The notes under the pieces: model-generated | What the model saw: only the letters and a program-made list of their open reading frames with translations | What the model was told of the DNA's origin: nothing | The model's database searches: none | Translations under genes and position numbers: made by a program | Shown: one piece after another, positions 1 through 64,000 of the stretch | How the letters are laid out: each line of letters starts with the position of its first letter | Position numbering within the stretch: the stretch's first letter is position 1 | From: Fibrobacteria bacterium | GTDB taxonomy: Bacteria > Fibrobacterota > Fibrobacteria > UBA5070 | NCBI GenBank assembly: GCA_035604215.1 | Contig: DATNIW010000073.1 | Coordinates: forward strand, 348 to 64,347 | Direction of reading: 5' to 3' | DNA length: 64,000 nt

Positions 1-1
1 T

Positions 2-961
2 TCCCTGCCCAGGCTGTGGCGCTACGAGAAGCAGCAGCGGGGAAGGCTTCGCGAGTTCTTCCAGCTCAACATGGACATCCTGGGATCCGATTCCGTGGAG
101 GCCGACGCCGAACTGGTCGCCGCCGCCTGCGCGATCTGCTCCGAGCTCGGACTGGTGGCGGGAGACGTCGTGGTGCGCATCTCCAGCCGCCGCCTGATCA
201 GCACCCTCCTGGACGAACTGGGCTGCACCGACAAGCCTCCGGTGTACCTGGCCCTGGACCGGCGCGAGAAGCTCCCGCGGGAGGACTTCGAAGCCGGACT
301 GCGGGAGGCCGGACTCGGTGATGACGGAATCCGTCGCCTGGACGCCCTGTTCGGTTCCGCCTCCCTGGACTCCGTGAAGGGGCTCGTCGCCTCCCAGGAG
401 GCCGTCGCTGCGCTGTCGGAGCTGGAGACCCTCTTCTCGCTCCTGCAGGCCCACGGCGTCTCGGACTGGGTGCGCTTCGATCCCACCGTGGTCCGCGGCC
501 TGGCCTACTACACCGGCGTGGTCTACGAGGTCTTCGACGCGGGCCGGAGCCTTCGCGCCATCGCGGGCGGCGGGCGGTACGACGACCTCCTGCAGAAGCT
601 GGGCGGGGAACGGCTTCCCGCGGTCGGGTTCGGCATGGGCGACGTCGTGATCGCGGAGCTCCTGAAGGAGAAGGGACTGCTCCCTTCCGGCATCCCGGGG
701 CCGGATCTCTGGCTGGTGTCGGTGGACGGAGATGGACAAAAACTGGCAAAGCTCGCCGCGCGCCTGCGCGCCTCGGGCCGCGAGGTGGGTTTCTCCTTCG
801 GCGGGGGAAAGATCGGCAAGCAGATGCAGGCCGCCCAGGACAACGGGGCCAAGCGCGCGGTCTTCGTGGGCTCGGACCGTGTGGCAGCCCACGAGGTCGA
901 GGTCAAGGACCTGGCCACCGGCGAACAGAAGACCGTTTCCGTCGAGGCATTGTGCACCTGA
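2..961 (+). CDS. hisS: Histidine--tRNA ligase, 5'-truncated by the window edge
   Basis: The frame is open from nt 2 and reads '...RYEKQQRGRLREFFQLNMD...' (class II motif 2-like). Further on it has 'RGLAYYTGVVYEVF' and 'AGGGRYDDL' (motif 3), then an anticodon-binding-like C-terminus. Stop at 959-961. Confidence 0.9.
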   Translation, partial: SLPRLWRYEKQQRGRLREFFQLNMDILGSDSVEADAELVAAACAICSELGLVAGDVVVRISSRRLISTLLDELGCTDKPPVYLALDRREKLPREDFEAGLREAGLGDDGIRRLDALFGSASLDSVKGLVASQEAVAALSELETLFSLLQAHGVSDWVRFDPTVVRGLAYYTGVVYEVFDAGRSLRAIAGGGRYDDLLQKLGGERLPAVGFGMGDVVIAELLKEKGLLPSGIPGPDLWLVSVDGDGQKLAKLAARLRASGREVGFSFGGGKIGKQMQAAQDNGAKRAVFVGSDRVAAHEVEVKDLATGEQKTVSVEALCT

Positions 962-1040
962 CCCGAGACGACGCCGGCTCGATCCGGGGTAGCCACGGAT
1001 CGGAACCGTGGCGTAGGGGCGGGAGCCCCTGGGGACAGCG

Positions 1041-2795
1041 GTGATCAGGGTGCTCGACGAGCTGGTGGTGAACCGCATCGCCGCCGGCGAAGTGGTGGAC
1101 CGTCCGGCGTCCGCCGTGAAAGAGCTGGTGGAGAACGCCCTGGACGCCGGAGCCCGGCGCATCAAGGTGCGGCTGGAAGGCGGAGGTCTGGACCTGATCT
1201 CCGTGGAGGACGACGGCGCCGGCTTGACGGCGGAGGATCTGGCCCTGTGCTGGCTGCGCCACGCCACCTCCAAGCTGGAGAGGTTCGAGGACCTGGCCAC
1301 GGTGGGAACCTACGGCTTCCGCGGCGAGGCGCTCAGCTCGCTGGCGTCCGTGGCCGAACTGCGCATCGACACCCACCACCTGTCCCAGGCCGATGGTCGC
1401 GCCATCGTGGTCCACGGGGGAAACCTGGTCTCCGAATCGCCTTCGGGCTGGCCGCGCGGCACCAGGGTGGAGGTGCGGGGGCTGTTCGCGGGAATTCCCG
1501 TCCGCCGGCGCTTCCTGGGTTCGGCCCAGTCGGAGTCCAGCCGGGTGTTGGGGACCCTGGTGCGCCAGGCCCTGTTCCGACCCGAAGTCGAATTCCGTCT
1601 TTCCCACGGAAACAGGGACCTCCTGCACGTGCGTCCTTCGGACCGCCGCCAACGCTGCCGTGACCTCCTGGGCGCGCTGTCGGAGGGGATGGAGCCGGTG
1701 GAATGGACCGATCGGAGCCTGTCCATCCAGGGGATGGTGGGAGCTCCGGGAACCGACCGGGGTCGCGCCGACCAGATCCACTTCGCGGTGAACCGACGAC
1801 CCGTGTCCTCGGGGACCCTGGCACGAGCCGTCTCCCAGGGGTTGGGACTTCCCGCGGGTCGCCATCCCGTCTGCGTGCTCGATCTGTCGATTCCGCTGGA
1901 GCACGTGGACGTCAACGTGCACCCCCAGAAGAGGGAGGTCCGGTTCCAGGCGGAGTCGATGGTCTTCCAGGCGGTCTCGGAAGCCGTTTCCCAGGCATTG
2001 GACAAGCGCTCCAGCCTGCCGCTCTTCCTGCCCTCGGCATCGGCGGAGGAAGCGTCTCCCTTGCCGGGTTTCGAGGAAGCTCCGCCAGCGCTGCCGGAGG
2101 CCTTCGAGCCTCCCTTTTCCGGTATCGATCCCTCCCAGGTGGACCTTTTCGCGGCCACCAACCCCAATCTGGTCGCCTTCCCCTCCACGAGAACCGCCAG
2201 CGTCGCACAGGAACCCGTCCGCACCTTCGCCGATTCGGGCGTGCCCTTCCTGCAGGTGGACGGCTACATCCTCTGTCCGCTCCAGGGTGGACTGCTCTGC
2301 TTGGACCAGCGGGCCGCCCACGAAAGGGTGCTCTACGAGCAGGCCCTGGCCAGTCTCGCCCGGGAAGGGGCCCTGCCTTCGCAGCAACTGCTCTTTCCGC
2401 GGGCGGTGGAATTGCCCGTGCGCGAATTCGACACGGCGATCTCCAACCTGGAGGCGTTGCGGGCCCTCTCCTTCGACCTCGAGCCCTTCGGGGGCTCCAC
2501 CGTCCTCTTGCGCGGAGTTCCGGTATCCACGACCCAGGAGGAAGGCGAGCACCTGCTCCTGGACGTGCTCGCGGCCGTCGCGGAGGAAGAGCCCACCACC
2601 GCCAGGCTCCACATGGCCTTCGCCGCCTCCTACGCCCGTGCGGCCGCCTTGCGCCGGAACGACGAACTCTCGCCCCAGGAGCGTTCGGCGCTCGCCGACG
2701 AGTTGTTCGCGTGCGCGGAGCCCTGGCAGACGCCTCGGGGAAAGCAGACGGTGGCCAGGATCGCCGCCGCCGATCTGGAGCGGCTTTTCCACTGA
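1041..2795 (+). CDS. mutL: DNA mismatch repair protein MutL
   Basis: GTG start. The N-terminus 'IRVLDELVVNRIAAGEVVDRPASAVKELVENALDAGA' is the canonical GHKL ATPase signature of MutL. 584 aa, with a MutL C-terminal dimerisation-type region. Confidence 0.92.
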   Translation: MIRVLDELVVNRIAAGEVVDRPASAVKELVENALDAGARRIKVRLEGGGLDLISVEDDGAGLTAEDLALCWLRHATSKLERFEDLATVGTYGFRGEALSSLASVAELRIDTHHLSQADGRAIVVHGGNLVSESPSGWPRGTRVEVRGLFAGIPVRRRFLGSAQSESSRVLGTLVRQALFRPEVEFRLSHGNRDLLHVRPSDRRQRCRDLLGALSEGMEPVEWTDRSLSIQGMVGAPGTDRGRADQIHFAVNRRPVSSGTLARAVSQGLGLPAGRHPVCVLDLSIPLEHVDVNVHPQKREVRFQAESMVFQAVSEAVSQALDKRSSLPLFLPSASAEEASPLPGFEEAPPALPEAFEPPFSGIDPSQVDLFAATNPNLVAFPSTRTASVAQEPVRTFADSGVPFLQVDGYILCPLQGGLLCLDQRAAHERVLYEQALASLAREGALPSQQLLFPRAVELPVREFDTAISNLEALRALSFDLEPFGGSTVLLRGVPVSTTQEEGEHLLLDVLAAVAEEEPTTARLHMAFAASYARAAALRRNDELSPQERSALADELFACAEPWQTPRGKQTVARIAAADLERLFH

Positions 2796-2858
2796 TCGGG
2801 ATTCCCGGACCCGACGCGGAAGTAAATCCCCGGATCGAAGAAATTTGGCGCAACACCC

Positions 2859-2887
2859 TTGACTTCCAGAAGCCTTAAGCGTAACTT
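2859..2887 (+). promoter_or_regulatory. Sigma-70-like promoter candidate in the mutL-sprA intergenic region
   Basis: TTGACT (2859-2864), a 17-nt spacer, then TAACTT (2882-2887). The spacer and -10 contain a twice-repeated CTTAAG. The region is of lower GC. This is a pattern match only. Confidence 0.25.
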
Positions 2888-2938
2888 AAGCTCCGGATGC
2901 TCGCCGTTTTGCGCGGGGAATTGGCGGCGACATCCTTT

Positions 2939-2972
2939 GGCGGCGAGGTTTACCTCGCCGCCCTTTTTGTTT
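2939..2972 (+). terminator. Rho-independent terminator
   Basis: Perfect 10-bp GC-rich stem: GGCGGCGAGG (2939-2948), loop TTTA, CCTCGCCGCC (2953-2962). It is followed by CTTTTTGTTT. It lies 144 nt after the mutL stop and about 130 nt before the sprA-like start. Confidence 0.7.
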
Positions 2973-3105
2973 GCCGAACGTCCCGGTTGCGGTGGTCCAT
3001 TGTCACTCCCCGGTCATTCTTGGGTCGGCCACCGCCGCCCGCTCCGGAATCGGTTTCAGGAGCATGTTTCCGCCCCATTGGATGGGTACCTTGTCCCGAC
3101 TACGA

Positions 3106-6100
3106 ATGAATAGATCCCTGGGGATGCATCGAGGCCGATGGACACGGTCGGCTGCGGCCGGGTGTCTGGTGCTGGTGTCCATGCAGGCTCGTTCCGACCC
3201 CCCGGTCTACGTCCCCTTGCCCCCGGCGGCGACTCCCTTCGCGGACCCCCAAACGCCCGAAGCCCTGCTCCGTCCACCACCCCAGGCGGCCACGACGGAG
3301 TACCAGATCGGATTCGACACCAGGCAGGTGGACATCCAGAGCTACGTGAAGGTGGACAGCACCCTGGGCCTCGATTCCACGAACCTGTGGGAGAACCACT
3401 ACGGGGAGCTGTCCGACTACCTGGCCGACATGCTGGCGGCCAGTCGCCGCAGATCGATCGACATGGAACTGTCGGGGCAGGCGAGGCAGGCGGATTCCAC
3501 GGCGGAGGCGGCCAACCGCTACGAGCTTCCGGTGAAGATTCCCGAATGGGCCAAGCGGTTGGGATTGTCCAAGCCCGCGCTCTCCTTGACCGGATCCTAC
3601 ACGCTCCAACTGAAGGCAGCGTCCCACTGGACAAGCGCCCAGGAGGCGGCGGGAACGGCCAACAAGATCCCCGATTTCTCGCCCGAACAGATCCCCAACA
3701 TCAACCTGACCGGCCAGATCGGGCAATTCGTGTCCATGAGCCTGACCTGGAACCAGTCGGGGTTCGGGGCCACGCAGAACCAGGACCTGCACATCAAGTA
3801 CGCGGGCCAGAAGCCGGAGGACACCGAAGACGACATCCTGCAGGAGGCGGAATTCGGACAGATCCAGCTCGCGCTGCCCGGCACCAGCCTCACGGGATAC
3901 TCGGAGGCGGCCTCGGGCGTGCTGGGCCTGCGCGCCAAGATGAGGTTCGGCGACGTGGACCTCACTTTGGTGGGGGGCTCGCAGAACGGAGAACAGCAGA
4001 AGCAGCACATCGGGCGCGGGGCCACGGTGAGCGTGCAGCCCCTGATCCGCGACCGCGACATGGACGTGGGCTACGACTTCTTCCTGACCTACGCTGGCCG
4101 GAAAAATTGGATGGCTGCGGGGGGGGCATTGGCACCGGCGAACACCCCGAGCTTGAATCAGCCCGCGAACTACAACGTGTTCCAGCGGGTGAAGCCGACG
4201 GACAAGTCCACCCACCCGAACTGGACCGTCATCCCCGGCACGGCGACGTCCTACGACAGCAACGGAGTGGCCTTTTACACCACCCCGACGGGCCAGTACT
4301 GGCGGCTGCTTTCGCCCGGGACGGACTACAACTGGCAGAACGGCGTGTTGCGGATGACCCGCTCCGGCGCGGCCTCCACCGGGCAAGCGTTGGGCGTGAC
4401 CTGGTCGGGCTACAATTTTGGTGGCGCCAATGGAACGAATCGCGGAAGCGGGGGGAGCGGAACCAGTTCCGTCAATTTGAGCCTCCTGTTCGCCGACGAC
4501 CACGACGACCCATATCTCCAGAAGCTGCAACTGCGCAACCGCTACTACAAGCTCCCCACCGTGGCCGTCGGGGACCAGCCCAACATGACGCTCAAGATCC
4601 TGGACAACACATCCACCCGCGGGGATCCCAGCGTGGACTCCACGGGCACATCCTGGGCGTATCGATTCGGCCTCGCGGACGGAAACGGCCGACTCTTCTA
4701 CGACAACCCCATGATCTTCGACTGGGCGAACCACGCCCTGATCTTCCCCACGCTGGAGCCGTTCCGCGCCTACGGCCAGGCAGCCGACTACGACACCATC
4801 CGCACCGCCCTGCCCACCCTCCCGTCGCGCTTCTCCATCCAGATCACGGCCAAGTCCACCTCCGATTCCATCCAGATCGGGAGCCGCGACGTCGCCAGCG
4901 TGAGCGGGACCAATTGCGTGGACATCATCCAGGGTTCCGAGGTGCTCACGTTGAACGGGTCCACCCGCCTGACCAAGGGAGTGGATTACGACGTCCAGTA
5001 CCAGACCGGGACCATCACGCTGCTGTCTTCCCGGGCCCGCGACCCGTCCGCCGACATCCAGGTCGACTACACCTGCACCCCGTTCTTCTCGCTGGCCAAC
5101 CGCACCGTGGCCGGAGCCCGGTTGGATTACCAACTGCCCGAGATCAGCAAGGAATCGGAGATCGGCGCCACCTTCCTGTACCGTTCGGAGACCACCACGG
5201 ATCCGCGGCCGCAATTGGCTCGCGAGGGCAGCACGGCCATGCTCTGGGGTGCCAACCTCCTGTTGGCCGGAGAATCCGAAAGCCTGACCGATTGGACCGG
5301 CATGATCCCGCTGATCAAGGCCAAGGCGGATTCGAAATGGCGGGTGGAAATGGAAGGGGTGCAGAGCTGGGTGGACCCGAACCCGTCGGGCTACGCGCTG
5401 GTGGACGACTTCGAGAGTTCCCAACTGGACAACGAGCTGCCCATCAACCGGCTCGGTTGGTACCAGGCCAGTCCGCCCGGAGGTCCTGGATTCCCCGGAT
5501 ACCCGAAAGGACTTTACGGCCAGGACACCGTGTACGACGACACCCTGGATTACCAGCATGAAGGGGAGCTGGTGTGGTCGTCCAACGCGCAGGTCAAGCT
5601 CTCCGACATCTACCCCACCCACGACGACGGCACCGGGGCACCGGCGATGCAGAATGTCCTCCACCTGCGCTTCGAACCCAACGAGCGGTCTGGCGCAGGC
5701 ATGTCGTGGGGGGGCATCATGCGCACCATGCCGCCCAGCAGCCGGAATCTGACAAGCGATGCCTACCTGGTGGTGGTGGTCCAAGGCACGGGGGGCGACC
5801 TCAACTTCGATTTCGGCGACATCAGCGAGGACCTTTCCATCGACGGCAACGCCCCGGACGGATTCCTGGAAAGCGAAGACCTGGACATCGCCCGCAATCC
5901 CACCGGTAGACCGCAAAACGATTTGGGTCTGGATGGCAAGGGGGACACCGGCGAGGTCGCCAAGGTCTGGACCTGCTACCGGCTGGACTGCCAGTCCACG
6001 GAGCGCACCCACAACGGGGTGTTGGACCCCGCCGGCGACGATTTCCGACCCGATGCCATCAGCGCCGACCCGGACGCCACCATCAACGGCACGCAGGGCA

Positions 6101-9100
6101 ACAACGCCTACGTGGATGGCGGATCCAACACCTACTTCGATTCGGAAAATCTCTTCGGAGACGGAACCCTCCACCAGCTGAACGCCTACAACCGCTTCCG
6201 GATCGTGATGGGGGGGCAGGACTCCACCCCCTACCAGGCCCTGGCCAACGGCTACCGTCTCTACCAGATCCCCTTGAACAAGCCCTTCCAGCAGAGGGGA
6301 GGCGGGGCCAGTTGGAACCAGATCAACTACGTGCGCGTCTGGGTGGACGGATTGACCACCGCCAAAGGCGCCAACATCCTGCGCGAGGACTACCAGATCG
6401 CGCGGATGTCCCTGCTCGGGAACCAGTGGCTGGGCACCGGCCACCTCTCCAAGAACGACGACACCACGGTGGTGGACAGCACCTATTCCCAGAACTACTC
6501 CTCGGTGACCAAGACCGTATCCCAGGACAGTTCCAGTCTGCAGGTTTCGGTGATCGGCACCACCACGGACAATTCCAACTACGTGCCATCCACCTCCGTT
6601 CCCCAGGTGAGGGATCCCAACACCGGCGCGCTCCAACCCGAGCAGTCGCTGCGGCTGATCTACACCGACCTCCACCGGGATTTCGGAGCCGCCGGCGCGT
6701 CCAAGGCGGACACCGGCGTGGCGCTGCGCACCTACGACGTCCCGCGGGACTTCACCCTGTACCAGGACCTGCAGCTGCTGGTGTACCACCAATCGGTGGA
6801 TGGGCGGACCGATGCGGGCCCGGCTCCCGTGCGGTTCGGTGTCGAACTCGGCTCCGGCGATCCCACCAGCGCCACCGCCCCGTACTACGAGTACTCCTTC
6901 GATCCGGTGCCTGCCACCTGCCCGATCGGCGACCAGACCGCCGGGTGCCCGGACCAGACGACCCAGGCCCGCACCGCGGCCATGCAGGCGAACTGGAACG
7001 ACAACCAGATCCTCATCCCCCTCAAGACCCTGACCGACCTCAAGACCTTGCGCCGCCAGAAGAACCTGAACGTGGATTCCTTCTTCAGCGAGGCGATCTC
7101 CTCTCCCATCGGGCGCCTGGACGCGCAGGATTCCGTCAAGGTCTTCGGCGATCCCACGGTTTCCCAGGTCAGCTGGATGCGCTTTTGGGTGCGCGCCAAC
7201 CCCCGCACCGCGGCGAGCGCCGTTTCCGACGTCGCATCGGGCGAGATCTGGGTGGACGACCTCCGGCTCAACACCCCCCACCGGGCCTTCGGCAGCGCCT
7301 TGCGCGCCTCGGGCCAGGTCAACTTCTCCGACCTCCTGGACCTCTCGGCGAGCACGCAGTACAGCGGAGGGAACTTCGTGCCCATGGGCCAGGCGGAACC
7401 GACCTTCGCCCAGCAGAAGTCCAGCGCCACCGTCACCGGGACGGCCCGGCTCTCCATGGACAAGTTCCTCCCGGAGTCCTGGAAGGCGCAGCTGCCGGTG
7501 TCGGTCACCTTCAACGGAGCGCTCACACGACCCTGGGCGGTGCCCGGTTCCGACCAGCAATTGTCGGAGGACGGGATCCAGAGGATCACCTCCGACTGGT
7601 GGGACGGGAAGATGCGGCGCGACTCGGCCGACTTCGCCCAGGGCGAATCCCGGGCCTACGAGACCATGGTGGTGACCCGGACGATCTCCAGTTCGTGGAC
7701 CCGGGCGCGCGACGAGAATTCGGGTCTGGGACCCTTCCTCACCAACACCCTGTTCGCGCGTCCCAAGCTGGCCTGGACCTACACCGACCAGGCGAGCCTC
7801 GCGCCCGTCAACCGCGACAGCACCTGGAGCCACACCCTGCGGCTGGACTACGACTTCAGTCCGCCATCACCGCCCAATCTCAAGCCGTTCGGGACGGCCA
7901 AGGCGGGCTGGGTGCCGGACTTCCTGAAGACCTTCGGCATCCAGCCCTGGCCCACGGCGATCTCCAGCACCTTGGGCGACCTGGACTACCTGGAAGGACT
8001 GCATTCGGTCCTGACCCCGGACAAGGACAGTCTGCCGCTCACGCACACGCACACCTACACCGCCAACCTCAACCACGCCATCTCCATGGAATGGCCCGTG
8101 CTCAACTTCGTCAAGCTGAGCTTCTCCGAGCGCGCCGCCCGGGTCTGGAACGATTCCATCCAGGCCCCGCTCTTCGACCCGTCCACGGGCTTGGTCGACG
8201 CCTGGCCCTACATCTTCGACTGGGACACCACCCACCTCCGGTCGCCGTCCGGGACGGAGGAGCGCCAGCAGTTCGGCCTCCTTCGCAACGAAAACGGCCG
8301 CACCACCACCTTCTCGTTCGACCTCACCCCCCGGATCCTGCCGTGGTTCAACACCAGCGGGGGCTTCCAGGCCAACGGAGCGCTGAACCGGCAGGCTCCG
8401 ACGGCCAGCCTGGACGCAGCCAACGACACCCTCTACACCCAGTTCTGGACCTACAGCCATTCGGACAATTTCCGGTCCAGCCTGCGCCTGGACGTGCCGG
8501 CGGTGTTCCGGTCCCTGCAGGGGGTCCTCCCGGATTCCTGGTCCAAGCCCCTCAACGACGCCAAGCAGGGGATCGACCGGTGGAGGTGGACGGGGATCGG
8601 CGTGGAATACTCGGTGGACGACCGGGAATCTGGGATCGACCAGACCCTGGACTACGCCTCGTACCAGGAGCAGATGGACGCGGGCAGCATGCAGTTGTGG
8701 CAGATGGGGCTGGGAGACAACAGGGGGCTGCGGTCGCCATTGGACCTGATCACTGGATCCCGGCCCAAGTCCGGATTCGGCCAGTACGAGCCTCTTCGCC
8801 TTTCGGACCCCAACTACCTGCCCGGAATCAACGACACGTCCAGCGAAGCCCTGTTCACAGGCCAGGACAACACCCGCTCCTACCGCGTGAGCACCAACAC
8901 AGACTTCACCGTGCCCGGCCTTCTGCTCACCCTCCAGCCGAGCCTCACCTACATGATCTCCTGGGACGAGCGGTATTCCACCCCCTGGGACGTGGACACC
9001 ACCAAGACCTGGCCCCAGATCAGCGTGAACGCGTCGCTGGCCAACTTCGCGGGACGGGTTCCCTTTCTGGGCCGGTGGTTCGAGAGCGTGACGGCCAGCC

Positions 9101-9774
9101 ACACCACGACCTGGGAGGTCCAGCAGCAGATCTACCCCCATTCCTCGAGCAACGACGTCACCAACTACAGCCTGAAGTGGGCGCCGCTGCTGGGTCTCCA
9201 GGCGAAAACCAAGGGGAACTGGAGCTTCGACGACAAGACCAACTTCGGGGTCACCCTGGCCAAGAGCGCCATCAAGAGCCCCGATTCGGCGTCCGGATCG
9301 GATCCCGGGGTCTGCCCCTCGGACCTGGGTCTGCCCGTATTCTACACCAACCAGAGCGTGGCCATCGAACGCTGCTTCCAGGTGGTGGGCCACTCCCAGA
9401 CCTACCACTGGAACGAGGGGAACGAGGGCACCGCCACCTACCGGTTCCAGACCCACAAGGGAATCCAGATCTTCCGCTGGTTCGTGAAGCTGGACAACGA
9501 CCTGGTGGTGACCTTCCGGGCCGGATGGACCCGGGATTGGCAGTTGCAGAACACCTACGACGCCAGCACGAACCAGGACGACGGACCCCAGACCCTGGCC
9601 GACGTTACTACCGTTTACGCCGGATCGAACGCGGCCTACAACTTCACCTCGAAGCTGGCCGCCAATTTCGACGCAAGCTACAAGCGGACCGATCAGAAAG
9701 ATCCGACCGATCCGTCGGCACCAACCGTCGCCAACGACATTTCGTTGTTGGCGTCACTCCAGTACAAGTTCTGA
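3106..9774 (+). CDS. sprA: SprA-like giant outer-membrane protein (type IX secretion translocon family)
   Basis: About 2,220 aa. It has a signal-peptide-like N-terminus ('MHRGRWTRSAAAGCLVLVSMQA'). The segment 'AEFGQIQLALPGTSLTGYSEAASGVLGLRAKMRFGDVDLTLVGGSQNGEQQKQ' resembles the conserved SprA block as I recall it. The sequence is beta-rich (Y/W/N/T/G) throughout and ends in a beta-barrel terminus '...LQYKF'. The start is ambiguous: in-frame ATGs at 3064, 3082, 3106 and 3124. Confidence 0.7.
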   Translation: MNRSLGMHRGRWTRSAAAGCLVLVSMQARSDPPVYVPLPPAATPFADPQTPEALLRPPPQAATTEYQIGFDTRQVDIQSYVKVDSTLGLDSTNLWENHYGELSDYLADMLAASRRRSIDMELSGQARQADSTAEAANRYELPVKIPEWAKRLGLSKPALSLTGSYTLQLKAASHWTSAQEAAGTANKIPDFSPEQIPNINLTGQIGQFVSMSLTWNQSGFGATQNQDLHIKYAGQKPEDTEDDILQEAEFGQIQLALPGTSLTGYSEAASGVLGLRAKMRFGDVDLTLVGGSQNGEQQKQHIGRGATVSVQPLIRDRDMDVGYDFFLTYAGRKNWMAAGGALAPANTPSLNQPANYNVFQRVKPTDKSTHPNWTVIPGTATSYDSNGVAFYTTPTGQYWRLLSPGTDYNWQNGVLRMTRSGAASTGQALGVTWSGYNFGGANGTNRGSGGSGTSSVNLSLLFADDHDDPYLQKLQLRNRYYKLPTVAVGDQPNMTLKILDNTSTRGDPSVDSTGTSWAYRFGLADGNGRLFYDNPMIFDWANHALIFPTLEPFRAYGQAADYDTIRTALPTLPSRFSIQITAKSTSDSIQIGSRDVASVSGTNCVDIIQGSEVLTLNGSTRLTKGVDYDVQYQTGTITLLSSRARDPSADIQVDYTCTPFFSLANRTVAGARLDYQLPEISKESEIGATFLYRSETTTDPRPQLAREGSTAMLWGANLLLAGESESLTDWTGMIPLIKAKADSKWRVEMEGVQSWVDPNPSGYALVDDFESSQLDNELPINRLGWYQASPPGGPGFPGYPKGLYGQDTVYDDTLDYQHEGELVWSSNAQVKLSDIYPTHDDGTGAPAMQNVLHLRFEPNERSGAGMSWGGIMRTMPPSSRNLTSDAYLVVVVQGTGGDLNFDFGDISEDLSIDGNAPDGFLESEDLDIARNPTGRPQNDLGLDGKGDTGEVAKVWTCYRLDCQSTERTHNGVLDPAGDDFRPDAISADPDATINGTQGNNAYVDGGSNTYFDSENLFGDGTLHQLNAYNRFRIVMGGQDSTPYQALANGYRLYQIPLNKPFQQRGGGASWNQINYVRVWVDGLTTAKGANILREDYQIARMSLLGNQWLGTGHLSKNDDTTVVDSTYSQNYSSVTKTVSQDSSSLQVSVIGTTTDNSNYVPSTSVPQVRDPNTGALQPEQSLRLIYTDLHRDFGAAGASKADTGVALRTYDVPRDFTLYQDLQLLVYHQSVDGRTDAGPAPVRFGVELGSGDPTSATAPYYEYSFDPVPATCPIGDQTAGCPDQTTQARTAAMQANWNDNQILIPLKTLTDLKTLRRQKNLNVDSFFSEAISSPIGRLDAQDSVKVFGDPTVSQVSWMRFWVRANPRTAASAVSDVASGEIWVDDLRLNTPHRAFGSALRASGQVNFSDLLDLSASTQYSGGNFVPMGQAEPTFAQQKSSATVTGTARLSMDKFLPESWKAQLPVSVTFNGALTRPWAVPGSDQQLSEDGIQRITSDWWDGKMRRDSADFAQGESRAYETMVVTRTISSSWTRARDENSGLGPFLTNTLFARPKLAWTYTDQASLAPVNRDSTWSHTLRLDYDFSPPSPPNLKPFGTAKAGWVPDFLKTFGIQPWPTAISSTLGDLDYLEGLHSVLTPDKDSLPLTHTHTYTANLNHAISMEWPVLNFVKLSFSERAARVWNDSIQAPLFDPSTGLVDAWPYIFDWDTTHLRSPSGTEERQQFGLLRNENGRTTTFSFDLTPRILPWFNTSGGFQANGALNRQAPTASLDAANDTLYTQFWTYSHSDNFRSSLRLDVPAVFRSLQGVLPDSWSKPLNDAKQGIDRWRWTGIGVEYSVDDRESGIDQTLDYASYQEQMDAGSMQLWQMGLGDNRGLRSPLDLITGSRPKSGFGQYEPLRLSDPNYLPGINDTSSEALFTGQDNTRSYRVSTNTDFTVPGLLLTLQPSLTYMISWDERYSTPWDVDTTKTWPQISVNASLANFAGRVPFLGRWFESVTASHTTTWEVQQQIYPHSSSNDVTNYSLKWAPLLGLQAKTKGNWSFDDKTNFGVTLAKSAIKSPDSASGSDPGVCPSDLGLPVFYTNQSVAIERCFQVVGHSQTYHWNEGNEGTATYRFQTHKGIQIFRWFVKLDNDLVVTFRAGWTRDWQLQNTYDASTNQDDGPQTLADVTTVYAGSNAAYNFTSKLAANFDASYKRTDQKDPTDPSAPTVANDISLLASLQYKF

Positions 9775-9784
9775 GGACTATTCC

Positions 9785-11326
9785 TTGCGCAGAGACATCT
9801 TCATCAACGTTTCCCCCTTCGAGAAGCGCATCGCGCTCCTGGAGGACGGAAGACTCACCGAGCTCGTCGTCGACAAGCCGGACAACCAGCGGATCGTCGG
9901 CAACATCTACAAGGGGCGCGTGGTTTCCGTGCTCCCCGGGATGCAGGCCGCCTTCGTGGACATCGGCCTTGAGAAGGCCGCCTTCCTCCACGCGGCGGAC
10001 ATCGCTCCGGCGGGAACGGAGGCCTACGACGACGACGACGACAGCGACGACGAAGTCGATCCCCGTCGCCGAGACCGCGCCGAAAGGCCCATCAACGAGC
10101 TTCTGCGCGAGGGCCAGGAGATCCTGGTCCAGGTCGTCAAGGAGCCCATCAGCACCAAGGGCGCGAAGGTCACCGGGTACCTCTCCATCGCCGGACGGTT
10201 CCTGGTGTGCATGCCCAACACCACCTTCATCGGCGTGTCCAAGAAGAGCCGCGACCACGGTTCCCGCCGCAAGCTCAAGCAGCTCGTGCAGGAGCTTCGC
10301 CGGTTCCCGGACGTGGGATACATCGTTCGCACCAACGGGCTCAACGAGACCGAGGAGGAATTCCGCATCGAGATGGGGATCCTCGAGGAGAAGTGGGCCT
10401 TCATCAAGTCGGTCGCCAGCGAGTGCGAGGCGCCGCGGCTGGTGCTGGAGGAGAACGAGGCGGCGGTGGGCATCCTGCGCGACTACTTCTCCGAGAAGGT
10501 CGACAAGGTGATGGTCGACGACAAGGACTTCTTCCAGAAGACCAAGGCCTACATCCGCCAGCTTTCGCCGGACCTCGTGAGCCGGGTGCACCTCTACGAC
10601 GAGAAGACGCCCCTGTTCGACGAATTCGAGATCGAGCAGGAAGTCCAGAAGGTCTACGCCGACAAGGTCTGGATCCGCAAGGGGAGCCATCTGGTCATCC
10701 AGACCACGGAGGCCATGACCACCATCGACGTGAACACGGGACGCAACGTGGGTCGCGACGACCAAGCCGCGACCATCCTGGACACCAACATCACCGCCGC
10801 CAAGGAGATCGCCAAGCAGCTTCGGCTCCGCGACCTGGGCGGGATCATCGTGGTGGACTTCATCGACATGGACGCCGAGGACGACCGCGAGAAGCTGGTC
10901 CGGGAGTTCCGAAAGGCGTTGCGCGGCGACCGCGCGCCCATCACCGTGGCCAGTTCCATCAGCCAGTTCGGCCTCCTGGAGATGACCCGAAAGCGCGTGC
11001 GCGAGGCCTTGGTCAAGACCGTCTCGGAGCCTTGCAGCCACTGCGAAGGGTCCGGGAACGTGCTCCTTCCCAGTTCGGTGGTCGCATCGCTGGAACGCTG
11101 GGTCCGTCGCAACCAGTCCCGGAACGGTCCCAAGGAGATCGCCATCGTGGTCCACTCGCGGATCATCGACTACCTGGTGGCCGAGCGGTCCACCGCCTTC
11201 CACCGCCTGGAGAGCTTCGGGGCGAAGATCGAGCTCGTGGAAGATCCGGACGCGCCCGCCGACAGCTACCGCATCTTCCACTCCCGTTCGCTGGAGGAGC
11301 TCACACCCCAGCACAACGCGGCATGA
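9785..11326 (+). CDS. rng: Rne/Rng-family ribonuclease (RNase G-like)
   Basis: TTG start. The S1-domain N-terminus is 'IVGNIYKGRVVSVLPGMQAAFVDIGLEKAAFLH'. It also has 'TTEAMTTIDVNTG' and 'DLGGIIVVDFIDM' catalytic-core motifs. 513 aa. Confidence 0.88.
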   Translation: MRRDIFINVSPFEKRIALLEDGRLTELVVDKPDNQRIVGNIYKGRVVSVLPGMQAAFVDIGLEKAAFLHAADIAPAGTEAYDDDDDSDDEVDPRRRDRAERPINELLREGQEILVQVVKEPISTKGAKVTGYLSIAGRFLVCMPNTTFIGVSKKSRDHGSRRKLKQLVQELRRFPDVGYIVRTNGLNETEEEFRIEMGILEEKWAFIKSVASECEAPRLVLEENEAAVGILRDYFSEKVDKVMVDDKDFFQKTKAYIRQLSPDLVSRVHLYDEKTPLFDEFEIEQEVQKVYADKVWIRKGSHLVIQTTEAMTTIDVNTGRNVGRDDQAATILDTNITAAKEIAKQLRLRDLGGIIVVDFIDMDAEDDREKLVREFRKALRGDRAPITVASSISQFGLLEMTRKRVREALVKTVSEPCSHCEGSGNVLLPSSVVASLERWVRRNQSRNGPKEIAIVVHSRIIDYLVAERSTAFHRLESFGAKIELVEDPDAPADSYRIFHSRSLEELTPQHNAA

Positions 11327-12525
11327 CCTCGGCGGCCTTCCCGGATTCGGAGGCCGTGCGGGATCTCGACGCGCGATGGGTGCTGGGCACCTACGCGCGC
11401 CAACCGCTCTCGCTGGTGCGCGGGGATGGAGCCTGGGTCTGGGACGCCGAGGGACGCAAGTACCTGGACCTGACCGCGGGCATCGCCGTCAACGCCCTGG
11501 GACACGCCGACCCCCTGGTGGTGGCGGCGATCCACGAACAGGCCTCCCGGATGGCCCACACCTCCAACCTCTACTTCACCCCCCTGCACGGACGGATGGC
11601 GGAAGTGCTCTGCCGCCACGGCGGATTGGACAAGGCGTTCTTCTGCAACTCGGGAACGGAAGCGAACGAGGCCGCCATCAAGTTCGCGCGCAAGTTCTGG
11701 TACGAGCGGGGATCCGCGTGGCGCCACGAGATCGTCTCCTTCCAGGACTCCTTCCACGGACGCACCTACGGCGCGCTTTCCGCCACCGGACAGGACAAGA
11801 TCCAGACCGGTTTCGGACCGCTCCTCCCGGGGTTCGTGCGATCGGCCCTGACGCCGGAAGGCCTGCGCGAGGCCGTGGGAGCGCACACCGCGGCCGTGAT
11901 CCTGGAGCCCATCCTCGCGGAGGGCGGGGTCATCGAGCCGTCGCCTGAATTCATCGCCACCTTGAACGAACTCCAGGAGAAGCACGGTTTCCTCCTGATC
12001 GCCGACGAGATCCAGACGGGTCTGGGCCGCACGGGAGAGTGGTTCGCGCACAAGTCGCCCGGTCTGCACCCGGACCTCGTGACCCTCGCGAAGCCCCTGG
12101 GCGGTGGCCTTCCGCTGGGAGCGGTCCTCCTCAAGCAGGCCGTGGCGGATGCCATCAAGCCCGGCGACCACGGCACCACCTTCGGGGGCAACCCGGTCGC
12201 GGTCGCGGCTGGGCTGGCGGTCCTGGATCGCCTGGAAAGGCCGGGGTTCCTGGAAAACGTCCGCGAAGTCGCCTCGCGCCTGCGCGCCGGACTCGCCTCC
12301 CTTTCCGGACGCGGACCCTTCGGGGAGCTGCGCGGGAGAGGACTTTTGATCGGCATCGCCGTCTCCTGCGATCCCGGGATGATCATGGACGCCGCCCGCG
12401 CCCAGGGCCTGATCGCCTACCGCGCCGGGGGGCACGTCCTGCGCCTGCTTCCGCCCCTGGTCCTCACGGCCGACCAGGCCGACTTCGCCGTGGAAGGCCT
12501 TCGGAAGGTCGCGGACAGGATCTGA
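11323..12525 (+). CDS. argD: Acetylornithine / class-III aminotransferase
   Basis: The ATG overlaps the rng stop (ATGA at 11323-11326). Motifs seen: 'YLDLTAGIAVNALGHADP', 'FFCNSGTEANEAAIKFARK', 'LLIADEIQTGLGRTGEWF' and 'DLVTLAKPLGGGLPLGA' (PLP-lysine motif). Confidence 0.85.
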   Translation: MTSAAFPDSEAVRDLDARWVLGTYARQPLSLVRGDGAWVWDAEGRKYLDLTAGIAVNALGHADPLVVAAIHEQASRMAHTSNLYFTPLHGRMAEVLCRHGGLDKAFFCNSGTEANEAAIKFARKFWYERGSAWRHEIVSFQDSFHGRTYGALSATGQDKIQTGFGPLLPGFVRSALTPEGLREAVGAHTAAVILEPILAEGGVIEPSPEFIATLNELQEKHGFLLIADEIQTGLGRTGEWFAHKSPGLHPDLVTLAKPLGGGLPLGAVLLKQAVADAIKPGDHGTTFGGNPVAVAAGLAVLDRLERPGFLENVREVASRLRAGLASLSGRGPFGELRGRGLLIGIAVSCDPGMIMDAARAQGLIAYRAGGHVLRLLPPLVLTADQADFAVEGLRKVADRI

Positions 12526-12933
12526 CTACGACTGGGCCGCGGCCCGGCTCCACGCGACCATCTTCATGTCTTCCTCCTCGATGTGGTGGCGGAGCCAGTC
12601 CACCAGGAAACGGGCGAGCGTGAGCGGCAGCGTGAGCCTGCCCGCGCGGTGGTCCGCGACCAGCTGTCCCACCTGGCTCGCCAGTTCCTCGTGCTTGCGC
12701 CGATGTTCCGGAAGCCCCGGGAAGGCCAAGGCGACCATCAGGGCCTCCTCCGCCCTGAAATGTTCCACCGTGTAGGAAGCCATCGACCGCAGGGTTCCGC
12801 CCATCTTCTCCTGGGCGGAGCCGGACATCAGCGCGTCGTGGAGGTCGTTCAACAGGCCGAACAGATGCCTGTGCTGCTCGTCGACCCCGGCGTGTCCCGT
12901 CTCGTACCGTTCCTCCCATTCCGCCAACGCCAT
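12526..12933 (-). CDS. Bacteriohemerythrin-like protein
   Basis: 135 aa. 'WEERYETGHAGVDEQHRHLF', 'HFRAEE' and 'HRRKHEE' give the H/E/D iron-ligand spacing typical of hemerythrin. Its stop abuts the argD stop (TGACTA at 12523-12528). Its start is 3 nt after the pilT stop. Confidence 0.8.
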   Translation of the reverse strand: MALAEWEERYETGHAGVDEQHRHLFGLLNDLHDALMSGSAQEKMGGTLRSMASYTVEHFRAEEALMVALAFPGLPEHRRKHEELASQVGQLVADHRAGRLTLPLTLARFLVDWLRHHIEEEDMKMVAWSRAAAQS

Positions 12934-12936
12934 GCT

Positions 12937-14388
12937 CTACGTCCCGCCGCCCAACTCGGCGAGGAAGGACGTGTCGATCCCGTTGTTCTTGAACAGGCCC
13001 AGGAGTCCCTGCTTGTCGACCGCCTTGATGTAGGCTTCGCGGGCTTCCACGGTCCGGCGGCGCACGAGGTCGGTCAAGCTGTCGTTCATCGTGCACATCC
13101 CGTACTTCTTTCCGGTCTGCATCACGGAGGGGATCTGGAAGGTCTTGCCCTCGCGCACCAGGGCCGACACGGAAGGGGTTCCGATGAGGATCTCGTAGGC
13201 GGCCACGCGGCCACCGCCGATCTTGCGGCACAGGGTCTGTGCGATGACGCCTTTCAGGGATTCCGAGAGCATGACCCGGATCTGGTCCTGCCGGTCGGCG
13301 GGAAACACGTCGATCAGGCGGTCCACGGTGGACGGCGCCGTGCTGGTGTGCAGGGTCCCGAACACCAGGTGCCCCGTTTCCGCGGTCTCGATGGCGATGG
13401 AGATGGTCTCCAGATCCCGCATCTCGCCCACCAGCACGATGTCCGGATCCTCGCGGAGCGCGGCCCGCAGGGCGCTGGAGAAGGTGCGGGTATGGATGCG
13501 GACCTCGCGCTGGTTGATCAGGCACCCCTTGTTCGGGTGCACGAACTCGATGGGGTCCTCGATGGTGATGATGTGGTCCTTGCGCTGCCGGTTCACCAGG
13601 TCGATGAGGGCCGCGAGGGTCGTGGACTTCCCCGATCCCGTGGGCCCGGTCACCAGCACGAGTCCCTTGGACAGGAAGCACAGCTGGCGGACCTCGTCGG
13701 GGAGGCTCAGGTCGTCCACGGAGAGGATCTCGGTCGGAATCTGTCGGAACACCGCCCCGATCCCCTTGCGGTCGCGGAAGTAGTTGGCCCGGAAGCGGGC
13801 GATTCCCGGGATCTCGTGGGCGAAATCCGTGTCGCCGGTCTCCAGGAATTCCTCCCGGTTGCGCGCCGGAGCGATCTCGAAGAGGAGGTCGCGGAGGGCG
13901 TCGTCGGAATACCTGGGCTCGCCCTCCAGGCGGACCATGTCCCCGGAGTCCCGCAGCATGGGAGGCTCGTTGGAGCAAAGGTGCAGGTCGGAGGCCTTGC
14001 GCTCCACCATGGTGCGGAAGAGCCGGTGGATGGCGGGTTCCGCGACGGCGTCCACGACCGAGGCGGGATCCGCCTCGACCTGGGCCGCTTCCGACAGGGT
14101 GAACACGGCCTTGGGTCCCAGGGCGGAGGGATGGCCGACGCAGGCGAAGGAGCGCTCTCCGCACAGGTAGGAGAATCCGAACGGTCCGTTGGCCCGGATG
14201 GAAGGCACCATGTCGGGCGGCGCGATTTCCGAGAGCAGGGAAACGACCGCGGCGGGATCGCATCGTTCGGCCGTCATGGGCCGTTCCTCCCCGTCGAAGA
14301 CGAAGACGATCTCGCGGCCGGCCTGGAGCAGGAAGTGCGTCGCGCCGTGCGCGACCTGCGCCTGGAGGTAGCTGTCGAGGGTGGCCAT
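12937..14388 (-). CDS. pilT: Type IV pilus retraction ATPase PilT with an ~118-aa N-terminal extension
   Basis: ATG at 14388, inside a longer artefactual ORF. It has Walker A 'GPTGSGKSTT', 'IITIEDPIEF', 'ALREDPDIVLVGEMRD' and 'GHLVFGTLHT'. The canonical PilT N-terminus ('ASDLHL...') only begins about residue 120. Confidence 0.88.
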   Translation of the reverse strand: MATLDSYLQAQVAHGATHFLLQAGREIVFVFDGEERPMTAERCDPAAVVSLLSEIAPPDMVPSIRANGPFGFSYLCGERSFACVGHPSALGPKAVFTLSEAAQVEADPASVVDAVAEPAIHRLFRTMVERKASDLHLCSNEPPMLRDSGDMVRLEGEPRYSDDALRDLLFEIAPARNREEFLETGDTDFAHEIPGIARFRANYFRDRKGIGAVFRQIPTEILSVDDLSLPDEVRQLCFLSKGLVLVTGPTGSGKSTTLAALIDLVNRQRKDHIITIEDPIEFVHPNKGCLINQREVRIHTRTFSSALRAALREDPDIVLVGEMRDLETISIAIETAETGHLVFGTLHTSTAPSTVDRLIDVFPADRQDQIRVMLSESLKGVIAQTLCRKIGGGRVAAYEILIGTPSVSALVREGKTFQIPSVMQTGKKYGMCTMNDSLTDLVRRRTVEAREAYIKAVDKQGLLGLFKNNGIDTSFLAELGGGT

Positions 14389-14849
14389 CAGGCGGCGTCC
14401 GAGGGTTCCACGGACTCGATCCAGTCCTTGTTGACCACCACCGTGCCGGATTCCGTCACCAAGGGGAAGAACCGCTCCGGGAGATTCAGGAAGTCCAGGG
14501 GACGCCGGTGGTTCCCGGGCAGGAGCAGCCGCACCAATCCCGCGACCACGGCCCCGCCGCGCAGCCGAACCCGCATGTTGGCGCTCGAGGCCTGGAATTC
14601 CTCCAGCTCGGAAAGTTCTTCCAGGGGCTCGAGGCAGGCGAACATGGCGATGGACGATTTCGCCAGGAGCTTGATCCGTCCGTCGATCGAGGCGGGGACG
14701 AAGGCGTCGGGGTCGTTCAGCCGGCCCAGGAGTCCCTGGGAACCGCGCGGGTCGGGAGGAGCGAGGAAGAGAACGGCTTCCACCGGGCCGTCGGGTCCGG
14801 AAGGCAGGCGCACGGGAATCCGCCGCACGTCCAAGGCAAGGTCGAGCAT
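14388..14849 (-). CDS. Hypothetical protein, translationally coupled to pilT (weak PilZ-like motifs)
   Basis: 153 aa. Its stop overlaps the pilT start (TGATG). 'RRIPVR' (RRxxxR) and a later 'ASIDG' (SxxG) faintly recall PilZ domains. I recognise no firm family. Confidence 0.45.
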   Translation of the reverse strand: MLDLALDVRRIPVRLPSGPDGPVEAVLFLAPPDPRGSQGLLGRLNDPDAFVPASIDGRIKLLAKSSIAMFACLEPLEELSELEEFQASSANMRVRLRGGAVVAGLVRLLLPGNHRRPLDFLNLPERFFPLVTESGTVVVNKDWIESVEPSDAA

Positions 14850-14858
14850 GGGGCCATG

Positions 14859-16244
14859 CTACGATACCGGCGGTGGTCGGGGCAATCCCCGCGTTCCCCC
14901 GATCACCCCGGCCTTCGACAGGATCCGGTTCAATTTCCGGTCCCAAGCCGCATGCCCCTCCGGGGTCTGGGGGTAAGCCAGGAGATGGACGCGCAACCTG
15001 GACATCCACCAAAGCGCGGGCACCAGCCGCAGCACCAGGCGGGGGTGGGCGGAGAGTCGCGCCACCAGACGCAGCAGCGGCCCCGCCGATCGCCAGGAAG
15101 TGGAGTAGAGGGCGATGACCGTGCGGGAGTCGGCCATCCGGACCAGGGCGTCGAAGTCTTCCTGCCGCAGGTCCTGGAGCAGGGGGCGCAGCGCTTCTTG
15201 CGCGGAGATTCCCGCGCCGTGGTCCACGATGCTGTCGTTCCAGCGGTAGCGCAGATAGGCGCGATGGTAGCCCCAGAGGTTTTCCAGGGTGGCTTCCCCC
15301 CGCGAGAAGGCGTGGACGACCTGCAACGCGGCCAGGTGACCGGTCAGCAGGGAGGAATGGATCCCGGCTCCGTCCAAGGGGCCCACGCAGCACGCGGCGT
15401 CTCCGCAGGCGATGTAGCCCGGTGCCACCGCGCACGACAGGAAGGTCCGGGCCGGAAGGAAGGCTCCCGCGGCGGAGCGTCGTTCCCACGAGATCCCCCA
15501 GGATCTGCCGTGCTCTTCCAGGCACTTCGCCCAAGGGCGCGCGGAGGGCGCGCCTCCGATGCCAACGTTCATCTCCGCCGGTCCGTTGGGGAAGTACCAG
15601 ACGTAGCCCCCGTTGGAGGCGGCCAGGTCGTAGCTGAGGGCGATCTCGTCGGGGTGGGGGATCCCGGCGGGAACCCGCACCAGCTCCCTGTAGGCGAACG
15701 CCAACCGTCCTTCCCCCACCTCCCTTTCCAAGGGGCCCGGCACCGCGACCTTCTGGCGCAGGCCGGAAGCGGCGCCGCTGCAATCCAGGCAGCAACGCGC
15801 CCGAAGTACGCCACCCTCCGTGCGCACCCCGACGATGGAGTCTCCTTCGGCGATCCAGTCGACGATCCTGCCGTTCCCGCGGAATTCCGCTCCCGCCGCG
15901 ATCGCCGCGTCCAGCAGGATCCTGCCCATGCGGGGCCGATCCACCATGGCGCGGGGCGTGATGCGGGCCGGGATCACCAGGTGGTCCCGGCCGTCGGAGG
16001 TCGAGATGCGCGCGCCGAGGTTTCCACGAAGCACGGCGGGGGAGAGGTCCACGCCCAGGACGGCGAGCGTCCAACGGATCTCGTTCTCCTCCATGGCGTC
16101 GCCGCAGGCCTTGGTCCCCACCTGGTCGGCGGATCTCCGGTCCAGGAGCACCACGCGGAGTCCCTCCCGCGCGGCCGAAAGGGCCGCCGCGCAACCCGCC
16201 GTGCCGGCTCCCACCACGGCCACGTCGCAGTCGAAGCCGGTCAC
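14859..16244 (-). CDS. FAD-dependent oxidoreductase, geranylgeranyl-reductase family
   Basis: GTG start at 16244 overlapping the upstream stop (GTGA). It has the dinucleotide-binding motif 'DVAVVGAGTAGCAAA' and 'GDAACCVGPLDGAGI' (the GD motif of flavoprotein reductases). 461 aa. Confidence 0.65.
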   Translation of the reverse strand: MTGFDCDVAVVGAGTAGCAAALSAAREGLRVVLLDRRSADQVGTKACGDAMEENEIRWTLAVLGVDLSPAVLRGNLGARISTSDGRDHLVIPARITPRAMVDRPRMGRILLDAAIAAGAEFRGNGRIVDWIAEGDSIVGVRTEGGVLRARCCLDCSGAASGLRQKVAVPGPLEREVGEGRLAFAYRELVRVPAGIPHPDEIALSYDLAASNGGYVWYFPNGPAEMNVGIGGAPSARPWAKCLEEHGRSWGISWERRSAAGAFLPARTFLSCAVAPGYIACGDAACCVGPLDGAGIHSSLLTGHLAALQVVHAFSRGEATLENLWGYHRAYLRYRWNDSIVDHGAGISAQEALRPLLQDLRQEDFDALVRMADSRTVIALYSTSWRSAGPLLRLVARLSAHPRLVLRLVPALWWMSRLRVHLLAYPQTPEGHAAWDRKLNRILSKAGVIGGTRGLPRPPPVS

Positions 16245-17221
16245 GGGTGGGACAGTTCCCGTCGGATCGGCACCAGGTCGCGGACCAGCGATGCCGGGAG
16301 CCACTTGCGGACCTTCTTGTACCGAGGGGCGTCGAGCGTGTCGAGCCACGCCCGGGCGGAGTCCCGCCGGCCCATGGCGGCGTGGATGCGGGCCAGGTTC
16401 CCGGCCGCGGAGAGCCGACCGACCGGGAGGACTTCCAGGCCATCGTACTCGATGAAGCTCGCGCGGTAGGTGTCGAGCGCCTGGGACAGGCGGTCCAACC
16501 GGAAAAGGACATCGCCTTCGGCTTGCCGGTAGATCCGATTTTCCGGCCAGATCGCGCGGGCTTCCTGGACCACGCGAAGCGCTTCGGGGTATTCGCCCCG
16601 CTCGTATCGGATCCAGAGAAGCGAGGTGCGGAACGCCTCGCGAAACGGCGACCGGGATGCCGCCGCCTGCTGGGTGAGCAGCAATCCTCGATCGCGCTGG
16701 TCGCCCCCGATGAACCTGCCCACGGGGCCCAGGCTCTGGGACTTCCAGAACAGGTAGCCACCGACGATCCCCCGGAGTTCCGGACTGTCCCAACCCTGGT
16801 CCATCATGTCGCGGGCGACGGAGGCCGCCGAGCGGCCGTCCAGGGCGGATGCCAGGTCCCGACCCTCCAGCGCGGCCAGATAGGACTCCTGGGACAGGGC
16901 CATGGCGTCGATCAGGCGGGAGCGCGGATCCGTCCTGGACCGGACCAGCCGGGAGAGTTGGTCCAGTGTGCGGTGGGCGGATTCCAGGCGGGCGGGGTCA
17001 TGGAGATCCGCGAAGGCCGATAGCGCCACGGTGGCAGAGAGCAGGAGCTTCTCCTGCTCGGAACCTCCGTCCCAGGAGCGCGCGAAACCGTCCGCCGCCC
17101 GATGGTTCCCGGAAAGGGACAGGCTCGATGCTTCCTCGAACGCCTTCAGTCCCCGACCTCCCAGCAGGGTATCCCCCGCCTGGGCGCAAAACAGCCATCC
17201 GGCCATGATGATCGCGATCAC
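16241..17221 (-). CDS. Hypothetical secreted/periplasmic helical-repeat protein
   Basis: 326 aa with a hydrophobic N-terminus 'MIAIIMAGWLFCAQAG'. It is Ala/Leu/Arg-rich with TPR-like helical character. It is the first gene of the minus-strand operon. Confidence 0.5.
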   Translation of the reverse strand: MIAIIMAGWLFCAQAGDTLLGGRGLKAFEEASSLSLSGNHRAADGFARSWDGGSEQEKLLLSATVALSAFADLHDPARLESAHRTLDQLSRLVRSRTDPRSRLIDAMALSQESYLAALEGRDLASALDGRSAASVARDMMDQGWDSPELRGIVGGYLFWKSQSLGPVGRFIGGDQRDRGLLLTQQAAASRSPFREAFRTSLLWIRYERGEYPEALRVVQEARAIWPENRIYRQAEGDVLFRLDRLSQALDTYRASFIEYDGLEVLPVGRLSAAGNLARIHAAMGRRDSARAWLDTLDAPRYKKVRKWLPASLVRDLVPIRRELSHP

Positions 17222-17316
17222 GTTGCCTGCAAACCTACTTCCCGCCTATTTCCTCCCCATCCGCAGGGGGGGATCCCCCGGACACGGGGAGTCCCCAGTT
17301 TGTAGGCTTTCCGGCG

Positions 17317-18102
17317 ATGAGCGCCGCGGACCCAATTGCCATCCTGGCCCTGGCCGGTCGCCCCCAGGACCTTCCTCTCACCCCATCGGCCAGGCGGCGC
17401 GTGCGGCGCGTGGAGATCCGGTTGGACCTCGCGGATCCGGAGGAGTGGCCGCACCGCGTGCGGGAGGCGGAACGCGCCTTCCCCGCCTCGCGCCTGCTGG
17501 CGACGCTGCGTCGACGCCACGACGGCGGGATGTGGCCCGACGATGCCGACAGGCAGGAGGCGCTGGAACGGATCCTGTCCATTCGGGGTTGGGATGCGCT
17601 CGATCTCGAATCCGACGCGCCCGATCTGGAGGCCCTCCTGAAGCGGGCGCGCAGACGGGCGCCGGAGCTTCGCCTGGTGCTTTCCCGGCACGTGTTCGAG
17701 GCGATCGAGGGGAAGGAACTCGCCGACCAGATCTCGCGGCTGCGCGCCGAGGCCCAGGCGAAAGGGGCCCAGGCGGCCAAATGGGCCGGAGCGGTGATGG
17801 ACCTGGAGGAAGACGGACCCGAACTCGTGCGGATCCTTTCCGCCTGGGACGGCGGGACGGTTCCGGCGGTCTTCCCCATGGGCGCGGGAGCCGAGCCGTG
17901 GCGGGTGGCCTGCGCCGCGGTGTGCGGAGGCTGGGGCTACGGGCACGACGGCGCGGGCTCCTTGGCCCTGGGCCAATTGCCGTGGAAGGTGTTCGACGCC
18001 CTGCTCGGAGCGGTTCCCCGTTCGGACCGCTGGGATCCGGAATGGTTCGCGGGAATCTCGTCCGCGACGGCGCTCGCCTTGCGGGAAGAGGTGCCGACTT
18101 GA
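17317..18102 (+). CDS. aroD: Type I 3-dehydroquinate dehydratase-like protein
   Basis: By eye it is collinear with E. coli AroD: 'VEIRLDL' (cf. EWRVDH), 'LLATLRRRHDGG' (cf. LLFTFRSAKEGG), 'DALDLES', 'SRHVF' (catalytic His position), 'AAKWA' (Schiff-base Lys position) and 'PMGAGAEPWRV'. Confidence 0.55.
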   Translation: MSAADPIAILALAGRPQDLPLTPSARRRVRRVEIRLDLADPEEWPHRVREAERAFPASRLLATLRRRHDGGMWPDDADRQEALERILSIRGWDALDLESDAPDLEALLKRARRRAPELRLVLSRHVFEAIEGKELADQISRLRAEAQAKGAQAAKWAGAVMDLEEDGPELVRILSAWDGGTVPAVFPMGAGAEPWRVACAAVCGGWGYGHDGAGSLALGQLPWKVFDALLGAVPRSDRWDPEWFAGISSATALALREEVPT

Positions 18103-21100
18103 GACGGATTTCGTCCCTTCCCGCGGCCTTTGCCTGCCTGTGCCTGTCGTCCCCGGTCTTCGCGCAGTTCGGGAAGAACAAGGTGCAGTACCAGGAATTC
18201 CACTGGAAGGTGGAGCGGACCCGCCACTTCGACGTCTATTTCGCCCAGGGGGGGGAGGCCGTCGCGCAACGCGCGGTGGACAGCCTGGAGGGCTTCTACG
18301 AGAGGCTGGTGCAGAAGACCGGCATGCACCTGGAGGAGAGGGTCCCCATCCTCCTCTACGACAGCCATCCCAAGTTCCAGCAGACCAACGTGACCGACGA
18401 GATCCTGCAGGAGGGGGTCGGTGGGTTCACCGAGATCTTCCGGAACAGGATCGTGGTCCCCTTCCAAGGCTCCTACCGCGAATTGGACCACGTCCTGGCG
18501 CACGAGATGGTGCACGCGGTCATGTTCGACGCCATGCGCCAGGAGAGCGGTTCGGCCCTGGCGGGCGCCGAGCGCACGCGCATGCCCCTATGGTTCACGG
18601 AGGGTCTGGCCGAATACGTCTCGCTGGACGGATGGGACCTGCCCAGCGACATGTGGCTCATGGATGCCGTGACCTCCGGCTACCTCCCGATGCCCACCGT
18701 GGACATGCAGGGCTTCCTCGCCTACCGCGCCGGGCAGAATTTCCTCTACTACTGCGAGCGGACCTTCGGTGCGGGCACGGTGCGCGAGCTGGTGCAGGAG
18801 ACCTTGCGCGACCACGACCTGGAGAAGGCCTTCCAGCGCGTCACCAAGGTCAGCCTGCGGGACGCCGGCGAAGAGTGGATCCGCGATCTCCGCTGGGACT
18901 ACTGGCCCGAGCTCGGGATCCGCCAGCACGGGTCGGAGGTGGGACGGATCCTGACCCGGGCCGGCGAGGACGGAAGCTTCTGGAACATGCAGCCCGCCAT
19001 CGGTCCGGACGGCTCCGAGGTCGCCTGGTTCTCCGACCGCGGCGCCCGCCAGGGCCTGTACGTGGGAAAACTGGACGAACTTCCGAGGGAAAAGCCCCGC
19101 CGGGTGCTGGAAGGCGGGGGGACCACGACGCACGAATCCTTCAGTCCCTTCACCAGCGGGCTTTCCTGGTCGCCGGACGGCCGGAGGATCGTGGTGGCCG
19201 CGCAGACGCACGGGTCCAACGCGCTGCACATCCTGGACGCGCGCAGCGGGAGGGTGCGGCGGAGCCTGGATCCGGGATTCGACGGATTGTCCGATCCGGA
19301 CTGGTCCAGGGACGGGAATAGGATCGTCTTCCGCGGACTGCTGGACGGGCGCGCCGACCTCTGGCTCTGGGATCTTGTGACGGATTCCGTCCGCCGTCTC
19401 ACCGACGACGCCCCCGACGACGACGAACCGGCCTTCTCGCCTTCGGGGCGCTGGGTGGCGTGGTCTTCGGAGGCGGATTCCTCGGGAGGCATCGGGAGGC
19501 ACCGGTCGATCTGGATCCTGGACATCTCCACCGGATCCCGTCGCCGGATCTCCGCGAGTTCCGGGGACGAGACCCGCCCATCCTGGGGCGGCGCCTCGGA
19601 CGACAGTTCCAGGATCGCCTTCCTCTCGGACCGCAGCGGCCTCCCCCAGGTCTACCTCCTGGAACACCCGCTGGCCGCGGGAGGCCGGGCCCGACCCGCC
19701 ACCGATCTCCTGACCGGGGTCCAGTGCCCCAAGCTCGCGCGCGACGGGAACCAACTGGTCTTCTCCCTCTTCGAAGGCGGCTCGTTCGACCTCTACCTGT
19801 CGGACACCGTCCGCGCCCTGACGGATTCCGTCCTCGCTAGAACCCGGTACGTGCGCACGGAGGACTCCGGACGCCTGGACATCTTCCGTCCCCTGGTGCG
19901 CCAGAACCTGGAGAGCTTCCGCTTCGACACCGCGGACAGGGATTCGGCCAAGGCGGCGAAGGACTCCCTGAAAATCGTCCGTCGCGACAGTCTGCACGCG
20001 CCCATGGACCCGACGCGTCCCGGCGACCGTCTGTTCGGGGCCTCGCCGGAGAAGGAGGCCGTCCCGGCTCCCGCCGCCCGGAAGCCGGGCTCCGTGGACA
20101 CCGCGTCCACGTTCCCCCCGGGACTTCCCGCGAGGGACTCGTCGGGAAGGCTCGTATCCAAGCCGTACCGGGCCCGGTGGGGCCTGGACCACGCCGCGCT
20201 CGCCTTCGGCTTCTCGAGCTACGAGGGGACGGCGGGCGAGGGGATGTTCTCGCTGTCCGACCTGATGGGCGACCAGACCATCGACGCGATGCTGGACGTG
20301 CAAGGAAGCCTGACCGACGCCAACGTGTTCCTGCGCTACGGTTGGCTTCCGTGGCGGACCGACCTCTTCGCCACCGTCTACCACACCAGCACCTTCACGG
20401 GAAACATCCTCGCGACGGATTCGGCGAGCGACACGGCCCTCTACGACGACCAGCTCTACGGCGCGGTGGTCACGGCCCTCTATCCCTTCTCCGTCTTCCA
20501 TCGCGTGGACGCCTCGCTCGAGTGGGGGGGCATCCAGCGCACCGCGAAGGCGTACGATTCCAACGGAGACCTGGTGGACGATCCGGCGCACGCCGCGGAC
20601 GACCGGGACCTGCAGTGGCTGCGGGCCTCGGGGGAGTGGGTCTTCGACAACGTGATCTGGGGCCCGACCGGCCCCTGGGACGGCGTGCGAGCCAACCTCG
20701 CCGCGACGTACATGCCCCCGCTTCTCCGTCCGGACTACGGATACGCCCTGCTCAAGACGGATGTCCGCGGCTACTTCCCCACGGGGAAGATCTCGGGTCT
20801 GGCGGTCCGGGTCGCGGGCGGGGAATCCTTCCGGGCGGGTGCCGCCGACCCCCACAGTTTCCTCCTTGGAGGGGACGACTTCACCTTGAACTGGCACTTC
20901 AACGAGGCCAATTCCGGCGTGGGCGTGGACCAGCTCTACTTCTCGGACCTGGACGTGCCGCTGCGCGGATACCGGTACGACCAGTTCCGCGGGGACAAGG
21001 AGATGGTGGCCAACATCGAGTACCGCTTCCCGTTCGTGGAGGAGGTCCGGTTCGGTGCCCTCCTGCCGCCCCTGCACTGGCTGATGGGTTCGGTCTTCCT

Positions 21101-21308
21101 GGACGCCGGCTCCGCCTGGACCTCCGGCCAGGTGGTGGACCAGGGTGGAGTCGGTCTCGGCTGGGGACTGGGCTTGAACCTGGGGGCGTTCATCCTGCGC
21201 TGGAGCGAGGCCTGGGCGCTGACGGATCCCGCGGGAACCCCGACCAACATCCAGCCAAAACCCATCGACGGATCCATCCAGTACTGGAGCCTGGGGGCCG
21301 ACTTCTGA
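18099..21308 (+). CDS. Chimeric outer-membrane protein: HExxH metallopeptidase-like domain + PD40/TolB-like beta-propeller repeats + Omp85 (bacterial surface antigen) C-terminal barrel
   Basis: TTG start overlapping the aroD-like stop. Signal peptide 'LPAAFACLCLSSPVFAQ'. 'LAHEMVHAV' at nt 18501-18515. Repeated 'P..SPDG..vaf.sdr.G...ly' units. The C-terminus 'LRGYRYDQFRGDKEMVANIEYRFP...FLDAGSAW...GLGWGLGLNLG...YWSLGADF' is Omp85-like and ends in Phe. Confidence 0.7.
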   Translation: MRRISSLPAAFACLCLSSPVFAQFGKNKVQYQEFHWKVERTRHFDVYFAQGGEAVAQRAVDSLEGFYERLVQKTGMHLEERVPILLYDSHPKFQQTNVTDEILQEGVGGFTEIFRNRIVVPFQGSYRELDHVLAHEMVHAVMFDAMRQESGSALAGAERTRMPLWFTEGLAEYVSLDGWDLPSDMWLMDAVTSGYLPMPTVDMQGFLAYRAGQNFLYYCERTFGAGTVRELVQETLRDHDLEKAFQRVTKVSLRDAGEEWIRDLRWDYWPELGIRQHGSEVGRILTRAGEDGSFWNMQPAIGPDGSEVAWFSDRGARQGLYVGKLDELPREKPRRVLEGGGTTTHESFSPFTSGLSWSPDGRRIVVAAQTHGSNALHILDARSGRVRRSLDPGFDGLSDPDWSRDGNRIVFRGLLDGRADLWLWDLVTDSVRRLTDDAPDDDEPAFSPSGRWVAWSSEADSSGGIGRHRSIWILDISTGSRRRISASSGDETRPSWGGASDDSSRIAFLSDRSGLPQVYLLEHPLAAGGRARPATDLLTGVQCPKLARDGNQLVFSLFEGGSFDLYLSDTVRALTDSVLARTRYVRTEDSGRLDIFRPLVRQNLESFRFDTADRDSAKAAKDSLKIVRRDSLHAPMDPTRPGDRLFGASPEKEAVPAPAARKPGSVDTASTFPPGLPARDSSGRLVSKPYRARWGLDHAALAFGFSSYEGTAGEGMFSLSDLMGDQTIDAMLDVQGSLTDANVFLRYGWLPWRTDLFATVYHTSTFTGNILATDSASDTALYDDQLYGAVVTALYPFSVFHRVDASLEWGGIQRTAKAYDSNGDLVDDPAHAADDRDLQWLRASGEWVFDNVIWGPTGPWDGVRANLAATYMPPLLRPDYGYALLKTDVRGYFPTGKISGLAVRVAGGESFRAGAADPHSFLLGGDDFTLNWHFNEANSGVGVDQLYFSDLDVPLRGYRYDQFRGDKEMVANIEYRFPFVEEVRFGALLPPLHWLMGSVFLDAGSAWTSGQVVDQGGVGLGWGLGLNLGAFILRWSEAWALTDPAGTPTNIQPKPIDGSIQYWSLGADF

Positions 21309-21772
21309 TGCGGCTCTCCGACCATCTGCCCCCGGGGGCGGTCCGGACCGGAGTGGAAGTCGGGACCCGGGCCGAACTGCTTCCCCTGCTGGTGGACGTC
21401 CTGTGCGACGCCCACGGCTTGGGGGATCGCGACCGGATCCTGTCCGCGGTGTGGGAGCGCGAGGAGAAGATGTCCACGGCGATGGGCATGGGGATCGCCA
21501 TTCCCCATGCCCGGTTGGAGTCGGTCCCCCGGCTTTGCGCCGCCGTGGCGGTTTGCCCCGGGGGGGTGGATTTTCCCTCTCCCGACGGGAGTCCGGTGCG
21601 CATCGCCTTCCTTCTCCTCTCTCCGCCCTCGGCGGCCGCGTCGCACATCCGGGCGCTGGCTTCGGTGGCGCGCATTTCCGCACCGTCGCTGGAGGCCCTG
21701 CTCCGTGCGCGCGACGACGGGGAATTCCGCGAGCTGCTGGAGCGCGGCGAGGATGCCGCCGGAAAGGGATGA
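21308..21772 (+). CDS. ptsN: PTS EIIA(Ntr)-type regulatory protein
   Basis: The ATG overlaps the preceding stop (TGATG). 154 aa. It has the phospho-His motif 'GMGIAIPHARL' and 'VRIAFLLLSP'. Confidence 0.7.
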   Translation: MRLSDHLPPGAVRTGVEVGTRAELLPLLVDVLCDAHGLGDRDRILSAVWEREEKMSTAMGMGIAIPHARLESVPRLCAAVAVCPGGVDFPSPDGSPVRIAFLLLSPPSAAASHIRALASVARISAPSLEALLRARDDGEFRELLERGEDAAGKG

Positions 21773-22503
21773 TCCGCGGGGATCGGATCCTCGGCGCCCG
21801 GGTGGACGCGGGACGGCGCTCGGAATTCCTGGAGCGGATCCTGTCGTTGGCGCGTTCGGGTCGGACCACCCGAGTCCTGTTCGCGAACGTCCACATGGTG
21901 GTGGAATCGCGCCGCGACGTGGCCCTGCGCAAGGCGATGGAGACGGCGGATCTCGTCTGCCCGGACGGCATGCCGCTGGTGCGGCTGCTGGGAGGCACCG
22001 ATCGGCTGGAGGGGATGGCGGCCTTCCCGGAACTGCTCGGGCTGGCCGAGGAACGGGGTCTGCCCGTGGCCCTGTTCGGGTCCTCGCCGGAGGTCCTCGC
22101 CCTGGCGATTGACAAAATACGTCTAGACCACCCGTTCCTGGAGGTCGTCCTCTCGCTGGCGCCCCCCTTCGGCGAGGATCTGGAGGCGGAACGGGAACGG
22201 CACTCTGAGCTCCTGCGCGGAAGCGGAGCCCGTCTCGTGTTCGTCGCCCTGGGGTGCCCCCGCCAGGAGATCTGGATGGAAGGGGTGGAGAACGTCCCCG
22301 CCTGTTTCCTGGGCGTGGGCAACGCCTTCGAGATCCACGCGGGTCTTCGCCGTCGCGCGCCCCGCTGGGCCCGATCCCTCTGCCTGGAGTGGCTGTTCCG
22401 CCTGGTCCAGGAGCCGCGCCGGCTTGGCCCGAGGTACGTCTCCACCAATCTCGGGTTCCTCCGCGCGCTTCCCCGCGAGATCCTGGCGCGCCGTGCGCGG
22501 TGA
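21769..22503 (+). CDS. WecB/TagA/CpsF-family glycosyltransferase
   Basis: ATGA overlap with ptsN. Family blocks seen: 'LVCPDGMPLV', 'VALFGSSPEVL', 'LVFVALGCPRQEIWM', 'GVGNAFE' and 'LEWLFRLVQEPRRL'. Confidence 0.8.
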   Translation: MIRGDRILGARVDAGRRSEFLERILSLARSGRTTRVLFANVHMVVESRRDVALRKAMETADLVCPDGMPLVRLLGGTDRLEGMAAFPELLGLAEERGLPVALFGSSPEVLALAIDKIRLDHPFLEVVLSLAPPFGEDLEAERERHSELLRGSGARLVFVALGCPRQEIWMEGVENVPACFLGVGNAFEIHAGLRRRAPRWARSLCLEWLFRLVQEPRRLGPRYVSTNLGFLRALPREILARRAR

Positions 22504-22547
22504 CCGTCCCGGCGGCGATTTCTAACTCGGGAGGAATGGACGGACAC

Positions 22548-23402
22548 ATGAAGATCCTGATCATCGGCCGCCGCGGCCAGGTCGGTTGGGAGTTGCGGCG
22601 AACCCTGGCCCCCCTCGGAGAGATCGTGGCGATGGACCACCCGACCGTCGATCTCTCCGACCCCGAGTCGCTGCGCCCCCTGGTGCGCGACGTCGCGCCG
22701 GATCTGGTGGTCAACGCGGCGGCCTACACAGCGGTGGACAAGGCCGAGGACGAGATCGACCTGTGCCGTCGCGTCAATGCCGGGGCTCCCCGCGTGCTCG
22801 CGGAGGAAGCGGCCCGCCTGGGCGCGCGGCTGGTGCACTTCTCCACCGACTACGTGTACGACGGTCGGAAGGAGGGACGATGGACGGAATCCGACCCGAC
22901 GGGCCCGCTTTCCGTCTACGGCGCGACGAAGCTGGAAGGCGACCAACGGATCGCCGCCACGGGGGTCCAGAACCTGATTTTCCGGTTGCAGTGGGTCTGG
23001 GGGACGCGAGGCGGCAATTTCGTGCGCACGATGCTCAAGCTTTCCCGTGAGAGGGAGGAACTGAAGATCATCGACGACCAGGTGGGCGCTCCCACCTGGT
23101 GCCGCCACATCGCCGAGACCACCGCATCCGCCATCGCCCGCTGGCAGGGCCAGTCGGGCGTCTACCATCTGGCCGCAGCCGGCGAGACCAGTTGGCACGG
23201 CTTCGCCCGCGCGATCTTCGAGGACGACCCCCTCCGGGAAGAGCAGGTCTTGAAATCGGTGCTGCCCATCCCCACCTCGGCCTATCCCACCAAGGCGGAA
23301 CGTCCCCTGAATTCGCGTCTGGACCAGTCCAAGCTGCTGACGGAATTCGGCCTGAAACTGCCCGACTGGCGATCCGCCCTGAAGGATTCGTTCGAGGAAT
23401 AA
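22548..23402 (+). CDS. rfbD: dTDP-4-dehydrorhamnose reductase
   Basis: It has 'MKILIIGRRGQVGWEL', 'VVNAAAYTAVDKAE', 'HFSTDYVYDG', 'PLSVYGATKLEGD' (YxxxK) and 'RPLNSRLD'. An alternative in-frame ATG lies at 22536. Confidence 0.88.
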   Translation: MKILIIGRRGQVGWELRRTLAPLGEIVAMDHPTVDLSDPESLRPLVRDVAPDLVVNAAAYTAVDKAEDEIDLCRRVNAGAPRVLAEEAARLGARLVHFSTDYVYDGRKEGRWTESDPTGPLSVYGATKLEGDQRIAATGVQNLIFRLQWVWGTRGGNFVRTMLKLSREREELKIIDDQVGAPTWCRHIAETTASAIARWQGQSGVYHLAAAGETSWHGFARAIFEDDPLREEQVLKSVLPIPTSAYPTKAERPLNSRLDQSKLLTEFGLKLPDWRSALKDSFEE

Positions 23403-23404
23403 CG

Positions 23405-23450
23405 GACCCCCCCGCAGGGACGCAAAATTTTGCGTCCCTGCGGGGGGGTC
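23405..23450. terminator. 46-nt perfect palindrome; bidirectional terminator between convergent rfbD and the sugar-phosphotransferase gene
   Basis: 23405-23427 is the exact reverse complement of 23428-23450, with an AAAATTTT centre. It fills the whole intergenic gap and includes the first 2 nt of the minus-gene stop codon (23449-23451). The core AGGGACGCAAAATTTTGCGTCCCT recurs at 47657-47680. Confidence 0.75.
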
Positions 23451-24912
23451 AATACGCCCCTTTTCCGCGCACCACGGACGATCCCGTCTTCAGGAGGATC
23501 GCGAGGTCCAGCAGGATCGACTGGTGGCGGATGTAGTAGATGTCGTAGTCCATGTGGGCGTGGATGGGTTCGGCCCGGTCCGGGCTCACCTGCCAGAGTC
23601 CCGTGATCCCCGGCTTCACCGCGAGCCGCTGCCGCTGGAGATCGTCGTAGGATTCGACCAGGAACGGCATTTCCGGCCGAGGGCCGACCAGCGACATGTC
23701 CCCGCGCAGCACGTTCCACAGTTGGGGAAGTTCGTCCAGGCTGGTCCGGCGCAGGAACCGACCGAGGGTGGTGACCCTCTCGTCGCGCTGATCGGTCGGC
23801 GCGTTCGCGTAGGTGGCCGCGTCCGTGCGCATCGTGCGAAACTTGAACATGCGGAACTGGCGGCCATCCCGCCCCACCCGCCTCTGGGAAAACAGGACCG
23901 GCGACCCGTCCACCAGGCGGATGGCGATGGCCAGGACGACCAGCACCGGCGAAAGGAAGAACAGCGCGGTCGCGGAGGCCCCGAGATCGATGGCGCGCTT
24001 GACGGCCGAACGGGCCGGGGACAGCCCGGGAGTGTGGACACCGATCAGGGGAATGCCTCCGATGTCCAGGACTTCGACCTGCTGGAGGACGATGTCGAAG
24101 AGCGAGGGCACCAGCCGGAAGGGTGTCGCGTTGCGTCGACACTGCTCCACGATGCGCAGCAGGGTGGAGCGGTTGGTCCGGGGCAGGGCGACGAAGATCT
24201 CGCTGGCTCCGGTCTGTTCCAGCACGCGCTTCATGTCGGCACCTCCGCCAAGCACTTCGGCGTCCTCGACGGTCCTGCCGAACAGGGTCGCGTCGTCGTC
24301 CAGGAATCCGGCGATTTCCAGTCCGGTCTTGGGGGAACGGCGAAGGATGCGCAGGAGACTCTTTCCCGTCTCGCCCGCCCCGTAGATGAGGATCCGGCGG
24401 TCCCGCCATCCCCGCTGGCGCAGGAAGATCCCCAACCGGTATACGGAAAAACGGAAGAAGAAGAGGAGCACCAGGAGGAGGAACCAGACGGTCAGGAAGA
24501 TTCCCCGACTCTGGAAACTGCGCTCGATGGTGGCCACGGCCAGGACGGCGAGGAGCATGGTGAGGAACCAGCCACGCAGGATGTTCTGGTACTCCTGGAT
24601 GTTCAGCAGGCTGTGTTGTTCCTCGTAGAGCCCCATGGAATGGAAGATCGGGCCCAGCAGACAGGCGGTGACCAAGGCGTTCACGCTGTAGTTGCCCGGC
24701 GGAATGTTCTCCTTGAGCACGGCGATCCCCGGAAACTCGGTGAGGATGGGCCACAGTCGACTCGCCAAGGCGTAGGCCAGGACGACGGCGCCGAGGTCTC
24801 CCGCGGCCTGGAGGATGGACACGAGATCGGCCACCCGGACCAGGGGTCGGACCGGGCCCTTCCACCATTCGCTTCCGTCCTCCCGGAACGGCCTTTGGCG
24901 CGTGGTTACCAT
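23449..24912 (-). CDS. Polyprenyl glycosylphosphotransferase (WbaP / exopolysaccharide priming sugar transferase family)
   Basis: 487 aa with N-terminal TM helices, an 'ILIYGAGETG' Rossmann-like linker, and a C-terminal bacterial sugar-transferase domain: 'KRAIDL', 'PVLFSQRRVG', 'FRMFKFRTM', 'RTSLDELPQLWNVLRGDMSLVGPRP'. Confidence 0.85.
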   Translation of the reverse strand: MVTTRQRPFREDGSEWWKGPVRPLVRVADLVSILQAAGDLGAVVLAYALASRLWPILTEFPGIAVLKENIPPGNYSVNALVTACLLGPIFHSMGLYEEQHSLLNIQEYQNILRGWFLTMLLAVLAVATIERSFQSRGIFLTVWFLLLVLLFFFRFSVYRLGIFLRQRGWRDRRILIYGAGETGKSLLRILRRSPKTGLEIAGFLDDDATLFGRTVEDAEVLGGGADMKRVLEQTGASEIFVALPRTNRSTLLRIVEQCRRNATPFRLVPSLFDIVLQQVEVLDIGGIPLIGVHTPGLSPARSAVKRAIDLGASATALFFLSPVLVVLAIAIRLVDGSPVLFSQRRVGRDGRQFRMFKFRTMRTDAATYANAPTDQRDERVTTLGRFLRRTSLDELPQLWNVLRGDMSLVGPRPEMPFLVESYDDLQRQRLAVKPGITGLWQVSPDRAEPIHAHMDYDIYYIRHQSILLDLAILLKTGSSVVRGKGAY

Positions 24913-25173
24913 GGGTGTCCAAACCTAGCTCGGAGGGGGGTATGCCCCAACGTGCGCGCGGCATCGCAAGTCCCCGGGGCCCCGAACGGAAACGGAGGAT
25001 CGAGGGGTGGACGGATCATGTCAACCGATCGGATCCCGACCCGGTTCGATGACGCGGAAGTGGGCCTGCGCAGCCGGTTCCAGGGTGATGAAACATCCCC
25101 GGTCCAAACGGTCCAAGTCGACGGGGTCGGAGGAGTTATATTCCGGGAGTTGCCTGTTCCGGCAATGCCGACC

Positions 25174-25319
25174 TGTGGGGTATTGTGGATCGAAAGATCA
25201 TCCAGAGGCCTGTTTCCCTGCGGATACCGGTGAATTTCCCAGTCTATGTGGACAACCTGTTGGCAGGTGTTGGGATATCTTGCGGAATTCCGGGTGCAAC
25301 TCCTTGCTTGTGTGGATTG
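25174..25319 (+). promoter_or_regulatory. Cluster of DnaA-box-like 9-mers upstream of and overlapping the dnaA start (autoregulation site / candidate oriC element)
   Basis: TGTGGGGTA (25174-25182), TGTGGATCG (25184-25192), TGTGGACAA (25247-25255) and TGTGGATTG (25311-25319). All are in the same orientation. The reference is TGTGGATAA, the complement of TTATCCACA. The last three are spaced 63 and 64 nt apart. Local GC is lower than in the flanks. Confidence 0.5.
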
Positions 25320-25321
25320 AT

Positions 25322-26731
25322 GTGAATTCCCTGTTGATTCAATCGGATTCCAGCCGCCTCTGGCAGGCTTGTCTGGAACGCGTCTCCCACGAGGTCAGTC
25401 GAGCCGCATTCGCCGCCTGGTTCGCCCCTCTGAAGAGCGGCGAATGGGAAGAAGACACCCTGCAGATCCTGGCCCCGACCCTGATCGCCAAGGAATTCGT
25501 CCACACCCACCACAAGGGCCTGGTGGAGAGGGTCCTTCGCGAAGAGGTGGGCGCCGAGGTCCTGGTCCGCATCATATTGGATCCTGCCGGGCCATCCGAG
25601 CCCATCCTCCGGGGCCCAGCTCCTCGCAGGACGCCGGAATCGCCCTCATCCCGCCTGGTTTCGGCCAAGCAGGAGATCCAGGCCGAAGGAATCCGTCGCG
25701 AGGCCGGTCGACTGGCTCCCCGGATGACGTTCGACAGTTTCGTGGAGGGCGATTGCAATCGCCTGGCCATGGCGGTGGCGCGCCAGGTCGCCGAACAGCC
25801 AGGCGGTGCGCGGGCAAACCCCCTGCTCCTGGTGGGTGGCACCGGCCTGGGCAAAACCCACCTGATGAACGCGATCGGGCATTTCGTGCTCGGCCACGAC
25901 GTCGCCCGCAAGGTGGTGTACCGGACCTCCGAGGAATTCGCGCGCGAGTATCTGGAGGTCGCGCGCAAGGGTGATCTGAAGGCATTCCACAACATCTACC
26001 GCGACGCCTCCGTCCTCCTGCTGGACGACATCCAATTCTTCGGGGGCGAGGTGGACAAGCCCCGGTTCCGCGAACAGATGGTCTACGTGATGGGCGCCCT
26101 GCAGGGCCAACGAAAGCAGATCGTCCTCACCTGCGACAGGCCACCTTCCGAGGTCCAGCATTTCGACAGGCAGATCCTGCGGCAGATCGAGTCCGGGTTC
26201 GTCGCGGACCTGGGCGCTCCGGACCAGGACACGCGCCTCGCCATCCTGCGTCGCAAGGCCAACGAGGGCGGCTGGGACGTCACCCAGGACGTTCTGGAAC
26301 TCATCGCCGAGCAGTTCACCGGCAACGTCCGGCAATTGGAAGGCGCTCTTCTCAAGCTTTGCGCCTTCAGCGACATCTGCGGAGGCAAGGTGGATCGCGC
26401 CACCGCCGAGGCCGTGTTCCGAGACGCCTTGCGCAACCGGCGCAACTCGTCCTCGCCGGGCGCCATCGCCCAGGCGGTCGCCGACGCGTTCCAGATCGAC
26501 ATCGCCCTGATGCGTTCGCGCACCCGCAAGCGTCCGGTCGTCGCGGCGCGCCAGTTGGCCATGCTCCTCATCCACGAGCTCACCGACAACACGCTCCATT
26601 CCATCGGCGTGCTGTTCGGCCGCGACTACAGCACGGTCACGCATTCCCTGGAGGCGGCGCGGGAATCGCTTGCGCGCGACGCCGAGGCCTCCCAGACCTT
26701 CCAGAGCCTGCGCGCGCGGTTCAAGGGCTGA
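25322..26731 (+). CDS. dnaA: Chromosomal replication initiator protein DnaA
   Basis: It has the AAA+ Walker A 'LLLVGGTGLGKTHLMNAIGH', 'VLLLDDIQFF', 'IVLTCDRPP' and 'GNVRQLEGAL', plus the C-terminal DNA-binding helix 'IGVLFGRDYSTVTHS'. The start is uncertain: in-frame GTG 25310, GTG 25322, TTG 25334. Confidence 0.9.
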   Translation: MNSLLIQSDSSRLWQACLERVSHEVSRAAFAAWFAPLKSGEWEEDTLQILAPTLIAKEFVHTHHKGLVERVLREEVGAEVLVRIILDPAGPSEPILRGPAPRRTPESPSSRLVSAKQEIQAEGIRREAGRLAPRMTFDSFVEGDCNRLAMAVARQVAEQPGGARANPLLLVGGTGLGKTHLMNAIGHFVLGHDVARKVVYRTSEEFAREYLEVARKGDLKAFHNIYRDASVLLLDDIQFFGGEVDKPRFREQMVYVMGALQGQRKQIVLTCDRPPSEVQHFDRQILRQIESGFVADLGAPDQDTRLAILRRKANEGGWDVTQDVLELIAEQFTGNVRQLEGALLKLCAFSDICGGKVDRATAEAVFRDALRNRRNSSSPGAIAQAVADAFQIDIALMRSRTRKRPVVAARQLAMLLIHELTDNTLHSIGVLFGRDYSTVTHSLEAARESLARDAEASQTFQSLRARFKG

Positions 26732-27194
26732 AGTTCGGGGTCCCGCCGGGACCCCGTCGCCAGATCTCCGTTCGGCCGAGCAGCGCGAACCCGACGAACC
26801 CACGGAGCCGGATCCTGTCCGGACCGTCCAGCGACGCCTCGCAACGGTAGGTCTTGCCGGATTCGGGATCGTAGATCCGCCCGCCGGACCAATTCCCGTC
26901 CGGGTCGGACCGGAGGTCGCTGAGGATGACCAGTCCCAGGATGTCGCGGCCGCGTCGGGAAAGGTCGGGGTTCATGTGGTCGAGCTTGGGGCCACCGCCC
27001 GGGGCTTCCGGGTCCTTCAGCCAGACGATCGCGCCGGTGAAGATCGGCCCGGTCCTTTCGATGCGCACGATCGACTTGCCGCCCCCGGTCAACCAGTCGC
27101 CGACGATCCCGTTTCCCGGTTCCCCGGCGATCGTTCCGCCGGAGGCCGCCACCAGGAGAAGCAGGGAGACCGCGACGCGGCATCGGTTGGACAT
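26721..27194 (-). CDS. DUF2147-like secreted protein
   Basis: 157 aa with a signal peptide 'VAVSLLLLVAASGG'. 'GRIYDPESGKTYRCEASL...IRLRGFVG...GRTEIWRR' matches the DUF2147 pattern as I recall it. Its 3' end overlaps the dnaA 3' end by 11 nt (convergent). Confidence 0.6.
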   Translation of the reverse strand: MSNRCRVAVSLLLLVAASGGTIAGEPGNGIVGDWLTGGGKSIVRIERTGPIFTGAIVWLKDPEAPGGGPKLDHMNPDLSRRGRDILGLVILSDLRSDPDGNWSGGRIYDPESGKTYRCEASLDGPDRIRLRGFVGFALLGRTEIWRRGPGGTPNFSP

Positions 27195-27219
27195 CGCCTG
27201 CTCCTTTCCGGGGAAGTCG

Positions 27220-27936
27220 CTACTTCTTCGCGGTTCCCTCGAACTTGGCGCAGGCCAGGGCGATGTCGCCGGGACTGCGCGTGGACTTTCCGTCCAGGTA
27301 GAGCGAGGGCGTGCCCTGGACGCCCAGGCTCTCTCCCAGCCTCATGTCGCGTTCCACCGCCTCCTTGGCCGCGTTGGAACGCCTGTCGGCGTCGAACCGC
27401 GCCATGTCGAGGCCCAGCGACCTGGCGGAGGACGTGAGGACGGAATCCGTCAACGAGCGGAAGCTCGGCGTGGTCGCGAAGTAGTACTCCCACAGCTTCC
27501 CCTGGCGCCCCGCCGCCCAGAGCGCGAGATGGCCTTCCATCGACCTGTCGTGGATGGTGACCAGGGGAAAATGCCGGAACGAGATCCGGAGGGTCTTGGG
27601 ATGTTCCGCCTGGAGATTCTTCAGCACCGGGGCCATCTGGGCGCAGTAGGGGCACTGCAGGTCCGTGAACAGGACCACCGTCACCGGAGCCTTGGATTCC
27701 CCCAGGACGGCCGTGCCTTCCACGGGGATGTCGAAGGTGGAGTCCTGGAGGGCCACCGCGCGCCGGTCGCGGTCGATGTCCAGGCCTCGCAGGGCGAGGA
27801 CCTTCTCCAGCGTGCGCAACTCGGTGGAGAGGCTGTCGACCTTGGCTTCCAGCGCCGAAATCTGTCCCGATGGAGGCTGCGCGAAGGCCAGGGCCGCGCC
27901 CAGGGCCAAAATGGAAATGGATGTCCTGACCTGCAT
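27220..27936 (-). CDS. DsbA-family thiol:disulfide oxidoreductase (secreted)
   Basis: ATG at 27936 inside a longer ORF. It has a signal peptide 'ISILALGAALAFAQ', a coiled-coil segment, the thioredoxin active site 'LQCPYCAQ' and 'GVQGTPSLYL'. Confidence 0.78.
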   Translation of the reverse strand: MQVRTSISILALGAALAFAQPPSGQISALEAKVDSLSTELRTLEKVLALRGLDIDRDRRAVALQDSTFDIPVEGTAVLGESKAPVTVVLFTDLQCPYCAQMAPVLKNLQAEHPKTLRISFRHFPLVTIHDRSMEGHLALWAAGRQGKLWEYYFATTPSFRSLTDSVLTSSARSLGLDMARFDADRRSNAAKEAVERDMRLGESLGVQGTPSLYLDGKSTRSPGDIALACAKFEGTAKK

Positions 27937-28033
27937 GTTCGCCGTCCCGTCCGTTGAGGTGCTCGACGGACAAACTAGGATCCGTGCAGGTCCCGACGGA
28001 TGCCGGACCGTCGGATCGGCTAACTTTGGGTCC

Positions 28034-29755
28034 ATGCCGCATCTGCTTCCCACCCGGTTGGAACCGAAACTCCTCACCGTGCTCCGCGAGGGGTACTCCT
28101 GGGCGGACTTCCGCCGCGACGCGCTGGCGGGCATCATCGTCGGCATCGTGGCCCTCCCGTTGGCGATCGCGTTCGCCATCGCTTCCGGGGTGAAGCCGGA
28201 GCAGGGACTCTACACGGCCATCGTGGCGGGCTTCCTGGTCTCCGCCCTGGGCGGCACCAGGGTCCAGATCGGAGGCCCCACCGGCGCCTTCATCGTCATC
28301 GTGTACGGGATCGTCCAGAAGTACGGATACGACGGATTGGCCGTGGCCACGCTGTTGGCGGGGGTCATGCTGGTGGTCATGGGGCTTTTGCGCCTGGGAG
28401 GACTCGTCAAGTTCGTGCCGTTCCCCCTGACGGTGGGCTTCACCACGGGCATCGCGCTGATCATCGCCACCACCCAGTTCGGCGATCTGCTGGGCCTGAC
28501 CATCCCCGGCAAGATCCCCGCGCTGTTCCTGCCCAAGCTCGCGACCTTCGCCCACGCGCTTCCGACCACGAACCCCTGGGCGGTGGGAATCGCGGCGGTG
28601 GCATTGGCGTTCACGGTGCTTTGGCCCAAGGTCACCAAGAAGGTGCCCGGTTCGCTGATGGCCATCCTGGCGACCACCCTGCTGGTGCGGATCTTCCACC
28701 TGCCCGTGAGCACCATCCACTCCCGATTCGGCGACGTTCCCAGCCACCTGCCCTTCCCCCACATCCCGACGGTTCCCTTCGACAAGTTCGTCGAGCTGTT
28801 CAATCCCGCGGTCTCCATCGCCTTGCTCGCCGCCCTGGAATCCCTGCTCTCCGCCGTGGTCGCCGACGGCATGACCGGACGCCGCCACCGGTCGGACATG
28901 GAGATCGTGGCCCAAGGCGTGGCCAACATCGTTTCGCCGCTGTTCGGGGGAATTCCCGCCACGGGGGCCATCGCCCGCACAGCCACCAACATCAAGAACG
29001 GCGGCCGCACGCCCATGGCGGGCATGGTCCATGCCGCCACCTTGCTGGTGATCCTGATGGTCGCCGGACGCTGGGCCGGGCTCATCCCCATGCCGGCCCT
29101 GGGAGCCATCCTCCTGGTGGTCGCCTACAACATGTCGGAATGGAGACTCTTCCTCAAGCTGTTCCGGGCGCCCAAAGGCGATGTGCTGGTGCTCCTGACC
29201 AGTTTCCTGCTCACGGTGCTCATCGACCTCACCGTGGCCATCGAGGTCGGGTTCGTGCTGTCCACGGCGCTGTTCATGAAGCGCATGGCGGAAGTGACGG
29301 AGATCCGCGACATCACGCAGACCATGGCCGAAGGCGAGGACCCGGACGACCCCGGATCCATTTCCCGCAGGTCCATCCCCAAAGGTGTGGAGGTGTTCGA
29401 GATCCAAGGATCCTTCTTCTTCGGGGCCGCGGAGAAATTCAAATCCGCGCTCCAGGAGGCGTCGCGGATGCCGCAGGTTCTCATCCTGCGGATGCGGGGC
29501 ATGCTTTCCCTGGACGCCACCGGGCTGCGGGCCATCGAGGAAGTCCACGCCCGCGCCCGCCGGGAAGGATGGGCCCTGATCCTGTCGGGGGTCCATGCCC
29601 AACCCATGACCGCATTGGTGCGATCGGGGCTCGCCGACCAGATCGGCGAGGAAAACCTGTGCGGGGACATCGACGAGGCCCTGGTCCGGGCGACCCTGCT
29701 CCAGTCCTCCCGCCGGGACAAGAAAACCGCGGCGCAGAAGGTCCTGGGCGGCTAA
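28034..29755 (+). CDS. SulP-family anion (sulfate/bicarbonate) permease with C-terminal STAS domain
   Basis: It has 'DALAGIIVGIVALPLAIAFAIASGV' and many TM helices. 'ARTATNIKNGGRTPMAG' is a SulP signature region. A STAS-like tail follows: 'VEVFEIQGSFFFGAAEKF...LILRMRGMLSLDATGL'. Confidence 0.88.
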   Translation: MPHLLPTRLEPKLLTVLREGYSWADFRRDALAGIIVGIVALPLAIAFAIASGVKPEQGLYTAIVAGFLVSALGGTRVQIGGPTGAFIVIVYGIVQKYGYDGLAVATLLAGVMLVVMGLLRLGGLVKFVPFPLTVGFTTGIALIIATTQFGDLLGLTIPGKIPALFLPKLATFAHALPTTNPWAVGIAAVALAFTVLWPKVTKKVPGSLMAILATTLLVRIFHLPVSTIHSRFGDVPSHLPFPHIPTVPFDKFVELFNPAVSIALLAALESLLSAVVADGMTGRRHRSDMEIVAQGVANIVSPLFGGIPATGAIARTATNIKNGGRTPMAGMVHAATLLVILMVAGRWAGLIPMPALGAILLVVAYNMSEWRLFLKLFRAPKGDVLVLLTSFLLTVLIDLTVAIEVGFVLSTALFMKRMAEVTEIRDITQTMAEGEDPDDPGSISRRSIPKGVEVFEIQGSFFFGAAEKFKSALQEASRMPQVLILRMRGMLSLDATGLRAIEEVHARARREGWALILSGVHAQPMTALVRSGLADQIGEENLCGDIDEALVRATLLQSSRRDKKTAAQKVLGG

Positions 29756-29768
29756 TATTTCGGCCCAT

Positions 29769-30173
29769 ATGAGGAATCTTCTCCTGTGGACGGTCGCTCC
29801 GACCCTGGTGTTGCTGGGATGCGCAGGATCGGCGCCGAGGGACGGTTCCGAGGGCTCGGAAATCCTGGACAGGGCGGCGAGGCGCGTGGCCGAACGCTAC
29901 CGGGACCAGTGCTTCGAGCCCGTGGCCAAGCGGGAGGTCCCCGACGACATGTGCCAGTTCGATCTCTTCGACAAGGCGGAACGGGAGTGGGGTACCGGGT
30001 TCGGCGTCACCGAACTGAAGGTCTCCGCGAACAAGATGCTGGGGATCGAGATCGAAAAGGAACTCTACAAGCTCCTGGTGTACGACCAGGCATCGCAGCG
30101 GTACGTGGCCTCCAGCACCCGGACCCGATACGAGATCATCGCCGCCCTCAAGGACAAGTACCGGATACGGTGA
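29769..30173 (+). CDS. Small lipoprotein of unknown function
   Basis: 134 aa with the lipobox 'LVLLGCAG'. It lies 5 nt upstream of the next gene. I recognise no family. Confidence 0.55.
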   Translation: MRNLLLWTVAPTLVLLGCAGSAPRDGSEGSEILDRAARRVAERYRDQCFEPVAKREVPDDMCQFDLFDKAEREWGTGFGVTELKVSANKMLGIEIEKELYKLLVYDQASQRYVASSTRTRYEIIAALKDKYRIR

Positions 30174-30177
30174 CATC

Positions 30178-32046
30178 ATGAAACAATCCAAGGCGCTCCA
30201 CGGTGTTCTTCGGATCCTGCTCCTGTTCTTCTCCCTGGTGGGGACGGCGGGTGGGGGAATCTATTGGTTCGCCTTCCGTGAGCAGGAAACCGATTGGCGG
30301 GTTTTCGCCGTCGGGCTCCTCCTGTCGATGGTGTTGGGTTGGTGGCCTTGGATCTCGTTCGCCACCGGAGCCGTCCTGGCCCTGGCCGCGGCCTTGGTGG
30401 GCCCGGACCAGATGCGACTGCAGGTGGCGGGAGAAATCCTGGGATTCTGGGTTCTCGGCCTGGGTTGGGGCACATTGGCCCGTTGGCAGTTCCATTTCGT
30501 GCCGGCGCCCGATCCCCGTTCCAGACACCCATCGGCGCCACCGACGGCCAATCGATCGATGTCGACCAGGGCCGCGGACGCCGATGCCTTCCGACCGCGC
30601 CGCCTCATGGAAGGGGATGCCGAGGAACCTGGCCGCCAGGAACCACCCTCTCCTGCACAATCGCCAACCCTCTCCGACCCCGGAAGGACCCCGATATCGG
30701 AGGAGGCTCCTATACCGCTTCCGCTGCCCTCCCTCGAGGGTTTGCAGTTCTCCGCGCCTCCAATGCCGAGGGCCGAACTTCCAAAGCCCCCTCCTCGTCC
30801 ACCGGCCACACCCTCGCTCGCCGAATACGGCGGGGAGTCGCTCTATCTGGGAAGCCTTCCGGACATCTCCCGTGCCGGGTCGGCGATGGGGGAGTCCACC
30901 CATCCCGCCATCCCCGCATTTCCCGAGCGTAGCGCGCCGATCCCGGCACCACCCTCGTCGGGAGCCATTCCACCTCGCCTGACCGAGGAATCCAGCGTGT
31001 TCATCGCACCGGAATACCCCACCATGGAGCTTCCGGTGAACAGCCTTCTGCGCCCTCCGCAACCGCGGAGCACCAAGTCGCCCCCGTCCTCCGCGGGTCC
31101 GATCTCGGCTTCGGGCCCGGCCTCGGCTTCGAGCGAGTCCTCCGGAGACGGCCAGGGTTCCCGGCGTTCTTCCGTTTTCCAACGACCCGAAACCACTCCC
31201 GGGGCCAGTTGGGAACACGTTCTGGAGTGGTACAACCAGTTTTCCTGGTCGCCTTGGCCGGTGGAGGAACTGGAACGCAGGTATTACCGGCCCGGGATCC
31301 AGGTGGGTTGGGAAAGCCTCGCCCTCCAGGATCTCGCCGCCGCCTGGAAGGTCTGGCGCCGCGGTTGCAGTCCGCTCGAACTGGAGCCGGGCCAGATCGA
31401 CGTGCGAGCCCTCGAGGGGTTCCTGCGATGCGAGCAGCTCGGCGTCCTGCGTCACCAGGGGTTTCCCGATCTCCACATCCTTTCGCGCGCCGATGGCAAC
31501 GACGGATGGCTGGCCGTCTACCGCGAGGTCCGGGGTCGGATGAGGGGTGGGGAAGCGACCATCCACCGGGTGGATGTTGGAACGCCGCTGGTGGACGCCG
31601 AGACCGGTCTGGTCGGGCGCCCGGACCGGCTCGCCGAGATCCGAGGCGAAAGCGACGTCGTCGCGCTGGTCACGCCGTTTTCCGTCAACGAAGGCCTGAA
31701 CTGGACCACGGTCTACGCCCTGGCCCAGTACCGCTTGGCCCATTCGCTGGAGCACGTCCTGTCCGGCACGCCCGTGGTGGTGAACCTGCCCCTGCCCATC
31801 TGGGACGAGAGGAAGCAGAGCCGACTGGCCACGGTCGACGACATCGGGTCGGAACAGAGGCGGCTGGACGTGGCCCTGGAGCGGTTCCGACGGGTTTTGT
31901 CGGGCCAGGCGTCCCCCAGGGCGCAGACCCACGCCGGGACCTGCTCCGGATGCGGCTGGCGCCACGCCTGCCCCAGCTACCAGGGAACGCGGCCCCGCCT
32001 GGAGCTTTCCGATCCGCCACCCCAGATCGCGGCGGCTTTGCGATGA
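30178..32046 (+). CDS. Membrane protein with a Pro-rich linker and a C-terminal Cas4/AddB-like (PD-(D/E)XK, Cys4 Fe-S) domain
   Basis: 622 aa. About 4 hydrophobic helices lie in residues 10-110. A ~230-aa P/S/A-rich low-complexity segment follows. The C-terminal ~270 aa has an upstream Cys ('FLRCEQ'), 'GRPDRL', 'ALAQYRLA' and a terminal C-x2-C-x5-C ('CSGCGWRHAC', nt 31942-31971). Confidence 0.5.
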   Translation: MKQSKALHGVLRILLLFFSLVGTAGGGIYWFAFREQETDWRVFAVGLLLSMVLGWWPWISFATGAVLALAAALVGPDQMRLQVAGEILGFWVLGLGWGTLARWQFHFVPAPDPRSRHPSAPPTANRSMSTRAADADAFRPRRLMEGDAEEPGRQEPPSPAQSPTLSDPGRTPISEEAPIPLPLPSLEGLQFSAPPMPRAELPKPPPRPPATPSLAEYGGESLYLGSLPDISRAGSAMGESTHPAIPAFPERSAPIPAPPSSGAIPPRLTEESSVFIAPEYPTMELPVNSLLRPPQPRSTKSPPSSAGPISASGPASASSESSGDGQGSRRSSVFQRPETTPGASWEHVLEWYNQFSWSPWPVEELERRYYRPGIQVGWESLALQDLAAAWKVWRRGCSPLELEPGQIDVRALEGFLRCEQLGVLRHQGFPDLHILSRADGNDGWLAVYREVRGRMRGGEATIHRVDVGTPLVDAETGLVGRPDRLAEIRGESDVVALVTPFSVNEGLNWTTVYALAQYRLAHSLEHVLSGTPVVVNLPLPIWDERKQSRLATVDDIGSEQRRLDVALERFRRVLSGQASPRAQTHAGTCSGCGWRHACPSYQGTRPRLELSDPPPQIAAALR

Positions 32047-33305
32047 TCGGGACGCCCATCCAGCCGGCCAACGATCCGAGCCGCTTCCTGGACGAGGAGG
32101 CCGTCGAAGCGGTGTACCGGGTCCTGTCACCCCAGTGCGAACTGGTCGTGGTGGAGATGGGTCGCCTGCTGCAGCGCGCCGCCGAGAATCGAGTGCCCGC
32201 CGTGCAGGTCAAGGGCAGGGTCAAGAGGCTCCCGAGCCTCCTGGAGAAGCTCCAGAGGAAATTCAGCCCCCAGGACCTGGTGGAGCCCCTGCCGGCCATG
32301 CGACGCCTCGCCGATCTCATGGCCTTGCGGGCGGTCTGTCCCTTCCTGGAAGACGTCGATCTCGTGGTGGACGCCGCCCGGTCGGTCTTCGAGATCCAGG
32401 AAACGGAGCAGAAGGGAGAAGGGCGCTCCTTCGCGGAATTCGGCTACGCGAGCACCCATCTGCAGGTCAGCCTCCCCTACCAGCTGCAGCAGGAATATCC
32501 CACCCTGTCCGAGTTCCGCGTGGAAATTCAGGTGCGCACCATCCTCCAGGACGCCTGGGCGGAGGTGGAACACGAACTGATCTACAAGGTGGGGGCCCAC
32601 CCCCTCAACCAGCAGATCCGTCGGAAATTGGCCGCCTTGAACGCGAATCTCGTCCTTTCCGACACCATCTTCCAGGAGATCCGCGACTACCAGAAGTCCA
32701 ACATCTCCGACCTGGCCAGGGCCAGGGAAAACCACCTGGAGCAGGCCACGGGCGAACACGCCCTCTACACCGCTCCCGGGGAGAACGCCCCCCGGCCTCG
32801 CCGGACCTCGCAGGGGGAGGTGGAAAAGCTCCTGAAAAAGGGGCTCAACGCCCAGATCGCCGGGGAGATGGAGGACGCGGTGCGGATCTACACCACCCTC
32901 CTGGAAAACCCCCTGGACAACTTCACCCTGTCCGTGGTCCTGAACCACAGGGGCATGGCGAACGAATCGCTGGAACAGAACGCCGATGCCGTCCAGGACT
33001 TCCTGCGCGCCCGGGAGGCGGATTCCCGCAACGCCCGCGCCCGGATCAACTTGGCTCTCGCCTGGCGACGACAGGGACGTCTGGAAGAAGCGGAGGCGGA
33101 ATTCCTGGACGTCCTCTCCTTCAAGGCCAACAGCGCCCACGCCCACTACGGGTTGGGACTGGTCCAGTCCGACCGAGGTGAGGTCCCGGAGGCCATCCTC
33201 TCCTGCGAACGCGCCTTGAAGCTCAGCCACAGTTTCACTTTGGCACAGCAGCTGTTGGACGAACTGCTGGAACACACGCGCCGGGAAGCGGGCGGAGGGT
33301 CCTGA
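32043..33305 (+). CDS. RelA/SpoT-domain small alarmone synthetase fused to C-terminal TPR repeats
   Basis: ATGA overlap with the upstream gene. Synthetase motifs seen: 'VKGRVKRLPSLLEKL', 'DLMALRAV', 'FGYASTHLQV', 'EIQVRTILQDAWAEVEHELIYK'. There is no HD hydrolase domain. The C-terminal ~150 aa is TPR-like ('...ALAWRRQGRLEEAEAEF...AHAHYGLGLVQSDRGEVPEAI'). Confidence 0.8.
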   Translation: MIGTPIQPANDPSRFLDEEAVEAVYRVLSPQCELVVVEMGRLLQRAAENRVPAVQVKGRVKRLPSLLEKLQRKFSPQDLVEPLPAMRRLADLMALRAVCPFLEDVDLVVDAARSVFEIQETEQKGEGRSFAEFGYASTHLQVSLPYQLQQEYPTLSEFRVEIQVRTILQDAWAEVEHELIYKVGAHPLNQQIRRKLAALNANLVLSDTIFQEIRDYQKSNISDLARARENHLEQATGEHALYTAPGENAPRPRRTSQGEVEKLLKKGLNAQIAGEMEDAVRIYTTLLENPLDNFTLSVVLNHRGMANESLEQNADAVQDFLRAREADSRNARARINLALAWRRQGRLEEAEAEFLDVLSFKANSAHAHYGLGLVQSDRGEVPEAILSCERALKLSHSFTLAQQLLDELLEHTRREAGGGS

Positions 33306-33467
33306 CTCGGAAATCTTGGGCTCCCGAACGTACTCCGAACGCGACCGGCGTCCAAAGTTTCCCGTGGATCGCGGGCCTAGGGAAGAACGTAAGGCGGTAA
33401 ACTGAGGATCGGAGTACTCTGGATCAGTCCGTCGAGATCCCTTCCAGGCCGGTAAACGGAGTTCATC

Positions 33468-36400
33468 GTGAAATTTGCCCTCAGCGCGACATTTTTGATA
33501 TCCCTCGCTGGACCCTCGATGGTCCAGGCGGCTGACCCCGTACCCTACGACTCCATCGCCAATCCGTTGAGCGAACTTCCGACGACGGTGACCAACATCC
33601 AGCAGATGGGGGACACCATGAACCGGGTCCCCGGCAGGGTGCGTGTCAACCAGGCCGGGTACCGGTTGGCGGACATCCAGAAGGGGTGGGGTCGGATCTA
33701 CTACGTGGATGCCGGGAGTGCGAAAAGCTTCACCGTCATCAATGGTTCGAACGTCGCTGTCGCCACGGGCCCGTTGACCTCCAGGGGACAGAGAGTCCAA
33801 GGGCGAGTGATCCCGTTCGCCTACTACAACGCCGCCACCCCCACCCGAATCAGCCTTCCCGGCTACAACAACGCCACGGGGATGGCCGGTTCCAGAGCTA
33901 CCGCGGGAACCCTCGACCAAGGATTCCTGCCCACGACCCTCCCCTGGGGACGGTACCGCGTGGTCGTGGGTACGGACACGTCGGAGCCGTTCATCGTCAG
34001 CGACAACGTGTACGGGATGGCCCGTGACGCCGCCATCAAGTTCTTCGGGGTGGCGCGCAGCGGCGAATACCAATCTTGGTTCCATCCCGCCTCCCACATG
34101 TGGGACGGCTGGCTCTACGACAGCGCTGCCAAGAACCCTGACGGCACATACAAATACAAGGGAGCCCTGACAGGAGGGTGGTACGACTGCGGCAACCATT
34201 TGAAGGAAAGCCGGACCATGAGCTATTCGCTCGCGGCTTTGGGAATGCTGGCTGCGACGATGCACGACAAGGACGTGGACCACTACGCCTTGAACCAAGC
34301 CTACACCCAACAGACGGATGGAATTCCGGATGTCCTCCGCGAGGCGTGGGTGGGTAGCCAGTTCGCTTTGAAGTCCTTCCGCTTGGCCCAGGGAAACACC
34401 GCCAACATGTACCTGTCCGTGGGGAATCCACCGGGAGGACCTGGACCGAACCAGGGTGTGGATTTCCTGTGGTGGGGTAGGCCGGAGAATCAGGACCAGG
34501 TGACCGACATCAATCGCGGGGGCGCGAACGAGCGCAACGTGGTCAAGAATTGGGGAACCCCATCCATGGCCGACTGGGCGGCGGGATTGGCCTTCGTATC
34601 CCGAATGTACCGACCCTACGATCCGAGCTTCTCCGACACCGCCCTGATCATGGCCAAGGCGATGTACGCGCAAGCCAAGAAGACGAACGCGGCGGAAGGG
34701 GGCAGCGACTACGATGGCGAGACCATCGTCATCGACGATCTCGCGCTGGCGGCGGTCGCGCTGCTTTGGGCGACGCACGACGTCACCTATCTGAACGATG
34801 TGGCCTACACGCCGGGAATGGTCAACGGACTGGGAGGCACTTGCGCCGCCTCCAACGCGGGGACCGCCACGAACCGGTTCAACGGGGGATATTTCGGCTG
34901 CGGAAGCAACGGAATCATCAAGAACAGTGGAACTTCCTGGGCGAACATCGAGAGCTTTTCCCTCTATTCCATGATCAAGCTGATTCTGGTGGATCCGGAT
35001 ACCGCGCAAAATTACGGGATCGCCCCCGCCCAGCGCGACACGCTGCTTCTCCGGTGTCTGAACAACCTGATCGGTACCGAATTGTCCGGAGCCGGAAAGA
35101 CGTTCACGCTGCCGATCGGCGGATATTCTCCTGCGATGGTTTCCTATGACAGCCTTTGGTACAACATGAACTACGGATCTGGTGTTCCCGGCTGGTTCAA
35201 CAAATACGAGTTTGGCCATTTCGCGGATCTCTACATGTATTGGGACGCCACGTCCATCGTCGATCAAAAGCCGTTGTTGAATGTTCCCGCGACGCCCGGC
35301 TATTGGATGCGCGACACCGTTCAACATCTCATCGTGGACGGCATGGATTACATGTTCGGGATGAATGCCATGGACCTGTCCTACCTCATGGGCGTCGGGC
35401 ACAAGAATCCCAACCACCCCCACCATCGAGCTGCAAATCCCGAGGGCAAGAATGTTCCCGGGGCATACTACAACTACAGCATTCCCGTGGGCGGACTTTG
35501 GGGAGGGCCGGCCTATTCGGACACCGTCGTGAAGGACCTCTGGGAAAACCAGGTGTCGGTTTCCGAGGCGAACTGTCCGGATGCATCCGCGGCAGTGATG
35601 ATTCCGTTGATGGGCTTGTCCAGAGCGGAACCCGTTGTGGCTCCTGTGCCCACGGTCTCCGTATTGAGCTCCTCCGACACCTCCGCCGTGATCCAGGTGA
35701 ATCTCGACAAGTACGGCTTCGTCAAAATCGGATACGGCACCGATTCGAGCGGCAGCGGACAGATGACCTACGTGAACAGCACGGACAGCGGGGTGACGCT
35801 CAGAGTCACCCTCAACAAACTGACCCCGGGGACCAAGTACTACTTCTCCGTGACCGCGAGCGACGTGGAGGGAGACCAGACCTTCTCCCACGCTTGGGTG
35901 CAGTCGAATGGTGATTCGATCCCCTACAACTTCACCACGCTCTCCAGCGTTGCGAGCAATCCGAGCTATTCGAACATCAAGGTGTGCAACGTCACGGCTG
36001 ATTCCGCCGAGGTGATGTGGGTCACGCCCAATGGGACCTTCCCGTCGGCCGTCGCCTTCGACGACAGCGCGGATTGGGTGGCGGGAAAACGCATCGAGGT
36101 GGACACCGACGAAACGGGTCCGATCTCCGTCGAATTCCACAGGGTGCTTTTGACAGGACTCAAGGAACAAACCACGTACTACTTCCAGGTCGGCGTCCCG
36201 GGAAGCTTCGGCTCCGTGGTGGGTTGCTTCCGCACTCCGGTCGAGGATGTGAAATTCGATATCCGGGCCAGTCGCTACAACTGGCCGGAGGGGCCGGACA
36301 ACACCTACACGGGGTCCTCGGGTTCCGTCATGCGTGCGCTCAGCCTTGGGGTCACCAACCAGGACAGCAAGTCCTACGATTCCCTCATGCTTCGCATCTA

Positions 36401-39400
36401 TCTGCGCGGCACCAAGTACTACCCGGACAGCATGGTCGATTTCGGTGCCCGTTGCGACATCGGATTCGCCTACATGTCGGACGGGTACATCGATTCGGGC
36501 TTCGAATCGATGGTCGACGGTGCGCTCCGGGTTTCGTACGCGCAAAAGGTCGATTCCACCTGTCCGGACAATTCCGTTTGCGACTGGTACTTCAACATTC
36601 CGCTTTACGACAGCGCGGAAGCGCCGGTGATGGAATCCCAGGCGAGATTCCGGCTGGACGTGCTGTTCGACACGCACAAGTACGAGATCAACAACGCCAC
36701 TGGACAATACCAGGTCTATCCGGACCTCATGAACCACGCTCCGGCGCACGATCCGTTCGCGGTGGGGACGAAGGACTGGTCGTTCCGGATCCACGTGGCC
36801 GGCGCCGACAATGGGTTGTCGCCCGTCAACTACGCGGGAGTCCCCTTCGCCGACAAGAATGCGCTGGACGACTCCTCGCAGAACATTCCCGTCGAACCCT
36901 ACATCGCGGTCTACCGCAAGAACACCTTCGTGTACGGATATTCGCCCAATCCAGTCGAACAGGCGACCAAGCGCACGGTCTACGCCATGAACGTGGCATT
37001 CGATCCCCCGTTCAACCAGCAGAACGGGGCGCCCATCGTGCTTTCGAGCGGTGCGCGCACGATCAACATCACCGGAACCGCGGACGTGTACGACCAGCTG
37101 ATGCCGGTGGCAAAGGGGTACATCACCTCCATCTGGATCAATGGAACGGCGCTCGCCCCACCGGTACTCGCCTCCGCGATTTCCAAACAAGCGGACGGGA
37201 CGTGGAAATTCGATATCCCCGTGACTCTGGCATCGGGCACCAACAACCTGAACGTCACCATCTTCGCGGGCAGCGATTCGGCCGATACGACGCCCACGGG
37301 AACGTGTCAGGAGGGCAACGGGTGCGCGTTCGCCGCGCGAGAGTGGCTTGTCAACAGCGTCTCCAACCGGACCGCCTCCGCGCTCGCAATCGTCGACGGC
37401 TCCAATGTCGCCGCAGGTCCGCGCGTGACGTCGGACAGCTCGCAGATCAACATCCGAGTCACGGACGGTGACAACAACCTGATGCCCCTTGTGAAAGACA
37501 CGGTGCTGGTCACCATCACCGACCTGCGGACGGGACAGAAGCAGGTGCTCAAGCTGGTGGAAACAGGAGTTGCCACCGGAGTCTTCGAGAGCGGTCTGCT
37601 TCCCGTGACCAGCGGTCTACCGGTCGCCGGAAAGATCTCGGTCCTTCCGGGTGACAGCGTGCTGGTGAAGTACGTGGACGCCACCGACGCCACCGATTCG
37701 TCCCAAGCGTACCTCTACGCGAAGGCCGTGTGGCCCGTACCCTTGCACGCCGGGGTCTTTCGCGACTGTGGCGGCAACTACTCGGTGCAGGCCCTGTTCA
37801 ATCCTGTCTTCGCCGCCTCCGGTTGGGACACCGCCCGCGTCGTACTGCACTCGGGTCTGGATTCCGTCGTCGACGTGGTCAAACCGTCCAGCATATCCAC
37901 CACGGGTGGATCGACACTCGTCATCCCGGTTTCCGGGCTTGCGGGAAGCAGCCTGACCGGCAGACTCTCCGTTCAGGTAGCCAACGGCACGGGTGGATGG
38001 ATCACGGAATCGGTGGCAGTGGACGACAGCATCGGACCCTGGGTGGATTCCGCGAAGATGGTGCAGAACCTGACAGGAAACCCAAAGGACTCCGTCTTCT
38101 TCTGGGCTTCGGAGCCCGTGGTCCTGGGGACCGGTTGGCCCTTCCTCGTGGAGCGGGCGGGCGCCGCAGTCCCGGCATCGTCCTTCACCGGTGCGGTCGT
38201 CTCGCTTCTGGACGCCGCCACGGACAAGTATCTGGCGGTCCTGCCCGCGGGCAAGCTGCTGGCCGGAGACTCGGTGCGGTTCGATCCGGCCTTGGTGGTC
38301 GACGGCCACGGGAACGCCGCCCTGGATTGCCCCGGAGGCAGGAAGGTCCAGCTCATCTCCGTGGCCTATGCGGGTCTGGGCGCTTCGCTCACCGAGGCTT
38401 GCGGCGGTGCCTATTCCGTGAAGGCGTTGTTCAACAAGGCCTTCACGGCCACCGGCGGCTACGACACCGGATTCGTCACGCTCTCCAGCGGTGCCGCCAC
38501 GGTCGGTCCCTTCGCGGTGCCCCCGGGATCCATCTCCGTGGACGCCAGCGGCAAGACCTTGACCCTGCCGTTGCCCGGCCTGACCTATGGAAGCGGCTGG
38601 ACCGGTCGCCTGGACCTGCAGGTCACGGGCGACACCGGGGCGATGCACGTCGTCTCCATCGCGGTCGCCGACGGGGTCGGGCCTTGGATCGATTCCGCGA
38701 AGATCGTACAGAATCTGACCGGCAATCCCGTGGACTCCGTCTTCTTCTTCGCCTCGGAGCCCTTGGTCCTCTCCTCCGGGTGGCCGTTCCTGGTGGAACG
38801 CGCCGGAACCGCCGTCCCGGCATCGGCCTTCTCCGGCGCCAAGATCTCCCTCCTGGACTCCGCCTCGAACAAGTACCTGGCCTTGCTTCCGGCCAATGAT
38901 CTCGTCTCCGGCGATTCGGTGCGGCTGGCACCCGCTTCCGCGACCGATCTCTCCGGCAATCCGGCCCTGGACTGCCCCTCGCTCCTGCGCCGGGTCACGC
39001 TCGTCGTGCGGCCGGCGCCTCTGGGGAAGGCGTGGATCCTCGACGCGTCCGGCGACGGCAGGGCCGACCAGGTCGATCTCGTCTTCGGCAAGACCCTCAC
39101 CGCCACCGATCTGCCGGATTCCGTCGTGATCCGGTTCGGGATCCACGACTCGTCGCGCACGGTCGTGGTTTCCATGGCACAGGCGACCGACTCGCTCCTT
39201 TCCATCTCCCTGCCCGTTCCGTTCTCCTTCGGGATCACCACCGGCTCGGCCGCGAATGGTTCCGGGACCGTCTCGCTCTGGAAATCCGGCGAACCCGTGG
39301 GACCGTACGTCCTCTCCGACAGCGTGGGCCCCGTCCTCGTCTCGGCAGGCGTGCGCTACGGTTCGAACCTCGACACGTTGAGCCTGGGCTTCTCCGAGCC

Positions 39401-40727
39401 GGTCCGGCGCGGCGTGGGTGTCGGGTGGCTCTTGGGCCAGCCTGCCGTGGAACTCGGGACCTCCGGGGCTCCCGATTCGCTGTCGCCCACCCAATGGCTT
39501 CTTCCGGTCGTGGCAGGGTCGGTTTCTCCGGGGGATTCGGTACGACCCGTCCCTTCCGAGCAATGGGTGGAAGGTCGCACCGGACGTCCGGTGGCTCCAG
39601 CCCAGCCGTGGATCCCCGTGACCGGAGGCGAACGACCGCCCTTGTACGGTTGGTACAGCGACATCGACGGAAACGGAGCGGTGGACCAGGCCGTGGTCGT
39701 CTTCTCCAAGACTCCCAAGTCCCGGCCGGGCATGCTCCTCCTGTGGCCGTCACCTTCCAGCGGATTCGACACCGCGAAGGTGGACAGCGGCGCGTGGAAC
39801 CTGAATGCGGACGGCCTCACCACCACCATCCCGGTGGGTCCCTTCGCGCAGGGCATCACGTCTTCCCCCACAACCAACTTGGGCAAATGGGTCTCGGCGG
39901 GGACGTGGAACTTCCCGATGTACGACAGCGTGCCTCCGGTGCTGGTGTCCGCCGCGGTGCGCTACGCATCGCAGGACGGGATCCCGGACACCTTGCATGT
40001 GCGCTGGAGCGAGCCCATCGACTGGAACGGCGCGGGATCGCTGGTCCGACACCGCCTCGCCGGTGTGGAGAATCCCGTGCTGGCCTCGGGCGGCATCCCC
40101 GACGCGGACGGCATGGGTGAACAGATCCTGATGACCCTCGATACCATCCAGTTGCGCAAGGGGGATTCGGTCGCCTTCACGGCGGGCAACGTGTCGGATC
40201 TCCTGGGCAACGCGGTGCCCCAGACCACCCGCTGGGTGCCCGTGACCTTCGGCCTGCGTCCGGTGCAGATCAGCTTCGTCTTCCAGAGCTACATGGAATA
40301 CACCGGCTGGAATCCTCCGTCGGGGCCTGCGATGCAGGTCTGGATGCGCGGGCGCGGCGACGCCGTGTGGCTGAACACCGACAGCAGCGCCGTGTCGGAC
40401 ACCACCCACGTGATCGGCGCCACCATCACCATCAACAACCCCGTCGGCGGGGCCATCTACATCTACGACAACGCGGGGACCTTCGTGGCCTCGCTGGACC
40501 TCTCCCCGATCCCGGCGCTGGCGGCCCAGGGGCGCCTCCCGACCGATCCTTCCGGCATGTACCAGATCCGGATCGGATGGAACGGGATGACGGAAAACGG
40601 AAAATGGTCGTCCAGCGGGATCTACCTGATGCGGATCGTCCTGACGGGAACGGGTCTGCACGGCGGGAACACCACGGGCATCTTCAACCAGGTGTACAAG
40701 CTCGGCTTCAAGCGGCCGACCAAGTAG
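33468..40727 (+). CDS. Giant secreted GH9-family protein (copy 1): Ig-like N-domain, GH9 domain, 2 Fn3-like domains, CBM3-like segment, many Ig-like repeats, T9SS-type C-terminal domain
   Basis: GTG start with GGAG 8 nt upstream; 2,419 aa. Signal peptide 'ISLAGPSMVQA'. 'VRVNQAGYR' (CelD_N-like). GH9 blocks 'GGWYDCGNHLKE', 'NPNHPHHRAANPEG', 'SEANCPDASAA'. Fn3-like 'LTPGTKYYFSV' and 'LKEQTTYYFQV'. C-terminal tail 'IYIYDNAGTFVASL...WNGMTENGKWSSSGIYLMRIVL...YKLGFKRPTK' (FlgD-Ig / Por secretion-tail-like). Confidence 0.85.
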   Translation: MKFALSATFLISLAGPSMVQAADPVPYDSIANPLSELPTTVTNIQQMGDTMNRVPGRVRVNQAGYRLADIQKGWGRIYYVDAGSAKSFTVINGSNVAVATGPLTSRGQRVQGRVIPFAYYNAATPTRISLPGYNNATGMAGSRATAGTLDQGFLPTTLPWGRYRVVVGTDTSEPFIVSDNVYGMARDAAIKFFGVARSGEYQSWFHPASHMWDGWLYDSAAKNPDGTYKYKGALTGGWYDCGNHLKESRTMSYSLAALGMLAATMHDKDVDHYALNQAYTQQTDGIPDVLREAWVGSQFALKSFRLAQGNTANMYLSVGNPPGGPGPNQGVDFLWWGRPENQDQVTDINRGGANERNVVKNWGTPSMADWAAGLAFVSRMYRPYDPSFSDTALIMAKAMYAQAKKTNAAEGGSDYDGETIVIDDLALAAVALLWATHDVTYLNDVAYTPGMVNGLGGTCAASNAGTATNRFNGGYFGCGSNGIIKNSGTSWANIESFSLYSMIKLILVDPDTAQNYGIAPAQRDTLLLRCLNNLIGTELSGAGKTFTLPIGGYSPAMVSYDSLWYNMNYGSGVPGWFNKYEFGHFADLYMYWDATSIVDQKPLLNVPATPGYWMRDTVQHLIVDGMDYMFGMNAMDLSYLMGVGHKNPNHPHHRAANPEGKNVPGAYYNYSIPVGGLWGGPAYSDTVVKDLWENQVSVSEANCPDASAAVMIPLMGLSRAEPVVAPVPTVSVLSSSDTSAVIQVNLDKYGFVKIGYGTDSSGSGQMTYVNSTDSGVTLRVTLNKLTPGTKYYFSVTASDVEGDQTFSHAWVQSNGDSIPYNFTTLSSVASNPSYSNIKVCNVTADSAEVMWVTPNGTFPSAVAFDDSADWVAGKRIEVDTDETGPISVEFHRVLLTGLKEQTTYYFQVGVPGSFGSVVGCFRTPVEDVKFDIRASRYNWPEGPDNTYTGSSGSVMRALSLGVTNQDSKSYDSLMLRIYLRGTKYYPDSMVDFGARCDIGFAYMSDGYIDSGFESMVDGALRVSYAQKVDSTCPDNSVCDWYFNIPLYDSAEAPVMESQARFRLDVLFDTHKYEINNATGQYQVYPDLMNHAPAHDPFAVGTKDWSFRIHVAGADNGLSPVNYAGVPFADKNALDDSSQNIPVEPYIAVYRKNTFVYGYSPNPVEQATKRTVYAMNVAFDPPFNQQNGAPIVLSSGARTINITGTADVYDQLMPVAKGYITSIWINGTALAPPVLASAISKQADGTWKFDIPVTLASGTNNLNVTIFAGSDSADTTPTGTCQEGNGCAFAAREWLVNSVSNRTASALAIVDGSNVAAGPRVTSDSSQINIRVTDGDNNLMPLVKDTVLVTITDLRTGQKQVLKLVETGVATGVFESGLLPVTSGLPVAGKISVLPGDSVLVKYVDATDATDSSQAYLYAKAVWPVPLHAGVFRDCGGNYSVQALFNPVFAASGWDTARVVLHSGLDSVVDVVKPSSISTTGGSTLVIPVSGLAGSSLTGRLSVQVANGTGGWITESVAVDDSIGPWVDSAKMVQNLTGNPKDSVFFWASEPVVLGTGWPFLVERAGAAVPASSFTGAVVSLLDAATDKYLAVLPAGKLLAGDSVRFDPALVVDGHGNAALDCPGGRKVQLISVAYAGLGASLTEACGGAYSVKALFNKAFTATGGYDTGFVTLSSGAATVGPFAVPPGSISVDASGKTLTLPLPGLTYGSGWTGRLDLQVTGDTGAMHVVSIAVADGVGPWIDSAKIVQNLTGNPVDSVFFFASEPLVLSSGWPFLVERAGTAVPASAFSGAKISLLDSASNKYLALLPANDLVSGDSVRLAPASATDLSGNPALDCPSLLRRVTLVVRPAPLGKAWILDASGDGRADQVDLVFGKTLTATDLPDSVVIRFGIHDSSRTVVVSMAQATDSLLSISLPVPFSFGITTGSAANGSGTVSLWKSGEPVGPYVLSDSVGPVLVSAGVRYGSNLDTLSLGFSEPVRRGVGVGWLLGQPAVELGTSGAPDSLSPTQWLLPVVAGSVSPGDSVRPVPSEQWVEGRTGRPVAPAQPWIPVTGGERPPLYGWYSDIDGNGAVDQAVVVFSKTPKSRPGMLLLWPSPSSGFDTAKVDSGAWNLNADGLTTTIPVGPFAQGITSSPTTNLGKWVSAGTWNFPMYDSVPPVLVSAAVRYASQDGIPDTLHVRWSEPIDWNGAGSLVRHRLAGVENPVLASGGIPDADGMGEQILMTLDTIQLRKGDSVAFTAGNVSDLLGNAVPQTTRWVPVTFGLRPVQISFVFQSYMEYTGWNPPSGPAMQVWMRGRGDAVWLNTDSSAVSDTTHVIGATITINNPVGGAIYIYDNAGTFVASLDLSPIPALAAQGRLPTDPSGMYQIRIGWNGMTENGKWSSSGIYLMRIVLTGTGLHGGNTTGIFNQVYKLGFKRPTK
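37728..39017 (+). repeat. Intragenic tandem duplication, two units of 645 nt (215 aa), within GH9 giant 1
   Basis: Matching strings sit at a constant +645-nt offset: GATTCCGCGAAGAT at 38046 and 38691. Further shared strings are 'GACTCCGTCTTCTTCT' and 'GTCCCGGCATCG'. At protein level 'GPWVDSAKMVQNLTGNPKDSVFFWASEPVVLGTGWPFLVERAGAAVPAS' matches 'GPWIDSAKIVQNLTGNPVDSVFFFASEPLVLSSGWPFLVERAGTAVPAS'. Confidence 0.85.
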
Positions 40728-40735
40728 GGGGATGG

Positions 40736-43700
40736 ATGGGGATGCGCTCGATCCATTCCCTGGTCTGGGCGGGAATCCTGGCGGGACAGGGCTTCGCCGC
40801 GACCATCGACCAGACCTGCGCCACCTGCGGGCGTCGGGCGTTGGATTCCGCCAACATGACCATCGATCCCGTCCGGGTCAACCAGGTGGGCTACCGGAAC
40901 GACGACCCCCACAAGAGGGCCTACGTGGGAAGCCCAAAGGCCACCACGTTCGGCGTGGTGCGCTCCGACGGAAAGGTGGTCTTCACCGGGACCCTGGCCA
41001 ACCAGGGGACGTTCCCGTACAAGGGTCGGATCCTGGTCAAGGGCTACTACAACTCCATCACGCCCCTCTACCAGTTCCAGAACACCAACGACACCGATTC
41101 CGCCTCCGCGGCCTCCAACGAGGCCATCTGGACGGCGGACTTCGGGTCGTTGACGGATTCCGGCACCTACCGGGTGGCGGTGGGTCCCGACACCTCGCAT
41201 CCCTTCGACATCCGGATGACCGTCTACAACGACGTCTTCGAGAACACGCTCAAGTACTTCGGGATCGAGCGCTCCGGCGACAACGATTCCTGGATGCACG
41301 GGCCCAGCCACCTGAAGGACGGATCGGGTCGGCCCGGAGGCGCCGCCGACGCGGGAAGCCTGGCGGGGGGATGGTACGACTGCGGGGACTACTTCAAGGT
41401 GGGCCAGACCGACGCCTACGCCTTCACCAACCTGATGCTGGCCTACACGCTCTGGCCGCGCAAGGCCGAGGACCGCTACGGCTCGTCGTACCTGGACACC
41501 CTCCCGTTCGGCAACGACGGCATTCCCGACCTGCTGCGCGAGGCCAAGATCGGCGCCGACTACGTGGTGAAGCTCTACCGCGCCTCCGTGGCCGACGGAC
41601 TGGTCGCGAAGAACGACATGTACCAGGAGGTGGGCGTGTGGGACAACGACCACCAGTACTGGGACCAGCCGGAACGCCAGGACGTGGCGCCGGTGGCCCA
41701 AGGGGGGCCTCCGAGGCCCGTGGACGCGGGTGCCGGAGCCGCGGTGGCGGCGGCCTACGCCGGTTCGCTCGCCCTGTTCGCCAAGGCGTGGATCCCCTTC
41801 GATCCGGTCTATGCCGATTCCTGTCTGCAGATCGCCAAGACCATCTACTCCAAGGTCGTGATTCCCAACTGGAACAAGCCCGGATTCGCACCCACCGCCT
41901 TCTACATCACCCAGGGCCGATGGGACGACGACCTGGCCTGGGCCGCCACCGGACTCTGGTACGCCACCGGGGACACCTCCTACAAGTTCGACCTGATGGA
42001 GAACACCAAGTTCTCCGTCAACGCGAACTACTGCGCCGCCGGGTCCAACTGCTACGCGAACAACCTGGAATTCGTCGCTCCCGCGGGGTTCATGGGCGGT
42101 GACAAGGGCAACATGGGGAACGGGTCGGGACTGTTCTCCCCGGGCGGTTGGCCGATGGACTACCAGAACACGTTCATCCACACGACCTGGGCGCTGTGGG
42201 ACCTCTTCTACAAGACCGACACCCTGGCCGCCAAATGGGGAATACCCGCCTCGGACGCGCAGGACTTCCGCAAGCGCCTCCTGGTGCTGGTCGGAAAACG
42301 CTACGCGGGCGAAAGCACGAACGGCAACGCCGTGTATCCAGGCACGGACGCCCACGTCCTGACCCCCTACGATCTGGTGTGGAGTTCCATCACGTGGGGC
42401 ATGAACCGCTACAACCTGGGAGGACTCCTTCCCCTGGTGGCCTACCACGAGATGATCAAAGGCGACAGCGCGGCCTCGGCCTCCAACTACTGGAACATCA
42501 TCCTCGACAACATGAACTACAACCTGGGGGCCAACCCCTGGGACATCAGTTTCCAGATGGGCGCGGGATCCAAGAACCTGCAGCACCCGCACAACCGGAT
42601 CGCGAATCCGGAAGGCTACAACGCGGGAGGCATTCCCTACCCGTACCGCTCGCCCAAGGGCGCGCTGATGGGCGGGGCGGTGCCCGGACAACTCCTGCGC
42701 GACGAATGGGAGAAGTACGACGTCACGGAAACCTGCATCGACTTCGCGGCGCAGGTGGTGCTGCCGTCGCAGTACCTCGCCCTGGATCTTCCCCCTGACA
42801 CGGTCGGTCCCGCATTCTCCAACGTGGTCGTGGTCTGGGTCTCGGACACCTCCGCCATCGTCTCCTGGCAGACCGACAAGCTCTCCATGGATTCCCTCTT
42901 CTACAGCCTCAGTCCCGGCGGGCCGGTGGTGGGAACCGCGGTGGGTGCCCTGGGCAAGAACAAGTCGGCCACCTTGACGGGCCTTTCGGTCGCCACCACC
43001 TACTACTTCTGGTTCAAGGGAACGGACATCTACAACATGGTGTCCTCCGACAACAACCGAGGGCGCGACTACCAGTTCACCACCACCAGCGCCACCGCGC
43101 CGCAACCGTCGATCTCCGACGTCAAGGCGTGCAACATCCAGGCAACCCAGGCCACCATCTTCTGGTGGACGGACGTCCCTTCCACGTCCCAGGTGGACTA
43201 CTACCCGGAGGCCACACCCTCCGCCAAGCTGTCGGTGGTGGGCGACGACGAAGGAATGCCGGGTCGATTCCACAAGGTGACCCTCAAGGGCTTGAGCCCC
43301 AATACCGCCTACCGCTACGACGTGGTTTCGGGCGGAGCGAAGGACGACAGCGGGGGATTGGACTACCGGTTCGTCACCCAGACGGATTTCGCCAACTACA
43401 CCATCCAGATCAAGGCCACCACCAAGAACAACAACGGTGCGGGGGCGCACTTCTACATCGAGGTGGCCAACAACGAGAACAAGCCCTACGTGGGTCTGCA
43501 GCTGCGCCTCTACTTCCAGACCGACGCCACGACGGCGGCCACCATCGTGGCGCACACCAGCGACGACGCGATCTTCGGCGTCACCGGGACCATGATCCAG
43601 TCGGGGCCGGGCGTGGTGACCATCGGAGCGCCGGTCGCGGTCGCGGGCATGACGAACTATTGGTACCTGCCCATCGTCATCAACGACACCCTGCCCGTCG

Positions 43701-46700
43701 CGGGGCGCGCGCGCATCGAACTGAAGATGGACGACAGCAACTGGAACCCAAAGCCCTGGTCCATCTTCGCCACGGGATGGTCGCTGGTGCCGCACACCAC
43801 GCCGGTGGCCTTCCCCGGCGTGGACATGACCTTGGCGGACCTCTGGGCCGGTCCCGACGAGGTGGAGATGCGAAACGGCGCTCCCGTGATCACCTACGTC
43901 CAGGATCCGTACATCGCCGCCTATTCCAACGGGGTCCACATCTACGGCTACACTCCCGACGGCGACCTGCCCAAGATTCCGCGCACCGTGGCCTTCACCT
44001 TCACGGGCCCGCTTCCGAGTCCGGCGACTTCCGTGAAGCAGGACACCTTCAACGTCCACTTCTCCGGTCGCACCTGGGGAACACCCGACGTCACGGCCAT
44101 GAACGTGCAGCGCGACAGCCCCGCCTTCGTGCCCACGATCCCCATCGGCGGGCGCGTGGATTCGGTGAGCTTCGCGCAGGTGGTGCCGGACCCCCAGGGG
44201 ACGACGTCCCACGAATGGGCCTTCTGGGCCGACCGCACCACGCCGCTGTGCGCCTGCGCCTGGCAGCGATACACGGTGACCGTGGACACCATGAAGGTGC
44301 CTCCGCGCGCCCTCCACATCGCTTGGAGCCCGGCGGGGCCCGTGGACGTCTGGACCACCCAACGCAAACCCATCTCCGTGTTCCTGCTGGACTCGGCGGG
44401 CGACACGCTGGACACGGTGTCCACCGTTGCCTTGTCCGCAGGTGTCCCCGGCTTGAAGTTCTGGACTTCCTCCACGGGTGCGACATCGACCACGACCGTC
44501 TCCCTGCTGCACGGGACGGCCCAGATCTGGGTGTCCGACAGCCTGGCCGACACCACCAAGGCATACGCCTCCGCGTCCATCCCGGCTTCCATCGTGACCT
44601 CGGGAGCCGTCGCGGTGCGATTCTCGGCGCCGCCGCCCTGGCCTTCGGTGGACAGCGCCTGGACGGTGGACGCGAACTGCGACGGCATGCCCGATTCCGT
44701 GGAGATCCGCTTGTCCTCGGCACTGGACACGGGAACCACCGCAAGCGCGCTGTTCTTGAACATCGGCGGCATGACGGATTCCGTATCCATCGCCGCGGTG
44801 AAGACTTCGACGGACGGCCGGACCCTTGCGGTCCTGGCACCTTCCGGCCTGGGCGGGGCGGCGTCGGGGTCGGGGATCCTCACCCTGCACGTGACCACGG
44901 GAGGGCGCAACCTCTCCATCGCGGACAGCTTCGCCGTGTTCGACAGGGTGTCGCCGCTCCTGCTCTCCGCCTCGGTCCTGGAACGCTTCGCGCCGGGCAA
45001 CGACACGGTGCGGCTCGAATTCTCCGAACCCGTCCAGGTGCCTGCGGGTTGGCCTTTCGCGGTCGTCGGGGGCACGACGCCGTCTTCGGTCCTCTCGGTC
45101 CGCAAGGTTTCGGCCACCATCCTGGAATTCGCCGTGTCCGGGAGTGCCTTCCCGGCGGGCTCCGCGGTGTCCATCGCCACGCCGAGCGCGGTCGTCGACC
45201 TCGCCGGAAACCCTTCCGCCACCTGCTCGGCCCAGGTACCGGTGGTCGTCACTTCCCGTCCCGACCCCATGGTTTCGGCGGTCGTCCGCGATCCCGCCGG
45301 AATCGGCGAGGCCACCGACGTATCCGTCCGATTCGCGCGTGCCGTTCGCGACCAGGACCTTCCCGACTCGCTGGTGCTTCTCTGGGGAGGGACCGCGCAG
45401 ACCATTTCAGCTGCGCAGCTCCAGCGCTCGCCCTCGGACAGTTCCGTGCTGCAAGCCACGCTGGCGGTTCCATCGCTGTCAGGTTCCGGCAGTCTCCCGG
45501 GAGGCGCGGGACAGATCGTGTACCGCAAGGGAACCGGCGCCTCGGGGACTTCGGACACCGTGGCCGCGGCCGACTCCGTGGGACCCGCCCTTCGCACCGC
45601 CACTCTCCGGGCCGGAACAACGGTGGACACCCTGGTCCTGCGCATGTCGGAATTCGACCGCGAAGGACCGGCCCCCCTCCAAGATCTGCAAGTGCTCAGC
45701 GGCCTTTCCCTGCCGGCGGCATCCGTCCGGATCGCCGGGGTGGACTCGGCCCATTGGACCCTCTTGATTCCCTCGGGATTGCTGGTTGCAGGAGACTCGC
45801 TCCGTCTTTCCGGGGCCGCCGCCGGCGCCTGGAGCGATCGCACCGGCAATTCCGCCGCGCCGGCCGCGCCATGGGTGCCGCTCCACGCCGGCGACCGGGC
45901 ACCGGTCGAGGCGTGGGCCACCGACCAGAATGGGGATGGCCAGGTGGATCTGGTGGTCCTGGTCTGGTCCAATCCGCCATCCAGTCGCCACCCCTTCCTG
46001 CTTTCCTGGCCGGATTCCACCGGAGTGGAACGAGTCCACCCGGTGGACAGCGCCACCGGGACCTGGAGCGGCGACACCCTCCGGATTCCGGTGCTGTGGC
46101 CCTTCGGGGCAACCTCAGGACCGGGAGCCGGACAGCAAATGGACGTCTACGACGACGGTTCGGTGGACACCTTGCCCTTCGCGGTCGTCGACAGCGCAGC
46201 CCCTGTGGTCGTCTTCGCGCGGCTGGGTTACGCGGCCCCGGGCGCGACCCTGGATACCTTGGAGGTCCAATTTTCTGAACCCGTCCGATCCGGCGGCGGC
46301 ACCATCCTGCGGGTGCTGGGCACCGATGGGAACATCCACGATGTCGTGGGATTCCAAACCATTCCGTCCATCGACGGGCGGACGGCCTGGATCACCTTGG
46401 ATGCGACGAACCCCGCCTATACCGTATTCCAGAGAGGGGATGCGGTGCAAGCCGATCCAGGGACCTCCGGCGTGCGCGATGCCTTGGGCAACATCGCCTT
46501 GGAAACCGGGCACTTCCAGCCGGTCGTGTTCGGGCAACGCCCCCCACGCTTCTCCCTGGACTTCCTTCCCGGCCAATGGGTGGATGCCACCGGTGGAACC
46601 ACACCGACGTCGCCGTCCACCATCCAGATCCTGGTACGCGCGGCAGGGAGCACCGTCTGGACGGCCCTCGACGGGAGCGCGGTGGATCCCCAGGTGGTGC

Positions 46701-47014
46701 GCATCGGTCCCCACATCCTCTCCAACGGACCGTTGGGAGGGGATGTCATCCTCTTCGACAATCTGGGGACCCACGTCGTATCGCGCGGTCTGGACGATCT
46801 CCAGTCCAGAGCCCAGGCTGGGACGCTTCCCACCGATCCTTCGGGGCAGTGGGAAGCCTGGATCGCCTGGGACGGCCGTTCGGCTCAAGGCAGACCGGCC
46901 GCCTCCGGGGTGTATGCGGAGCGGGTCATCCTCCGGCGCCCTTCGGCCAGCGGGAAAACCTGGACGGGTTGGCTGAACAAGGTCTACCGACTCGGGTGGC
47001 TGCGGAAGAACTGA
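40736..47014 (+). CDS. Giant secreted GH9-family protein (copy 2), collinear paralog of copy 1 with a T9SS-type C-terminal domain
   Basis: The ATG is 8 nt after the copy-1 stop, with GGGGGA upstream; ~2,092 aa. Signal peptide 'LVWAGILAGQGFA'. 'VRVNQVGYR'. GH9 blocks 'GGWYDCGDYFKVGQTDAY', 'LQHPHNRIANPEG', 'TETCIDFAAQ'. Fn3-like 'LSVATTYYFWF' and 'LSPNTAYRYDV'. CBM3-like 'GLQLRLYFQTD'. Tail 'VILFDNLGTHVVS...WDGRSAQGRPAASGVYAERVIL...YRLGWLRKN'. Confidence 0.85.
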   Translation: MGMRSIHSLVWAGILAGQGFAATIDQTCATCGRRALDSANMTIDPVRVNQVGYRNDDPHKRAYVGSPKATTFGVVRSDGKVVFTGTLANQGTFPYKGRILVKGYYNSITPLYQFQNTNDTDSASAASNEAIWTADFGSLTDSGTYRVAVGPDTSHPFDIRMTVYNDVFENTLKYFGIERSGDNDSWMHGPSHLKDGSGRPGGAADAGSLAGGWYDCGDYFKVGQTDAYAFTNLMLAYTLWPRKAEDRYGSSYLDTLPFGNDGIPDLLREAKIGADYVVKLYRASVADGLVAKNDMYQEVGVWDNDHQYWDQPERQDVAPVAQGGPPRPVDAGAGAAVAAAYAGSLALFAKAWIPFDPVYADSCLQIAKTIYSKVVIPNWNKPGFAPTAFYITQGRWDDDLAWAATGLWYATGDTSYKFDLMENTKFSVNANYCAAGSNCYANNLEFVAPAGFMGGDKGNMGNGSGLFSPGGWPMDYQNTFIHTTWALWDLFYKTDTLAAKWGIPASDAQDFRKRLLVLVGKRYAGESTNGNAVYPGTDAHVLTPYDLVWSSITWGMNRYNLGGLLPLVAYHEMIKGDSAASASNYWNIILDNMNYNLGANPWDISFQMGAGSKNLQHPHNRIANPEGYNAGGIPYPYRSPKGALMGGAVPGQLLRDEWEKYDVTETCIDFAAQVVLPSQYLALDLPPDTVGPAFSNVVVVWVSDTSAIVSWQTDKLSMDSLFYSLSPGGPVVGTAVGALGKNKSATLTGLSVATTYYFWFKGTDIYNMVSSDNNRGRDYQFTTTSATAPQPSISDVKACNIQATQATIFWWTDVPSTSQVDYYPEATPSAKLSVVGDDEGMPGRFHKVTLKGLSPNTAYRYDVVSGGAKDDSGGLDYRFVTQTDFANYTIQIKATTKNNNGAGAHFYIEVANNENKPYVGLQLRLYFQTDATTAATIVAHTSDDAIFGVTGTMIQSGPGVVTIGAPVAVAGMTNYWYLPIVINDTLPVAGRARIELKMDDSNWNPKPWSIFATGWSLVPHTTPVAFPGVDMTLADLWAGPDEVEMRNGAPVITYVQDPYIAAYSNGVHIYGYTPDGDLPKIPRTVAFTFTGPLPSPATSVKQDTFNVHFSGRTWGTPDVTAMNVQRDSPAFVPTIPIGGRVDSVSFAQVVPDPQGTTSHEWAFWADRTTPLCACAWQRYTVTVDTMKVPPRALHIAWSPAGPVDVWTTQRKPISVFLLDSAGDTLDTVSTVALSAGVPGLKFWTSSTGATSTTTVSLLHGTAQIWVSDSLADTTKAYASASIPASIVTSGAVAVRFSAPPPWPSVDSAWTVDANCDGMPDSVEIRLSSALDTGTTASALFLNIGGMTDSVSIAAVKTSTDGRTLAVLAPSGLGGAASGSGILTLHVTTGGRNLSIADSFAVFDRVSPLLLSASVLERFAPGNDTVRLEFSEPVQVPAGWPFAVVGGTTPSSVLSVRKVSATILEFAVSGSAFPAGSAVSIATPSAVVDLAGNPSATCSAQVPVVVTSRPDPMVSAVVRDPAGIGEATDVSVRFARAVRDQDLPDSLVLLWGGTAQTISAAQLQRSPSDSSVLQATLAVPSLSGSGSLPGGAGQIVYRKGTGASGTSDTVAAADSVGPALRTATLRAGTTVDTLVLRMSEFDREGPAPLQDLQVLSGLSLPAASVRIAGVDSAHWTLLIPSGLLVAGDSLRLSGAAAGAWSDRTGNSAAPAAPWVPLHAGDRAPVEAWATDQNGDGQVDLVVLVWSNPPSSRHPFLLSWPDSTGVERVHPVDSATGTWSGDTLRIPVLWPFGATSGPGAGQQMDVYDDGSVDTLPFAVVDSAAPVVVFARLGYAAPGATLDTLEVQFSEPVRSGGGTILRVLGTDGNIHDVVGFQTIPSIDGRTAWITLDATNPAYTVFQRGDAVQADPGTSGVRDALGNIALETGHFQPVVFGQRPPRFSLDFLPGQWVDATGGTTPTSPSTIQILVRAAGSTVWTALDGSAVDPQVVRIGPHILSNGPLGGDVILFDNLGTHVVSRGLDDLQSRAQAGTLPTDPSGQWEAWIAWDGRSAQGRPAASGVYAERVILRRPSASGKTWTGWLNKVYRLGWLRKN

Positions 47015-47058
47015 GCCACCAAGCCGCTCCCTTGGCAGCTGCCGAGTGTGGCTAGGTT

Positions 47059-47658
47059 TTGGAGAGCTTGTTCACCACGGGAGAAGCCTCGCGCCTGTTG
47101 GGCGTCACCGCGCAGACGGTGATCAACTGGATGGAGTCCGGCCGGCTCCCTTTCGTGCGCTTCGAGCGGGGTCGCCGCAAGGTCCGACCAACCGACCTGC
47201 GGGCCCTGATCGAGGCCACTGGAATTCCGGCGCACAGCATGGACCCGGACCTTTGGGCGAGGTTGGTGGGAGCGACTCGACAGCCGGAAGCCGATGTCCA
47301 CCCCTTGATGGTCCTGGACCCGCTCGGAAAAGTGGTCTTCTGGAGTCCTGCCGCCGTGGAAAAGTTCGGTTGGACCTCCGACGAGGTGGAGAATCGCGCG
47401 GTGTCGCTGTTGCCGGCAAGGGTTCCCGGACTTCCCGTGGACTTGAACGATCTGGCCGTTCCGGGAAGCGGCGAGACCTTTCGAACCTTGCTGCTGGAAA
47501 TCGGGACGAAATCGGGAAAATGGCTTCCTGCCGAGGTGGTCGTGTCCTGGATCCACGAAGCGCAAGGCCAGCCTTGCGGAGCTGTTTTCGTGCTCCAGGC
47601 GCCATCTGTCGCTTTGATCCCGGAACGCCGCCGCCGCGGAAGAACGCGGCCCCGGTAG
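47059..47658 (+). CDS. Helix-turn-helix (MerR/excisionase-type) DNA-binding protein fused to a PAS-like sensor domain
   Basis: TTG start; 199 aa. 'TTGEASRLLGVTAQTVINWMESGRLPFVRFERGRRKVRPTDLRALI' is an excisionase-family HTH. 'PLMVLDPLGKVVFWSPAAVEKFGWTSDEV' is PAS-like. The tail is basic. Confidence 0.65.
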   Translation: MESLFTTGEASRLLGVTAQTVINWMESGRLPFVRFERGRRKVRPTDLRALIEATGIPAHSMDPDLWARLVGATRQPEADVHPLMVLDPLGKVVFWSPAAVEKFGWTSDEVENRAVSLLPARVPGLPVDLNDLAVPGSGETFRTLLLEIGTKSGKWLPAEVVVSWIHEAQGQPCGAVFVLQAPSVALIPERRRRGRTRPR

Positions 47659-47686
47659 GGACGCAAAATTTTGCGTCCCTACCGGG
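47651..47686. terminator. 36-nt perfect palindrome; bidirectional terminator sharing its 24-nt core with the element at 23405-23450
   Basis: 47651-47668 is the exact reverse complement of 47669-47686. The stop of the + gene (TAG 47656-47658) and the stop of the - gene (47679-47681) both lie inside the stem. Confidence 0.75.
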
Positions 47687-48008
47687 AGGTGTCCACGAAA
47701 CGCACGGAAACCTCTCCCGGGAGCACGAGTCCCTGGCTGCGGGCCTGGGAGGCGATGGTGGCGGAATCCGTCCGCAACAGGTGGAGGCTGTCCGCCAATC
47801 CGTGCAGCCTCGTGCGGAGGGAATCGTTTCGCCTGCGGAGGTCTTCGAGTTCGATGGCCGTGCGTCGTTGCCGGACCACGCCGTAGGGGCCGAAGGTCCA
47901 AGCGTAGAGGGTGAAGAGAAGGAAGAGAATCCCCACCCAGCGACCGATGGGAAGCCTGCGCCGCGGAACCGACTCCGAACGCGAGGGAAAAGGATCCGGA
48001 CCGCTCAA
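47679..48008 (-). CDS. ftsB: Septum formation initiator (FtsB/DivIC family)
   Basis: 109 aa with a single TM 'WVGILFLLFTLYAWTF' and a coiled coil. The C-terminal 'IASQARSQGLVLPGEVSVRF' matches the DivIC-family ending. Confidence 0.7.
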   Translation of the reverse strand: MSGPDPFPSRSESVPRRRLPIGRWVGILFLLFTLYAWTFGPYGVVRQRRTAIELEDLRRRNDSLRTRLHGLADSLHLLRTDSATIASQARSQGLVLPGEVSVRFVDTSR

Positions 48009-49138
48009 GGCCGCACCGTGAACCTTCCACCGGGGCCGCGGCGCACCACCCCGGACAGTTCCAGAAGAACGAGTTCGCCTTGGAGTTTCGAAATCGGGAT
48101 GGCTAGACGCAAGGCGATCTCCTCCGCGGTGGCATCCCCGCGGCGCAGCAATTTAACCACGGGCGATGGACTTTGGTCTGCATCCTGCGACGTCTCGGAG
48201 AGCCAGCCCATGGACTCCAGGAGATCTTCCGGTCCTGCGCACAGCCTCGCCCCCTGCCTCAAGAGATGGAAACACCCTTCCCAACTGGTCCCGCCTGCAG
48301 GGCCTGGACAGGCGAGAAGCTCCCGATCCTGCTCCAGGGCGTGGGCCGCCGTGATCAAGGCCCCGCTGCCGCGAGGGGCTTCCACCACGACCACCGCTTG
48401 GGAAAGCCCGGCGATGATCCGGTTGCGCCGAGCGAAATTGGGGGGCACCACCGGTGCTCCGAATGGGTGCTCCGTGACCAGCAGGCCTTGGCGACTGATC
48501 TCCTGGGCCAGTCGACCCCGACCCGTGGTTCCCATCTCGTCCAATGGGCAGCCGAGCACGGCGACGGTCTCTCCCCGGGCGGCCAGGGCGGAGCGGTGGG
48601 ATTGCTCGTCGATGCCCATCGCCAGACCGGACACGATCCGCACGCCCCGGGCGACCCAGGCCGTGCAAAGCCGATGGCATGTGTCCAGGCCGATTTCGGT
48701 GGGGTGGCGCGTACCCACGACGGCCACCGGCCTGGGATGGGTCAGTTCCAGCACCCCGTGCACGAACAGCACGGGGGGAGGACTGGGGATCCACCGCAAC
48801 GGCTCCGGGTATTCGGAATGGTCCATGGGAAGGACGCTGGCCCCGAGAGCCTCGGCCTGTTCCGCTTGATCCAGGGCCCAGTTCCGATCGGGACCTTGCA
48901 GCAAACCCTGGATGGCTTCGTTCCCCAGCGATGGGACTTCCTCCAACTCCGAGCGGGTCGCGCAAAACGCCCCTGCAGGCGAGCCGAACCTTTCCACCAA
49001 CGCCAAGGCCCGAACGGATCCCACCTGTTCGACATGGGAAAGAGCCAACCAATCCAAGACGCTGGATCCGGAATCCGTAGCGGAAGCAGGAAGAATCGGG
49101 GAATTCATCTTCACAAGATACTGCTCAAATGTTCCCAA
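48005..49138 (-). CDS. dprA: DNA-processing protein DprA (Smf)
   Basis: It has 'AVVGTRHPT', 'VSGLAMGIDEQSHRSAL', 'TVAVLGCPLD', 'FARRNRIIAGLSQAVVVVEAPRGSGALITA' and a C-terminal winged-helix-like tail. Its stop overlaps the ftsB start. Confidence 0.88.
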   Translation of the reverse strand: MGTFEQYLVKMNSPILPASATDSGSSVLDWLALSHVEQVGSVRALALVERFGSPAGAFCATRSELEEVPSLGNEAIQGLLQGPDRNWALDQAEQAEALGASVLPMDHSEYPEPLRWIPSPPPVLFVHGVLELTHPRPVAVVGTRHPTEIGLDTCHRLCTAWVARGVRIVSGLAMGIDEQSHRSALAARGETVAVLGCPLDEMGTTGRGRLAQEISRQGLLVTEHPFGAPVVPPNFARRNRIIAGLSQAVVVVEAPRGSGALITAAHALEQDRELLACPGPAGGTSWEGCFHLLRQGARLCAGPEDLLESMGWLSETSQDADQSPSPVVKLLRRGDATAEEIALRLAIPISKLQGELVLLELSGVVRRGPGGRFTVRP

Positions 49139-49207
49139 GTCAAGGGGGGGCGTCGGGTGGGAAATGACAGCATTTTACAACGTGAAATAGGCCGAAACGG
49201 GTAGAAT

Positions 49208-51058
49208 GTGCCTATGCCCATATCGAGTCGACTGGTCTATCCGCGCACCCACCGCTTCCACATTCCCGTGATGGGGACCGGACACAGCATCGATACGCCT
49301 CTGCGCGTGGCGCGCTGGGGCATTTCCTCCGTGATCTCCCTCGTGGACGACATCCTGATCGAGCAGGTCCACCGGCTCCACTCCGAGCGCAGGGGCATCC
49401 CCTTCAAATCGGTGGATCCCCGCGATCCGAAGGCACGGGCCGAGCGGATCCGCCGCTACATGGACTTCATGGACGAGCAGGTCCGGATGCAGATGGCGGA
49501 GTTGCGGGCCCAGCCGTTCGCCGAGGGCTCCGAAAAGACCAGATGGTTCCAAATGCTACCGGAGACCTCGCCGTTGAAGCTCGAGTGGCGTCGTCTCCTG
49601 GCCATGCCTGCGGGAACGGAGGATCGCGTCCGCGCGGAAATCGAACTCTCGGGACGGATGGAGCCGGGGTCCATCGACGCCAACATCATGACCAAGCTGG
49701 ACCGCCGGGCCGTCCGACCGGACGGAACCTCGGTGGAACCGCGGCTTTCGGACGCCAAGCTCGCCCTCGAGGGGTTCGCCCTCTCCGGGAACCTCGGAAA
49801 CCTGGTGTTCTCGGCGGGGATCAATCCCACCCTCTACGGCACCATGGAGGAATTCCCGGGCTTCTACCGGGAAGGCGGGGAGGAGGCCCGCCTGGGCGTG
49901 GTGATCAAGGTCTCCGACTTCCGCTCCGCCTTGACCCAGGGCCGGTTCCTCGGCAAGAAGGGCCTGGAAGTCCGGGAGTTCCGGATCGAGTCCGGGCTCA
50001 ACTGCGGCGGCCACGCCTTCGCCTCCGACGGCGAGCTCCTGGGACCCATCGTGGACGAATTCCGTCACCAGCGCCATCGCCTCCAGGAGGAATTTTCCGC
50101 CCTGGTGGCCGCCTACTACCGCAAGAGGGGCTGGGAGGTGCCGGATTCCGTCACATCCCACGTCCCCGCCATCACGGTCCAGGGAGGACTGGGCAACGCC
50201 GCCGAGCACAACCGGATGCTGGACGATTTCGGGATGGAAGCCACCGGGTGGGGGTCTCCCTTCCTGCTGGTGCCGGAGGCCACTCCCGTGGACAGGCACA
50301 CCCGGGAACTCCTGGCACGGAGCCGGGCCGAGGACATCTACCTGTCGGACAGCTCGCCGCTGGGTGTGCCGTTCAACAACCTGCGGGGGTCGTCTTCCGA
50401 AACGGAGCTCTGGCGCCGCTTCTCGGAGGGGAATCCAGGATCGGCCTGCCCCAAGGGGTTCCTGGTGTCCAACACGGAATTCACCCCCACGCCCATCTGC
50501 ACCGCCTCCAAGGAGTACCAGGGGCGCAAGATCGAGCAGATCGGCGGCATGGCGGCGTCCGAGGTCCGGAAGGTGGCCGTGAAGGAATGCATCTGCCACC
50601 AGCTCGGAAACGGGGCGATCGAATTCCTGCGCCAGGAGAACGCCGCCCTGTCCGGCGTCGGGAGGTCGGAATCGCGGCAGCCCGTGAGCGTCTGCCCGGG
50701 CCCGAACATCGCCTGGTTCGACCGCTTCTACGCGCTCTCGGAGATGGTGGACAACATCTACGGACGGATTCCGTCGCTTGTGCCCGAGCACCGTCCGCAC
50801 GCCTTCGCCGCCGAGCTGACCCTCTACCTGGAACACCTGGACAGGTTGCGCGGATCTTCGCATCCGGAAAACGCGCGGGACCAGGAGAAGCTGCAGACCT
50901 TCCGGGTCAACCTGGCCGCGAGCCTGGCATGGTACCGCCAGTGGCTTTCCACCCGTTCGGCCCTCGCGGGGGAGAACCTCTTTTCGCTGCGGGAGGAGGT
51001 GGAGCGCGCCGAGGAGCTGCTGCTCGAGGTCGACATCGAGGGTGCGGTCCTGCGGTGA
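49208..51058 (+). CDS. Conserved-looking hypothetical protein (616 aa); faint resemblance to NMO/FabK-type TIM-barrel flavoenzymes
   Basis: The composition is that of a clean coding frame. 'IPVMGTGHSIDTPLRVARWGISSVISLVDD' and 'ESGLNCGGHAF' weakly recall the 'PI.QGGM...' and 'EAGGH' motifs. I cannot make a firm family assignment. Start is GTG 49208 or ATG 49214. Confidence 0.4.
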   Translation: MPMPISSRLVYPRTHRFHIPVMGTGHSIDTPLRVARWGISSVISLVDDILIEQVHRLHSERRGIPFKSVDPRDPKARAERIRRYMDFMDEQVRMQMAELRAQPFAEGSEKTRWFQMLPETSPLKLEWRRLLAMPAGTEDRVRAEIELSGRMEPGSIDANIMTKLDRRAVRPDGTSVEPRLSDAKLALEGFALSGNLGNLVFSAGINPTLYGTMEEFPGFYREGGEEARLGVVIKVSDFRSALTQGRFLGKKGLEVREFRIESGLNCGGHAFASDGELLGPIVDEFRHQRHRLQEEFSALVAAYYRKRGWEVPDSVTSHVPAITVQGGLGNAAEHNRMLDDFGMEATGWGSPFLLVPEATPVDRHTRELLARSRAEDIYLSDSSPLGVPFNNLRGSSSETELWRRFSEGNPGSACPKGFLVSNTEFTPTPICTASKEYQGRKIEQIGGMAASEVRKVAVKECICHQLGNGAIEFLRQENAALSGVGRSESRQPVSVCPGPNIAWFDRFYALSEMVDNIYGRIPSLVPEHRPHAFAAELTLYLEHLDRLRGSSHPENARDQEKLQTFRVNLAASLAWYRQWLSTRSALAGENLFSLREEVERAEELLLEVDIEGAVLR

Positions 51059-51441
51059 AGTCCCTCCGGGGGACGCCGGAAGAGCCCGTCCGCCAGGCCC
51101 TCGTCCGCCATCTCGTGGAGGATCTGGGCGTTCCGCGCCAGTGCATGCGCCTGGAGATGTCGCTCTCCCCCTGGGACCGCAAGGTCCGCGACCGGGTCGA
51201 CATCGCCGTCTTCTCGGCGGCCGGAGGAACCGCCGAGCCCGTCCTCCTCGCGGAGTGCAAGGCTCCTGGGATTCCGCTGGACGCTGAGGTGGCGACCCAG
51301 GTCAGGCGCTACCTCCGGCTCCTGCCGGCCCGATGGGCGGTCGTCTCCAATGGAAGGCAGATCCTGTCCTGGGTCGCCCAACCCGGAGGGTGGATCGCGC
51401 GTGCGCTCCCCCGATGGGAGGAGATGAGGAATCCGGACTAG
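51055..51441 (+). CDS. Small HsdR_N-like (type I restriction enzyme R N-terminal domain family) PD-(D/E)XK protein
   Basis: GTGA overlap with the upstream gene; 128 aa. 'EEPVRQALVRHLVEDLGVP...RVDIAVFS...PVLLAECKAPG' carries a D...E-x-K nuclease motif typical of this stand-alone domain family. Confidence 0.55.
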   Translation: MKSLRGTPEEPVRQALVRHLVEDLGVPRQCMRLEMSLSPWDRKVRDRVDIAVFSAAGGTAEPVLLAECKAPGIPLDAEVATQVRRYLRLLPARWAVVSNGRQILSWVAQPGGWIARALPRWEEMRNPD

Positions 51442-52898
51442 CTTCCGGCCTTGCGCAGGGCGTGCGCGTAGGCCTCTTCGTAGCGGGGTACGGACGCGTC
51501 CCAGGAGAAGTCCCTGGACATCACCCGCCGCCGCATGGTCTCGAAGTGCGCACGGCGGTCGAAGAAGGTGCTCACCGCCCAGCCCAGCGTGTAGTAGAGG
51601 GCGTCCACGCGATAGTCGTCGAACACGAAGCCGTCGCCGCCGCCATCGGATTCCACGTAGTTCCAGACCGTGTCGGCGAGACCTCCGGTGCGCCTCACCA
51701 CGGGAAGCGTCCCGTAGCGCATGGCGTACATCTGGGACAGTCCGCAGGGCTCGAACAGGCTCGGCATCAGGTAGAGGTCGGATCCGGCGTACGCCAGATG
51801 GGCGAGGTCCTCGCGGTAACCCACCCAGTTGCCCACGAGCCCGGGAAAGCGACGCTGCAGATCTCCCACCCACCATTCGTAGTGGGGGTCGCCGGAACCC
51901 ACCAGCACGAACTGCAGTTGCATCTGGCGCATGGCCCGTTCCATGGCAGGTTCGATCAGGTCGAAGCCCTTTCCCGGAGCCAGGCGAGAGACGATGGAGA
52001 CGACGCAGCGCGTGTCGTCCTCCCGCATCCCCAGTCGACGCTGGAGCTCGCGTCGGCATTCCCACCGGCTCGACATGTCGGCGGCCGAGAATCGGTAGGG
52101 GAGATGGCGGTCCGTGGAAGGATCGTAGGCGTCGGTGTCGATTCCGTTGAGGATCCCGAACAGGTCTCCCGAACGACGCCCGAGGAATTCGTGCAGACCC
52201 TGTCCGCCCACGGGACCCTGGATCTCGCGGGCGTACGTGGGACTCACCGTGGTGATGGCGTCGGCGAAATGGATCCCCGCCTTGAGAAGGTTGACCCCGC
52301 CGTGGTCCTCGAACACGTCGGGAGTGTAGTGCTCCGGACCCATGCCCATCCAGGACAGGACTCCGCGCTCGCCCTGTCCCTGGTAGGCGAGGTTGTGGAG
52401 GGTGAGCACGCAGGCGGTCCGCTCCAACGGCGAGCCCCAGGCGTCCCAGGTCTTCCGGAACGCCATGGCGGGCGCCCCCTGCCAGTCGTGGGCGTGGAGG
52501 ATGTCGGGAATCCAGCCCGTGTCCTTGCATGCCTGGAGAGCGGCCTTGCAGTGGAAGGCGAAGCGGCCGTTGTTGTCGTGGTAGGACCGGCCACCCTCGT
52601 CGTAGATCCCGGATCGACCGAACATCGCGGCGTGGTCGATGAACCAGGCTCCCGCCTCGGATCCGTGGTCGCACTCGTGGAGGCCGCACCACACCTCGGT
52701 GCCGCCCATGTGAACGCAAAGGGTCTGGCGGAAAACGATGCCGAACCTGGCGCGGTCGATTCGGGCGTAGAGCGGGATGCACACCTTCACCTCGTGGCCC
52801 GCTCGCGCGAGCGCCTTGGGGAGGGAGCCCACGACCCCGGCAAGACCTCCAGTCGAGACGTAAGGATGGGATTCGGAGGCGACGAACAGGATCTTCAT
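51438..52898 (-). CDS. glgA: Glycogen synthase (ADP-glucose type)
   Basis: It has 'MKILFVASESHPYVSTGGLAGVVGSLPKALARAGHEV', 'HAHDWQ', 'TVSPTYAREI' and 'PSLFEPCGLSQMYAMRYGTLPVVRRTGGLADTV'. 486 aa. Confidence 0.92.
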   Translation of the reverse strand: MKILFVASESHPYVSTGGLAGVVGSLPKALARAGHEVKVCIPLYARIDRARFGIVFRQTLCVHMGGTEVWCGLHECDHGSEAGAWFIDHAAMFGRSGIYDEGGRSYHDNNGRFAFHCKAALQACKDTGWIPDILHAHDWQGAPAMAFRKTWDAWGSPLERTACVLTLHNLAYQGQGERGVLSWMGMGPEHYTPDVFEDHGGVNLLKAGIHFADAITTVSPTYAREIQGPVGGQGLHEFLGRRSGDLFGILNGIDTDAYDPSTDRHLPYRFSAADMSSRWECRRELQRRLGMREDDTRCVVSIVSRLAPGKGFDLIEPAMERAMRQMQLQFVLVGSGDPHYEWWVGDLQRRFPGLVGNWVGYREDLAHLAYAGSDLYLMPSLFEPCGLSQMYAMRYGTLPVVRRTGGLADTVWNYVESDGGGDGFVFDDYRVDALYYTLGWAVSTFFDRRAHFETMRRRVMSRDFSWDASVPRYEEAYAHALRKAGS

Positions 52899-52904
52899 GG
52901 ATGT

Positions 52905-52993
52905 CGGACTGGAAACCTAATCTCCCGCCCCCGCCTTCCCCGTCCGGCCCTCGGGTCGCGTCGGGGGCGGGGACTGGCGAAGCGGACTGGAAA
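52905..52993. promoter_or_regulatory. 11-nt direct repeat pair in the divergent glgA / pilin-operon control region
   Basis: CGGACTGGAAA occurs at 52905-52915 and again at 52983-52993. The second copy is followed by the tandem 8-mer ATGGGAAC x2 (52994-53009). Function unknown. Confidence 0.3.
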
Positions 52994-53009
52994 ATGGGAA
53001 CATGGGAAC

Positions 53010-53573
53010 ATGGCAGAGCGCCCACAAATCCGCCGGGGAAGGACCCGGGTCCGCGGGTTCACCCTCCTGGAGATCCTCATCGTGCTGGTGCTGGTGGGCG
53101 TGGTGACCTCCCTGGCCGTCGGAGGGGTCGTCAAGATCCAAGCGAGGTCCCAGGCGCGGGCCGCCATCGAGGACATGTTCACCGCGATCCACCTCGCGCG
53201 AAGCGATGCCGTGGCGCGCCAGCGCAACTCGGGAGTGGCCATCGCGCTGGATACGACCAACAGGTTCGTGTCCGGCGGGGTGGCGGTGACCGGCCTGAAG
53301 TACCTGCGGTTCGTTGATTCGGATGCGGGGGTGCAGGGCGTCTACGATCCGACCGACACCGTCCTGCAAGGCTGGACGCGGATGCAGGGGCAGGTCTTCG
53401 CCTACTCCATCGCCTCCAGCGGACTGTCGGCGGGGACGGTGAGCCTGGTCTTCAACACGGACGGGTCCATCAACAACGATCTCCAGATGAAGCTGGGCAT
53501 CGCCAACTTCTCGGACACGTTCACCGTCGGACTGCTGCCCGCCACCGGGCTCGCGACCCTGGACCGGAACTGA
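53010..53573 (+). CDS. Prepilin-type minor pilin / pseudopilin (FimT/GspH-like)
   Basis: It has the N-terminal methylation motif 'RGFTLLEILIVLVLVGVV'. 187 aa. Confidence 0.72.
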   Translation: MAERPQIRRGRTRVRGFTLLEILIVLVLVGVVTSLAVGGVVKIQARSQARAAIEDMFTAIHLARSDAVARQRNSGVAIALDTTNRFVSGGVAVTGLKYLRFVDSDAGVQGVYDPTDTVLQGWTRMQGQVFAYSIASSGLSAGTVSLVFNTDGSINNDLQMKLGIANFSDTFTVGLLPATGLATLDRN

Positions 53574-53574
53574 C

Positions 53575-53964
53575 ATGCGCCGCCGGGGATTCAGCATGAT
53601 CGAGGTCATGATGGCGCTGGTCATCCTGGGGATCGTCATCTCCATCTTCTACCAGACCTCCAAGTACTCCACCAGGAACCAGGGGAAGACGCGCTCCTGG
53701 GAGGGCGAGGCCGAGGTCATGGAGACCACCGTGGAGGGCCTGCGCACCGGCTACAGCATGACCCAGCTCCAGAATCTGTCGTCTTCGTGGACGGATTCCT
53801 CCCAGGGCGGCAACAGGTACGCCGTGACCGTGGCGGGATCGGTGGCCCCCGATTCCGTCGCCACCACCTTTCCCGCGAGCATGCTCGCCCAGGTCGTGAT
53901 CACGGTCAAGAAGCTGGGCGACACGGACAGCCTGAAGGCCTCCACCATCCTGTGGGTGAACTGA
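53575..53964 (+). CDS. Prepilin-type minor pilin (PilV/GspI-like)
   Basis: It has 'RRGFSMIEVMMALVILGIV'. 129 aa. It starts 1 nt after the previous stop. Confidence 0.68.
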   Translation: MRRRGFSMIEVMMALVILGIVISIFYQTSKYSTRNQGKTRSWEGEAEVMETTVEGLRTGYSMTQLQNLSSSWTDSSQGGNRYAVTVAGSVAPDSVATTFPASMLAQVVITVKKLGDTDSLKASTILWVN

Positions 53965-53965
53965 C

Positions 53966-54913
53966 ATGCGCCGCGGGTTCACGCTGGTCGAGATCCTGAT
54001 CGCGCTCGTGATCATGGCGCTCGTGAGTTCGGGGGTCCTTGCCGTCTTCCAGTACCAGAACCGGGACGCGTCGACGAAACGCGACGTCGCCGAGATGAAC
54101 CTCATGGCCAAGGGCACGATGGAGGAGCTTTCGCGCAACATCCGGATGGCCGGAGGAGCGCTTCCCCCCGGGATCGGCGGGCTGAAGGTGTACGGCTCCG
54201 GAGCCGAGCGCGTCAAGGTGGCGCTGAACCGCAACGACGGCGTGGACACCATGGCCACCCCCTCCCAGTTCAACAACTCCTCCCAATCGCTTTCCTGCTG
54301 CGGCAGCTACCAGAAGTTCCTGGTCCTGCCCGTCAAGCATGTGGCCGGTGTCTTCACCGACAGCGGCTACGTGATCACCGACGTGCGCGTCCCCCCCGTG
54401 GGCGCCCCGAACGGGACCGCCCCCAGCAAGGACACCATGATCGTCCTGAAGATCCTGAAGCTGGTGGCATCGGGAAGCGCCGTCACCGTGAACGGCACGT
54501 CGATCAGTCCACCCTTCGTCATCGCCGACGGCACCTGGTTCGGTTCCAACTGGAATTGGGCGAATTCCGTCCAGACCAGCGTCAGCACGCTGGTGTACGC
54601 GATGGATTCGGTCCTCTATTGGATGTCGAACGACACGGTCTACCGGAAGATCGACCGCAACCTCCAGGGAGCCTACGCGGTGGGCGTCGATTCCCTGCAC
54701 CTCCAGTACCAGGATCCGACGGGGGTCTGGGCTGACAGTCTGACGGCCGCGGGTGCGGGAACGATCGTCATGGCCAAGATCAGGCTTCGGGTGCGCACGC
54801 GCCACGCGGACCCGGTCCTCCTGAGGACCAATCCGTCCAGCTTGGGCCTCCACTACCAGACGGTGCAGTCCGAAGTGAGCCTGCGCAACTCCTCCACGCT
54901 GGTGAACCAGTGA
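53966..54913 (+). CDS. Prepilin-type minor pilin (PilW/GspJ-like)
   Basis: It has 'RRGFTLVEILIALVIMALV'. 315 aa. It starts 1 nt after the previous stop. Confidence 0.68.
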   Translation: MRRGFTLVEILIALVIMALVSSGVLAVFQYQNRDASTKRDVAEMNLMAKGTMEELSRNIRMAGGALPPGIGGLKVYGSGAERVKVALNRNDGVDTMATPSQFNNSSQSLSCCGSYQKFLVLPVKHVAGVFTDSGYVITDVRVPPVGAPNGTAPSKDTMIVLKILKLVASGSAVTVNGTSISPPFVIADGTWFGSNWNWANSVQTSVSTLVYAMDSVLYWMSNDTVYRKIDRNLQGAYAVGVDSLHLQYQDPTGVWADSLTAAGAGTIVMAKIRLRVRTRHADPVLLRTNPSSLGLHYQTVQSEVSLRNSSTLVNQ

Positions 54914-56736
54914 GGTCCGCCATGAGATCCAAGATCGGTGCCGCCGCCCGTTCCGGCGTGGCGATGATGCTGGTGCTCGCGCTTTCCGTCGTGATCCTGG
55001 CGGTGGGGATGTCGATGATCGGGTTGACGGGGAACATCATGTCCTCCTCCGTGGACGCGAAGACCAAGATCAAGGCCCGCTACGCGGCGGAATCCTCCAT
55101 ATCCGCCTCCATCGCGAACGCGGTGTACCAGGCAGGGAACTACTTCGGGGGCAGCATCGCGGCCTCCACCCTGAACCTCTCGGAGGCCGGCGACAACGGG
55201 ACGGCCAACGTGAGTTCCGGAAACAACATGGGCCAGGAGGAGATCCTGGAAAAGAACAGCCCGATGGACGGCATGCGCGGAAACCAGATCCCGCTGCAGA
55301 TCAGCGCATCGGGAAAATCGGGCGGAGCCAAGGCGAAGATCGTGGCGGCCGTGGCCCTCTACCAGGTCCCCATCTACCAGTTCGGCGTCTTCTACGACGG
55401 ACCCCTGGAGATCACGCCGGGATCGAACATGACCGTGATGGGGCGCGTGCACACCAACAGCAGCGCCTACTTCCGCAGCGCGACCATCCTCGCCTTCCAG
55501 GGGCCCATCACCGCCGTGGGGAACATCTACCAATGGCAGAAGTCGAGCACGTCCGGCGTCCTGGACTACCAGCTCACCCCGGACACCGCGGCCCTGTTCG
55601 CTCCCTCGCTGACGCAGACCTTGATCGCGATGACTTCCGCATCCAACAGCCAGCCACCGAAGATCGGCGGGGTGAGCAACGCGCAGTTCCAGCAGTCGCC
55701 GCTGATCCTGCCCATCGGGGTCGGGACGGCGCACAGCATCCTGGGCATCCGCGACTCCGTCAACGATCCTCCGGCCCTGAAGCGGCAGAAATTCGATTGG
55801 CTGGTGGCCACCCGCAGTTCCGCCGCCGCCCGCTGGGTGGTCCTGAATTCGACCATCCCGGCCAAACCCGCCTGGATCACGGGCCCGCGCGTCTTCTACG
55901 ACCGGCGCGAGCAGAGGTGGGTCAAGGTGTGGGATTTCGACGTGTCCGTCCTGGCGGCTTCCGGGAACCTCGACAGCATCTTCTACCTGGACGACACGAC
56001 GACGACGAAGGTGAAGGCCGTTCCCGCGGACACCCACGCGGTCCTGAACGCCTTCCGGATCAAGAACGCGACGTGGCTGCCCCGGAACATGACCATCGCG
56101 AGCGGCAAGCCGGTGTACATCATGGGCGACTTCAACAAGCAGAACAGCACCGGCGACACCACCAAGTACGTGAACGCCCAGATCGCGGCGGATGCCGTGA
56201 CGGTGCTTTCCAGCCAGTGGATGGGCTGGGACACGGCCAAGCTCGGATCCAACGTCACCCACTCCAACAGTTCGCTGGAGCGTCCCTGGTCGGACGCGAA
56301 CTGGCTGGCCTGCACCGGGGGCTGCAGCGGCGCGGACTACGCCCGCACCCCGACCGGAGGCGCCCTCACCGCCAACATCCGCATCAACGCCGCGATCATC
56401 ACCGGGAACAAGCAGAGCTCCCCCAACTGCTTCCCTCCCATCAACACCTCCGACGCGGGCTTCGAGTCGTGCTACGAGGGCGGCTGGCACAACAGCCTCC
56501 GCTTCCTCGAGCAGTGGTCCGGCCACACCGTGACGTTCCTGGGAAGCTACGTGTGCATGTGGCAGGCGCAGACTTCCGAACTCGCGACCGGAACCACCGT
56601 CTACAGCACGTCGTACTACTCGGTGCCCAACCGGGTCTGGGGCTACGACACCCGGTTCAACGACCTGAGCAACATGCCGCCCGGCTCGCCGTTCCTGGCC
56701 ACCGCCATCCTGACCAACTGGCTGGAACGGAACTGA
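54910..56736 (+). CDS. PilX_N-like large pilus-associated protein
   Basis: GTGA overlap with the upstream gene (alternative ATG at 54922). It has 'ARSGVAMMLVLALSVVILAVG', a PilX N-terminal-type hydrophobic segment with no Gly-Phe cleavage motif. 608 aa and rich in N/S/T/G. Confidence 0.55.
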   Translation: MRSAMRSKIGAAARSGVAMMLVLALSVVILAVGMSMIGLTGNIMSSSVDAKTKIKARYAAESSISASIANAVYQAGNYFGGSIAASTLNLSEAGDNGTANVSSGNNMGQEEILEKNSPMDGMRGNQIPLQISASGKSGGAKAKIVAAVALYQVPIYQFGVFYDGPLEITPGSNMTVMGRVHTNSSAYFRSATILAFQGPITAVGNIYQWQKSSTSGVLDYQLTPDTAALFAPSLTQTLIAMTSASNSQPPKIGGVSNAQFQQSPLILPIGVGTAHSILGIRDSVNDPPALKRQKFDWLVATRSSAAARWVVLNSTIPAKPAWITGPRVFYDRREQRWVKVWDFDVSVLAASGNLDSIFYLDDTTTTKVKAVPADTHAVLNAFRIKNATWLPRNMTIASGKPVYIMGDFNKQNSTGDTTKYVNAQIAADAVTVLSSQWMGWDTAKLGSNVTHSNSSLERPWSDANWLACTGGCSGADYARTPTGGALTANIRINAAIITGNKQSSPNCFPPINTSDAGFESCYEGGWHNSLRFLEQWSGHTVTFLGSYVCMWQAQTSELATGTTVYSTSYYSVPNRVWGYDTRFNDLSNMPPGSPFLATAILTNWLERN

Positions 56737-56767
56737 TCCCGACCCATCGCGGAGGAAGGCGTGTCGC

Positions 56768-56798
56768 AACTTGCGGCACGCCTTTTTTCGTGGCTATG
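56768..56798 (+). terminator. Rho-independent terminator after the minor-pilin operon
   Basis: GGCGTGTCGCAA / TTGCGGCACGCC inverted repeat (one G-U pair) at 56768-56792, followed by TTTTTT (56793-56798). Confidence 0.8.
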
Positions 56799-56850
56799 GG
56801 GAAGGATTCTCCGTTGACGGATCGGGGTCGCGAATGGGACCCTGGAGGGG

Positions 56851-57696
56851 ATGTTCTCGATCATTGGCGTCCTCGTCGTATTCGCCGGCGTTTTCGGCGG
56901 CTTCATCCTGGCCGGCGGAAATCTGCTGACCCTGATCCAGCCTTCCGAATTCCTCGTGCTGGGCGGTGCGGCCATCGGAGGCATGCTGATCGCGACTCCG
57001 TCCTACGTGCTTTCCGCCCTCGGGAAGAAGGTCGGGAAGATCTTCGCCAACGGCTTCACCAGCCAGGACTTCATGGACATCCTCGTGATGCAGTACGAGC
57101 TGTACAACAAGGTGCGCAAGGAAGGGATCCTTTCCATCGAGCAGGACGTGTCCGTGCCGGACGGGAGTTCGGTGTTCAAGAAGTTCCCCAAGTTCCTGTC
57201 CAACCACGAGGCCGTGGACTTCTACTGCGACGCGCTCCGGCAGCTGGTCAACGGCATCGACGCCGGAGCCATCGACATCTCCATCGAAACCGACATGGAG
57301 ACGCACGAGAAGGAGATCAAGCAGGTTCCGCAGGTCCTGGCGCGCATCGCCGACGCCTTCCCCGGACTCGGCATCGTGGCCGCCGTGCTCGGCATCATCA
57401 TCACCATGGGCAAGCTCGACGGTCCTCCGGCCGAGCTGGGCCACCACATCGGCGCGGCGCTGGTGGGCACGATGCTCGGCGTGCTCTCCGCGTACGGCTT
57501 CGTCAATCCGATGGCGCAGAAGCTCGAGACCGTGAACATGGAGGAGGAGATGTACCTCTCCTGCCTGGCCAGCGGGTTCCGGGCGTTCAGCCAGGGCCTG
57601 GCGCCGATGGTCGCCATCGAAGTCGCGCGCAAGTCGCTGTTCCACCATTTCCGGCCCGATCTCGACGCGCTGAACGCCGCGGCCAAGAAGGGCTGA
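56851..57696 (+). CDS. motA: Flagellar-type stator protein MotA
   Basis: 281 aa. The N-terminal TM pair is 'IIGVLVVFAGVFGGFILAGG'. A large cytoplasmic loop follows. The C-terminal TM3/4 region 'FPGLGIVAAVLGIIITMG...GAALVGTMLGVLSAYGFVNP' is a MotA/TolQ/ExbB signature. Confidence 0.82.
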   Translation: MFSIIGVLVVFAGVFGGFILAGGNLLTLIQPSEFLVLGGAAIGGMLIATPSYVLSALGKKVGKIFANGFTSQDFMDILVMQYELYNKVRKEGILSIEQDVSVPDGSSVFKKFPKFLSNHEAVDFYCDALRQLVNGIDAGAIDISIETDMETHEKEIKQVPQVLARIADAFPGLGIVAAVLGIIITMGKLDGPPAELGHHIGAALVGTMLGVLSAYGFVNPMAQKLETVNMEEEMYLSCLASGFRAFSQGLAPMVAIEVARKSLFHHFRPDLDALNAAAKKG

Positions 57697-57697
57697 G

Positions 57698-58486
57698 ATG
57701 GCCGAGAAGGACGCCGAAAAGGGAGTCCAGCCCGTCAGGAGGAAGAAGAACCACGGGCATCCGCCCCACGGCGGTGCGTGGAAGGTCGCCTTCGCGGATT
57801 TCATGACCTCGATGTTCGCGCTGTTCCTGGTGCTGTGGATCATCTCCAGCACGTCCTCCAGCCAGAAGCAGGCCATCGCGCAGTATTTCCGCAGTCCCAC
57901 CATCTTCCGGGAGGGGTCGTCCTCTCCCATGGACCTGGGCGGAAGTTCCAGCAGTTCCCAGAAGGAATCGCAGGGCGACGCGGGTGGATCGAAGGACGTC
58001 GAGAGCGAGAAGATGGCGGCCCTGGATTCGGCGCTCAATTCGGACTCCCTGCTGGCGTCGCTGGGCAAGCAGTTCAAGACGAAGATGACCGACCAGGGCT
58101 TGGAGATCGAGATCTCCGACGCCCAGGGGCTCGGCACCTTCGAGCTGGGATCGGCCAAGCTGAATCCCCGCATGATCGATCCCCTCACACATCTTTCCCG
58201 GGCGCTCCGGGTGCTGCCCAACAAGATGGTGATCGGCGGCCACACCGACAGCTACGCCTATTCCGCTGGCGGGTATTCCAACTGGCAGCTCTCGGCCGAC
58301 CGAGCCAACACGGTGCGCGACCGGATCACCACCGACGGGATCGACGTCGGGCGGTTCAGCGCGGTGGTCGGCTACGGGAACACGGAACTCGCGAAACCCG
58401 ACGATCCGTACGCCCCCGAGAACCGTCGCGTGACCATCCTGGTGCTGAAGCAGGGAACGAAGTTCAAGCCGGGCCAGACGAACTAG
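57698..58486 (+). CDS. motB: Flagellar-type stator protein MotB (OmpA-like peptidoglycan-binding C-terminus)
   Basis: 'AWKVAFADFMTSMFALFLVLW' carries the conserved Asp in the TM. The OmpA-like region reads 'IGGHTDSYAY...NWQLSADRANTVRDRI...ENRRVTILV'. Confidence 0.85.
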   Translation: MAEKDAEKGVQPVRRKKNHGHPPHGGAWKVAFADFMTSMFALFLVLWIISSTSSSQKQAIAQYFRSPTIFREGSSSPMDLGGSSSSSQKESQGDAGGSKDVESEKMAALDSALNSDSLLASLGKQFKTKMTDQGLEIEISDAQGLGTFELGSAKLNPRMIDPLTHLSRALRVLPNKMVIGGHTDSYAYSAGGYSNWQLSADRANTVRDRITTDGIDVGRFSAVVGYGNTELAKPDDPYAPENRRVTILVLKQGTKFKPGQTN

Positions 58487-59445
58487 AAGGCGGATCTCGG
58501 GCACGCGACGCGACGGTTTCCGTCCACCGTCGCGAGTTCCGGGCGGACCGCCGCGCATTCCGGAACGGCCATCGGGCACCGCGGGTGGAAGGCGCACCCC
58601 GAGGGCGGCGACAACGGGGAGGGAAGCTCTCCCGAGGCGACGGAAACCGACCGCCGTCGCGCGCCGAGCGCCGGAACCGAGTCGATGAGGAGGCGCGTGT
58701 AGGGATGGAGCGGGGAACCGCACACCTCCTCCACCGGACCTTCCTCCACGATCCGTCCCAGGTACATCACGGCGAGCCGATCGCAGAAGTGGCGCACCAC
58801 GCCCATGTCGTGGGCGACGAAGAGGTACCCCATGCCGCGCTCGTCCCGGAGATCCTCGAGCAGGTTCAGCACCTGGGCCTGCACCGAGACGTCCAGGGCG
58901 GAGACCGGTTCGTCCAGGATGAGAAGTCGCGGCTCCACGGCCAGCGCGCGGGCGATTCCGATCCTCTGCCGCTGTCCGCCGGAGAACTCGTGGGGATGCC
59001 TGTCCAGGTGTTCGCCGGAGAGTCCCACGCGGCGGAAGATCTCCGCCACGCGCTCCCGCCGCCGGGGGGCCGGACAGATTCCATGCACTTCCAGTCCTTC
59101 CGACACGGCCTGGAACGCGGTGCGCCGCGGATCGAGAGACGACATCGGGTCCTGGAAGACCACCTGCATGTGGCGGCGGAAGCGCCGCAAGGCGGCGCCA
59201 TCCAGGGCGCGGACGTCCTGCCCTCCCAGGACCACCGATCCCGCGTCCGGTTCCACGAGCCGGAGGATCGCCCGGGCCGTGGTGCTCTTCCCGCATCCGG
59301 ATTCGCCCACGAGTCCCAGAGTTCTTCCCGCATCCACGTCCAGACTGGCTCCGTCCACGGCCGTGAGCCAGGAGCGCGAACGGGAGAACACGCCGGCGCG
59401 GACCGGAAACCGCACCGAGAGGTCGCGGACCTCCAGGAGGCTCAC
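58483..59445 (-). CDS. Oligopeptide/dipeptide ABC transporter ATP-binding protein (OppF/DppF-like)
   Basis: GTG start at 59445 (GTGA overlap). It has Walker A 'GESGCGKST', the signature 'FSGGQRQRIGIARAL', Walker B 'LLILDEPVSALD' and the C-terminal oligopeptide-ABC Cys motif region 'GCAFHPRCP'. Confidence 0.85.
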   Translation of the reverse strand: MSLLEVRDLSVRFPVRAGVFSRSRSWLTAVDGASLDVDAGRTLGLVGESGCGKSTTARAILRLVEPDAGSVVLGGQDVRALDGAALRRFRRHMQVVFQDPMSSLDPRRTAFQAVSEGLEVHGICPAPRRRERVAEIFRRVGLSGEHLDRHPHEFSGGQRQRIGIARALAVEPRLLILDEPVSALDVSVQAQVLNLLEDLRDERGMGYLFVAHDMGVVRHFCDRLAVMYLGRIVEEGPVEEVCGSPLHPYTRLLIDSVPALGARRRSVSVASGELPSPLSPPSGCAFHPRCPMAVPECAAVRPELATVDGNRRVACPRSAF

Positions 59446-60404
59446 GGAGCGCCCACCGGATGGAAGCAGGCGACCCCGCCCTCGGGTCCGGGGACGTCGG
59501 GGGCGCCATTGCGGCAGGTGTCGTCGGCATGGGGACATCGCGGGTGGAACCGGCAGCCGGAGGGCCAATCGCGAGGAGACGGAACCGCTCCGGGAATGGA
59601 CGGAAGCCGCCCGGTCCGTGGACGGAATCCGGGAACGGAGTCCAGGAGGCCGCGCGTGTAGGGGTGTCGGGGCGAAACGAGGATGCGCTCGGCCGGACCT
59701 TCCTCGGCGATCCTTCCCGCGTACATCACGGCGATGCGGTCGGCGACCCGTTCCACCACGCCCAGGTCGTGCGTGATGAAGATCATGGTCATGCCGAGTT
59801 CCCGCCGGAGCGAGGCGAGGAGCTCCAGGATCTGGGCCTGGATGGTCACGTCCAGGGCGGTGGTGGGTTCGTCGGCCACGAGGAGGTCCGGTCCTGGACA
59901 GAGGGCGAGGGCGATCATCACCCTCTGCCTCATGCCCCCCGACAGTTCGTGCGGGTAGCTGGCCAGGCGCGCCGCGGGATCCGGCAGTCCCACCCGGCGC
60001 AACCAGTCGACTGCGGCCGTCCGGGCGGCGATCCCGGAAAGGTCGTGGTGGGTCCGCAGGGTCTCGACCAGATGTTCGCCCACGGAAAGGAGCGGATTCA
60101 GGGAGGACATGGGGTCCTGGAAGACCATGGAGATCCTCCGTCCGCGCACGGATCGCCATCCCCGCTCGGACAGGGAGGTCAATTCCCGTTCCGAGAGGCG
60201 CGCCGAGCCGGTGGTGCGGGCTCCCGAGGGAAGAAGCCCGCAGAGCGCGGAGGCGGTGGCCGATTTTCCGCACCCGGATTCGCCGACCAGGCCCAGCACG
60301 GAGCCGCGTTCCAGAGACAGCGAGATCCCGTCCACGGCCTGGAGCGGACCTTCGGGGGTGGCGAAGGAGACCCCCAACCGGTCCACGGCCAGGAGGGCGC
60401 TCAC
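59442..60404 (-). CDS. Oligopeptide/dipeptide ABC transporter ATP-binding protein (OppD/DppD-like)
   Basis: GTG start at 60404 (GTGA overlap). It has '[10 protein letters not shown]', '[15 protein letters not shown]', '[12 protein letters not shown]' and 'GCRFHPRCP'. Confidence 0.85.
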
Positions 60405-61474
60405 GACAGGCTCCGGGGATCGAAGGCGTCCCGCAACGCGTCGCCCAGGAGGTTCCACGAGAGAACGGCGGCGAACAGGAACAGTCCGGGCAGGAGGGTC
60501 CAGGGGTGCAGGCGGATCTCGGCGATGGACATGGCTTCCTCCAGGAGGTTGCCCCAGCTGGTCTGCGGATCCTGGATGCCCAGTCCCAGGAGCGAGAGTC
60601 CGGATTCCGCCACGATGTACCCGGGAATGGAGAGGGTCGCCTGCACCGAGAGGAACCCGAAGGTCTGGGGGAGGGCGTGCCTCCACAGGATGCGCCATGG
60701 GGAAAGCCCCAGGGCGCGGGAAGCGGCGAGGAAATCGGACTGGCGCAGGGACTGGATCATGCCCCGGAGGATGCGCGCGAGCCCGGCCCAGCCCAGGAAC
60801 GAGAGGATGAGGATGATGTAGAAGTACACGACCCGAGAGTCCCAGTCCAGCGGAAGGGCCGCCCGCAGGAGCATGAGCAGGTAGAAGGCCGGCACCAGCA
60901 TGACCACCTCGCACAGCCGCATCAGGGCTCCGTCCACCCATCCGCCCGCGAACCCGGCGATGCCGCCCACCACCAGGGCGATCAGGGTGGAGATGGCCAC
61001 CCCCACCACCCCGATGGTCAGGGAGACGCGGGAGCCGTAGAGGATCCGCGACAGCAGGTCGCGGCCTCGCGCGTCGGCGCCCAGCAGGTAGAGCCTTCCC
61101 GCGGGCGAGGGATCCGAAACCCGACGTCCCGGCGTGGCGATGGCCTCGCCCAACCCCACCAGATGTCCATCGCGGAACAGCCGAAGCGGGAACCGGCAGG
61201 TGGAATCCTCCGTCCACACGCGACGGGCGTCGTCGTCGAAGGTGTACGAGACCGCGCGCACGAACGGGAGGTGCCAGGATCCGTCCGCTTCGCGCAGGTG
61301 GATTTCGGAGGGGGGCGCCCAAGAGCAGGCGCGGGCGTCGTCGTCTCCCGCGTAGGGGGCGAGCCACGGGGCGAAGATCGCCGCGAGGTACAGGGCCGCG
61401 AGCACCCAGAAGGAGATGCGGGCGGGGGTGTTCGAGGACAGCACCGATCGGAAACGCAGGACGGCGCGGTTCAC
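60401..61474 (-). CDS. ABC peptide transporter permease (OppC/DppC-like)
   Basis: GTG start at 61474 (GTGA overlap). It has the BPD-transporter EAA-like loop 'FLAASRALGLSPWRILWRHALPQ' and multiple TM helices. Confidence 0.8.
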   Translation of the reverse strand: MNRAVLRFRSVLSSNTPARISFWVLAALYLAAIFAPWLAPYAGDDDARACSWAPPSEIHLREADGSWHLPFVRAVSYTFDDDARRVWTEDSTCRFPLRLFRDGHLVGLGEAIATPGRRVSDPSPAGRLYLLGADARGRDLLSRILYGSRVSLTIGVVGVAISTLIALVVGGIAGFAGGWVDGALMRLCEVVMLVPAFYLLMLLRAALPLDWDSRVVYFYIILILSFLGWAGLARILRGMIQSLRQSDFLAASRALGLSPWRILWRHALPQTFGFLSVQATLSIPGYIVAESGLSLLGLGIQDPQTSWGNLLEEAMSIAEIRLHPWTLLPGLFLFAAVLSWNLLGDALRDAFDPRSLS

Positions 61475-62454
61475 GAAAGCTTCACCCGGGGATCGTTCCA
61501 GGCGTGCAGGATGTCGGAAATCAGGTTGCCAGCCAGGAGCAGGAAGGAACCCATGAGCACCGTGGCCATGACCAGGAAGAGATCCTTGGCGCGCACGGCC
61601 TCGAGGGCGACCAGCCCCAGGCCAGGCCAACTGGTGATGATCTCGGTGAAGGCCGCGCCGGAAAGCAGGGCCGAGAACTCGAAGCCCAGCAGGGTGATGA
61701 GCGGATTGGCGGCGTTGCGGAAGGCGTGGCGCCAGAGCACGGAGCCCTGGGACAATCCGCGGGCGCGGGCCGCGAGCACGAAGGGCTGGCGCAGCGTCTC
61801 CAGCATGGAGCCCCTGGTCACGCGCTGGAGTCCCGCCACCCCGCCCACGGCCAGCACGAGTCCGGGGATCAGCAGATGCCTCAGGACGTCCCCGACCCTG
61901 GCCGCGAGCGACAGTTGGTCGAATTCCGGCGAAACCAGGCCGCCGATGGGGAACCTGCCGAAACCGGGGATGGGCGGCGCCACGGAAGCCGCGAAGAGGA
62001 GCAGCAGCGCCAGGAAGAAACTGGGCAGGCTCATCCCGACGAAAGCCGTCAACGAGACCAGCCGGTCGGGCCACCGTCCCCGCCGCAGCGCGGCCCACAC
62101 CCCCAGGGGCACGGCCAGCAGCCAGGAAAGCAGGCTGGAGAACACCGCCAGGAGCAGGGTCGCGCCCACGCGTTCGCGGATCACGTCGGCCACGGGCCGC
62201 TTGTACTTGAAGGAATAGCCCAGGTCGCCTCGCACCGTGCGCGAAAGCCAGAGCAGATACTGTTCGGGAACGGGCTTGTCGAATCCGTACTCTGTCTCGA
62301 TGCGGTGGATGAGGGCGTCGGGCACCTGGGGGTTCCCGCGCTGCGCGGACAGGGGATCGCCGGGGGAGAGCTGCAGGAGCAGGAAGGAGAGGACCGAAAC
62401 CCCCAGGAGCATGGGGACCATGGCCAGGACGCGTCGCAGGACGAAGAGCTTCAA
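61471..62454 (-). CDS. ABC peptide transporter permease (OppB/DppB-like)
   Basis: It has 'MKLFVLRRVLAMVPMLLGVSVLSFLLLQLSPGDP', 'GDLGYSF' and 'FVLAARARGLSQGSVLWRHAFRNA'. Confidence 0.85.
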   Translation of the reverse strand: MKLFVLRRVLAMVPMLLGVSVLSFLLLQLSPGDPLSAQRGNPQVPDALIHRIETEYGFDKPVPEQYLLWLSRTVRGDLGYSFKYKRPVADVIRERVGATLLLAVFSSLLSWLLAVPLGVWAALRRGRWPDRLVSLTAFVGMSLPSFFLALLLLFAASVAPPIPGFGRFPIGGLVSPEFDQLSLAARVGDVLRHLLIPGLVLAVGGVAGLQRVTRGSMLETLRQPFVLAARARGLSQGSVLWRHAFRNAANPLITLLGFEFSALLSGAAFTEIITSWPGLGLVALEAVRAKDLFLVMATVLMGSFLLLAGNLISDILHAWNDPRVKLS

Positions 62455-62470
62455 CGGAGCGGACCCGACG

Positions 62471-64000
62471 TCACTTCTTGACGAAGATCTCTTCGATGTC
62501 GTGCAGCGCGCCGCCCAGCGGCGTCGGATCCACGTTCCCGAAGCGGTCGCGAACGGCCGTCATGTACTCGGGATGGCCCAGGTACACCATGGGTTGCTCC
62601 TCGCGCACCACGGCCTGGAGTCGGTCGTAGGCGCGCTTGCGCACGGTGGTGTCCACGCTGCGCACCCCCGCCGAAACCAAGCTGTCGAGCTCCCGCTCCC
62701 ACGGGGTGGACGGCGTCCTCTGGCGCGGATACCATTCGTGGGTGCGCCCCGAACTGATCCACACGTTGGCTCCGAAATGGGGCTCCGAGCCGCCCGTCAG
62801 TCCGAGCATGACCACGTCCCAGTCGAAGGTGGCGTCCAGACGGCTGACCAGGGCGTTGAACTCCACCTGGGTGAACACCACGTCGATCCCGAGCGAGGTC
62901 AGGTCCTTGCGGACCAGGCCGGCGGTCTCGATCCGCGACTGGTTCTCCGCGTTGGTGAGCAGCGTGAACTTGATCGGATTCCCCTTCGGGTCGCGGAGCT
63001 TGCCGTCCGACCCGAGAACGTACCCGCCCGCGGCGAGTTCCGCGCGCGCGCTGTCGAGGTTCCGCACCAGCGGGGGCAGCTTGGAATTCCACCAATATCC
63101 GGAACTCGGGGAGAAAGGACCGTTGGCGTCCGACCCAAGGCCGTTCCAGACGATGTCGCGGATGGCCTTGCGGTCGATGGCCCAGCTCACGGCGCGGCGG
63201 AAGTGGACGTCGCGGAACCACGCGAGCTTGACGGGATCGACGTAGGGTCTTCCCACCGGATCCCTGTCCATGTTCTGGTTGAAGACCAGGAAGAGCTGCG
63301 CCAGCGTCGGGCCGAGCTTCCGGACGGTGAACTTCCCCTCCTGCTCCAGCGGCTTGATCACGGGAAAGTCCTGGGGCACCACGTCCAGTTCGTCGATCTC
63401 CCCGGCCTTGAACTTCAGGACCTCCGATTTCTGGTCCTGCACGACCGTGACCAGGACGGTGTCCAGATACGGCAGATCCTGTCCTTTCGCGTCCTTCTTC
63501 CAGTAGAACGGATTGCGGACGAACACGCCGCGGCTCCCTCCCTCGTACCGCGAGAGCTTGAAGGGTCCGGTCCCCACCAGCGAGTCGGGCGGGGTGTCGA
63601 TTCCGTAGGCCGAGTTGAAGGCGTGGCCGGTCCGGCCCGAAAGTCGGGCCTTGGAGAGGATGGGAACGCCGCCGACGGCCGAGACGAAGGGACCGAACAC
63701 CGTGGGCAGGCGGAATTCGACGGTGAGAGCATCCAAGGCCCGGACCTCGGGCAGCTTGCCGTCGACCGCCAGGATGTCGCGCATCGCGCATTGGACCGCG
63801 GTGTCGAACACGAGCTTGGTCCAGGTGAAGACCACGTCGTCGGCGCCGAGGGGCGTTCCGTCGTTGAACTTCAGGCCGGGACGAAGGTGGAAGACGAAGA
63901 CCTTGCCGGAGGAATCCACCGTCCAGCTCTCCGCCAAGCCCGGCTTGGGGAGGCCCGTGTGGGCGTCCGCGTCGACGAGACCGGAGAAGATCAGCCCGAC
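62471..64000 (-). CDS. ABC transporter substrate-binding protein, family 5 (OppA/DppA-like), 5'-truncated by the window edge
   Basis: The frame stays open to nt 64000: '...GLIFSGLVDADAHTGLPKPGLAESWTVDSSGKVFVFHLRPGLKFNDGTPL...'. This is a typical SBP_bac_5 core. The start codon lies outside the window. Confidence 0.85.
   Translation of the reverse strand, partial: VGLIFSGLVDADAHTGLPKPGLAESWTVDSSGKVFVFHLRPGLKFNDGTPLGADDVVFTWTKLVFDTAVQCAMRDILAVDGKLPEVRALDALTVEFRLPTVFGPFVSAVGGVPILSKARLSGRTGHAFNSAYGIDTPPDSLVGTGPFKLSRYEGGSRGVFVRNPFYWKKDAKGQDLPYLDTVLVTVVQDQKSEVLKFKAGEIDELDVVPQDFPVIKPLEQEGKFTVRKLGPTLAQLFLVFNQNMDRDPVGRPYVDPVKLAWFRDVHFRRAVSWAIDRKAIRDIVWNGLGSDANGPFSPSSGYWWNSKLPPLVRNLDSARAELAAGGYVLGSDGKLRDPKGNPIKFTLLTNAENQSRIETAGLVRKDLTSLGIDVVFTQVEFNALVSRLDATFDWDVVMLGLTGGSEPHFGANVWISSGRTHEWYPRQRTPSTPWERELDSLVSAGVRSVDTTVRKRAYDRLQAVVREEQPMVYLGHPEYMTAVRDRFGNVDPTPLGGALHDIEEIFVKK

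Follow-up and report, generated by a model that had tools for sequence, protein, structure and literature searches.

A conserved gene trio of Fibrobacteria encoding a lipoprotein, a membrane-tethered Cas4-like protein and a SAS-TPR alarmone synthetase

Introduction

In a 64,000-nucleotide stretch of a Fibrobacteria genome (contig DATNIW010000073.1; hereafter the window), a gene for a small alarmone synthetase directly follows genes for a lipoprotein and for a membrane protein with a Cas4-like C-terminal domain. The original prediction, made from the sequence alone, regarded these genes as a candidate undescribed signalling or defence module. This raises the question of whether the three genes belong together and which of the two roles, if any, fits them.

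Results

Gene organization and genomic context

The following genes and junctions define the locus:

28034-29755, + strand: SulP-STAS anion transporter gene (Pfam Sulfate_transp 5.9e-82, STAS 1.3e-13)
29769-30173, + strand: 134-aa lipoprotein gene (ORF, signal peptide, homologues)
30178-32046, + strand: 622-aa membrane protein with N-terminal hydrophobic region, linker and C-terminal Cas4-like domain (ORF)
32043-32046, + strand: ATGA stop/start overlap of the membrane-protein TGA and the synthetase ATG (sequence)
32043-33305, + strand: 420-aa small alarmone synthetase of the SAS-TPR/DsRel type (Pfam, structure-sequence matches)

Re-reading of the ORFs and junctions confirmed the predicted arrangement of three same-strand genes, separated by a 4-nt gap (lipoprotein stop TGA at 30171-30173, membrane-protein ATG at 30178) and then joined by the overlap. 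All three are real genes and not chance high-GC ORFs, since homologues exist for each of them and 38 loci show the same arrangement. The SulP-STAS gene, which probably begins at the Met at 28034, precedes the trio on the same strand at a distance of only 13 nt, so that the transcription unit of the window may comprise four genes. It is a variable neighbour outside the conserved core, being located upstream in some related loci and missing from others.

The trio lies ~3 kb from dnaA amid core genes, with dnaA/DsbA/SulP on one side and GH9 cellulase genes on the other, and its GC content is unremarkable. Neighbourhood annotation revealed no mobile or defence genes around the trio. As originally stated, no cas genes lie nearby and an array scan of the window found no CRISPR-like array; a search against Rfam likewise yielded no family in the window.

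A small alarmone synthetase of the SAS-TPR family

Two regions were identified in the synthetase gene:

32163-32684, + strand: synthetase domain, residues ~41-214 (Pfam RelA_SpoT, E 2.5e-18)
32808-33254, + strand: TPR region, residues ~256-404 (TPR families up to E 2.8e-12)

Pfam detected no hydrolase (HD) domain. Structures of RelQ/YjbM from B. subtilis match the synthetase at E ~1e-15, and their alignment recovers the motifs GRVK..S, D..LR, GY.S.H, EIQ.RT and EH.L.YK; both lines agree with the predicted complete, synthetase-only RSH enzyme with a TPR tail. CapRel structures match only weakly (E 1.3e-4), RelQ/RelP being far closer. The sole PADLOC match in the trio is the candidate model PDC-S33, which covers the synthetase domain alone (E 6.1e-14). 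Spirochaetes and Desulfuromonas contain full-length homologues with 33-40% identity, while the Fibrobacteria sequences form a clade of 58-96% identity.

The fusion of a synthetase with TPRs is not new: it already constitutes the SAS-TPR/DsRel family and was characterised as Tde-SAS (PMC10434055). By domain layout and homology, the third gene is assigned to this known SAS-TPR ('DsRel') architecture. In Tde-SAS (TDE1711) of Treponema denticola, the TPR domain acts as an autoinhibitory brake on (p)ppGpp synthesis, and release of this brake was proposed to occur through an as yet unidentified protein partner (PMC10434055). Tde-SAS produces mainly ppGpp and complements E. coli CF1693, which is unable to make (p)ppGpp, without killing (PMC10434055). 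The protein described here resembles Tde-SAS in its two-domain layout and size (420 aa versus 410 aa), with an N-terminal synthetase of ~220 aa carrying all Syn motifs, no hydrolase and a C-terminal TPR domain of ~180 aa.

Lipoprotein and membrane protein

The features of the first two proteins outside the Cas4-like domain are:

29811-29822, + strand: lipobox LLGC of the lipoprotein (G17-C18 invariant in 20 homologues)
30205-30480, + strand: four hydrophobic segments, residues ~10-32, 41-55, 58-74 and 83-101 (hydropathy, loop charges)
30493-31212, + strand: low-complexity linker of ~240 aa, residues 106-345 (composition)

The lipoprotein contains three cysteines that are invariant in 20 homologues, including Cys48 and Cys62, as well as an invariant C-terminal KDKYRIR. 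It returned zero matches in Pfam, NCBIfam and PADLOC. Its AlphaFold model is all-helical and confident (pLDDT 87.2), and a search of this fold against the PDB gave no structure match (best E 2.9).

In the membrane protein, four hydrophobic segments and a linker composed of 21% Pro, 15% Ser and 11% Ala bear out the predicted layout of about four TM helices, a ~230-aa Pro/Ser/Ala-rich linker and a C-terminal domain. The same architecture is found in full-length homologues (558-657 aa); their hydrophobic region is 36-52% identical even in distant members, and the linker differs in length and sequence. Three of the four segments exceed the hydropathy cutoff and the fourth is marginal, its assignment being based on its own sequence and on conservation in homologues. 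Loop charges are more positive on the N-terminal side and after segment 4, and no export signal was found for the Fe-S-type domain. We infer from these features a topology with both the N-terminus and the C-terminus inside.

The Cas4-like domain

The C-terminal domain of the membrane protein comprises the following elements:

31213-32043, + strand: predicted Cas4-like PD-(D/E)XK domain (AlphaFold and Foldseek, sub-threshold Pfam)
31429-31431, + strand: Cys418, the upstream Cys of the domain (sequence)
31615-31632, + strand: GRPDRL, with GRPD at 31615-31626 (sequence)
31666-31674, + strand: 'LVT' at the expected (D/E)xK position (sequence)
31942-31971, + strand: C589-x2-C592-x5-C598 (sequence)

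Its AlphaFold model reaches a pLDDT of 70.6 and a pTM of 0.71, with values below 50 in the Cys-loop region. A Foldseek search of this model, suggested along with the original prediction, recovered Cas4 and other PD-(D/E)XK nuclease structures: the top PDB match was Cas4 8d3l_J (E 2.6e-5), followed by MGME1, RecE, Cas4 SSO0001, AdnAB and lambda exonuclease, all with modest TM-scores of 0.38-0.51. Below the Pfam gathering cut-off, PDDEXK_1 was found in 9/13 members and Cas_Cas4 in 7/13; neither PDB sequences nor PHROGs gave a match in profile searches. Altogether, a Cas4/AddB-type PD-(D/E)XK fold is supported by a model of moderate confidence.

The four 'iron-staple' cysteines (418, 589, 592 and 598) are invariant across 25 distinct sequences. 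The domain also has an invariant LEWYNQF helix. The motif-II Asp is kept in 22/25 sequences and lost in three, and Gln517 is present in 22/25. At positions 497-499, (D/E)xK is absent from 25/25 distinct family members: the motif-III positions read L/F/V, then V/I/F/T/L, then T/R, and no member has an acid/Lys pair. This absence throughout the family makes it unlikely that the domain acts as a nuclease. The predicted Cas4-like layout thus stood with respect to the four cysteines, the GRPD motif, the missing ExK and the fold match. The 'AQY' of the original prediction does not represent the RecB-family Q-h-x-x-Y motif, since the domain has no Tyr at Q+4. The acidic residues E419 and E505 are invariant, and D543 and D555 occur in all 24 complete sequences.

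With the 'iron staple' nucleases Cas4, AddB, AdnAB, Dna2 and Exo5, the domain shares the predicted fold, the upstream Cys with a C-terminal C-x2-C-x5-C, a G-x-P before the motif-II Asp and a Gln after the core strands. In contrast to these enzymes, it lacks (D/E)xK and the Q-h-x-x-Y Tyr, stays below Pfam thresholds and is tethered to the membrane via four hydrophobic segments and a 240-aa linker; its partner is an alarmone synthetase instead of cas1, cas2, CRISPR or a helicase.

Conservation and distribution of the trio

Comparison across related genomes showed that the three genes stay together: the trio was never split in 38 loci and was complete as far as the available sequence extended. 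The synthetase was present in 35/35 loci with downstream sequence, and the lipoprotein and hydrophobic N-terminal region in all loci with ~1.95 kb or more of upstream sequence. While identity of the membrane-protein C-terminal domain ranges from 41 to 96% across the compared loci, a 4-nt (A/G)TGA overlap between the membrane-protein and synthetase genes is found in 31/35 related loci, and the gap behind the lipoprotein gene is 0-16 nt in all loci compared. Flanking genes vary by clade, with DsbA/SulP or UvrB/histidine kinase upstream and GH9, ABC transporter, GrpE or LamG-type genes downstream. The divergence of the trio keeps pace with that of its flanking genes.

The lipoprotein and membrane-protein families are confined to one Fibrobacterota lineage. 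The latter is tiny (11 clusters, with 7 true representatives among 1.84 billion) and occurs in 9 species genomes, all Fibrobacterota MAGs. Whereas the synthetase gene in the Fibrobacteria clade is always translationally coupled to the membrane Cas4-like protein and the lipoprotein, SAS-TPR genes stand alone in the four other organisms examined, including Chitinispirillum, Desulfuromonas and Alkalispirochaeta. A literature survey found no description of a membrane Cas4-like protein paired with an alarmone synthetase, in agreement with the initial claim that no described system pairs such a domain with a synthetase-only RSH enzyme.

Discussion

How can this conservation be explained? Many loci stem from MAGs that are close relatives and collinear over the entire region, as expected if adjacency reflected chance or shared ancestry without functional meaning. 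However, the trio and its overlap persist even in clades with only 41-59% protein identity and wholly different genes on either side, which makes this explanation hardly credible. Alternatively, the genes could share transcription but no mechanism: the lipoprotein and membrane protein would perform their own envelope or Fe-S task and the synthetase would only share their promoter, with alarmone synthesis co-regulated at the transcriptional level only. Firmicutes SAS genes indeed answer envelope stress via transcription, and with SulP-STAS a mere 13 nt away, tight spacing by itself implies no complex. Yet SulP and other neighbours vary while the trio remains unsplit, the stop/start overlap is retained over the full range of divergence, and both partner families are absent outside this arrangement, a co-occurrence pattern typical of subunits or obligate partners. 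We therefore consider independence rather doubtful.

Two further possibilities concern the biochemical role of the proteins. The Cas4-like domain could be an active membrane-tethered nuclease with a non-canonical site, for example in DNA uptake or processing, with the synthetase as an accessory. Every fold match is a nuclease, the motif-II Asp and Gln517 are largely kept, several other acidic residues are invariant, and relocated catalytic residues are known from some PD-(D/E)XK enzymes. Against this stand the lack of a motif-III acid/Lys pair in any member, the loss of the Asp in three, the missing Tyr at Q+4, and neighbourhoods in which DNA-uptake, repair or cas genes are not consistently adjacent; an active nuclease thus appears improbable. 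A toxSAS/CapRel-like enzyme restrained by the membrane protein and released upon infection would make the trio an anti-phage or toxin-antitoxin module. The trio has in common with toxSAS and CapRel a synthetase-only RSH enzyme that comes with its own conserved neighbour or regulatory domain, the PDC-S33 and weak CapRel matches point in this direction, and a membrane-tethered DNA-binding fold could in principle detect injected DNA. However, PADLOC recognized nothing beyond the shared synthetase domain, and the enzyme belongs to a different SAS subfamily, far nearer to RelQ/RelP and with SAS-TPR architecture. Where those modules use a small antitoxin, SAH or a fused pseudo-zinc-finger domain, the enzyme here is paired with a 622-aa membrane protein, and neither an SAH gene nor one for a small antitoxin lies beside it. 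The locus is core-genomic, has normal GC, is free of mobile or defence genes and diverges in step with its flanks. The characterised SAS-TPR member, moreover, has ppGpp as its main product and restores the growth of E. coli CF1693 (PMC10434055). Consequently, a defence role of the trio is unlikely, the specific toxSAS-like scenario very much so, and the suggested abortive-infection function finds no backing; signalling stays the better, unproven half of the original proposal.

Our best explanation, in which we place about even confidence, is that the trio is a vertically inherited three-gene operon of one Fibrobacterota lineage, connecting the lipoprotein and the four-segment inner-membrane protein with the SAS-TPR synthetase; through it, envelope or redox state would feed into (p)ppGpp synthesis in a manner specific to this lineage. 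The linker and Cas4-like domain would lie on the cytoplasmic side and carry an Fe-S cluster. Having lost the ability to cut nucleic acid, the domain would act as a binding or sensing module and bind the synthetase, most simply via its TPR domain. The lipoprotein, the membrane segments and/or the Fe-S cluster might then sense envelope or redox/iron state and thereby set local (p)ppGpp synthesis at the membrane.

Several observations bear on this signalling model from the other side. The model depends on the marginal fourth segment crossing the membrane; otherwise the C-terminal domain would end up in the periplasm and the model would no longer hold. Fe-S clusters in the Cas4-like fold are usually structural rather than sensory, E419, E505, D543 and D555 could make a non-canonical active site, and operon membership may reflect co-regulation only.

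By analogy only, such a relay would resemble RcsF-IgaA and NlpE-CpxA, in which a small periplasmic lipoprotein acts on, or is encoded with, an inner-membrane protein controlling a cytoplasmic signalling enzyme; there is no sequence or fold relationship to these systems, and the relay in Fibrobacteria would end in a nucleotide alarmone instead of phosphorylation. Given the constant gene order in this small group of uncultured Fibrobacteria, the synthetase may have its missing regulators in the lipoprotein and the membrane protein, and the trio looks like housekeeping signalling rather than phage defence.

Gene structure and genomic setting of the trio

The lipoprotein, the membrane protein with its Cas4-like C-terminal domain and the small alarmone synthetase are encoded by three same-strand genes, which are placed in their surroundings as follows:

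25007-26731, forward strand: DnaA gene (Bac_DnaA, 2.7e-44; DnaA_N; Bac_DnaA_C), about 3 kb upstream of the trio
27220-28179, reverse strand: DsbA-like gene
27665-29755, forward strand: mechanically called SulP ORF of 696 aa, overlapping the DsbA-like gene
29769-30173, forward strand: lipoprotein gene, 134 aa
30178-32046, forward strand: membrane-protein gene, 622 aa
32043 (ATG) to 33305, forward strand: synthetase gene, 420 aa
33468-40727 and about 40732-47014, forward strand: two giant proteins (~2,400 and 2,100-2,200 aa) with GH9, fn3-like and Pur_ac_phosph_N domains

The ORF list and the raw sequence agree on the tight packing described in the original prediction: the lipoprotein and membrane-protein genes are 4 nt apart, and an ATGA at 32043-32046 forms the stop/start overlap between the membrane-protein and synthetase genes. 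The motif positions assigned to the membrane protein were likewise right (GRPDRL at 31615-31632, LVT at 31666-31674 and C-x2-C-x5-C at 31942-31971). A consensus scan for promoters and terminators across 27000-34000 gave no signal beyond the shuffled expectation, and the GC content of the trio region equals that of the remaining window. Long spurious ORFs, for example one of 660 aa at 30148-32130 on the reverse strand, are abundant on both window strands, as is typical for DNA of 66% GC.

The chromosomal origin region probably lies within the window, and the order dnaA-DsbA-SulP-trio is repeated in a related contig of 216 kb. A gene for a SulP-STAS transporter, unmentioned in the original prediction, lies on the same strand and ends 13 nt upstream of the trio; further upstream neighbours are a DUF2147 protein and the DsbA-like protein. 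The Pfam transporter domain of the SulP protein begins at residue 149 and its relatives measure 558-561 aa; translation probably begins at the Met at 28034 (MPHLLPTRLEPK). The downstream giant proteins are of GH9 cellulase type. As to the label of T9SS cargo given to them, Por_Secre_tail remained sub-threshold in the first (19.1 bits vs a cut-off of 23) and was not found in the second. No Rfam family was found in the window.

The synthetase is assigned to the SAS-TPR family

The product of the third gene contains a RelA/SpoT domain well above the curated Pfam threshold (PF04607, 66.8 bits vs a cut-off of 27, E 2.5e-18). Its motifs GRVKRLPS, DLMALR, GYASTH, VEIQVRT and EHELIYK line up with those of B. 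subtilis RelQ/YjbM (5f2v, 5dec); the conserved synthetase motifs have been named Syn1-4 in the study of Tde-SAS (TDE1711) from Treponema denticola (PMC10434055). Only RelA_SpoT and TPR families were reported by Pfam, with no HD hydrolase domain in the 420 aa, and TPR_1, TPR_2, TPR_16, TPR_11 and related families match the C-terminal residues 296-397. The predicted synthetase with a full motif set, a TPR tail and no hydrolase domain is thus confirmed. For comparison, SAS-TPR enzymes are small (about 410 aa) and end in a TPR domain of about 180 aa. Among solved structures, the small alarmone synthetases RelQ/YjbM and RelP come closest (E about 1e-15); consensus TPR structures were also matched, and CapRel structures gave a weak match (E 1.3e-4).

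More than 2,400 relatives of the synthetase were retrieved in the database search. Spirochaetes, Desulfuromonas and Chitinispirillum encode proteins of ~405-420 aa that share the two-domain layout, with 33-40% identity over ~90% of the length; those of Alkalispirochaeta, Sediminispirochaeta and Desulfuromonas reach E-values of 1e-56 to 1e-65 at a coverage of 85-96%. Because of this architecture and of its nearest relatives outside the Fibrobacteria clade, the synthetase is assigned, on sequence grounds, to the SAS-TPR (DsRel) family. Since the architecture has already been described and one member, Tde-SAS, characterised (PMC10434055), the third gene would encode a housekeeping-type enzyme of a known family, and the fusion of synthetase and TPR domain is not new. 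Tde-SAS is a tetramer that preferentially makes ppGpp and restores growth in minimal medium to E. coli CF1693, which is unable to make (p)ppGpp (PMC10434055). Its catalysis is braked by the TPR domain, and the authors suggest, as a speculation, that the brake is released when a so far unidentified protein binds this domain (PMC10434055).

The membrane protein carries a predicted Cas4-like domain lacking (D/E)xK

Residues 1-105 of the membrane protein include four hydrophobic segments, the last of which is of marginal hydrophobicity. Its topology is likely N-in, C-in, because positive charge clusters at the N-terminal end and behind segment 4. The following linker (residues 106-345) consists of 21% Pro, 15% Ser and 11% Ala. 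Several more distant homologues (loci L003 and L005; database entries P0133, P0136 and P0137) contain a short conserved motif, TQE(I/V/L)-x-(L/I)-G-D-F-(R/K)-x-(F/W), in a linker that is of low complexity elsewhere; this motif is absent from the window protein, where an AEYGGES-x-YL-x-SLP motif is found instead.

An AlphaFold model of the C-terminal domain built from 11 sequences (pLDDT 70.6, pTM 0.71) was compared with the PDB using Foldseek. The best match was the type I-C Cas4 8d3l_J (E 2.6e-5, probability 1.00, TM 0.49 by target), and the first 29 matches all belong to one nuclease group comprising Cas4 (including SSO0001), MGME1, RecE, AdnAB, lambda exonuclease and LHK-Exo. The TM-scores are modest (0.38-0.51), and the predicted PD-(D/E)XK fold of the Cas4/RecB/lambda-exonuclease type is therefore a good but not a certain assignment. 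Structural comparison speaks for the Cas4/AddB-type fold proposed earlier. Searched against the sequences of solved structures, the single sequence and two family profiles of the membrane protein returned nothing, or low-complexity and TPR-like noise.

In Pfam, neither PF12705 nor PF01930 reached its gathering threshold, PDDEXK_1 scoring 16.6 bits vs a cut-off of 22, with sub-threshold E-values of 0.054 for the whole protein and 0.0078 when the C-terminal domain is taken alone. This sub-threshold signal is family-wide, PDDEXK_1 appearing in 9/13 members (best E 0.0015) and Cas_Cas4 in 7/13 (best E 0.0011). A PHROGs scan of the 13 members gave no meaningful match, and when the family profile was run exhaustively with HMMER against 1.84 billion representatives, it recovered the family itself and revealed no bridge to Cas4 families. 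Two additional HMMER matches were dismissed, namely a low-complexity protein and the out-of-frame ORF call P0138; the latter (582 aa) reads a homologous locus in the true frame for its last 38 residues only and is, like the spurious window ORFs, typical of DNA with such a GC content. Pairwise BLASTP of the window protein with the distant homologues reported the N-terminal hydrophobic region alone; translation and alignment show that the C-terminal domains are nonetheless homologous.

Key residues of the C-terminal domain in 25 distinct family sequences, one of them truncated before the C-terminal cysteines
Cys418: invariant, 25/25
Cys589, Cys592, Cys598: present in 24/24 sequences reaching that far
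Motif-II Asp483 (GRPD483): Asp in 22/25, Ser in 3/25
Residues 497-499, expected (D/E)xK: L/F/V, then V/I/F/T/L, then T (22) or R (3)
Gln517: Gln in 22/25, His in 3/25

The family alignment upholds a Cas4-like layout in which the E-x-K position has been lost. One upstream Cys and a C-terminal C-x2-C-x5-C give the four-Cys arrangement of Cas4/AddB, and no acid and Lys pair occurs in any of the 25 sequences at the putative motif III, a position set by spacing and predicted strands. At Q+4 of the Q-h-x-x-Y motif these sequences have no Tyr (the window protein has Ala there), and the Tyr that directly follows the Gln, at Q+1, is not constant. The domain thus resembles Cas4/AddB iron-sulfur nucleases in its four cysteines and predicted fold, but differs from them in having neither the (D/E)xK nor the Tyr of Q-h-x-x-Y. 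As all cysteines are kept and catalytic residues are lost, the residue pattern points to a non-catalytic, cluster-holding module. Among the Pfam-annotated neighbours in the window and related contigs, no cas1, cas2 or AddA/AdnB-type helicase partner was found.

The lipoprotein

Twenty homologues of the lipoprotein all keep the Gly-Cys of the lipobox and two more cysteines. For this protein AlphaFold gives a confident model (pLDDT 87.2) made up of helices only, and a fold search with it against the PDB gave no match (best E 2.9); no family was assigned by Pfam, NCBIfam or PADLOC. Judging from the model, the protein may have a small periplasmic fold not seen before, with Cys48 and Cys62 as a conserved pair. 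Its range is as restricted as that of the membrane-protein family, and a 100%-identical database entry is a Fibrobacteria MAG protein.

The trio is a conserved, lineage-specific unit

The C-terminal-domain family is very small, with 11 clusters among 5.8 billion proteins, 7 genuine representatives in the exhaustive scan of 1.84 billion, 22 metagenome loci and 9 of 185,579 species genomes, all of them Fibrobacterota MAGs. The window proteins were compared with 42 loci, 38 of which contain the domain. A SAS-TPR gene comes next in all 35 domain-bearing loci with downstream sequence, and the lipoprotein and the hydrophobic N-terminal region are present in every locus with sufficient upstream sequence; as far as sequence reached, the trio is intact in all 38. 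The (A/G)TGA overlap is kept in 31/35 loci and the gap between lipoprotein and membrane-protein genes is 0-16 nt throughout, at C-domain identities from 41% to 96%. In one Fibrobacteres MAG locus (L011, 6879-8124) the SAS-TPR gene aligns as two pieces that lie in different frames (6879-7181 and 7165-8124), which suggests a frameshift from assembly error or a pseudogene.

The flanks vary, with DsbA/SulP or UvrB and a hybrid histidine kinase upstream and a GH9, ABC transporter, GrpE or LamG-type gene downstream. In four organisms outside the clade, including Chitinispirillum, Desulfuromonas and Alkalispirochaeta, SAS-TPR genes stand alone among unrelated neighbours, whereas the Fibrobacteria synthetase is coupled to the membrane protein and lipoprotein. 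From the co-occurrence, the kept overlap, the changing flanks and the lone SAS-TPR genes elsewhere, we therefore conclude that the trio is a conserved unit and that the pairing of synthetase and partners is specific to one lineage.

The locus is not a defence island

The original prediction had considered a defence role and a location in a defence island. The sole PADLOC match, PDC-S33, covers residues 38-173 of the synthetase, which is the shared domain, and PADLOC matched neither the lipoprotein nor the membrane protein. The repeat scan found no CRISPR-like array in the window and Pfam annotation of the neighbours no cas genes, as had been noted. Unlike toxSAS and CapRel systems, the trio has no small antitoxin or SAH beside the synthetase, the neighbours being the 622-aa membrane protein upstream and the GH9 gene downstream, and no fused antitoxin domain, the C-terminal domain being TPR. 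Nor was a patchy distribution in variable or mobile regions seen: the trio lies ~3 kb from dnaA among core genes at ordinary GC, and its identity to relatives varies in parallel with that of the flanking genes, as is expected for vertical descent. The locus is not a defence island, and the defence reading was rejected on genomic context and SAS-TPR family membership.

Discussion

To our knowledge, the post-translational switching-on of small alarmone synthetases is largely unknown. Here, a co-inherited and translationally coupled trio unites a lipoprotein, a four-Cys Cas4-like membrane protein devoid of (D/E)xK and a complete SAS-TPR synthetase, that is, a SAS-TPR enzyme with dedicated, lineage-specific partners. 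In line with the claim that no such pairing had been described, we found no paper in which small alarmone synthetases are connected with Cas4, and the Fibrobacter and alarmone papers retrieved are irrelevant to the pairing. The synthetase type itself is known. The membrane protein and lipoprotein represent uncharacterised families, and the former would be an example of a Cas4/AddB-type Fe-S nuclease fold that has become membrane-anchored and is probably no longer catalytic.

The best explanation for this arrangement is that the Cas4-like domain, lying in the cytoplasm, would hold an Fe-S cluster, bind the synthetase, with the TPR brake as the simplest contact site, and make local (p)ppGpp synthesis responsive to a signal from the envelope or from redox/iron state. 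We infer this mechanism in its entirety and consider it evenly balanced between right and wrong. The main rival is co-transcription of the three genes without physical coupling of their products; it faces the strict pairing in a single lineage, and we regard it as unlikely. An active, non-canonical nuclease would retain the predicted fold and, in most members, Asp483; with the acid and Lys pair absent throughout the family, this appears improbable. A toxSAS or defence role, to which the shared synthetase domain lends itself, is very improbable in the core-gene setting described here.

Returning to the relay of a signal to the synthetase, its most specific form is that a dead Cas4-derived Fe-S domain, tethered at the inner-membrane face and coupled to the lipoprotein, is the direct ligand freeing the DsRel TPR brake, a version we put forward tentatively and hold to be somewhat doubtful. 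The only biochemical study of SAS-TPR enzymes concluded that the TPR domain acts as a brake whose protein partner has yet to be identified (PMC10434055). The lipoprotein and membrane protein are two strictly co-inherited candidates for this part, and with two specific candidates the brake-partner idea is therefore directly testable. The trio is confined to a few uncultured Fibrobacterota, which limits the reach of the finding. If the brake-ligand reading is true, the long-sought partner type for SAS-TPR enzymes would be identified, and with it a new kind of transmembrane input, from the envelope, redox/iron or even incoming DNA, to the stringent response.

What the first reader, a model, noticed from the sequence alone, without database searches (positions are those of the whole stretch)
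33468..47014. Two tandem giant GH9-family proteins (13.5 kb) with T9SS-type C-terminal domains, probably one bicistronic unit
The genes are 7,260 and ~6,279 nt long and are separated by 8 nt that carry a Shine-Dalgarno-like GGGGGA. The two proteins are collinear: signal peptide, CelD_N-like Ig domain, GH9 catalytic domain, two Fn3-like modules, a CBM3-like segment ('LRIYL'/'LRLYFQ'), then over 1,000 aa of Ig-like modules. The Ig-like modules carry repeated 'D.AGN/D.SGN' and 'D..GDG.vD.v.v.F' motifs. Each protein ends in a ~90-aa FlgD-Ig/Por-tail-like C-terminal domain, and both share 'LPTDPSG...W.G....G...SG(I/V)Y'.

GH9 enzymes are normally 600-1,000 aa. Here the catalytic module is only the tip of an adhesin-sized stalk. 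That suggests cell-surface-tethered polysaccharide-binding or degrading fibres exported through the SprA-like translocon encoded 24 kb upstream.
Basis: partly seen in the sequence, partly recalled or inferred. Interest (0 to 1): 0.62.

Follow-up and report, generated by a model that had tools for sequence, protein, structure and literature searches.

The report
Tandem giant stalked GH9 surface proteins
An uncultured peat Fibrobacteria bacterium encodes two neighbouring, co-transcribed 220-260 kDa secreted proteins that carry a cellulase-type (GH9) head on a long stalk of Ig-like domains; the family is common in this cellulose-degrading phylum but has never been assayed, and the first copy has lost the residue that normally does the cutting.

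Summary
Gene A (33468-40727, 2419 aa) and gene B (40736-47014, 2092 aa) are collinear paralogues. Each has a signal peptide, a CelD_N Ig domain, a GH9 domain, two Fn3 modules, a possibly CBM3-like beta-sandwich, 9-11 Ig-like modules and a basic ~110-aa C-terminal domain (CTD).

The CTD ends 13 large proteins of this genome. It resembles FlgD-Ig and T9SS type A tails but scores below the curated cut-offs. SprA, PorV and a PorU-like C25 peptidase are present. GldK/L/M/N were not detected.

Metatranscriptome contigs cross the 8-nt junction between the genes.

The pair is not unusual for the phylum. Homologous giant GH9 genes, often in tandem, occur in 187 of 296 Fibrobacterota genomes. The 233-kDa FSU_0809 of Fibrobacter succinogenes S85 and its GH9 neighbour FSU_0810 appear to belong to the same family.

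New here: A belongs to a monophyletic clade (22 sequences) with fixed changes at the catalytic base (DxxD to DxxN) and at four other conserved positions. Its GH9 domain is nevertheless its best-conserved part. A is probably a non-hydrolytic or re-specialised partner of the intact B. Verdict: a real member of a catalogued but uncharacterised family, with a pseudo-enzyme twist.

The parts
33468..40727 (+). Gene A: 2419-aa (256.5 kDa, pI 5.0) giant GH9-family protein of clade A (DxxN)
   Evidence: ORF and translation. Pfam domains. Mass and pI. 90% identical homologue P0003 and about 20 further clade-A homologues.
33468..33530 (+). A signal peptide (VKFALSATFLISLAGPSMVQA|AD)
   Evidence: Read directly from the translation: hydrophobic core followed by VQA|A. 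This is inference; no predictor was run.
33633..33992 (+). A CelD_N-like Ig domain (weak)
   Evidence: PF02927 scores 19 bits, below the 24.6-bit cut-off. The region aligns with B's clear CelD_N domain.
34011..35627 (+). A GH9 domain with a remodelled active site
   Evidence: PF00759, E 9e-42. Aligns with Cel9G 1g87. It is the best-conserved region of clade A, at 62% identity.
34194..34196 (+). Codon AAC = Asn243, at the position of the GH9 catalytic base (Asp58 of T. fusca Cel9A; motif DAGD reads DCGN here)
   Evidence: The position is N in 22 of 22 clade-A sequences and D in 46 of 46 other giant GH9 sequences. Source DNA contigs agree.
35640..36242 (+). A two Fn3-like modules
   Evidence: PF16656 and PF00041 hits.
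36243..37007 (+). A beta-sandwich module X (possibly CBM3-like; motifs LRIYL, DWSF, PYIAVYRKNTFVYGYSP)
   Evidence: AlphaFold2 model. The CBM3 link rests only on a PDB hit at E 1.3 plus the order of the motifs. Pfam gives no hit.
37008..40394 (+). A stalk: about 11 Ig-like beta-sandwich modules, including double-module repeats with DxxGDGxxD loops
   Evidence: AlphaFold2 pLDDT 81 and 92. Foldseek matches to multi-Ig arrays. Internal repeats: 1435-1630 vs 1646-1846 at 59% identity, and 1856-2057 vs 2062-2265 at 32%. The repeats are shared with PA14/fibro-slime ORFs.
40395..40724 (+). A C-terminal domain (basic, pI 9.5; FlgD-Ig / T9SS type-A-like)
   Evidence: Genome-wide HMM iteration finds it at the C-terminus of 13 ORFs. 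TIGR04183 scores 21.3 bits against a 23-bit cut-off. FlgD_ig. Beta-sandwich in the model.
40728..40735 (+). 8-nt spacer between A's stop codon and B's ATG, with GGGGGA overlapping the stop
   Evidence: RNA contigs cross it. In locus L004 the stop and start codons overlap (TGATG).
40736..47014 (+). Gene B: 2092-aa (222 kDa, pI 5.0) giant GH9 protein with an intact catalytic triad
   Evidence: Orthologues at 59-86% identity in loci L001-L004.
40736..40798 (+). B signal peptide (MGMRSIHSLVWAGILAGQGFA|AT)
   Evidence: Read from the translation. This is inference.
40868..41011 (+). B CelD_N Ig-like domain
   Evidence: PF02927, 53 bits.
41225..42760 (+). B GH9 catalytic domain (Asp215/Asp218 in DCGD; DH motif; Glu665)
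   Evidence: PF00759, E 1.5e-59. The alignment with 1g87 places Glu665 on the catalytic acid Glu420 of Cel9G. Coordinates.
42803..43384 (+). B two Fn3-like modules
43385..43990 (+). B module X (possibly CBM3-like; LRLYFQ, GWSLVPH, PYIAAYSNGVHIYGYTP)
43991..46681 (+). B Ig-like stalk
   Evidence: Collinear with A's stalk at 34% identity. Internal repeats.
46682..47011 (+). B C-terminal domain (pI 10.1)
2890..9774 (+). SprA/Sov-type translocon gene (2294 aa), 23.7 kb upstream
   Evidence: PF14349 SprA_N, 65 bits, E 6e-18. SprA_N is found in 146 of 151 Fibrobacterota genomes.
47056..47658 (+). Small HTH(MerR/HTH_17)-PAS regulator gene, 41 nt after B. A link to the pair is unproven.

Best explanation
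A and B are a co-transcribed pair of Sec-exported giant surface proteins. They belong to the Fibrobacterota 'giant GH9' family, the same family as the tandem 233-kDa FSU_0809 and FSU_0810 of Fibrobacter succinogenes.

Each protein has a substrate-engaging head at its N-terminus: a CelD_N Ig domain, a GH9 cleft, two Fn3 modules and a possibly CBM3-like sandwich. A stalk of about 9-11 Ig-like modules follows. These are double-Ig repeats with Ca-loop-like DxxGDGxxD motifs, and the same repeats occur in the fibro-slime/PA14 adhesins of this organism. The protein ends in a basic ~110-aa beta-sandwich C-terminal domain.

That C-terminal domain is the common sorting or anchoring tag of at least 13 large surface proteins in this genome. 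It most likely directs transport across the outer membrane through the SprA/PorV translocon, with processing by the PorU-like C25 peptidase. The head would then stand tens of nanometres from the cell, or be shed (both are inferred).

B keeps Asp215/Asp218 and Glu665 and should be an inverting beta-1,4-glucanase. A keeps the catalytic acid Glu700 and most of the cleft. It has fixed changes at the catalytic base (Asp to Asn243), at the neighbouring DH histidine (to Phe333) and at a conserved W...R pair (to G575/K579). A most likely binds glucan chains with little or no hydrolysis, or has a changed activity, and works beside the active paralogue.

Shown: the domain architecture, the homology, the fixed substitutions, the recurrence of the C-terminal domain, the presence of SprA, PorV and PorU, and RNA crossing the junction. 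Inferred: the export route, tethering, the substrate and A's loss of hydrolysis.
For: Architecture.

Active sites:
- A aligns GGWYDCGNH with GGWYDAGDH of Cel9G.
- B has DCGD, and its Glu665 aligns with Glu420 of Cel9G.
- Asp55/Asp58/Glu424 form the catalytic centre of T. fusca Cel9A, and azide rescue shows Asp58 to be the base (PMC4071793, citing Li et al. 2007; also PMC4221708).
- Clade A is monophyletic: N in 22 of 22 sequences against D in 46 of 46 others. It also has H333F, W575G, R579K, A254P and A676G fixed, while 83 of 99 conserved columns are kept.
- The GH9 domain is the most conserved part of clade A, at 62% identity.
- Every contig examined pairs an A copy with at least one DxxD copy.

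C-terminal domain:
- It sits strictly at the C-terminus of 13 ORFs. These include four PA14/fibro-slime proteins, a Calx-beta adhesin and an Fn3/YDG/MBG protein.
- Of 29 domain copies, 23 hit FlgD_ig, 10 hit TIGR04183, 8 hit the PorZ model and 6 hit the PorU model. The PorU-model match to the C179 tail falls in that model's last ~70 positions.
- A profile of the domain hits the C-terminal domains of PorZ (5m11, residues 712-742) and PorU (6za2, residues 1086-1147), weakly.
- The tails have pI 9.5 and 10.1 in proteins of pI 5.0. This matches the basic BTD/CTD tails described for F. succinogenes (PMC6851124).

Machinery: SprA_N 65 bits; PorV PF19572 37 bits against a 27-bit cut-off; Peptidase_C25 198 bits, plus NF033707 183 bits.

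Operon: 8-nt spacer, no + strand terminator-like site. RNA contigs cover 39946-40905, 40668-40830 and 40669-40859.

Family context. FSU_0809 is 233 kDa and found in the cell envelope (PMC4619616). It lies in tandem with FSU_0810 (PMC3079729), is highly and constitutively expressed (PMC6204037), and is found in the outer membrane and the medium (PMC4668043).
Against: - No enzyme or binding assay exists for any member of the family.
- Asp240 (the Asp55 equivalent) remains in A. It might partly replace the base, so A may keep some activity.
- The C-terminal domain is below the curated cut-offs of TIGR04183 and PF18962. At the sequence level it is closer to FlgD_ig.
- GldL, GldM and GldN models found nothing (the single GldM_1st match was a chemoreceptor), and the only GldK match is a lone FGE-type domain outside any operon, in this 87.5%-complete genome. 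GldN was found in none of 151 Fibrobacterota genomes. A canonical T9SS motor and ring may therefore be missing. These negative searches had no positive control.
- The RNA contigs are ~93% identical, so they come from a related strain. Metatranscriptomes can also contain DNA.
- In F. succinogenes the homologue was about 6-fold more abundant in the medium than in the outer membrane (PMC4668043). That argues for release rather than firm tethering.
- The substrate is unknown. GH9 also includes xyloglucanases.
Confidence: 0.6

Rival explanations
1. Both A and B are ordinary active endoglucanases. The Asp-to-Asn change in A is tolerated because the first Asp of the motif (Asp240) activates the water. 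The pair is then simply two isozymes.
For: A keeps Asp240, Glu700 and the HPHHR motif, and 83 of 99 conserved catalytic-domain columns. Its GH9 domain is under the strongest constraint of any region. Both Asp residues are described as contributing to base catalysis (PMC4221708).
Against: Azide rescue assigns the base role to Asp58 (PMC4071793). The D-to-N change is fixed together with H333F, W575G and R579K in the whole clade, whereas all 46 other giant GH9 sequences keep D, H, W and R. This is the pattern of a functional shift, not of neutral drift.
Confidence: 0.2
2. The C-terminal domain is not a T9SS signal. It is a Fibrobacterota-specific FlgD-Ig-like module that anchors or sorts surface proteins by another route, or that stays on the mature protein as a cell-wall or outer-membrane binding domain.
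For: 23 of 29 domain copies match FlgD_ig, 1 of 29 matches Pfam Por_Secre_tail, and 10 of 29 match TIGR04183 below its cut-off. No GldL/M/N were detected here, and the only GldK match is a lone FGE-type domain. GldN was detected in none of 151 genomes of the phylum. At ~110 aa the domain is longer than typical type A tails. An earlier scan note (e1-2650258) suggests the Fibrobacter tail stays on the mature protein.
Against: SprA is near-universal in the phylum, in 146 of 151 genomes. A PorV-domain protein and a PorU-like C25 peptidase are present. The weak hits fall exactly on the C-terminal domains of PorZ and PorU. The tail is strictly C-terminal, basic, and sits on many unrelated cargo proteins. 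Related BTD tails in F. succinogenes are annotated TIGR04183 and are absent from mature peptides (PMC6851124).
Confidence: 0.25
3. The proteins are not tethered fibres. They are released, free or on outer-membrane vesicles, as very large soluble glucanase or binding proteins. The Ig modules would then act as spacers or protease-resistant linkers.
For: Fisuc_0393 was about 6-fold more abundant in the extracellular medium than in the outer membrane (PMC4668043).
Against: The same protein was found in cell-envelope and outer-membrane cellulose-binding fractions (PMC4619616; PMC4668043, citing Jun et al. 2007). The stalk and C-terminal domain are shared with fibro-slime adhesins.
Confidence: 0.3
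4. The heads act on a non-cellulosic beta-glucan, such as xyloglucan or mixed-linkage glucan, or on a self-made exopolysaccharide. They would not be cellulases.
For: GH9 includes xyloglucan-specific enzymes; BoGH9A is among A's PDB hits. No CBM was confirmed. The habitat is peat, which is rich in hemicellulose.
Against: The best PDB matches are cellulases: Cel9G, CelD, Cel9M and E4. Fibrobacterota are cellulose specialists, and FSU_0809 was recovered as a cellulose-binding protein (PMC4668043).
Confidence: 0.2

Closest known systems
Fibrobacter succinogenes S85 FSU_0809/FSU_0810 (Fisuc_0393/0394), tandem GH9 genes; FSU_0809 is 233 kDa
   Same: Both are tandem GH9 pairs with a signal peptide and no annotated CBM. 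FSU_0809 is of similar size (233 kDa; the size of FSU_0810 was not checked). FSU_0809 is found in the cell envelope, outer membrane and medium, and is highly expressed (PMC4619616, PMC3079729, PMC4668043, PMC6204037). Fibrobacteraceae homologues match A at E 5e-192 and 32% identity (P0056). ORFs of about 2150-2250 aa, often in tandem, occur across the large genus g10.
   Different: The Fibrobacteraceae clade keeps DCGD. Its C-terminal tail is more diverged and more Lys-rich. I did not align the FSU_0809 sequence itself. The window's A belongs to a separate DxxN clade seen in this genus and family and in metagenomic sequences.
T9SS-linked multimodular cellulases of Bacteroidota (e.g. 'Candidatus Paraporphyromonas polyenzymogenes', Cytophaga hutchinsonii GH9/GH8 'large proteins')
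   Same: Both have a GH head, Ig/Fn3 modules and a C-terminal beta-sandwich sorting domain, in an organism of the FCB superphylum that encodes SprA, PorV and PorU (PMC5831590).
   Different: Here the tail is below the TIGR04183 cut-off and is FlgD-Ig-like. GldK/L/M/N were not detected. The stalks are longer and are built from lineage-specific double-Ig repeats.
Fibro-slime (PA14, TIGR02148-type) cellulose-binding adhesins of Fibrobacterota
   Same: They share the double-Ig stalk repeats and the C-terminal domain, both in public homologues P0068-P0080 and in ORFs on C5, C6, C111 and C115 of this genome.
   Different: The head is PA14/fibro-slime instead of CelD_N-GH9-Fn3-Fn3-X.
Theme-D GH9 cellulases with an N-terminal Ig domain (A. 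thermocellum CelD 1clc, CbhA/CelK 1rq5/1ut9)
   Same: They share the CelD_N Ig + GH9 arrangement and the catalytic motifs of B.
   Different: Those enzymes are 600-1200 aa, carry dockerins or CBM4/CBM3 modules, and have no Ig stalk or C-terminal sorting domain.
Catalytically inactive glycoside-hydrolase-like binding proteins (e.g. GH18 chi-lectins). This comparison rests on my own knowledge.
   Same: The GH fold is conserved under purifying selection while a catalytic residue is replaced. This suggests binding without cleavage.
   Different: The family is different, and no such GH9 pseudo-enzyme is known to me. Inactivity of clade A is inferred, not measured.

Membership tests
Glycoside hydrolase family 9 | Match to the GH9 catalytic-domain model above the curated cut-off | tested here: met
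   PF00759 scores 144 bits for A and 203 bits for B, against a 27.7-bit cut-off. PDB GH9 hits.
Glycoside hydrolase family 9 | Catalytic base pair Asp-x-x-Asp (Asp55/Asp58 of T. fusca Cel9A) | tested here: not met
   A has D240-C-G-N243. B meets the feature, with D215-C-G-D218. A is therefore a GH9-fold protein but not demonstrably a GH9 enzyme.
Glycoside hydrolase family 9 | Catalytic acid Glu near the C-terminus of the domain | tested here: met
   B Glu665 aligns with Glu420 of 1g87. A Glu700 aligns with B Glu665.
Glycoside hydrolase family 9 | Measured beta-1,4-glucanase activity | not testable with these tools
   No assay exists for any family member; FSU_0809/0810 are listed without a confirmed activity (PMC3079729).
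T9SS type A cargo | C-terminal domain matches TIGR04183/PF18962 at the curated cut-off | tested here: not met
   TIGR04183 scores 21.3 bits for A against a 23-bit cut-off, and nothing for B. Among domain-family members, 10 of 29 match TIGR04183 and 1 of 29 matches PF18962, all sub-threshold.
T9SS type A cargo | Strictly C-terminal beta-sandwich domain shared by many unrelated secreted proteins of the same genome, together with an N-terminal signal peptide | tested here: met
   13 ORFs carry the domain 0-2 residues from their end. Their heads are diverse. The tail is a beta-sandwich in the AlphaFold2 model. Signal peptides were read from the sequence.
T9SS type A cargo | Genome encodes the translocon and the attachment complex (SprA/Sov, PorV, PorU) | tested here: met
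   SprA_N 65 bits. PorV PF19572 37 bits against a 27-bit cut-off. Peptidase_C25 198 bits and NF033707 183 bits. The NCBIfam equivalog cut-offs were not reached.
T9SS type A cargo | Genome encodes the PorK/N ring and the PorL/M motor | tested here: inconclusive
   The GldK model hit only a lone FGE domain next to ilvC/glyS. GldL, GldM and GldN found nothing, or a false hit on a chemoreceptor. GldN was found in none of 151 genomes of the phylum. The tool warns that no positive control matched, and the genome is 87.5% complete.
T9SS type A cargo | Cleavage of the C-terminal domain and covalent attachment to anionic LPS | not testable with these tools
   This needs proteomics.
CBM3 | Match to CBM3 by sequence profile or by fold | tested here: inconclusive
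   Pfam matched 0 of 13 members. A profile against PDB gave CBM3 scaffoldin 2xbt at E 1.3, over the C-terminal DWSF...YIAVYRKxxFVYGYSP stretch only. Foldseek with the multi-domain model gave no CBM3 in the top 50.
Fibrobacterota giant GH9 family (FSU_0809/0810 type) | Protein of about 1900-2650 aa with a CelD_N-GH9-Fn3-Fn3 head, an Ig stalk and a C-terminal domain, often in tandem | tested here: met
   About 65 homologues. Found in 187 of 296 genomes of the phylum. Synteny of tandem or triple arrays. The link to FSU_0809 rests on its published size, annotation and tandem position, not on a direct alignment.
Operon (bicistronic unit) | One transcript covers both genes | tested here: inconclusive
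   The spacer is 8 nt and there is no terminator-like site. RNA contigs from three metatranscriptomes span the junction at ~93% identity. Contigs carry no strand information, and DNA carry-over cannot be excluded.

The most novel reading that the evidence does not exclude
Clade A is a conserved GH9 pseudo-enzyme. Its cellulase cleft has lost its catalytic base (D243N, with H333F, W575G and R579K) but is kept under strong selection. It is always encoded beside an intact paralogue on the same kind of ~40-50 nm Ig stalk. It would grip or lift single glucan chains from crystalline cellulose for the active partner to cut. This would be a division of labour that could help explain how Fibrobacterota attack cellulose without cellulosomes or classical exocellulases. 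The pair would be exported by a reduced SprA-PorV-PorU system that lacks a recognisable GldKLMN motor.
Probability: 0.3. Interest if true: 0.7.

Novelty: new member of a known kind. Interest (0 to 1): 0.5.

Why it matters
How Fibrobacter and its relatives degrade crystalline cellulose is a long-standing open question. They have no cellulosome, few CBMs and no processive exocellulases.

The giant tandem GH9 proteins are near-universal in the cellulolytic lineages of the phylum. In F. succinogenes one of them is highly expressed, located in the cell envelope and recovered as a cellulose-binding protein. None has ever been characterised.

This window shows that the family extends to abundant, transcriptionally active peat and permafrost Fibrobacteria, which are relevant to carbon turnover. 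It also shows that one paralogue lineage has turned its active site into something other than a standard hydrolase. That gives a concrete pair (A and B, plus an N243D variant of A) for testing synergy between binding and cutting.

The phylum-wide presence of SprA with an undetectable GldN also raises the question of how this lineage powers T9SS-like export.

Tried and rejected
- **CBM3.** Pfam on the segment and on 13 homologous segments found nothing. A profile against PDB found only E 1.3. Foldseek with the whole 735-aa model was swamped by generic Ig arrays. I left this as inconclusive.
- **Fold search for the C-terminal domain alone.** Not possible.
- **GldK.** The model's only hit was a lone FGE-type domain between ilvC and glyS, with no gldLMN neighbours.
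- **GldM.** The GldM_1st hit on contig C54 turned out to be the coiled coil of an MCP/hemerythrin chemoreceptor. Rejected.
- **GldL, GldM_4th and GldN.** These models found nothing. The controls were also silent, so absence is not proven.
- **Self-BLAST for internal repeats.** The first attempt returned only the identity hit. Segment-wise BLAST solved it.
- **Rfam.** No RNA family at gathering score in 32500-49400.
- **Promoter scan.** No sigma-70-like site. This says little for this phylum.
- **Papers.** Li et al. 2007 (PMC1907127) and Jun et al. 2007 (PMC2045214) are not held. Their results are cited only through papers that quote them.
- **Assembly artefact or pseudogene for A.** Rejected. 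A is a full-length open frame, 22 homologues share the changes, the GH9 domain is the best-conserved region, and the source DNA contigs are identical.

Full report
**Source and setting.** The window is contig C73:348-64347 of a metagenome-assembled genome of 2.78 Mb in 186 contigs, with 65.7% G+C and 87.5% completeness. Close relatives of the genes are all from uncultured Fibrobacteria/Fibrobacterota genomes. The DNA is held in peat, permafrost and soil metagenomes.

**Observation.**
- ORF A runs 33468-40727 (+, GTG start, 2419 aa, 256.5 kDa, pI 5.0).
- ORF B runs 40736-47014 (+, 2092 aa, 222 kDa, pI 5.0). An alternative in-frame ATG lies at 40742.
- A's TAG stop lies at 40725-40727. The spacer is 8 nt, and GGGGGA spans 40727-40732.
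- Pfam finds GH9 in both (A 182-685, E 9e-42; B 164-675, E 1.5e-59). It finds CelD_N clearly in B and only weakly in A, and two Fn3/Pur_ac_phosph_N modules in each.
- BLASTP shows the two proteins to be collinear: 29% identity over the first ~1170 aa and 34% over the last ~730 aa.
- Pfam finds nothing in the ~1400-aa remainder.
- AlphaFold2, run with 56-sequence alignments, gives confident all-beta chains of sandwich domains for A 926-1660 (pLDDT 81.4) and A 1641-2419 (pLDDT 91.8). Foldseek matches these to multi-Ig/Fn3 ectodomains, alpha-2-macroglobulins, S-layer proteins and PorU.
- The stalk is built from ~200-aa double modules. A 1435-1630 and 1646-1846 are 59% identical; this duplication is recent and most homologues lack it. 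A 1856-2057 and 2062-2265 are 32% identical.
- DNA contigs of the source run are identical across the key sites.

Two labels, CBM3 and T9SS C-terminal domain, do not reach statistical support.

**Module X (A 926-1180).** Thirteen family members gave no Pfam hit. A profile of these members gave only a CBM3 scaffoldin (2xbt) at E 1.3. The aligned stretch covers the typical CBM3 C-terminal motifs (DWSF... and ...YIAVYRKxxFVYGYSP, against ...VAVYYNGALVYGTPP). I regard a diverged CBM3-like sandwich as plausible but unproven.

**C-terminal domain.** I built an HMM from the two tails and iterated it over six-frame ORFs of the whole genome. It converged on 13 ORFs, and in each the ~105-aa domain ends 0-2 residues before the stop codon.
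- The carriers are large and diverse: four PA14 (fibro-slime type) proteins, a Calx-beta adhesin, an Fn3/YDG/MBG protein and others.
- Several carriers also share the double-Ig stalk repeats with A. So do ~2000-aa fibro-slime proteins in public data.
- The domain has invariant D25, G28, G75 and Y77 (the SGVY motif). Its pI is 9.5-10.1 within proteins of pI 5.0.
- Of 29 diverse copies scanned singly, 23 match FlgD_ig (best E 9e-7), 10 match TIGR04183, 8 match the PorZ model, 6 match the PorU model, 3 match CHU_C and 1 matches Por_Secre_tail. All are below the curated cut-offs.
- A profile of the domain hits FlgD structures and, weakly, exactly the C-terminal domains of PorZ (5m11, 712-742 of 758) and PorU (6za2, 1086-1147 of 1156).

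This is the behaviour of a diverged, enlarged relative of the T9SS type A tail. It matches the proposal that the basic BTD/Fpm-1 tails of F. succinogenes enzymes are T9SS signals (PMC6851124).

**Secretion machinery.**
- The window's 2294-aa ORF (2890-9771) matches SprA_N.
- Elsewhere in the genome there is a PorV-domain protein (PF19572, 37 bits against a 27-bit cut-off; NF033710, 96 bits).
- There is also a 1167-aa PorU-like protein (Peptidase_C25, 198 bits; NF033707, 183 bits over its N-terminal and catalytic parts).
- The GldK model hit only an isolated FGE-type domain.
- GldL, GldM and GldN models found nothing, or a false chemoreceptor hit.
- Across the phylum, SprA_N is found in 146 of 151 genomes and in 52 of 52 genera. 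GldN is found in none of 151.

The negative searches lacked a positive control. I report the motor and ring as not detected, not as absent.

**Co-transcription.** No + strand terminator-like hairpin lies anywhere between 33468 and 47014. In relatives the spacer ranges from a TGATG overlap (L004) to ~70-95 nt (L002, L003). Contigs assembled from three independent peat or permafrost metatranscriptomes cross the junction: X26 39946-40905, X24 40668-40830 and X25 40669-40859. They are ~93% identical, so they come from a related strain, and one of them has a 7-nt spacer. Other RNA contigs cover parts of both genes. This supports a bicistronic message, with the usual caveats about contigs and DNA carry-over.

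**Family and distribution.**
- A search of 5.8 billion proteins returned about 65 giant (2000-2650 aa) GH9 proteins. Where they are named, the name is 'glycoside hydrolase family 9 protein' of Fibrobacteres, Fibrobacteria or Fibrobacteraceae.
- A's 925-aa head finds relatives at E <= 1e-40 in 187 of 296 Fibrobacterota genomes and in 31 of 70 genera. Most lie in open frames of 1900-2250 aa, and many are in tandem.
- The locus is syntenic. Downstream of the relA/SpoT-TPR gene, relatives carry A-A'-B (P0005 contig) or A'-A-B (L026). The window, L004 and others carry A-B. L002 and L003 have a third giant ORF upstream.
- In F. succinogenes S85, Fisuc_0393/FSU_0809 is a 233-kDa GH9 with a signal peptide, found in the cell-envelope proteome (PMC4619616). 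It is adjacent to the GH9 gene Fisuc_0394/FSU_0810, and neither has a confirmed activity (PMC3079729). It is found in the outer membrane and, more abundantly, in the medium, and had earlier been recovered as a cellulose-binding outer-membrane protein (PMC4668043). It is among the highly and stably expressed CAZyme genes (PMC6204037).

The 'adhesin-sized GH9' is therefore a catalogued, phylum-typical but uncharacterised family. Earlier notes of this scan reached the same view for F. succinogenes and for another tandem pair.

**What is new: the active site of A.**
- Against Cel9G (1g87), A reads GGWYDCGNH where GH9 enzymes read GGWYDAGDH. B reads DCGD, and its Glu665 aligns with the catalytic acid.
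- In T. fusca Cel9A the catalytic centre is Asp55/Asp58/Glu424, and azide rescue identified Asp58 as the base (PMC4071793, PMC4221708). A therefore has Asn243 (codon AAC, 34194-34196) at the base position.
- A maximum-likelihood tree of 70 catalytic domains places all 22 DCGN sequences in one clade. This clade includes the A orthologues of L002-L004. It is nested among DCGD clades (A', and a Fibrobacteraceae clade), and B forms a more distant DCGD clade.
- Of 99 columns that are at least 90% conserved in the 46 other giant GH9 domains, clade A keeps 83. It has six fixed replacements: D243N and H333F (each 100% against 100%), W575G, R579K, A254P and A676G.
- By spacing, W575...R579-Y580 probably corresponds to the W313...R317-Y318 cleft residues of Cel9A. 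This mapping is my inference from memory of that enzyme and was not tested.
- Glu700, the acid, is retained.
- The GH9 domain is the most conserved region of clade A: 62% mean identity, against 36-54% for the other regions that all members share.
- Every contig examined pairs A with at least one DxxD paralogue.

This is the signature of a neofunctionalised, probably non-hydrolytic or weakly hydrolytic, cleft under purifying selection. It is not the signature of a decaying gene.

**Mechanism proposed.** Both proteins are exported by Sec. The signal peptides were read from the sequence. Their basic C-terminal domain targets them to the SprA/PorV translocon, where the PorU-like C25 peptidase may remove the tail and attach the protein. 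They may instead be partly released, as the F. succinogenes data suggest. Because the tail is C-terminal, the head is distal. With about 11 Ig-like modules between X and the tail in A (about 9 in B), at ~4 nm each, the stalk could span about 40-50 nm. This is an estimate. B cleaves beta-1,4-glucan. A binds chains without cutting, or cuts poorly, and cooperates with B. The steps after sequence and fold are inferred.

**Rivals.** The alternatives are:
- A is still active, through Asp240.
- The tail serves a non-T9SS, lineage-specific sorting or anchoring route.
- The proteins are mainly shed.
- The substrate is not cellulose.

Each is weighed in its own section of this report.

**Verdict.** I rate it a new member of a known (catalogued, unassayed) kind, with a clade-level pseudo-enzyme variant worth testing.

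Noticed in passing
L002:12065-12120 region and L003:12302-12340 region (5' part of the B orthologues): The B orthologues in two other Fibrobacteria genomes each carry a single in-frame stop codon near the N-terminus. Position for position with window B, CAG (Gln) reads TAG in L002, and a Tyr codon reads TAA in L003. These may be assembly errors in low-coverage or long-read genomes, or real nonsense mutations.
   Followed up: partly
whole genome and phylum: SprA_N is detected in 146 of 151 Fibrobacterota genomes and in all 52 genera sampled. The GldN Pfam model is detected in none of 151. No GldL/M/N and no gldK operon were found in this genome. Either the T9SS motor and ring are too diverged for Bacteroidota-trained models, or the phylum runs SprA with another energiser. 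The negative searches had no positive control.
   Followed up: partly
window 47056-47658 (+): A 200-aa HTH_17/MerR-type DNA-binding domain fused to a PAS domain is encoded 41 nt after gene B, on the same strand. It could be a regulator of the pair. In L026 the gene after B is a MoxR ATPase instead, so the linkage is not conserved there.
   Followed up: partly
window 16884-21305 (+): A 1474-aa ORF combines a BSP-type peptidase-like domain, PD40 beta-propeller repeats and a C-terminal Omp85-superfamily barrel. This is an unusual fusion for an outer-membrane protein.
   Followed up: no
G000 C42:23512-24744 and 24806-26149 (+): Two adjacent secreted-looking ORFs end in short tails such as '...LPDRFQPGVYFLRAASGALVETRTLLISR'. 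These look like canonical short T9SS type A tails. The genome may therefore use two classes of C-terminal tag: this short type and the long ~105-aa type described here.
   Followed up: no
G000 C58 (L022:2036-4318, minus strand): The PorV-domain barrel is fused behind an N-terminal 'two-component regulator propeller' (Reg_prop) region, in a 761-aa ORF. This is about twice the size of Bacteroidota PorV.
   Followed up: no
window 33468-40727, residues 1435-1846 of A: The ~200-aa double-Ig unit is duplicated in tandem at 59% protein identity. Most clade-A homologues have only one copy, so stalk length varies between close relatives.
   Followed up: partly
window 53491-58483 (+): Two prepilin-type N-methylation-motif genes are followed by motA/motB. 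This peat Fibrobacteria lineage appears to encode flagellar stator-type proteins, unlike what I recall of rumen Fibrobacter, which is described as non-motile (from memory, not checked).
   Followed up: no
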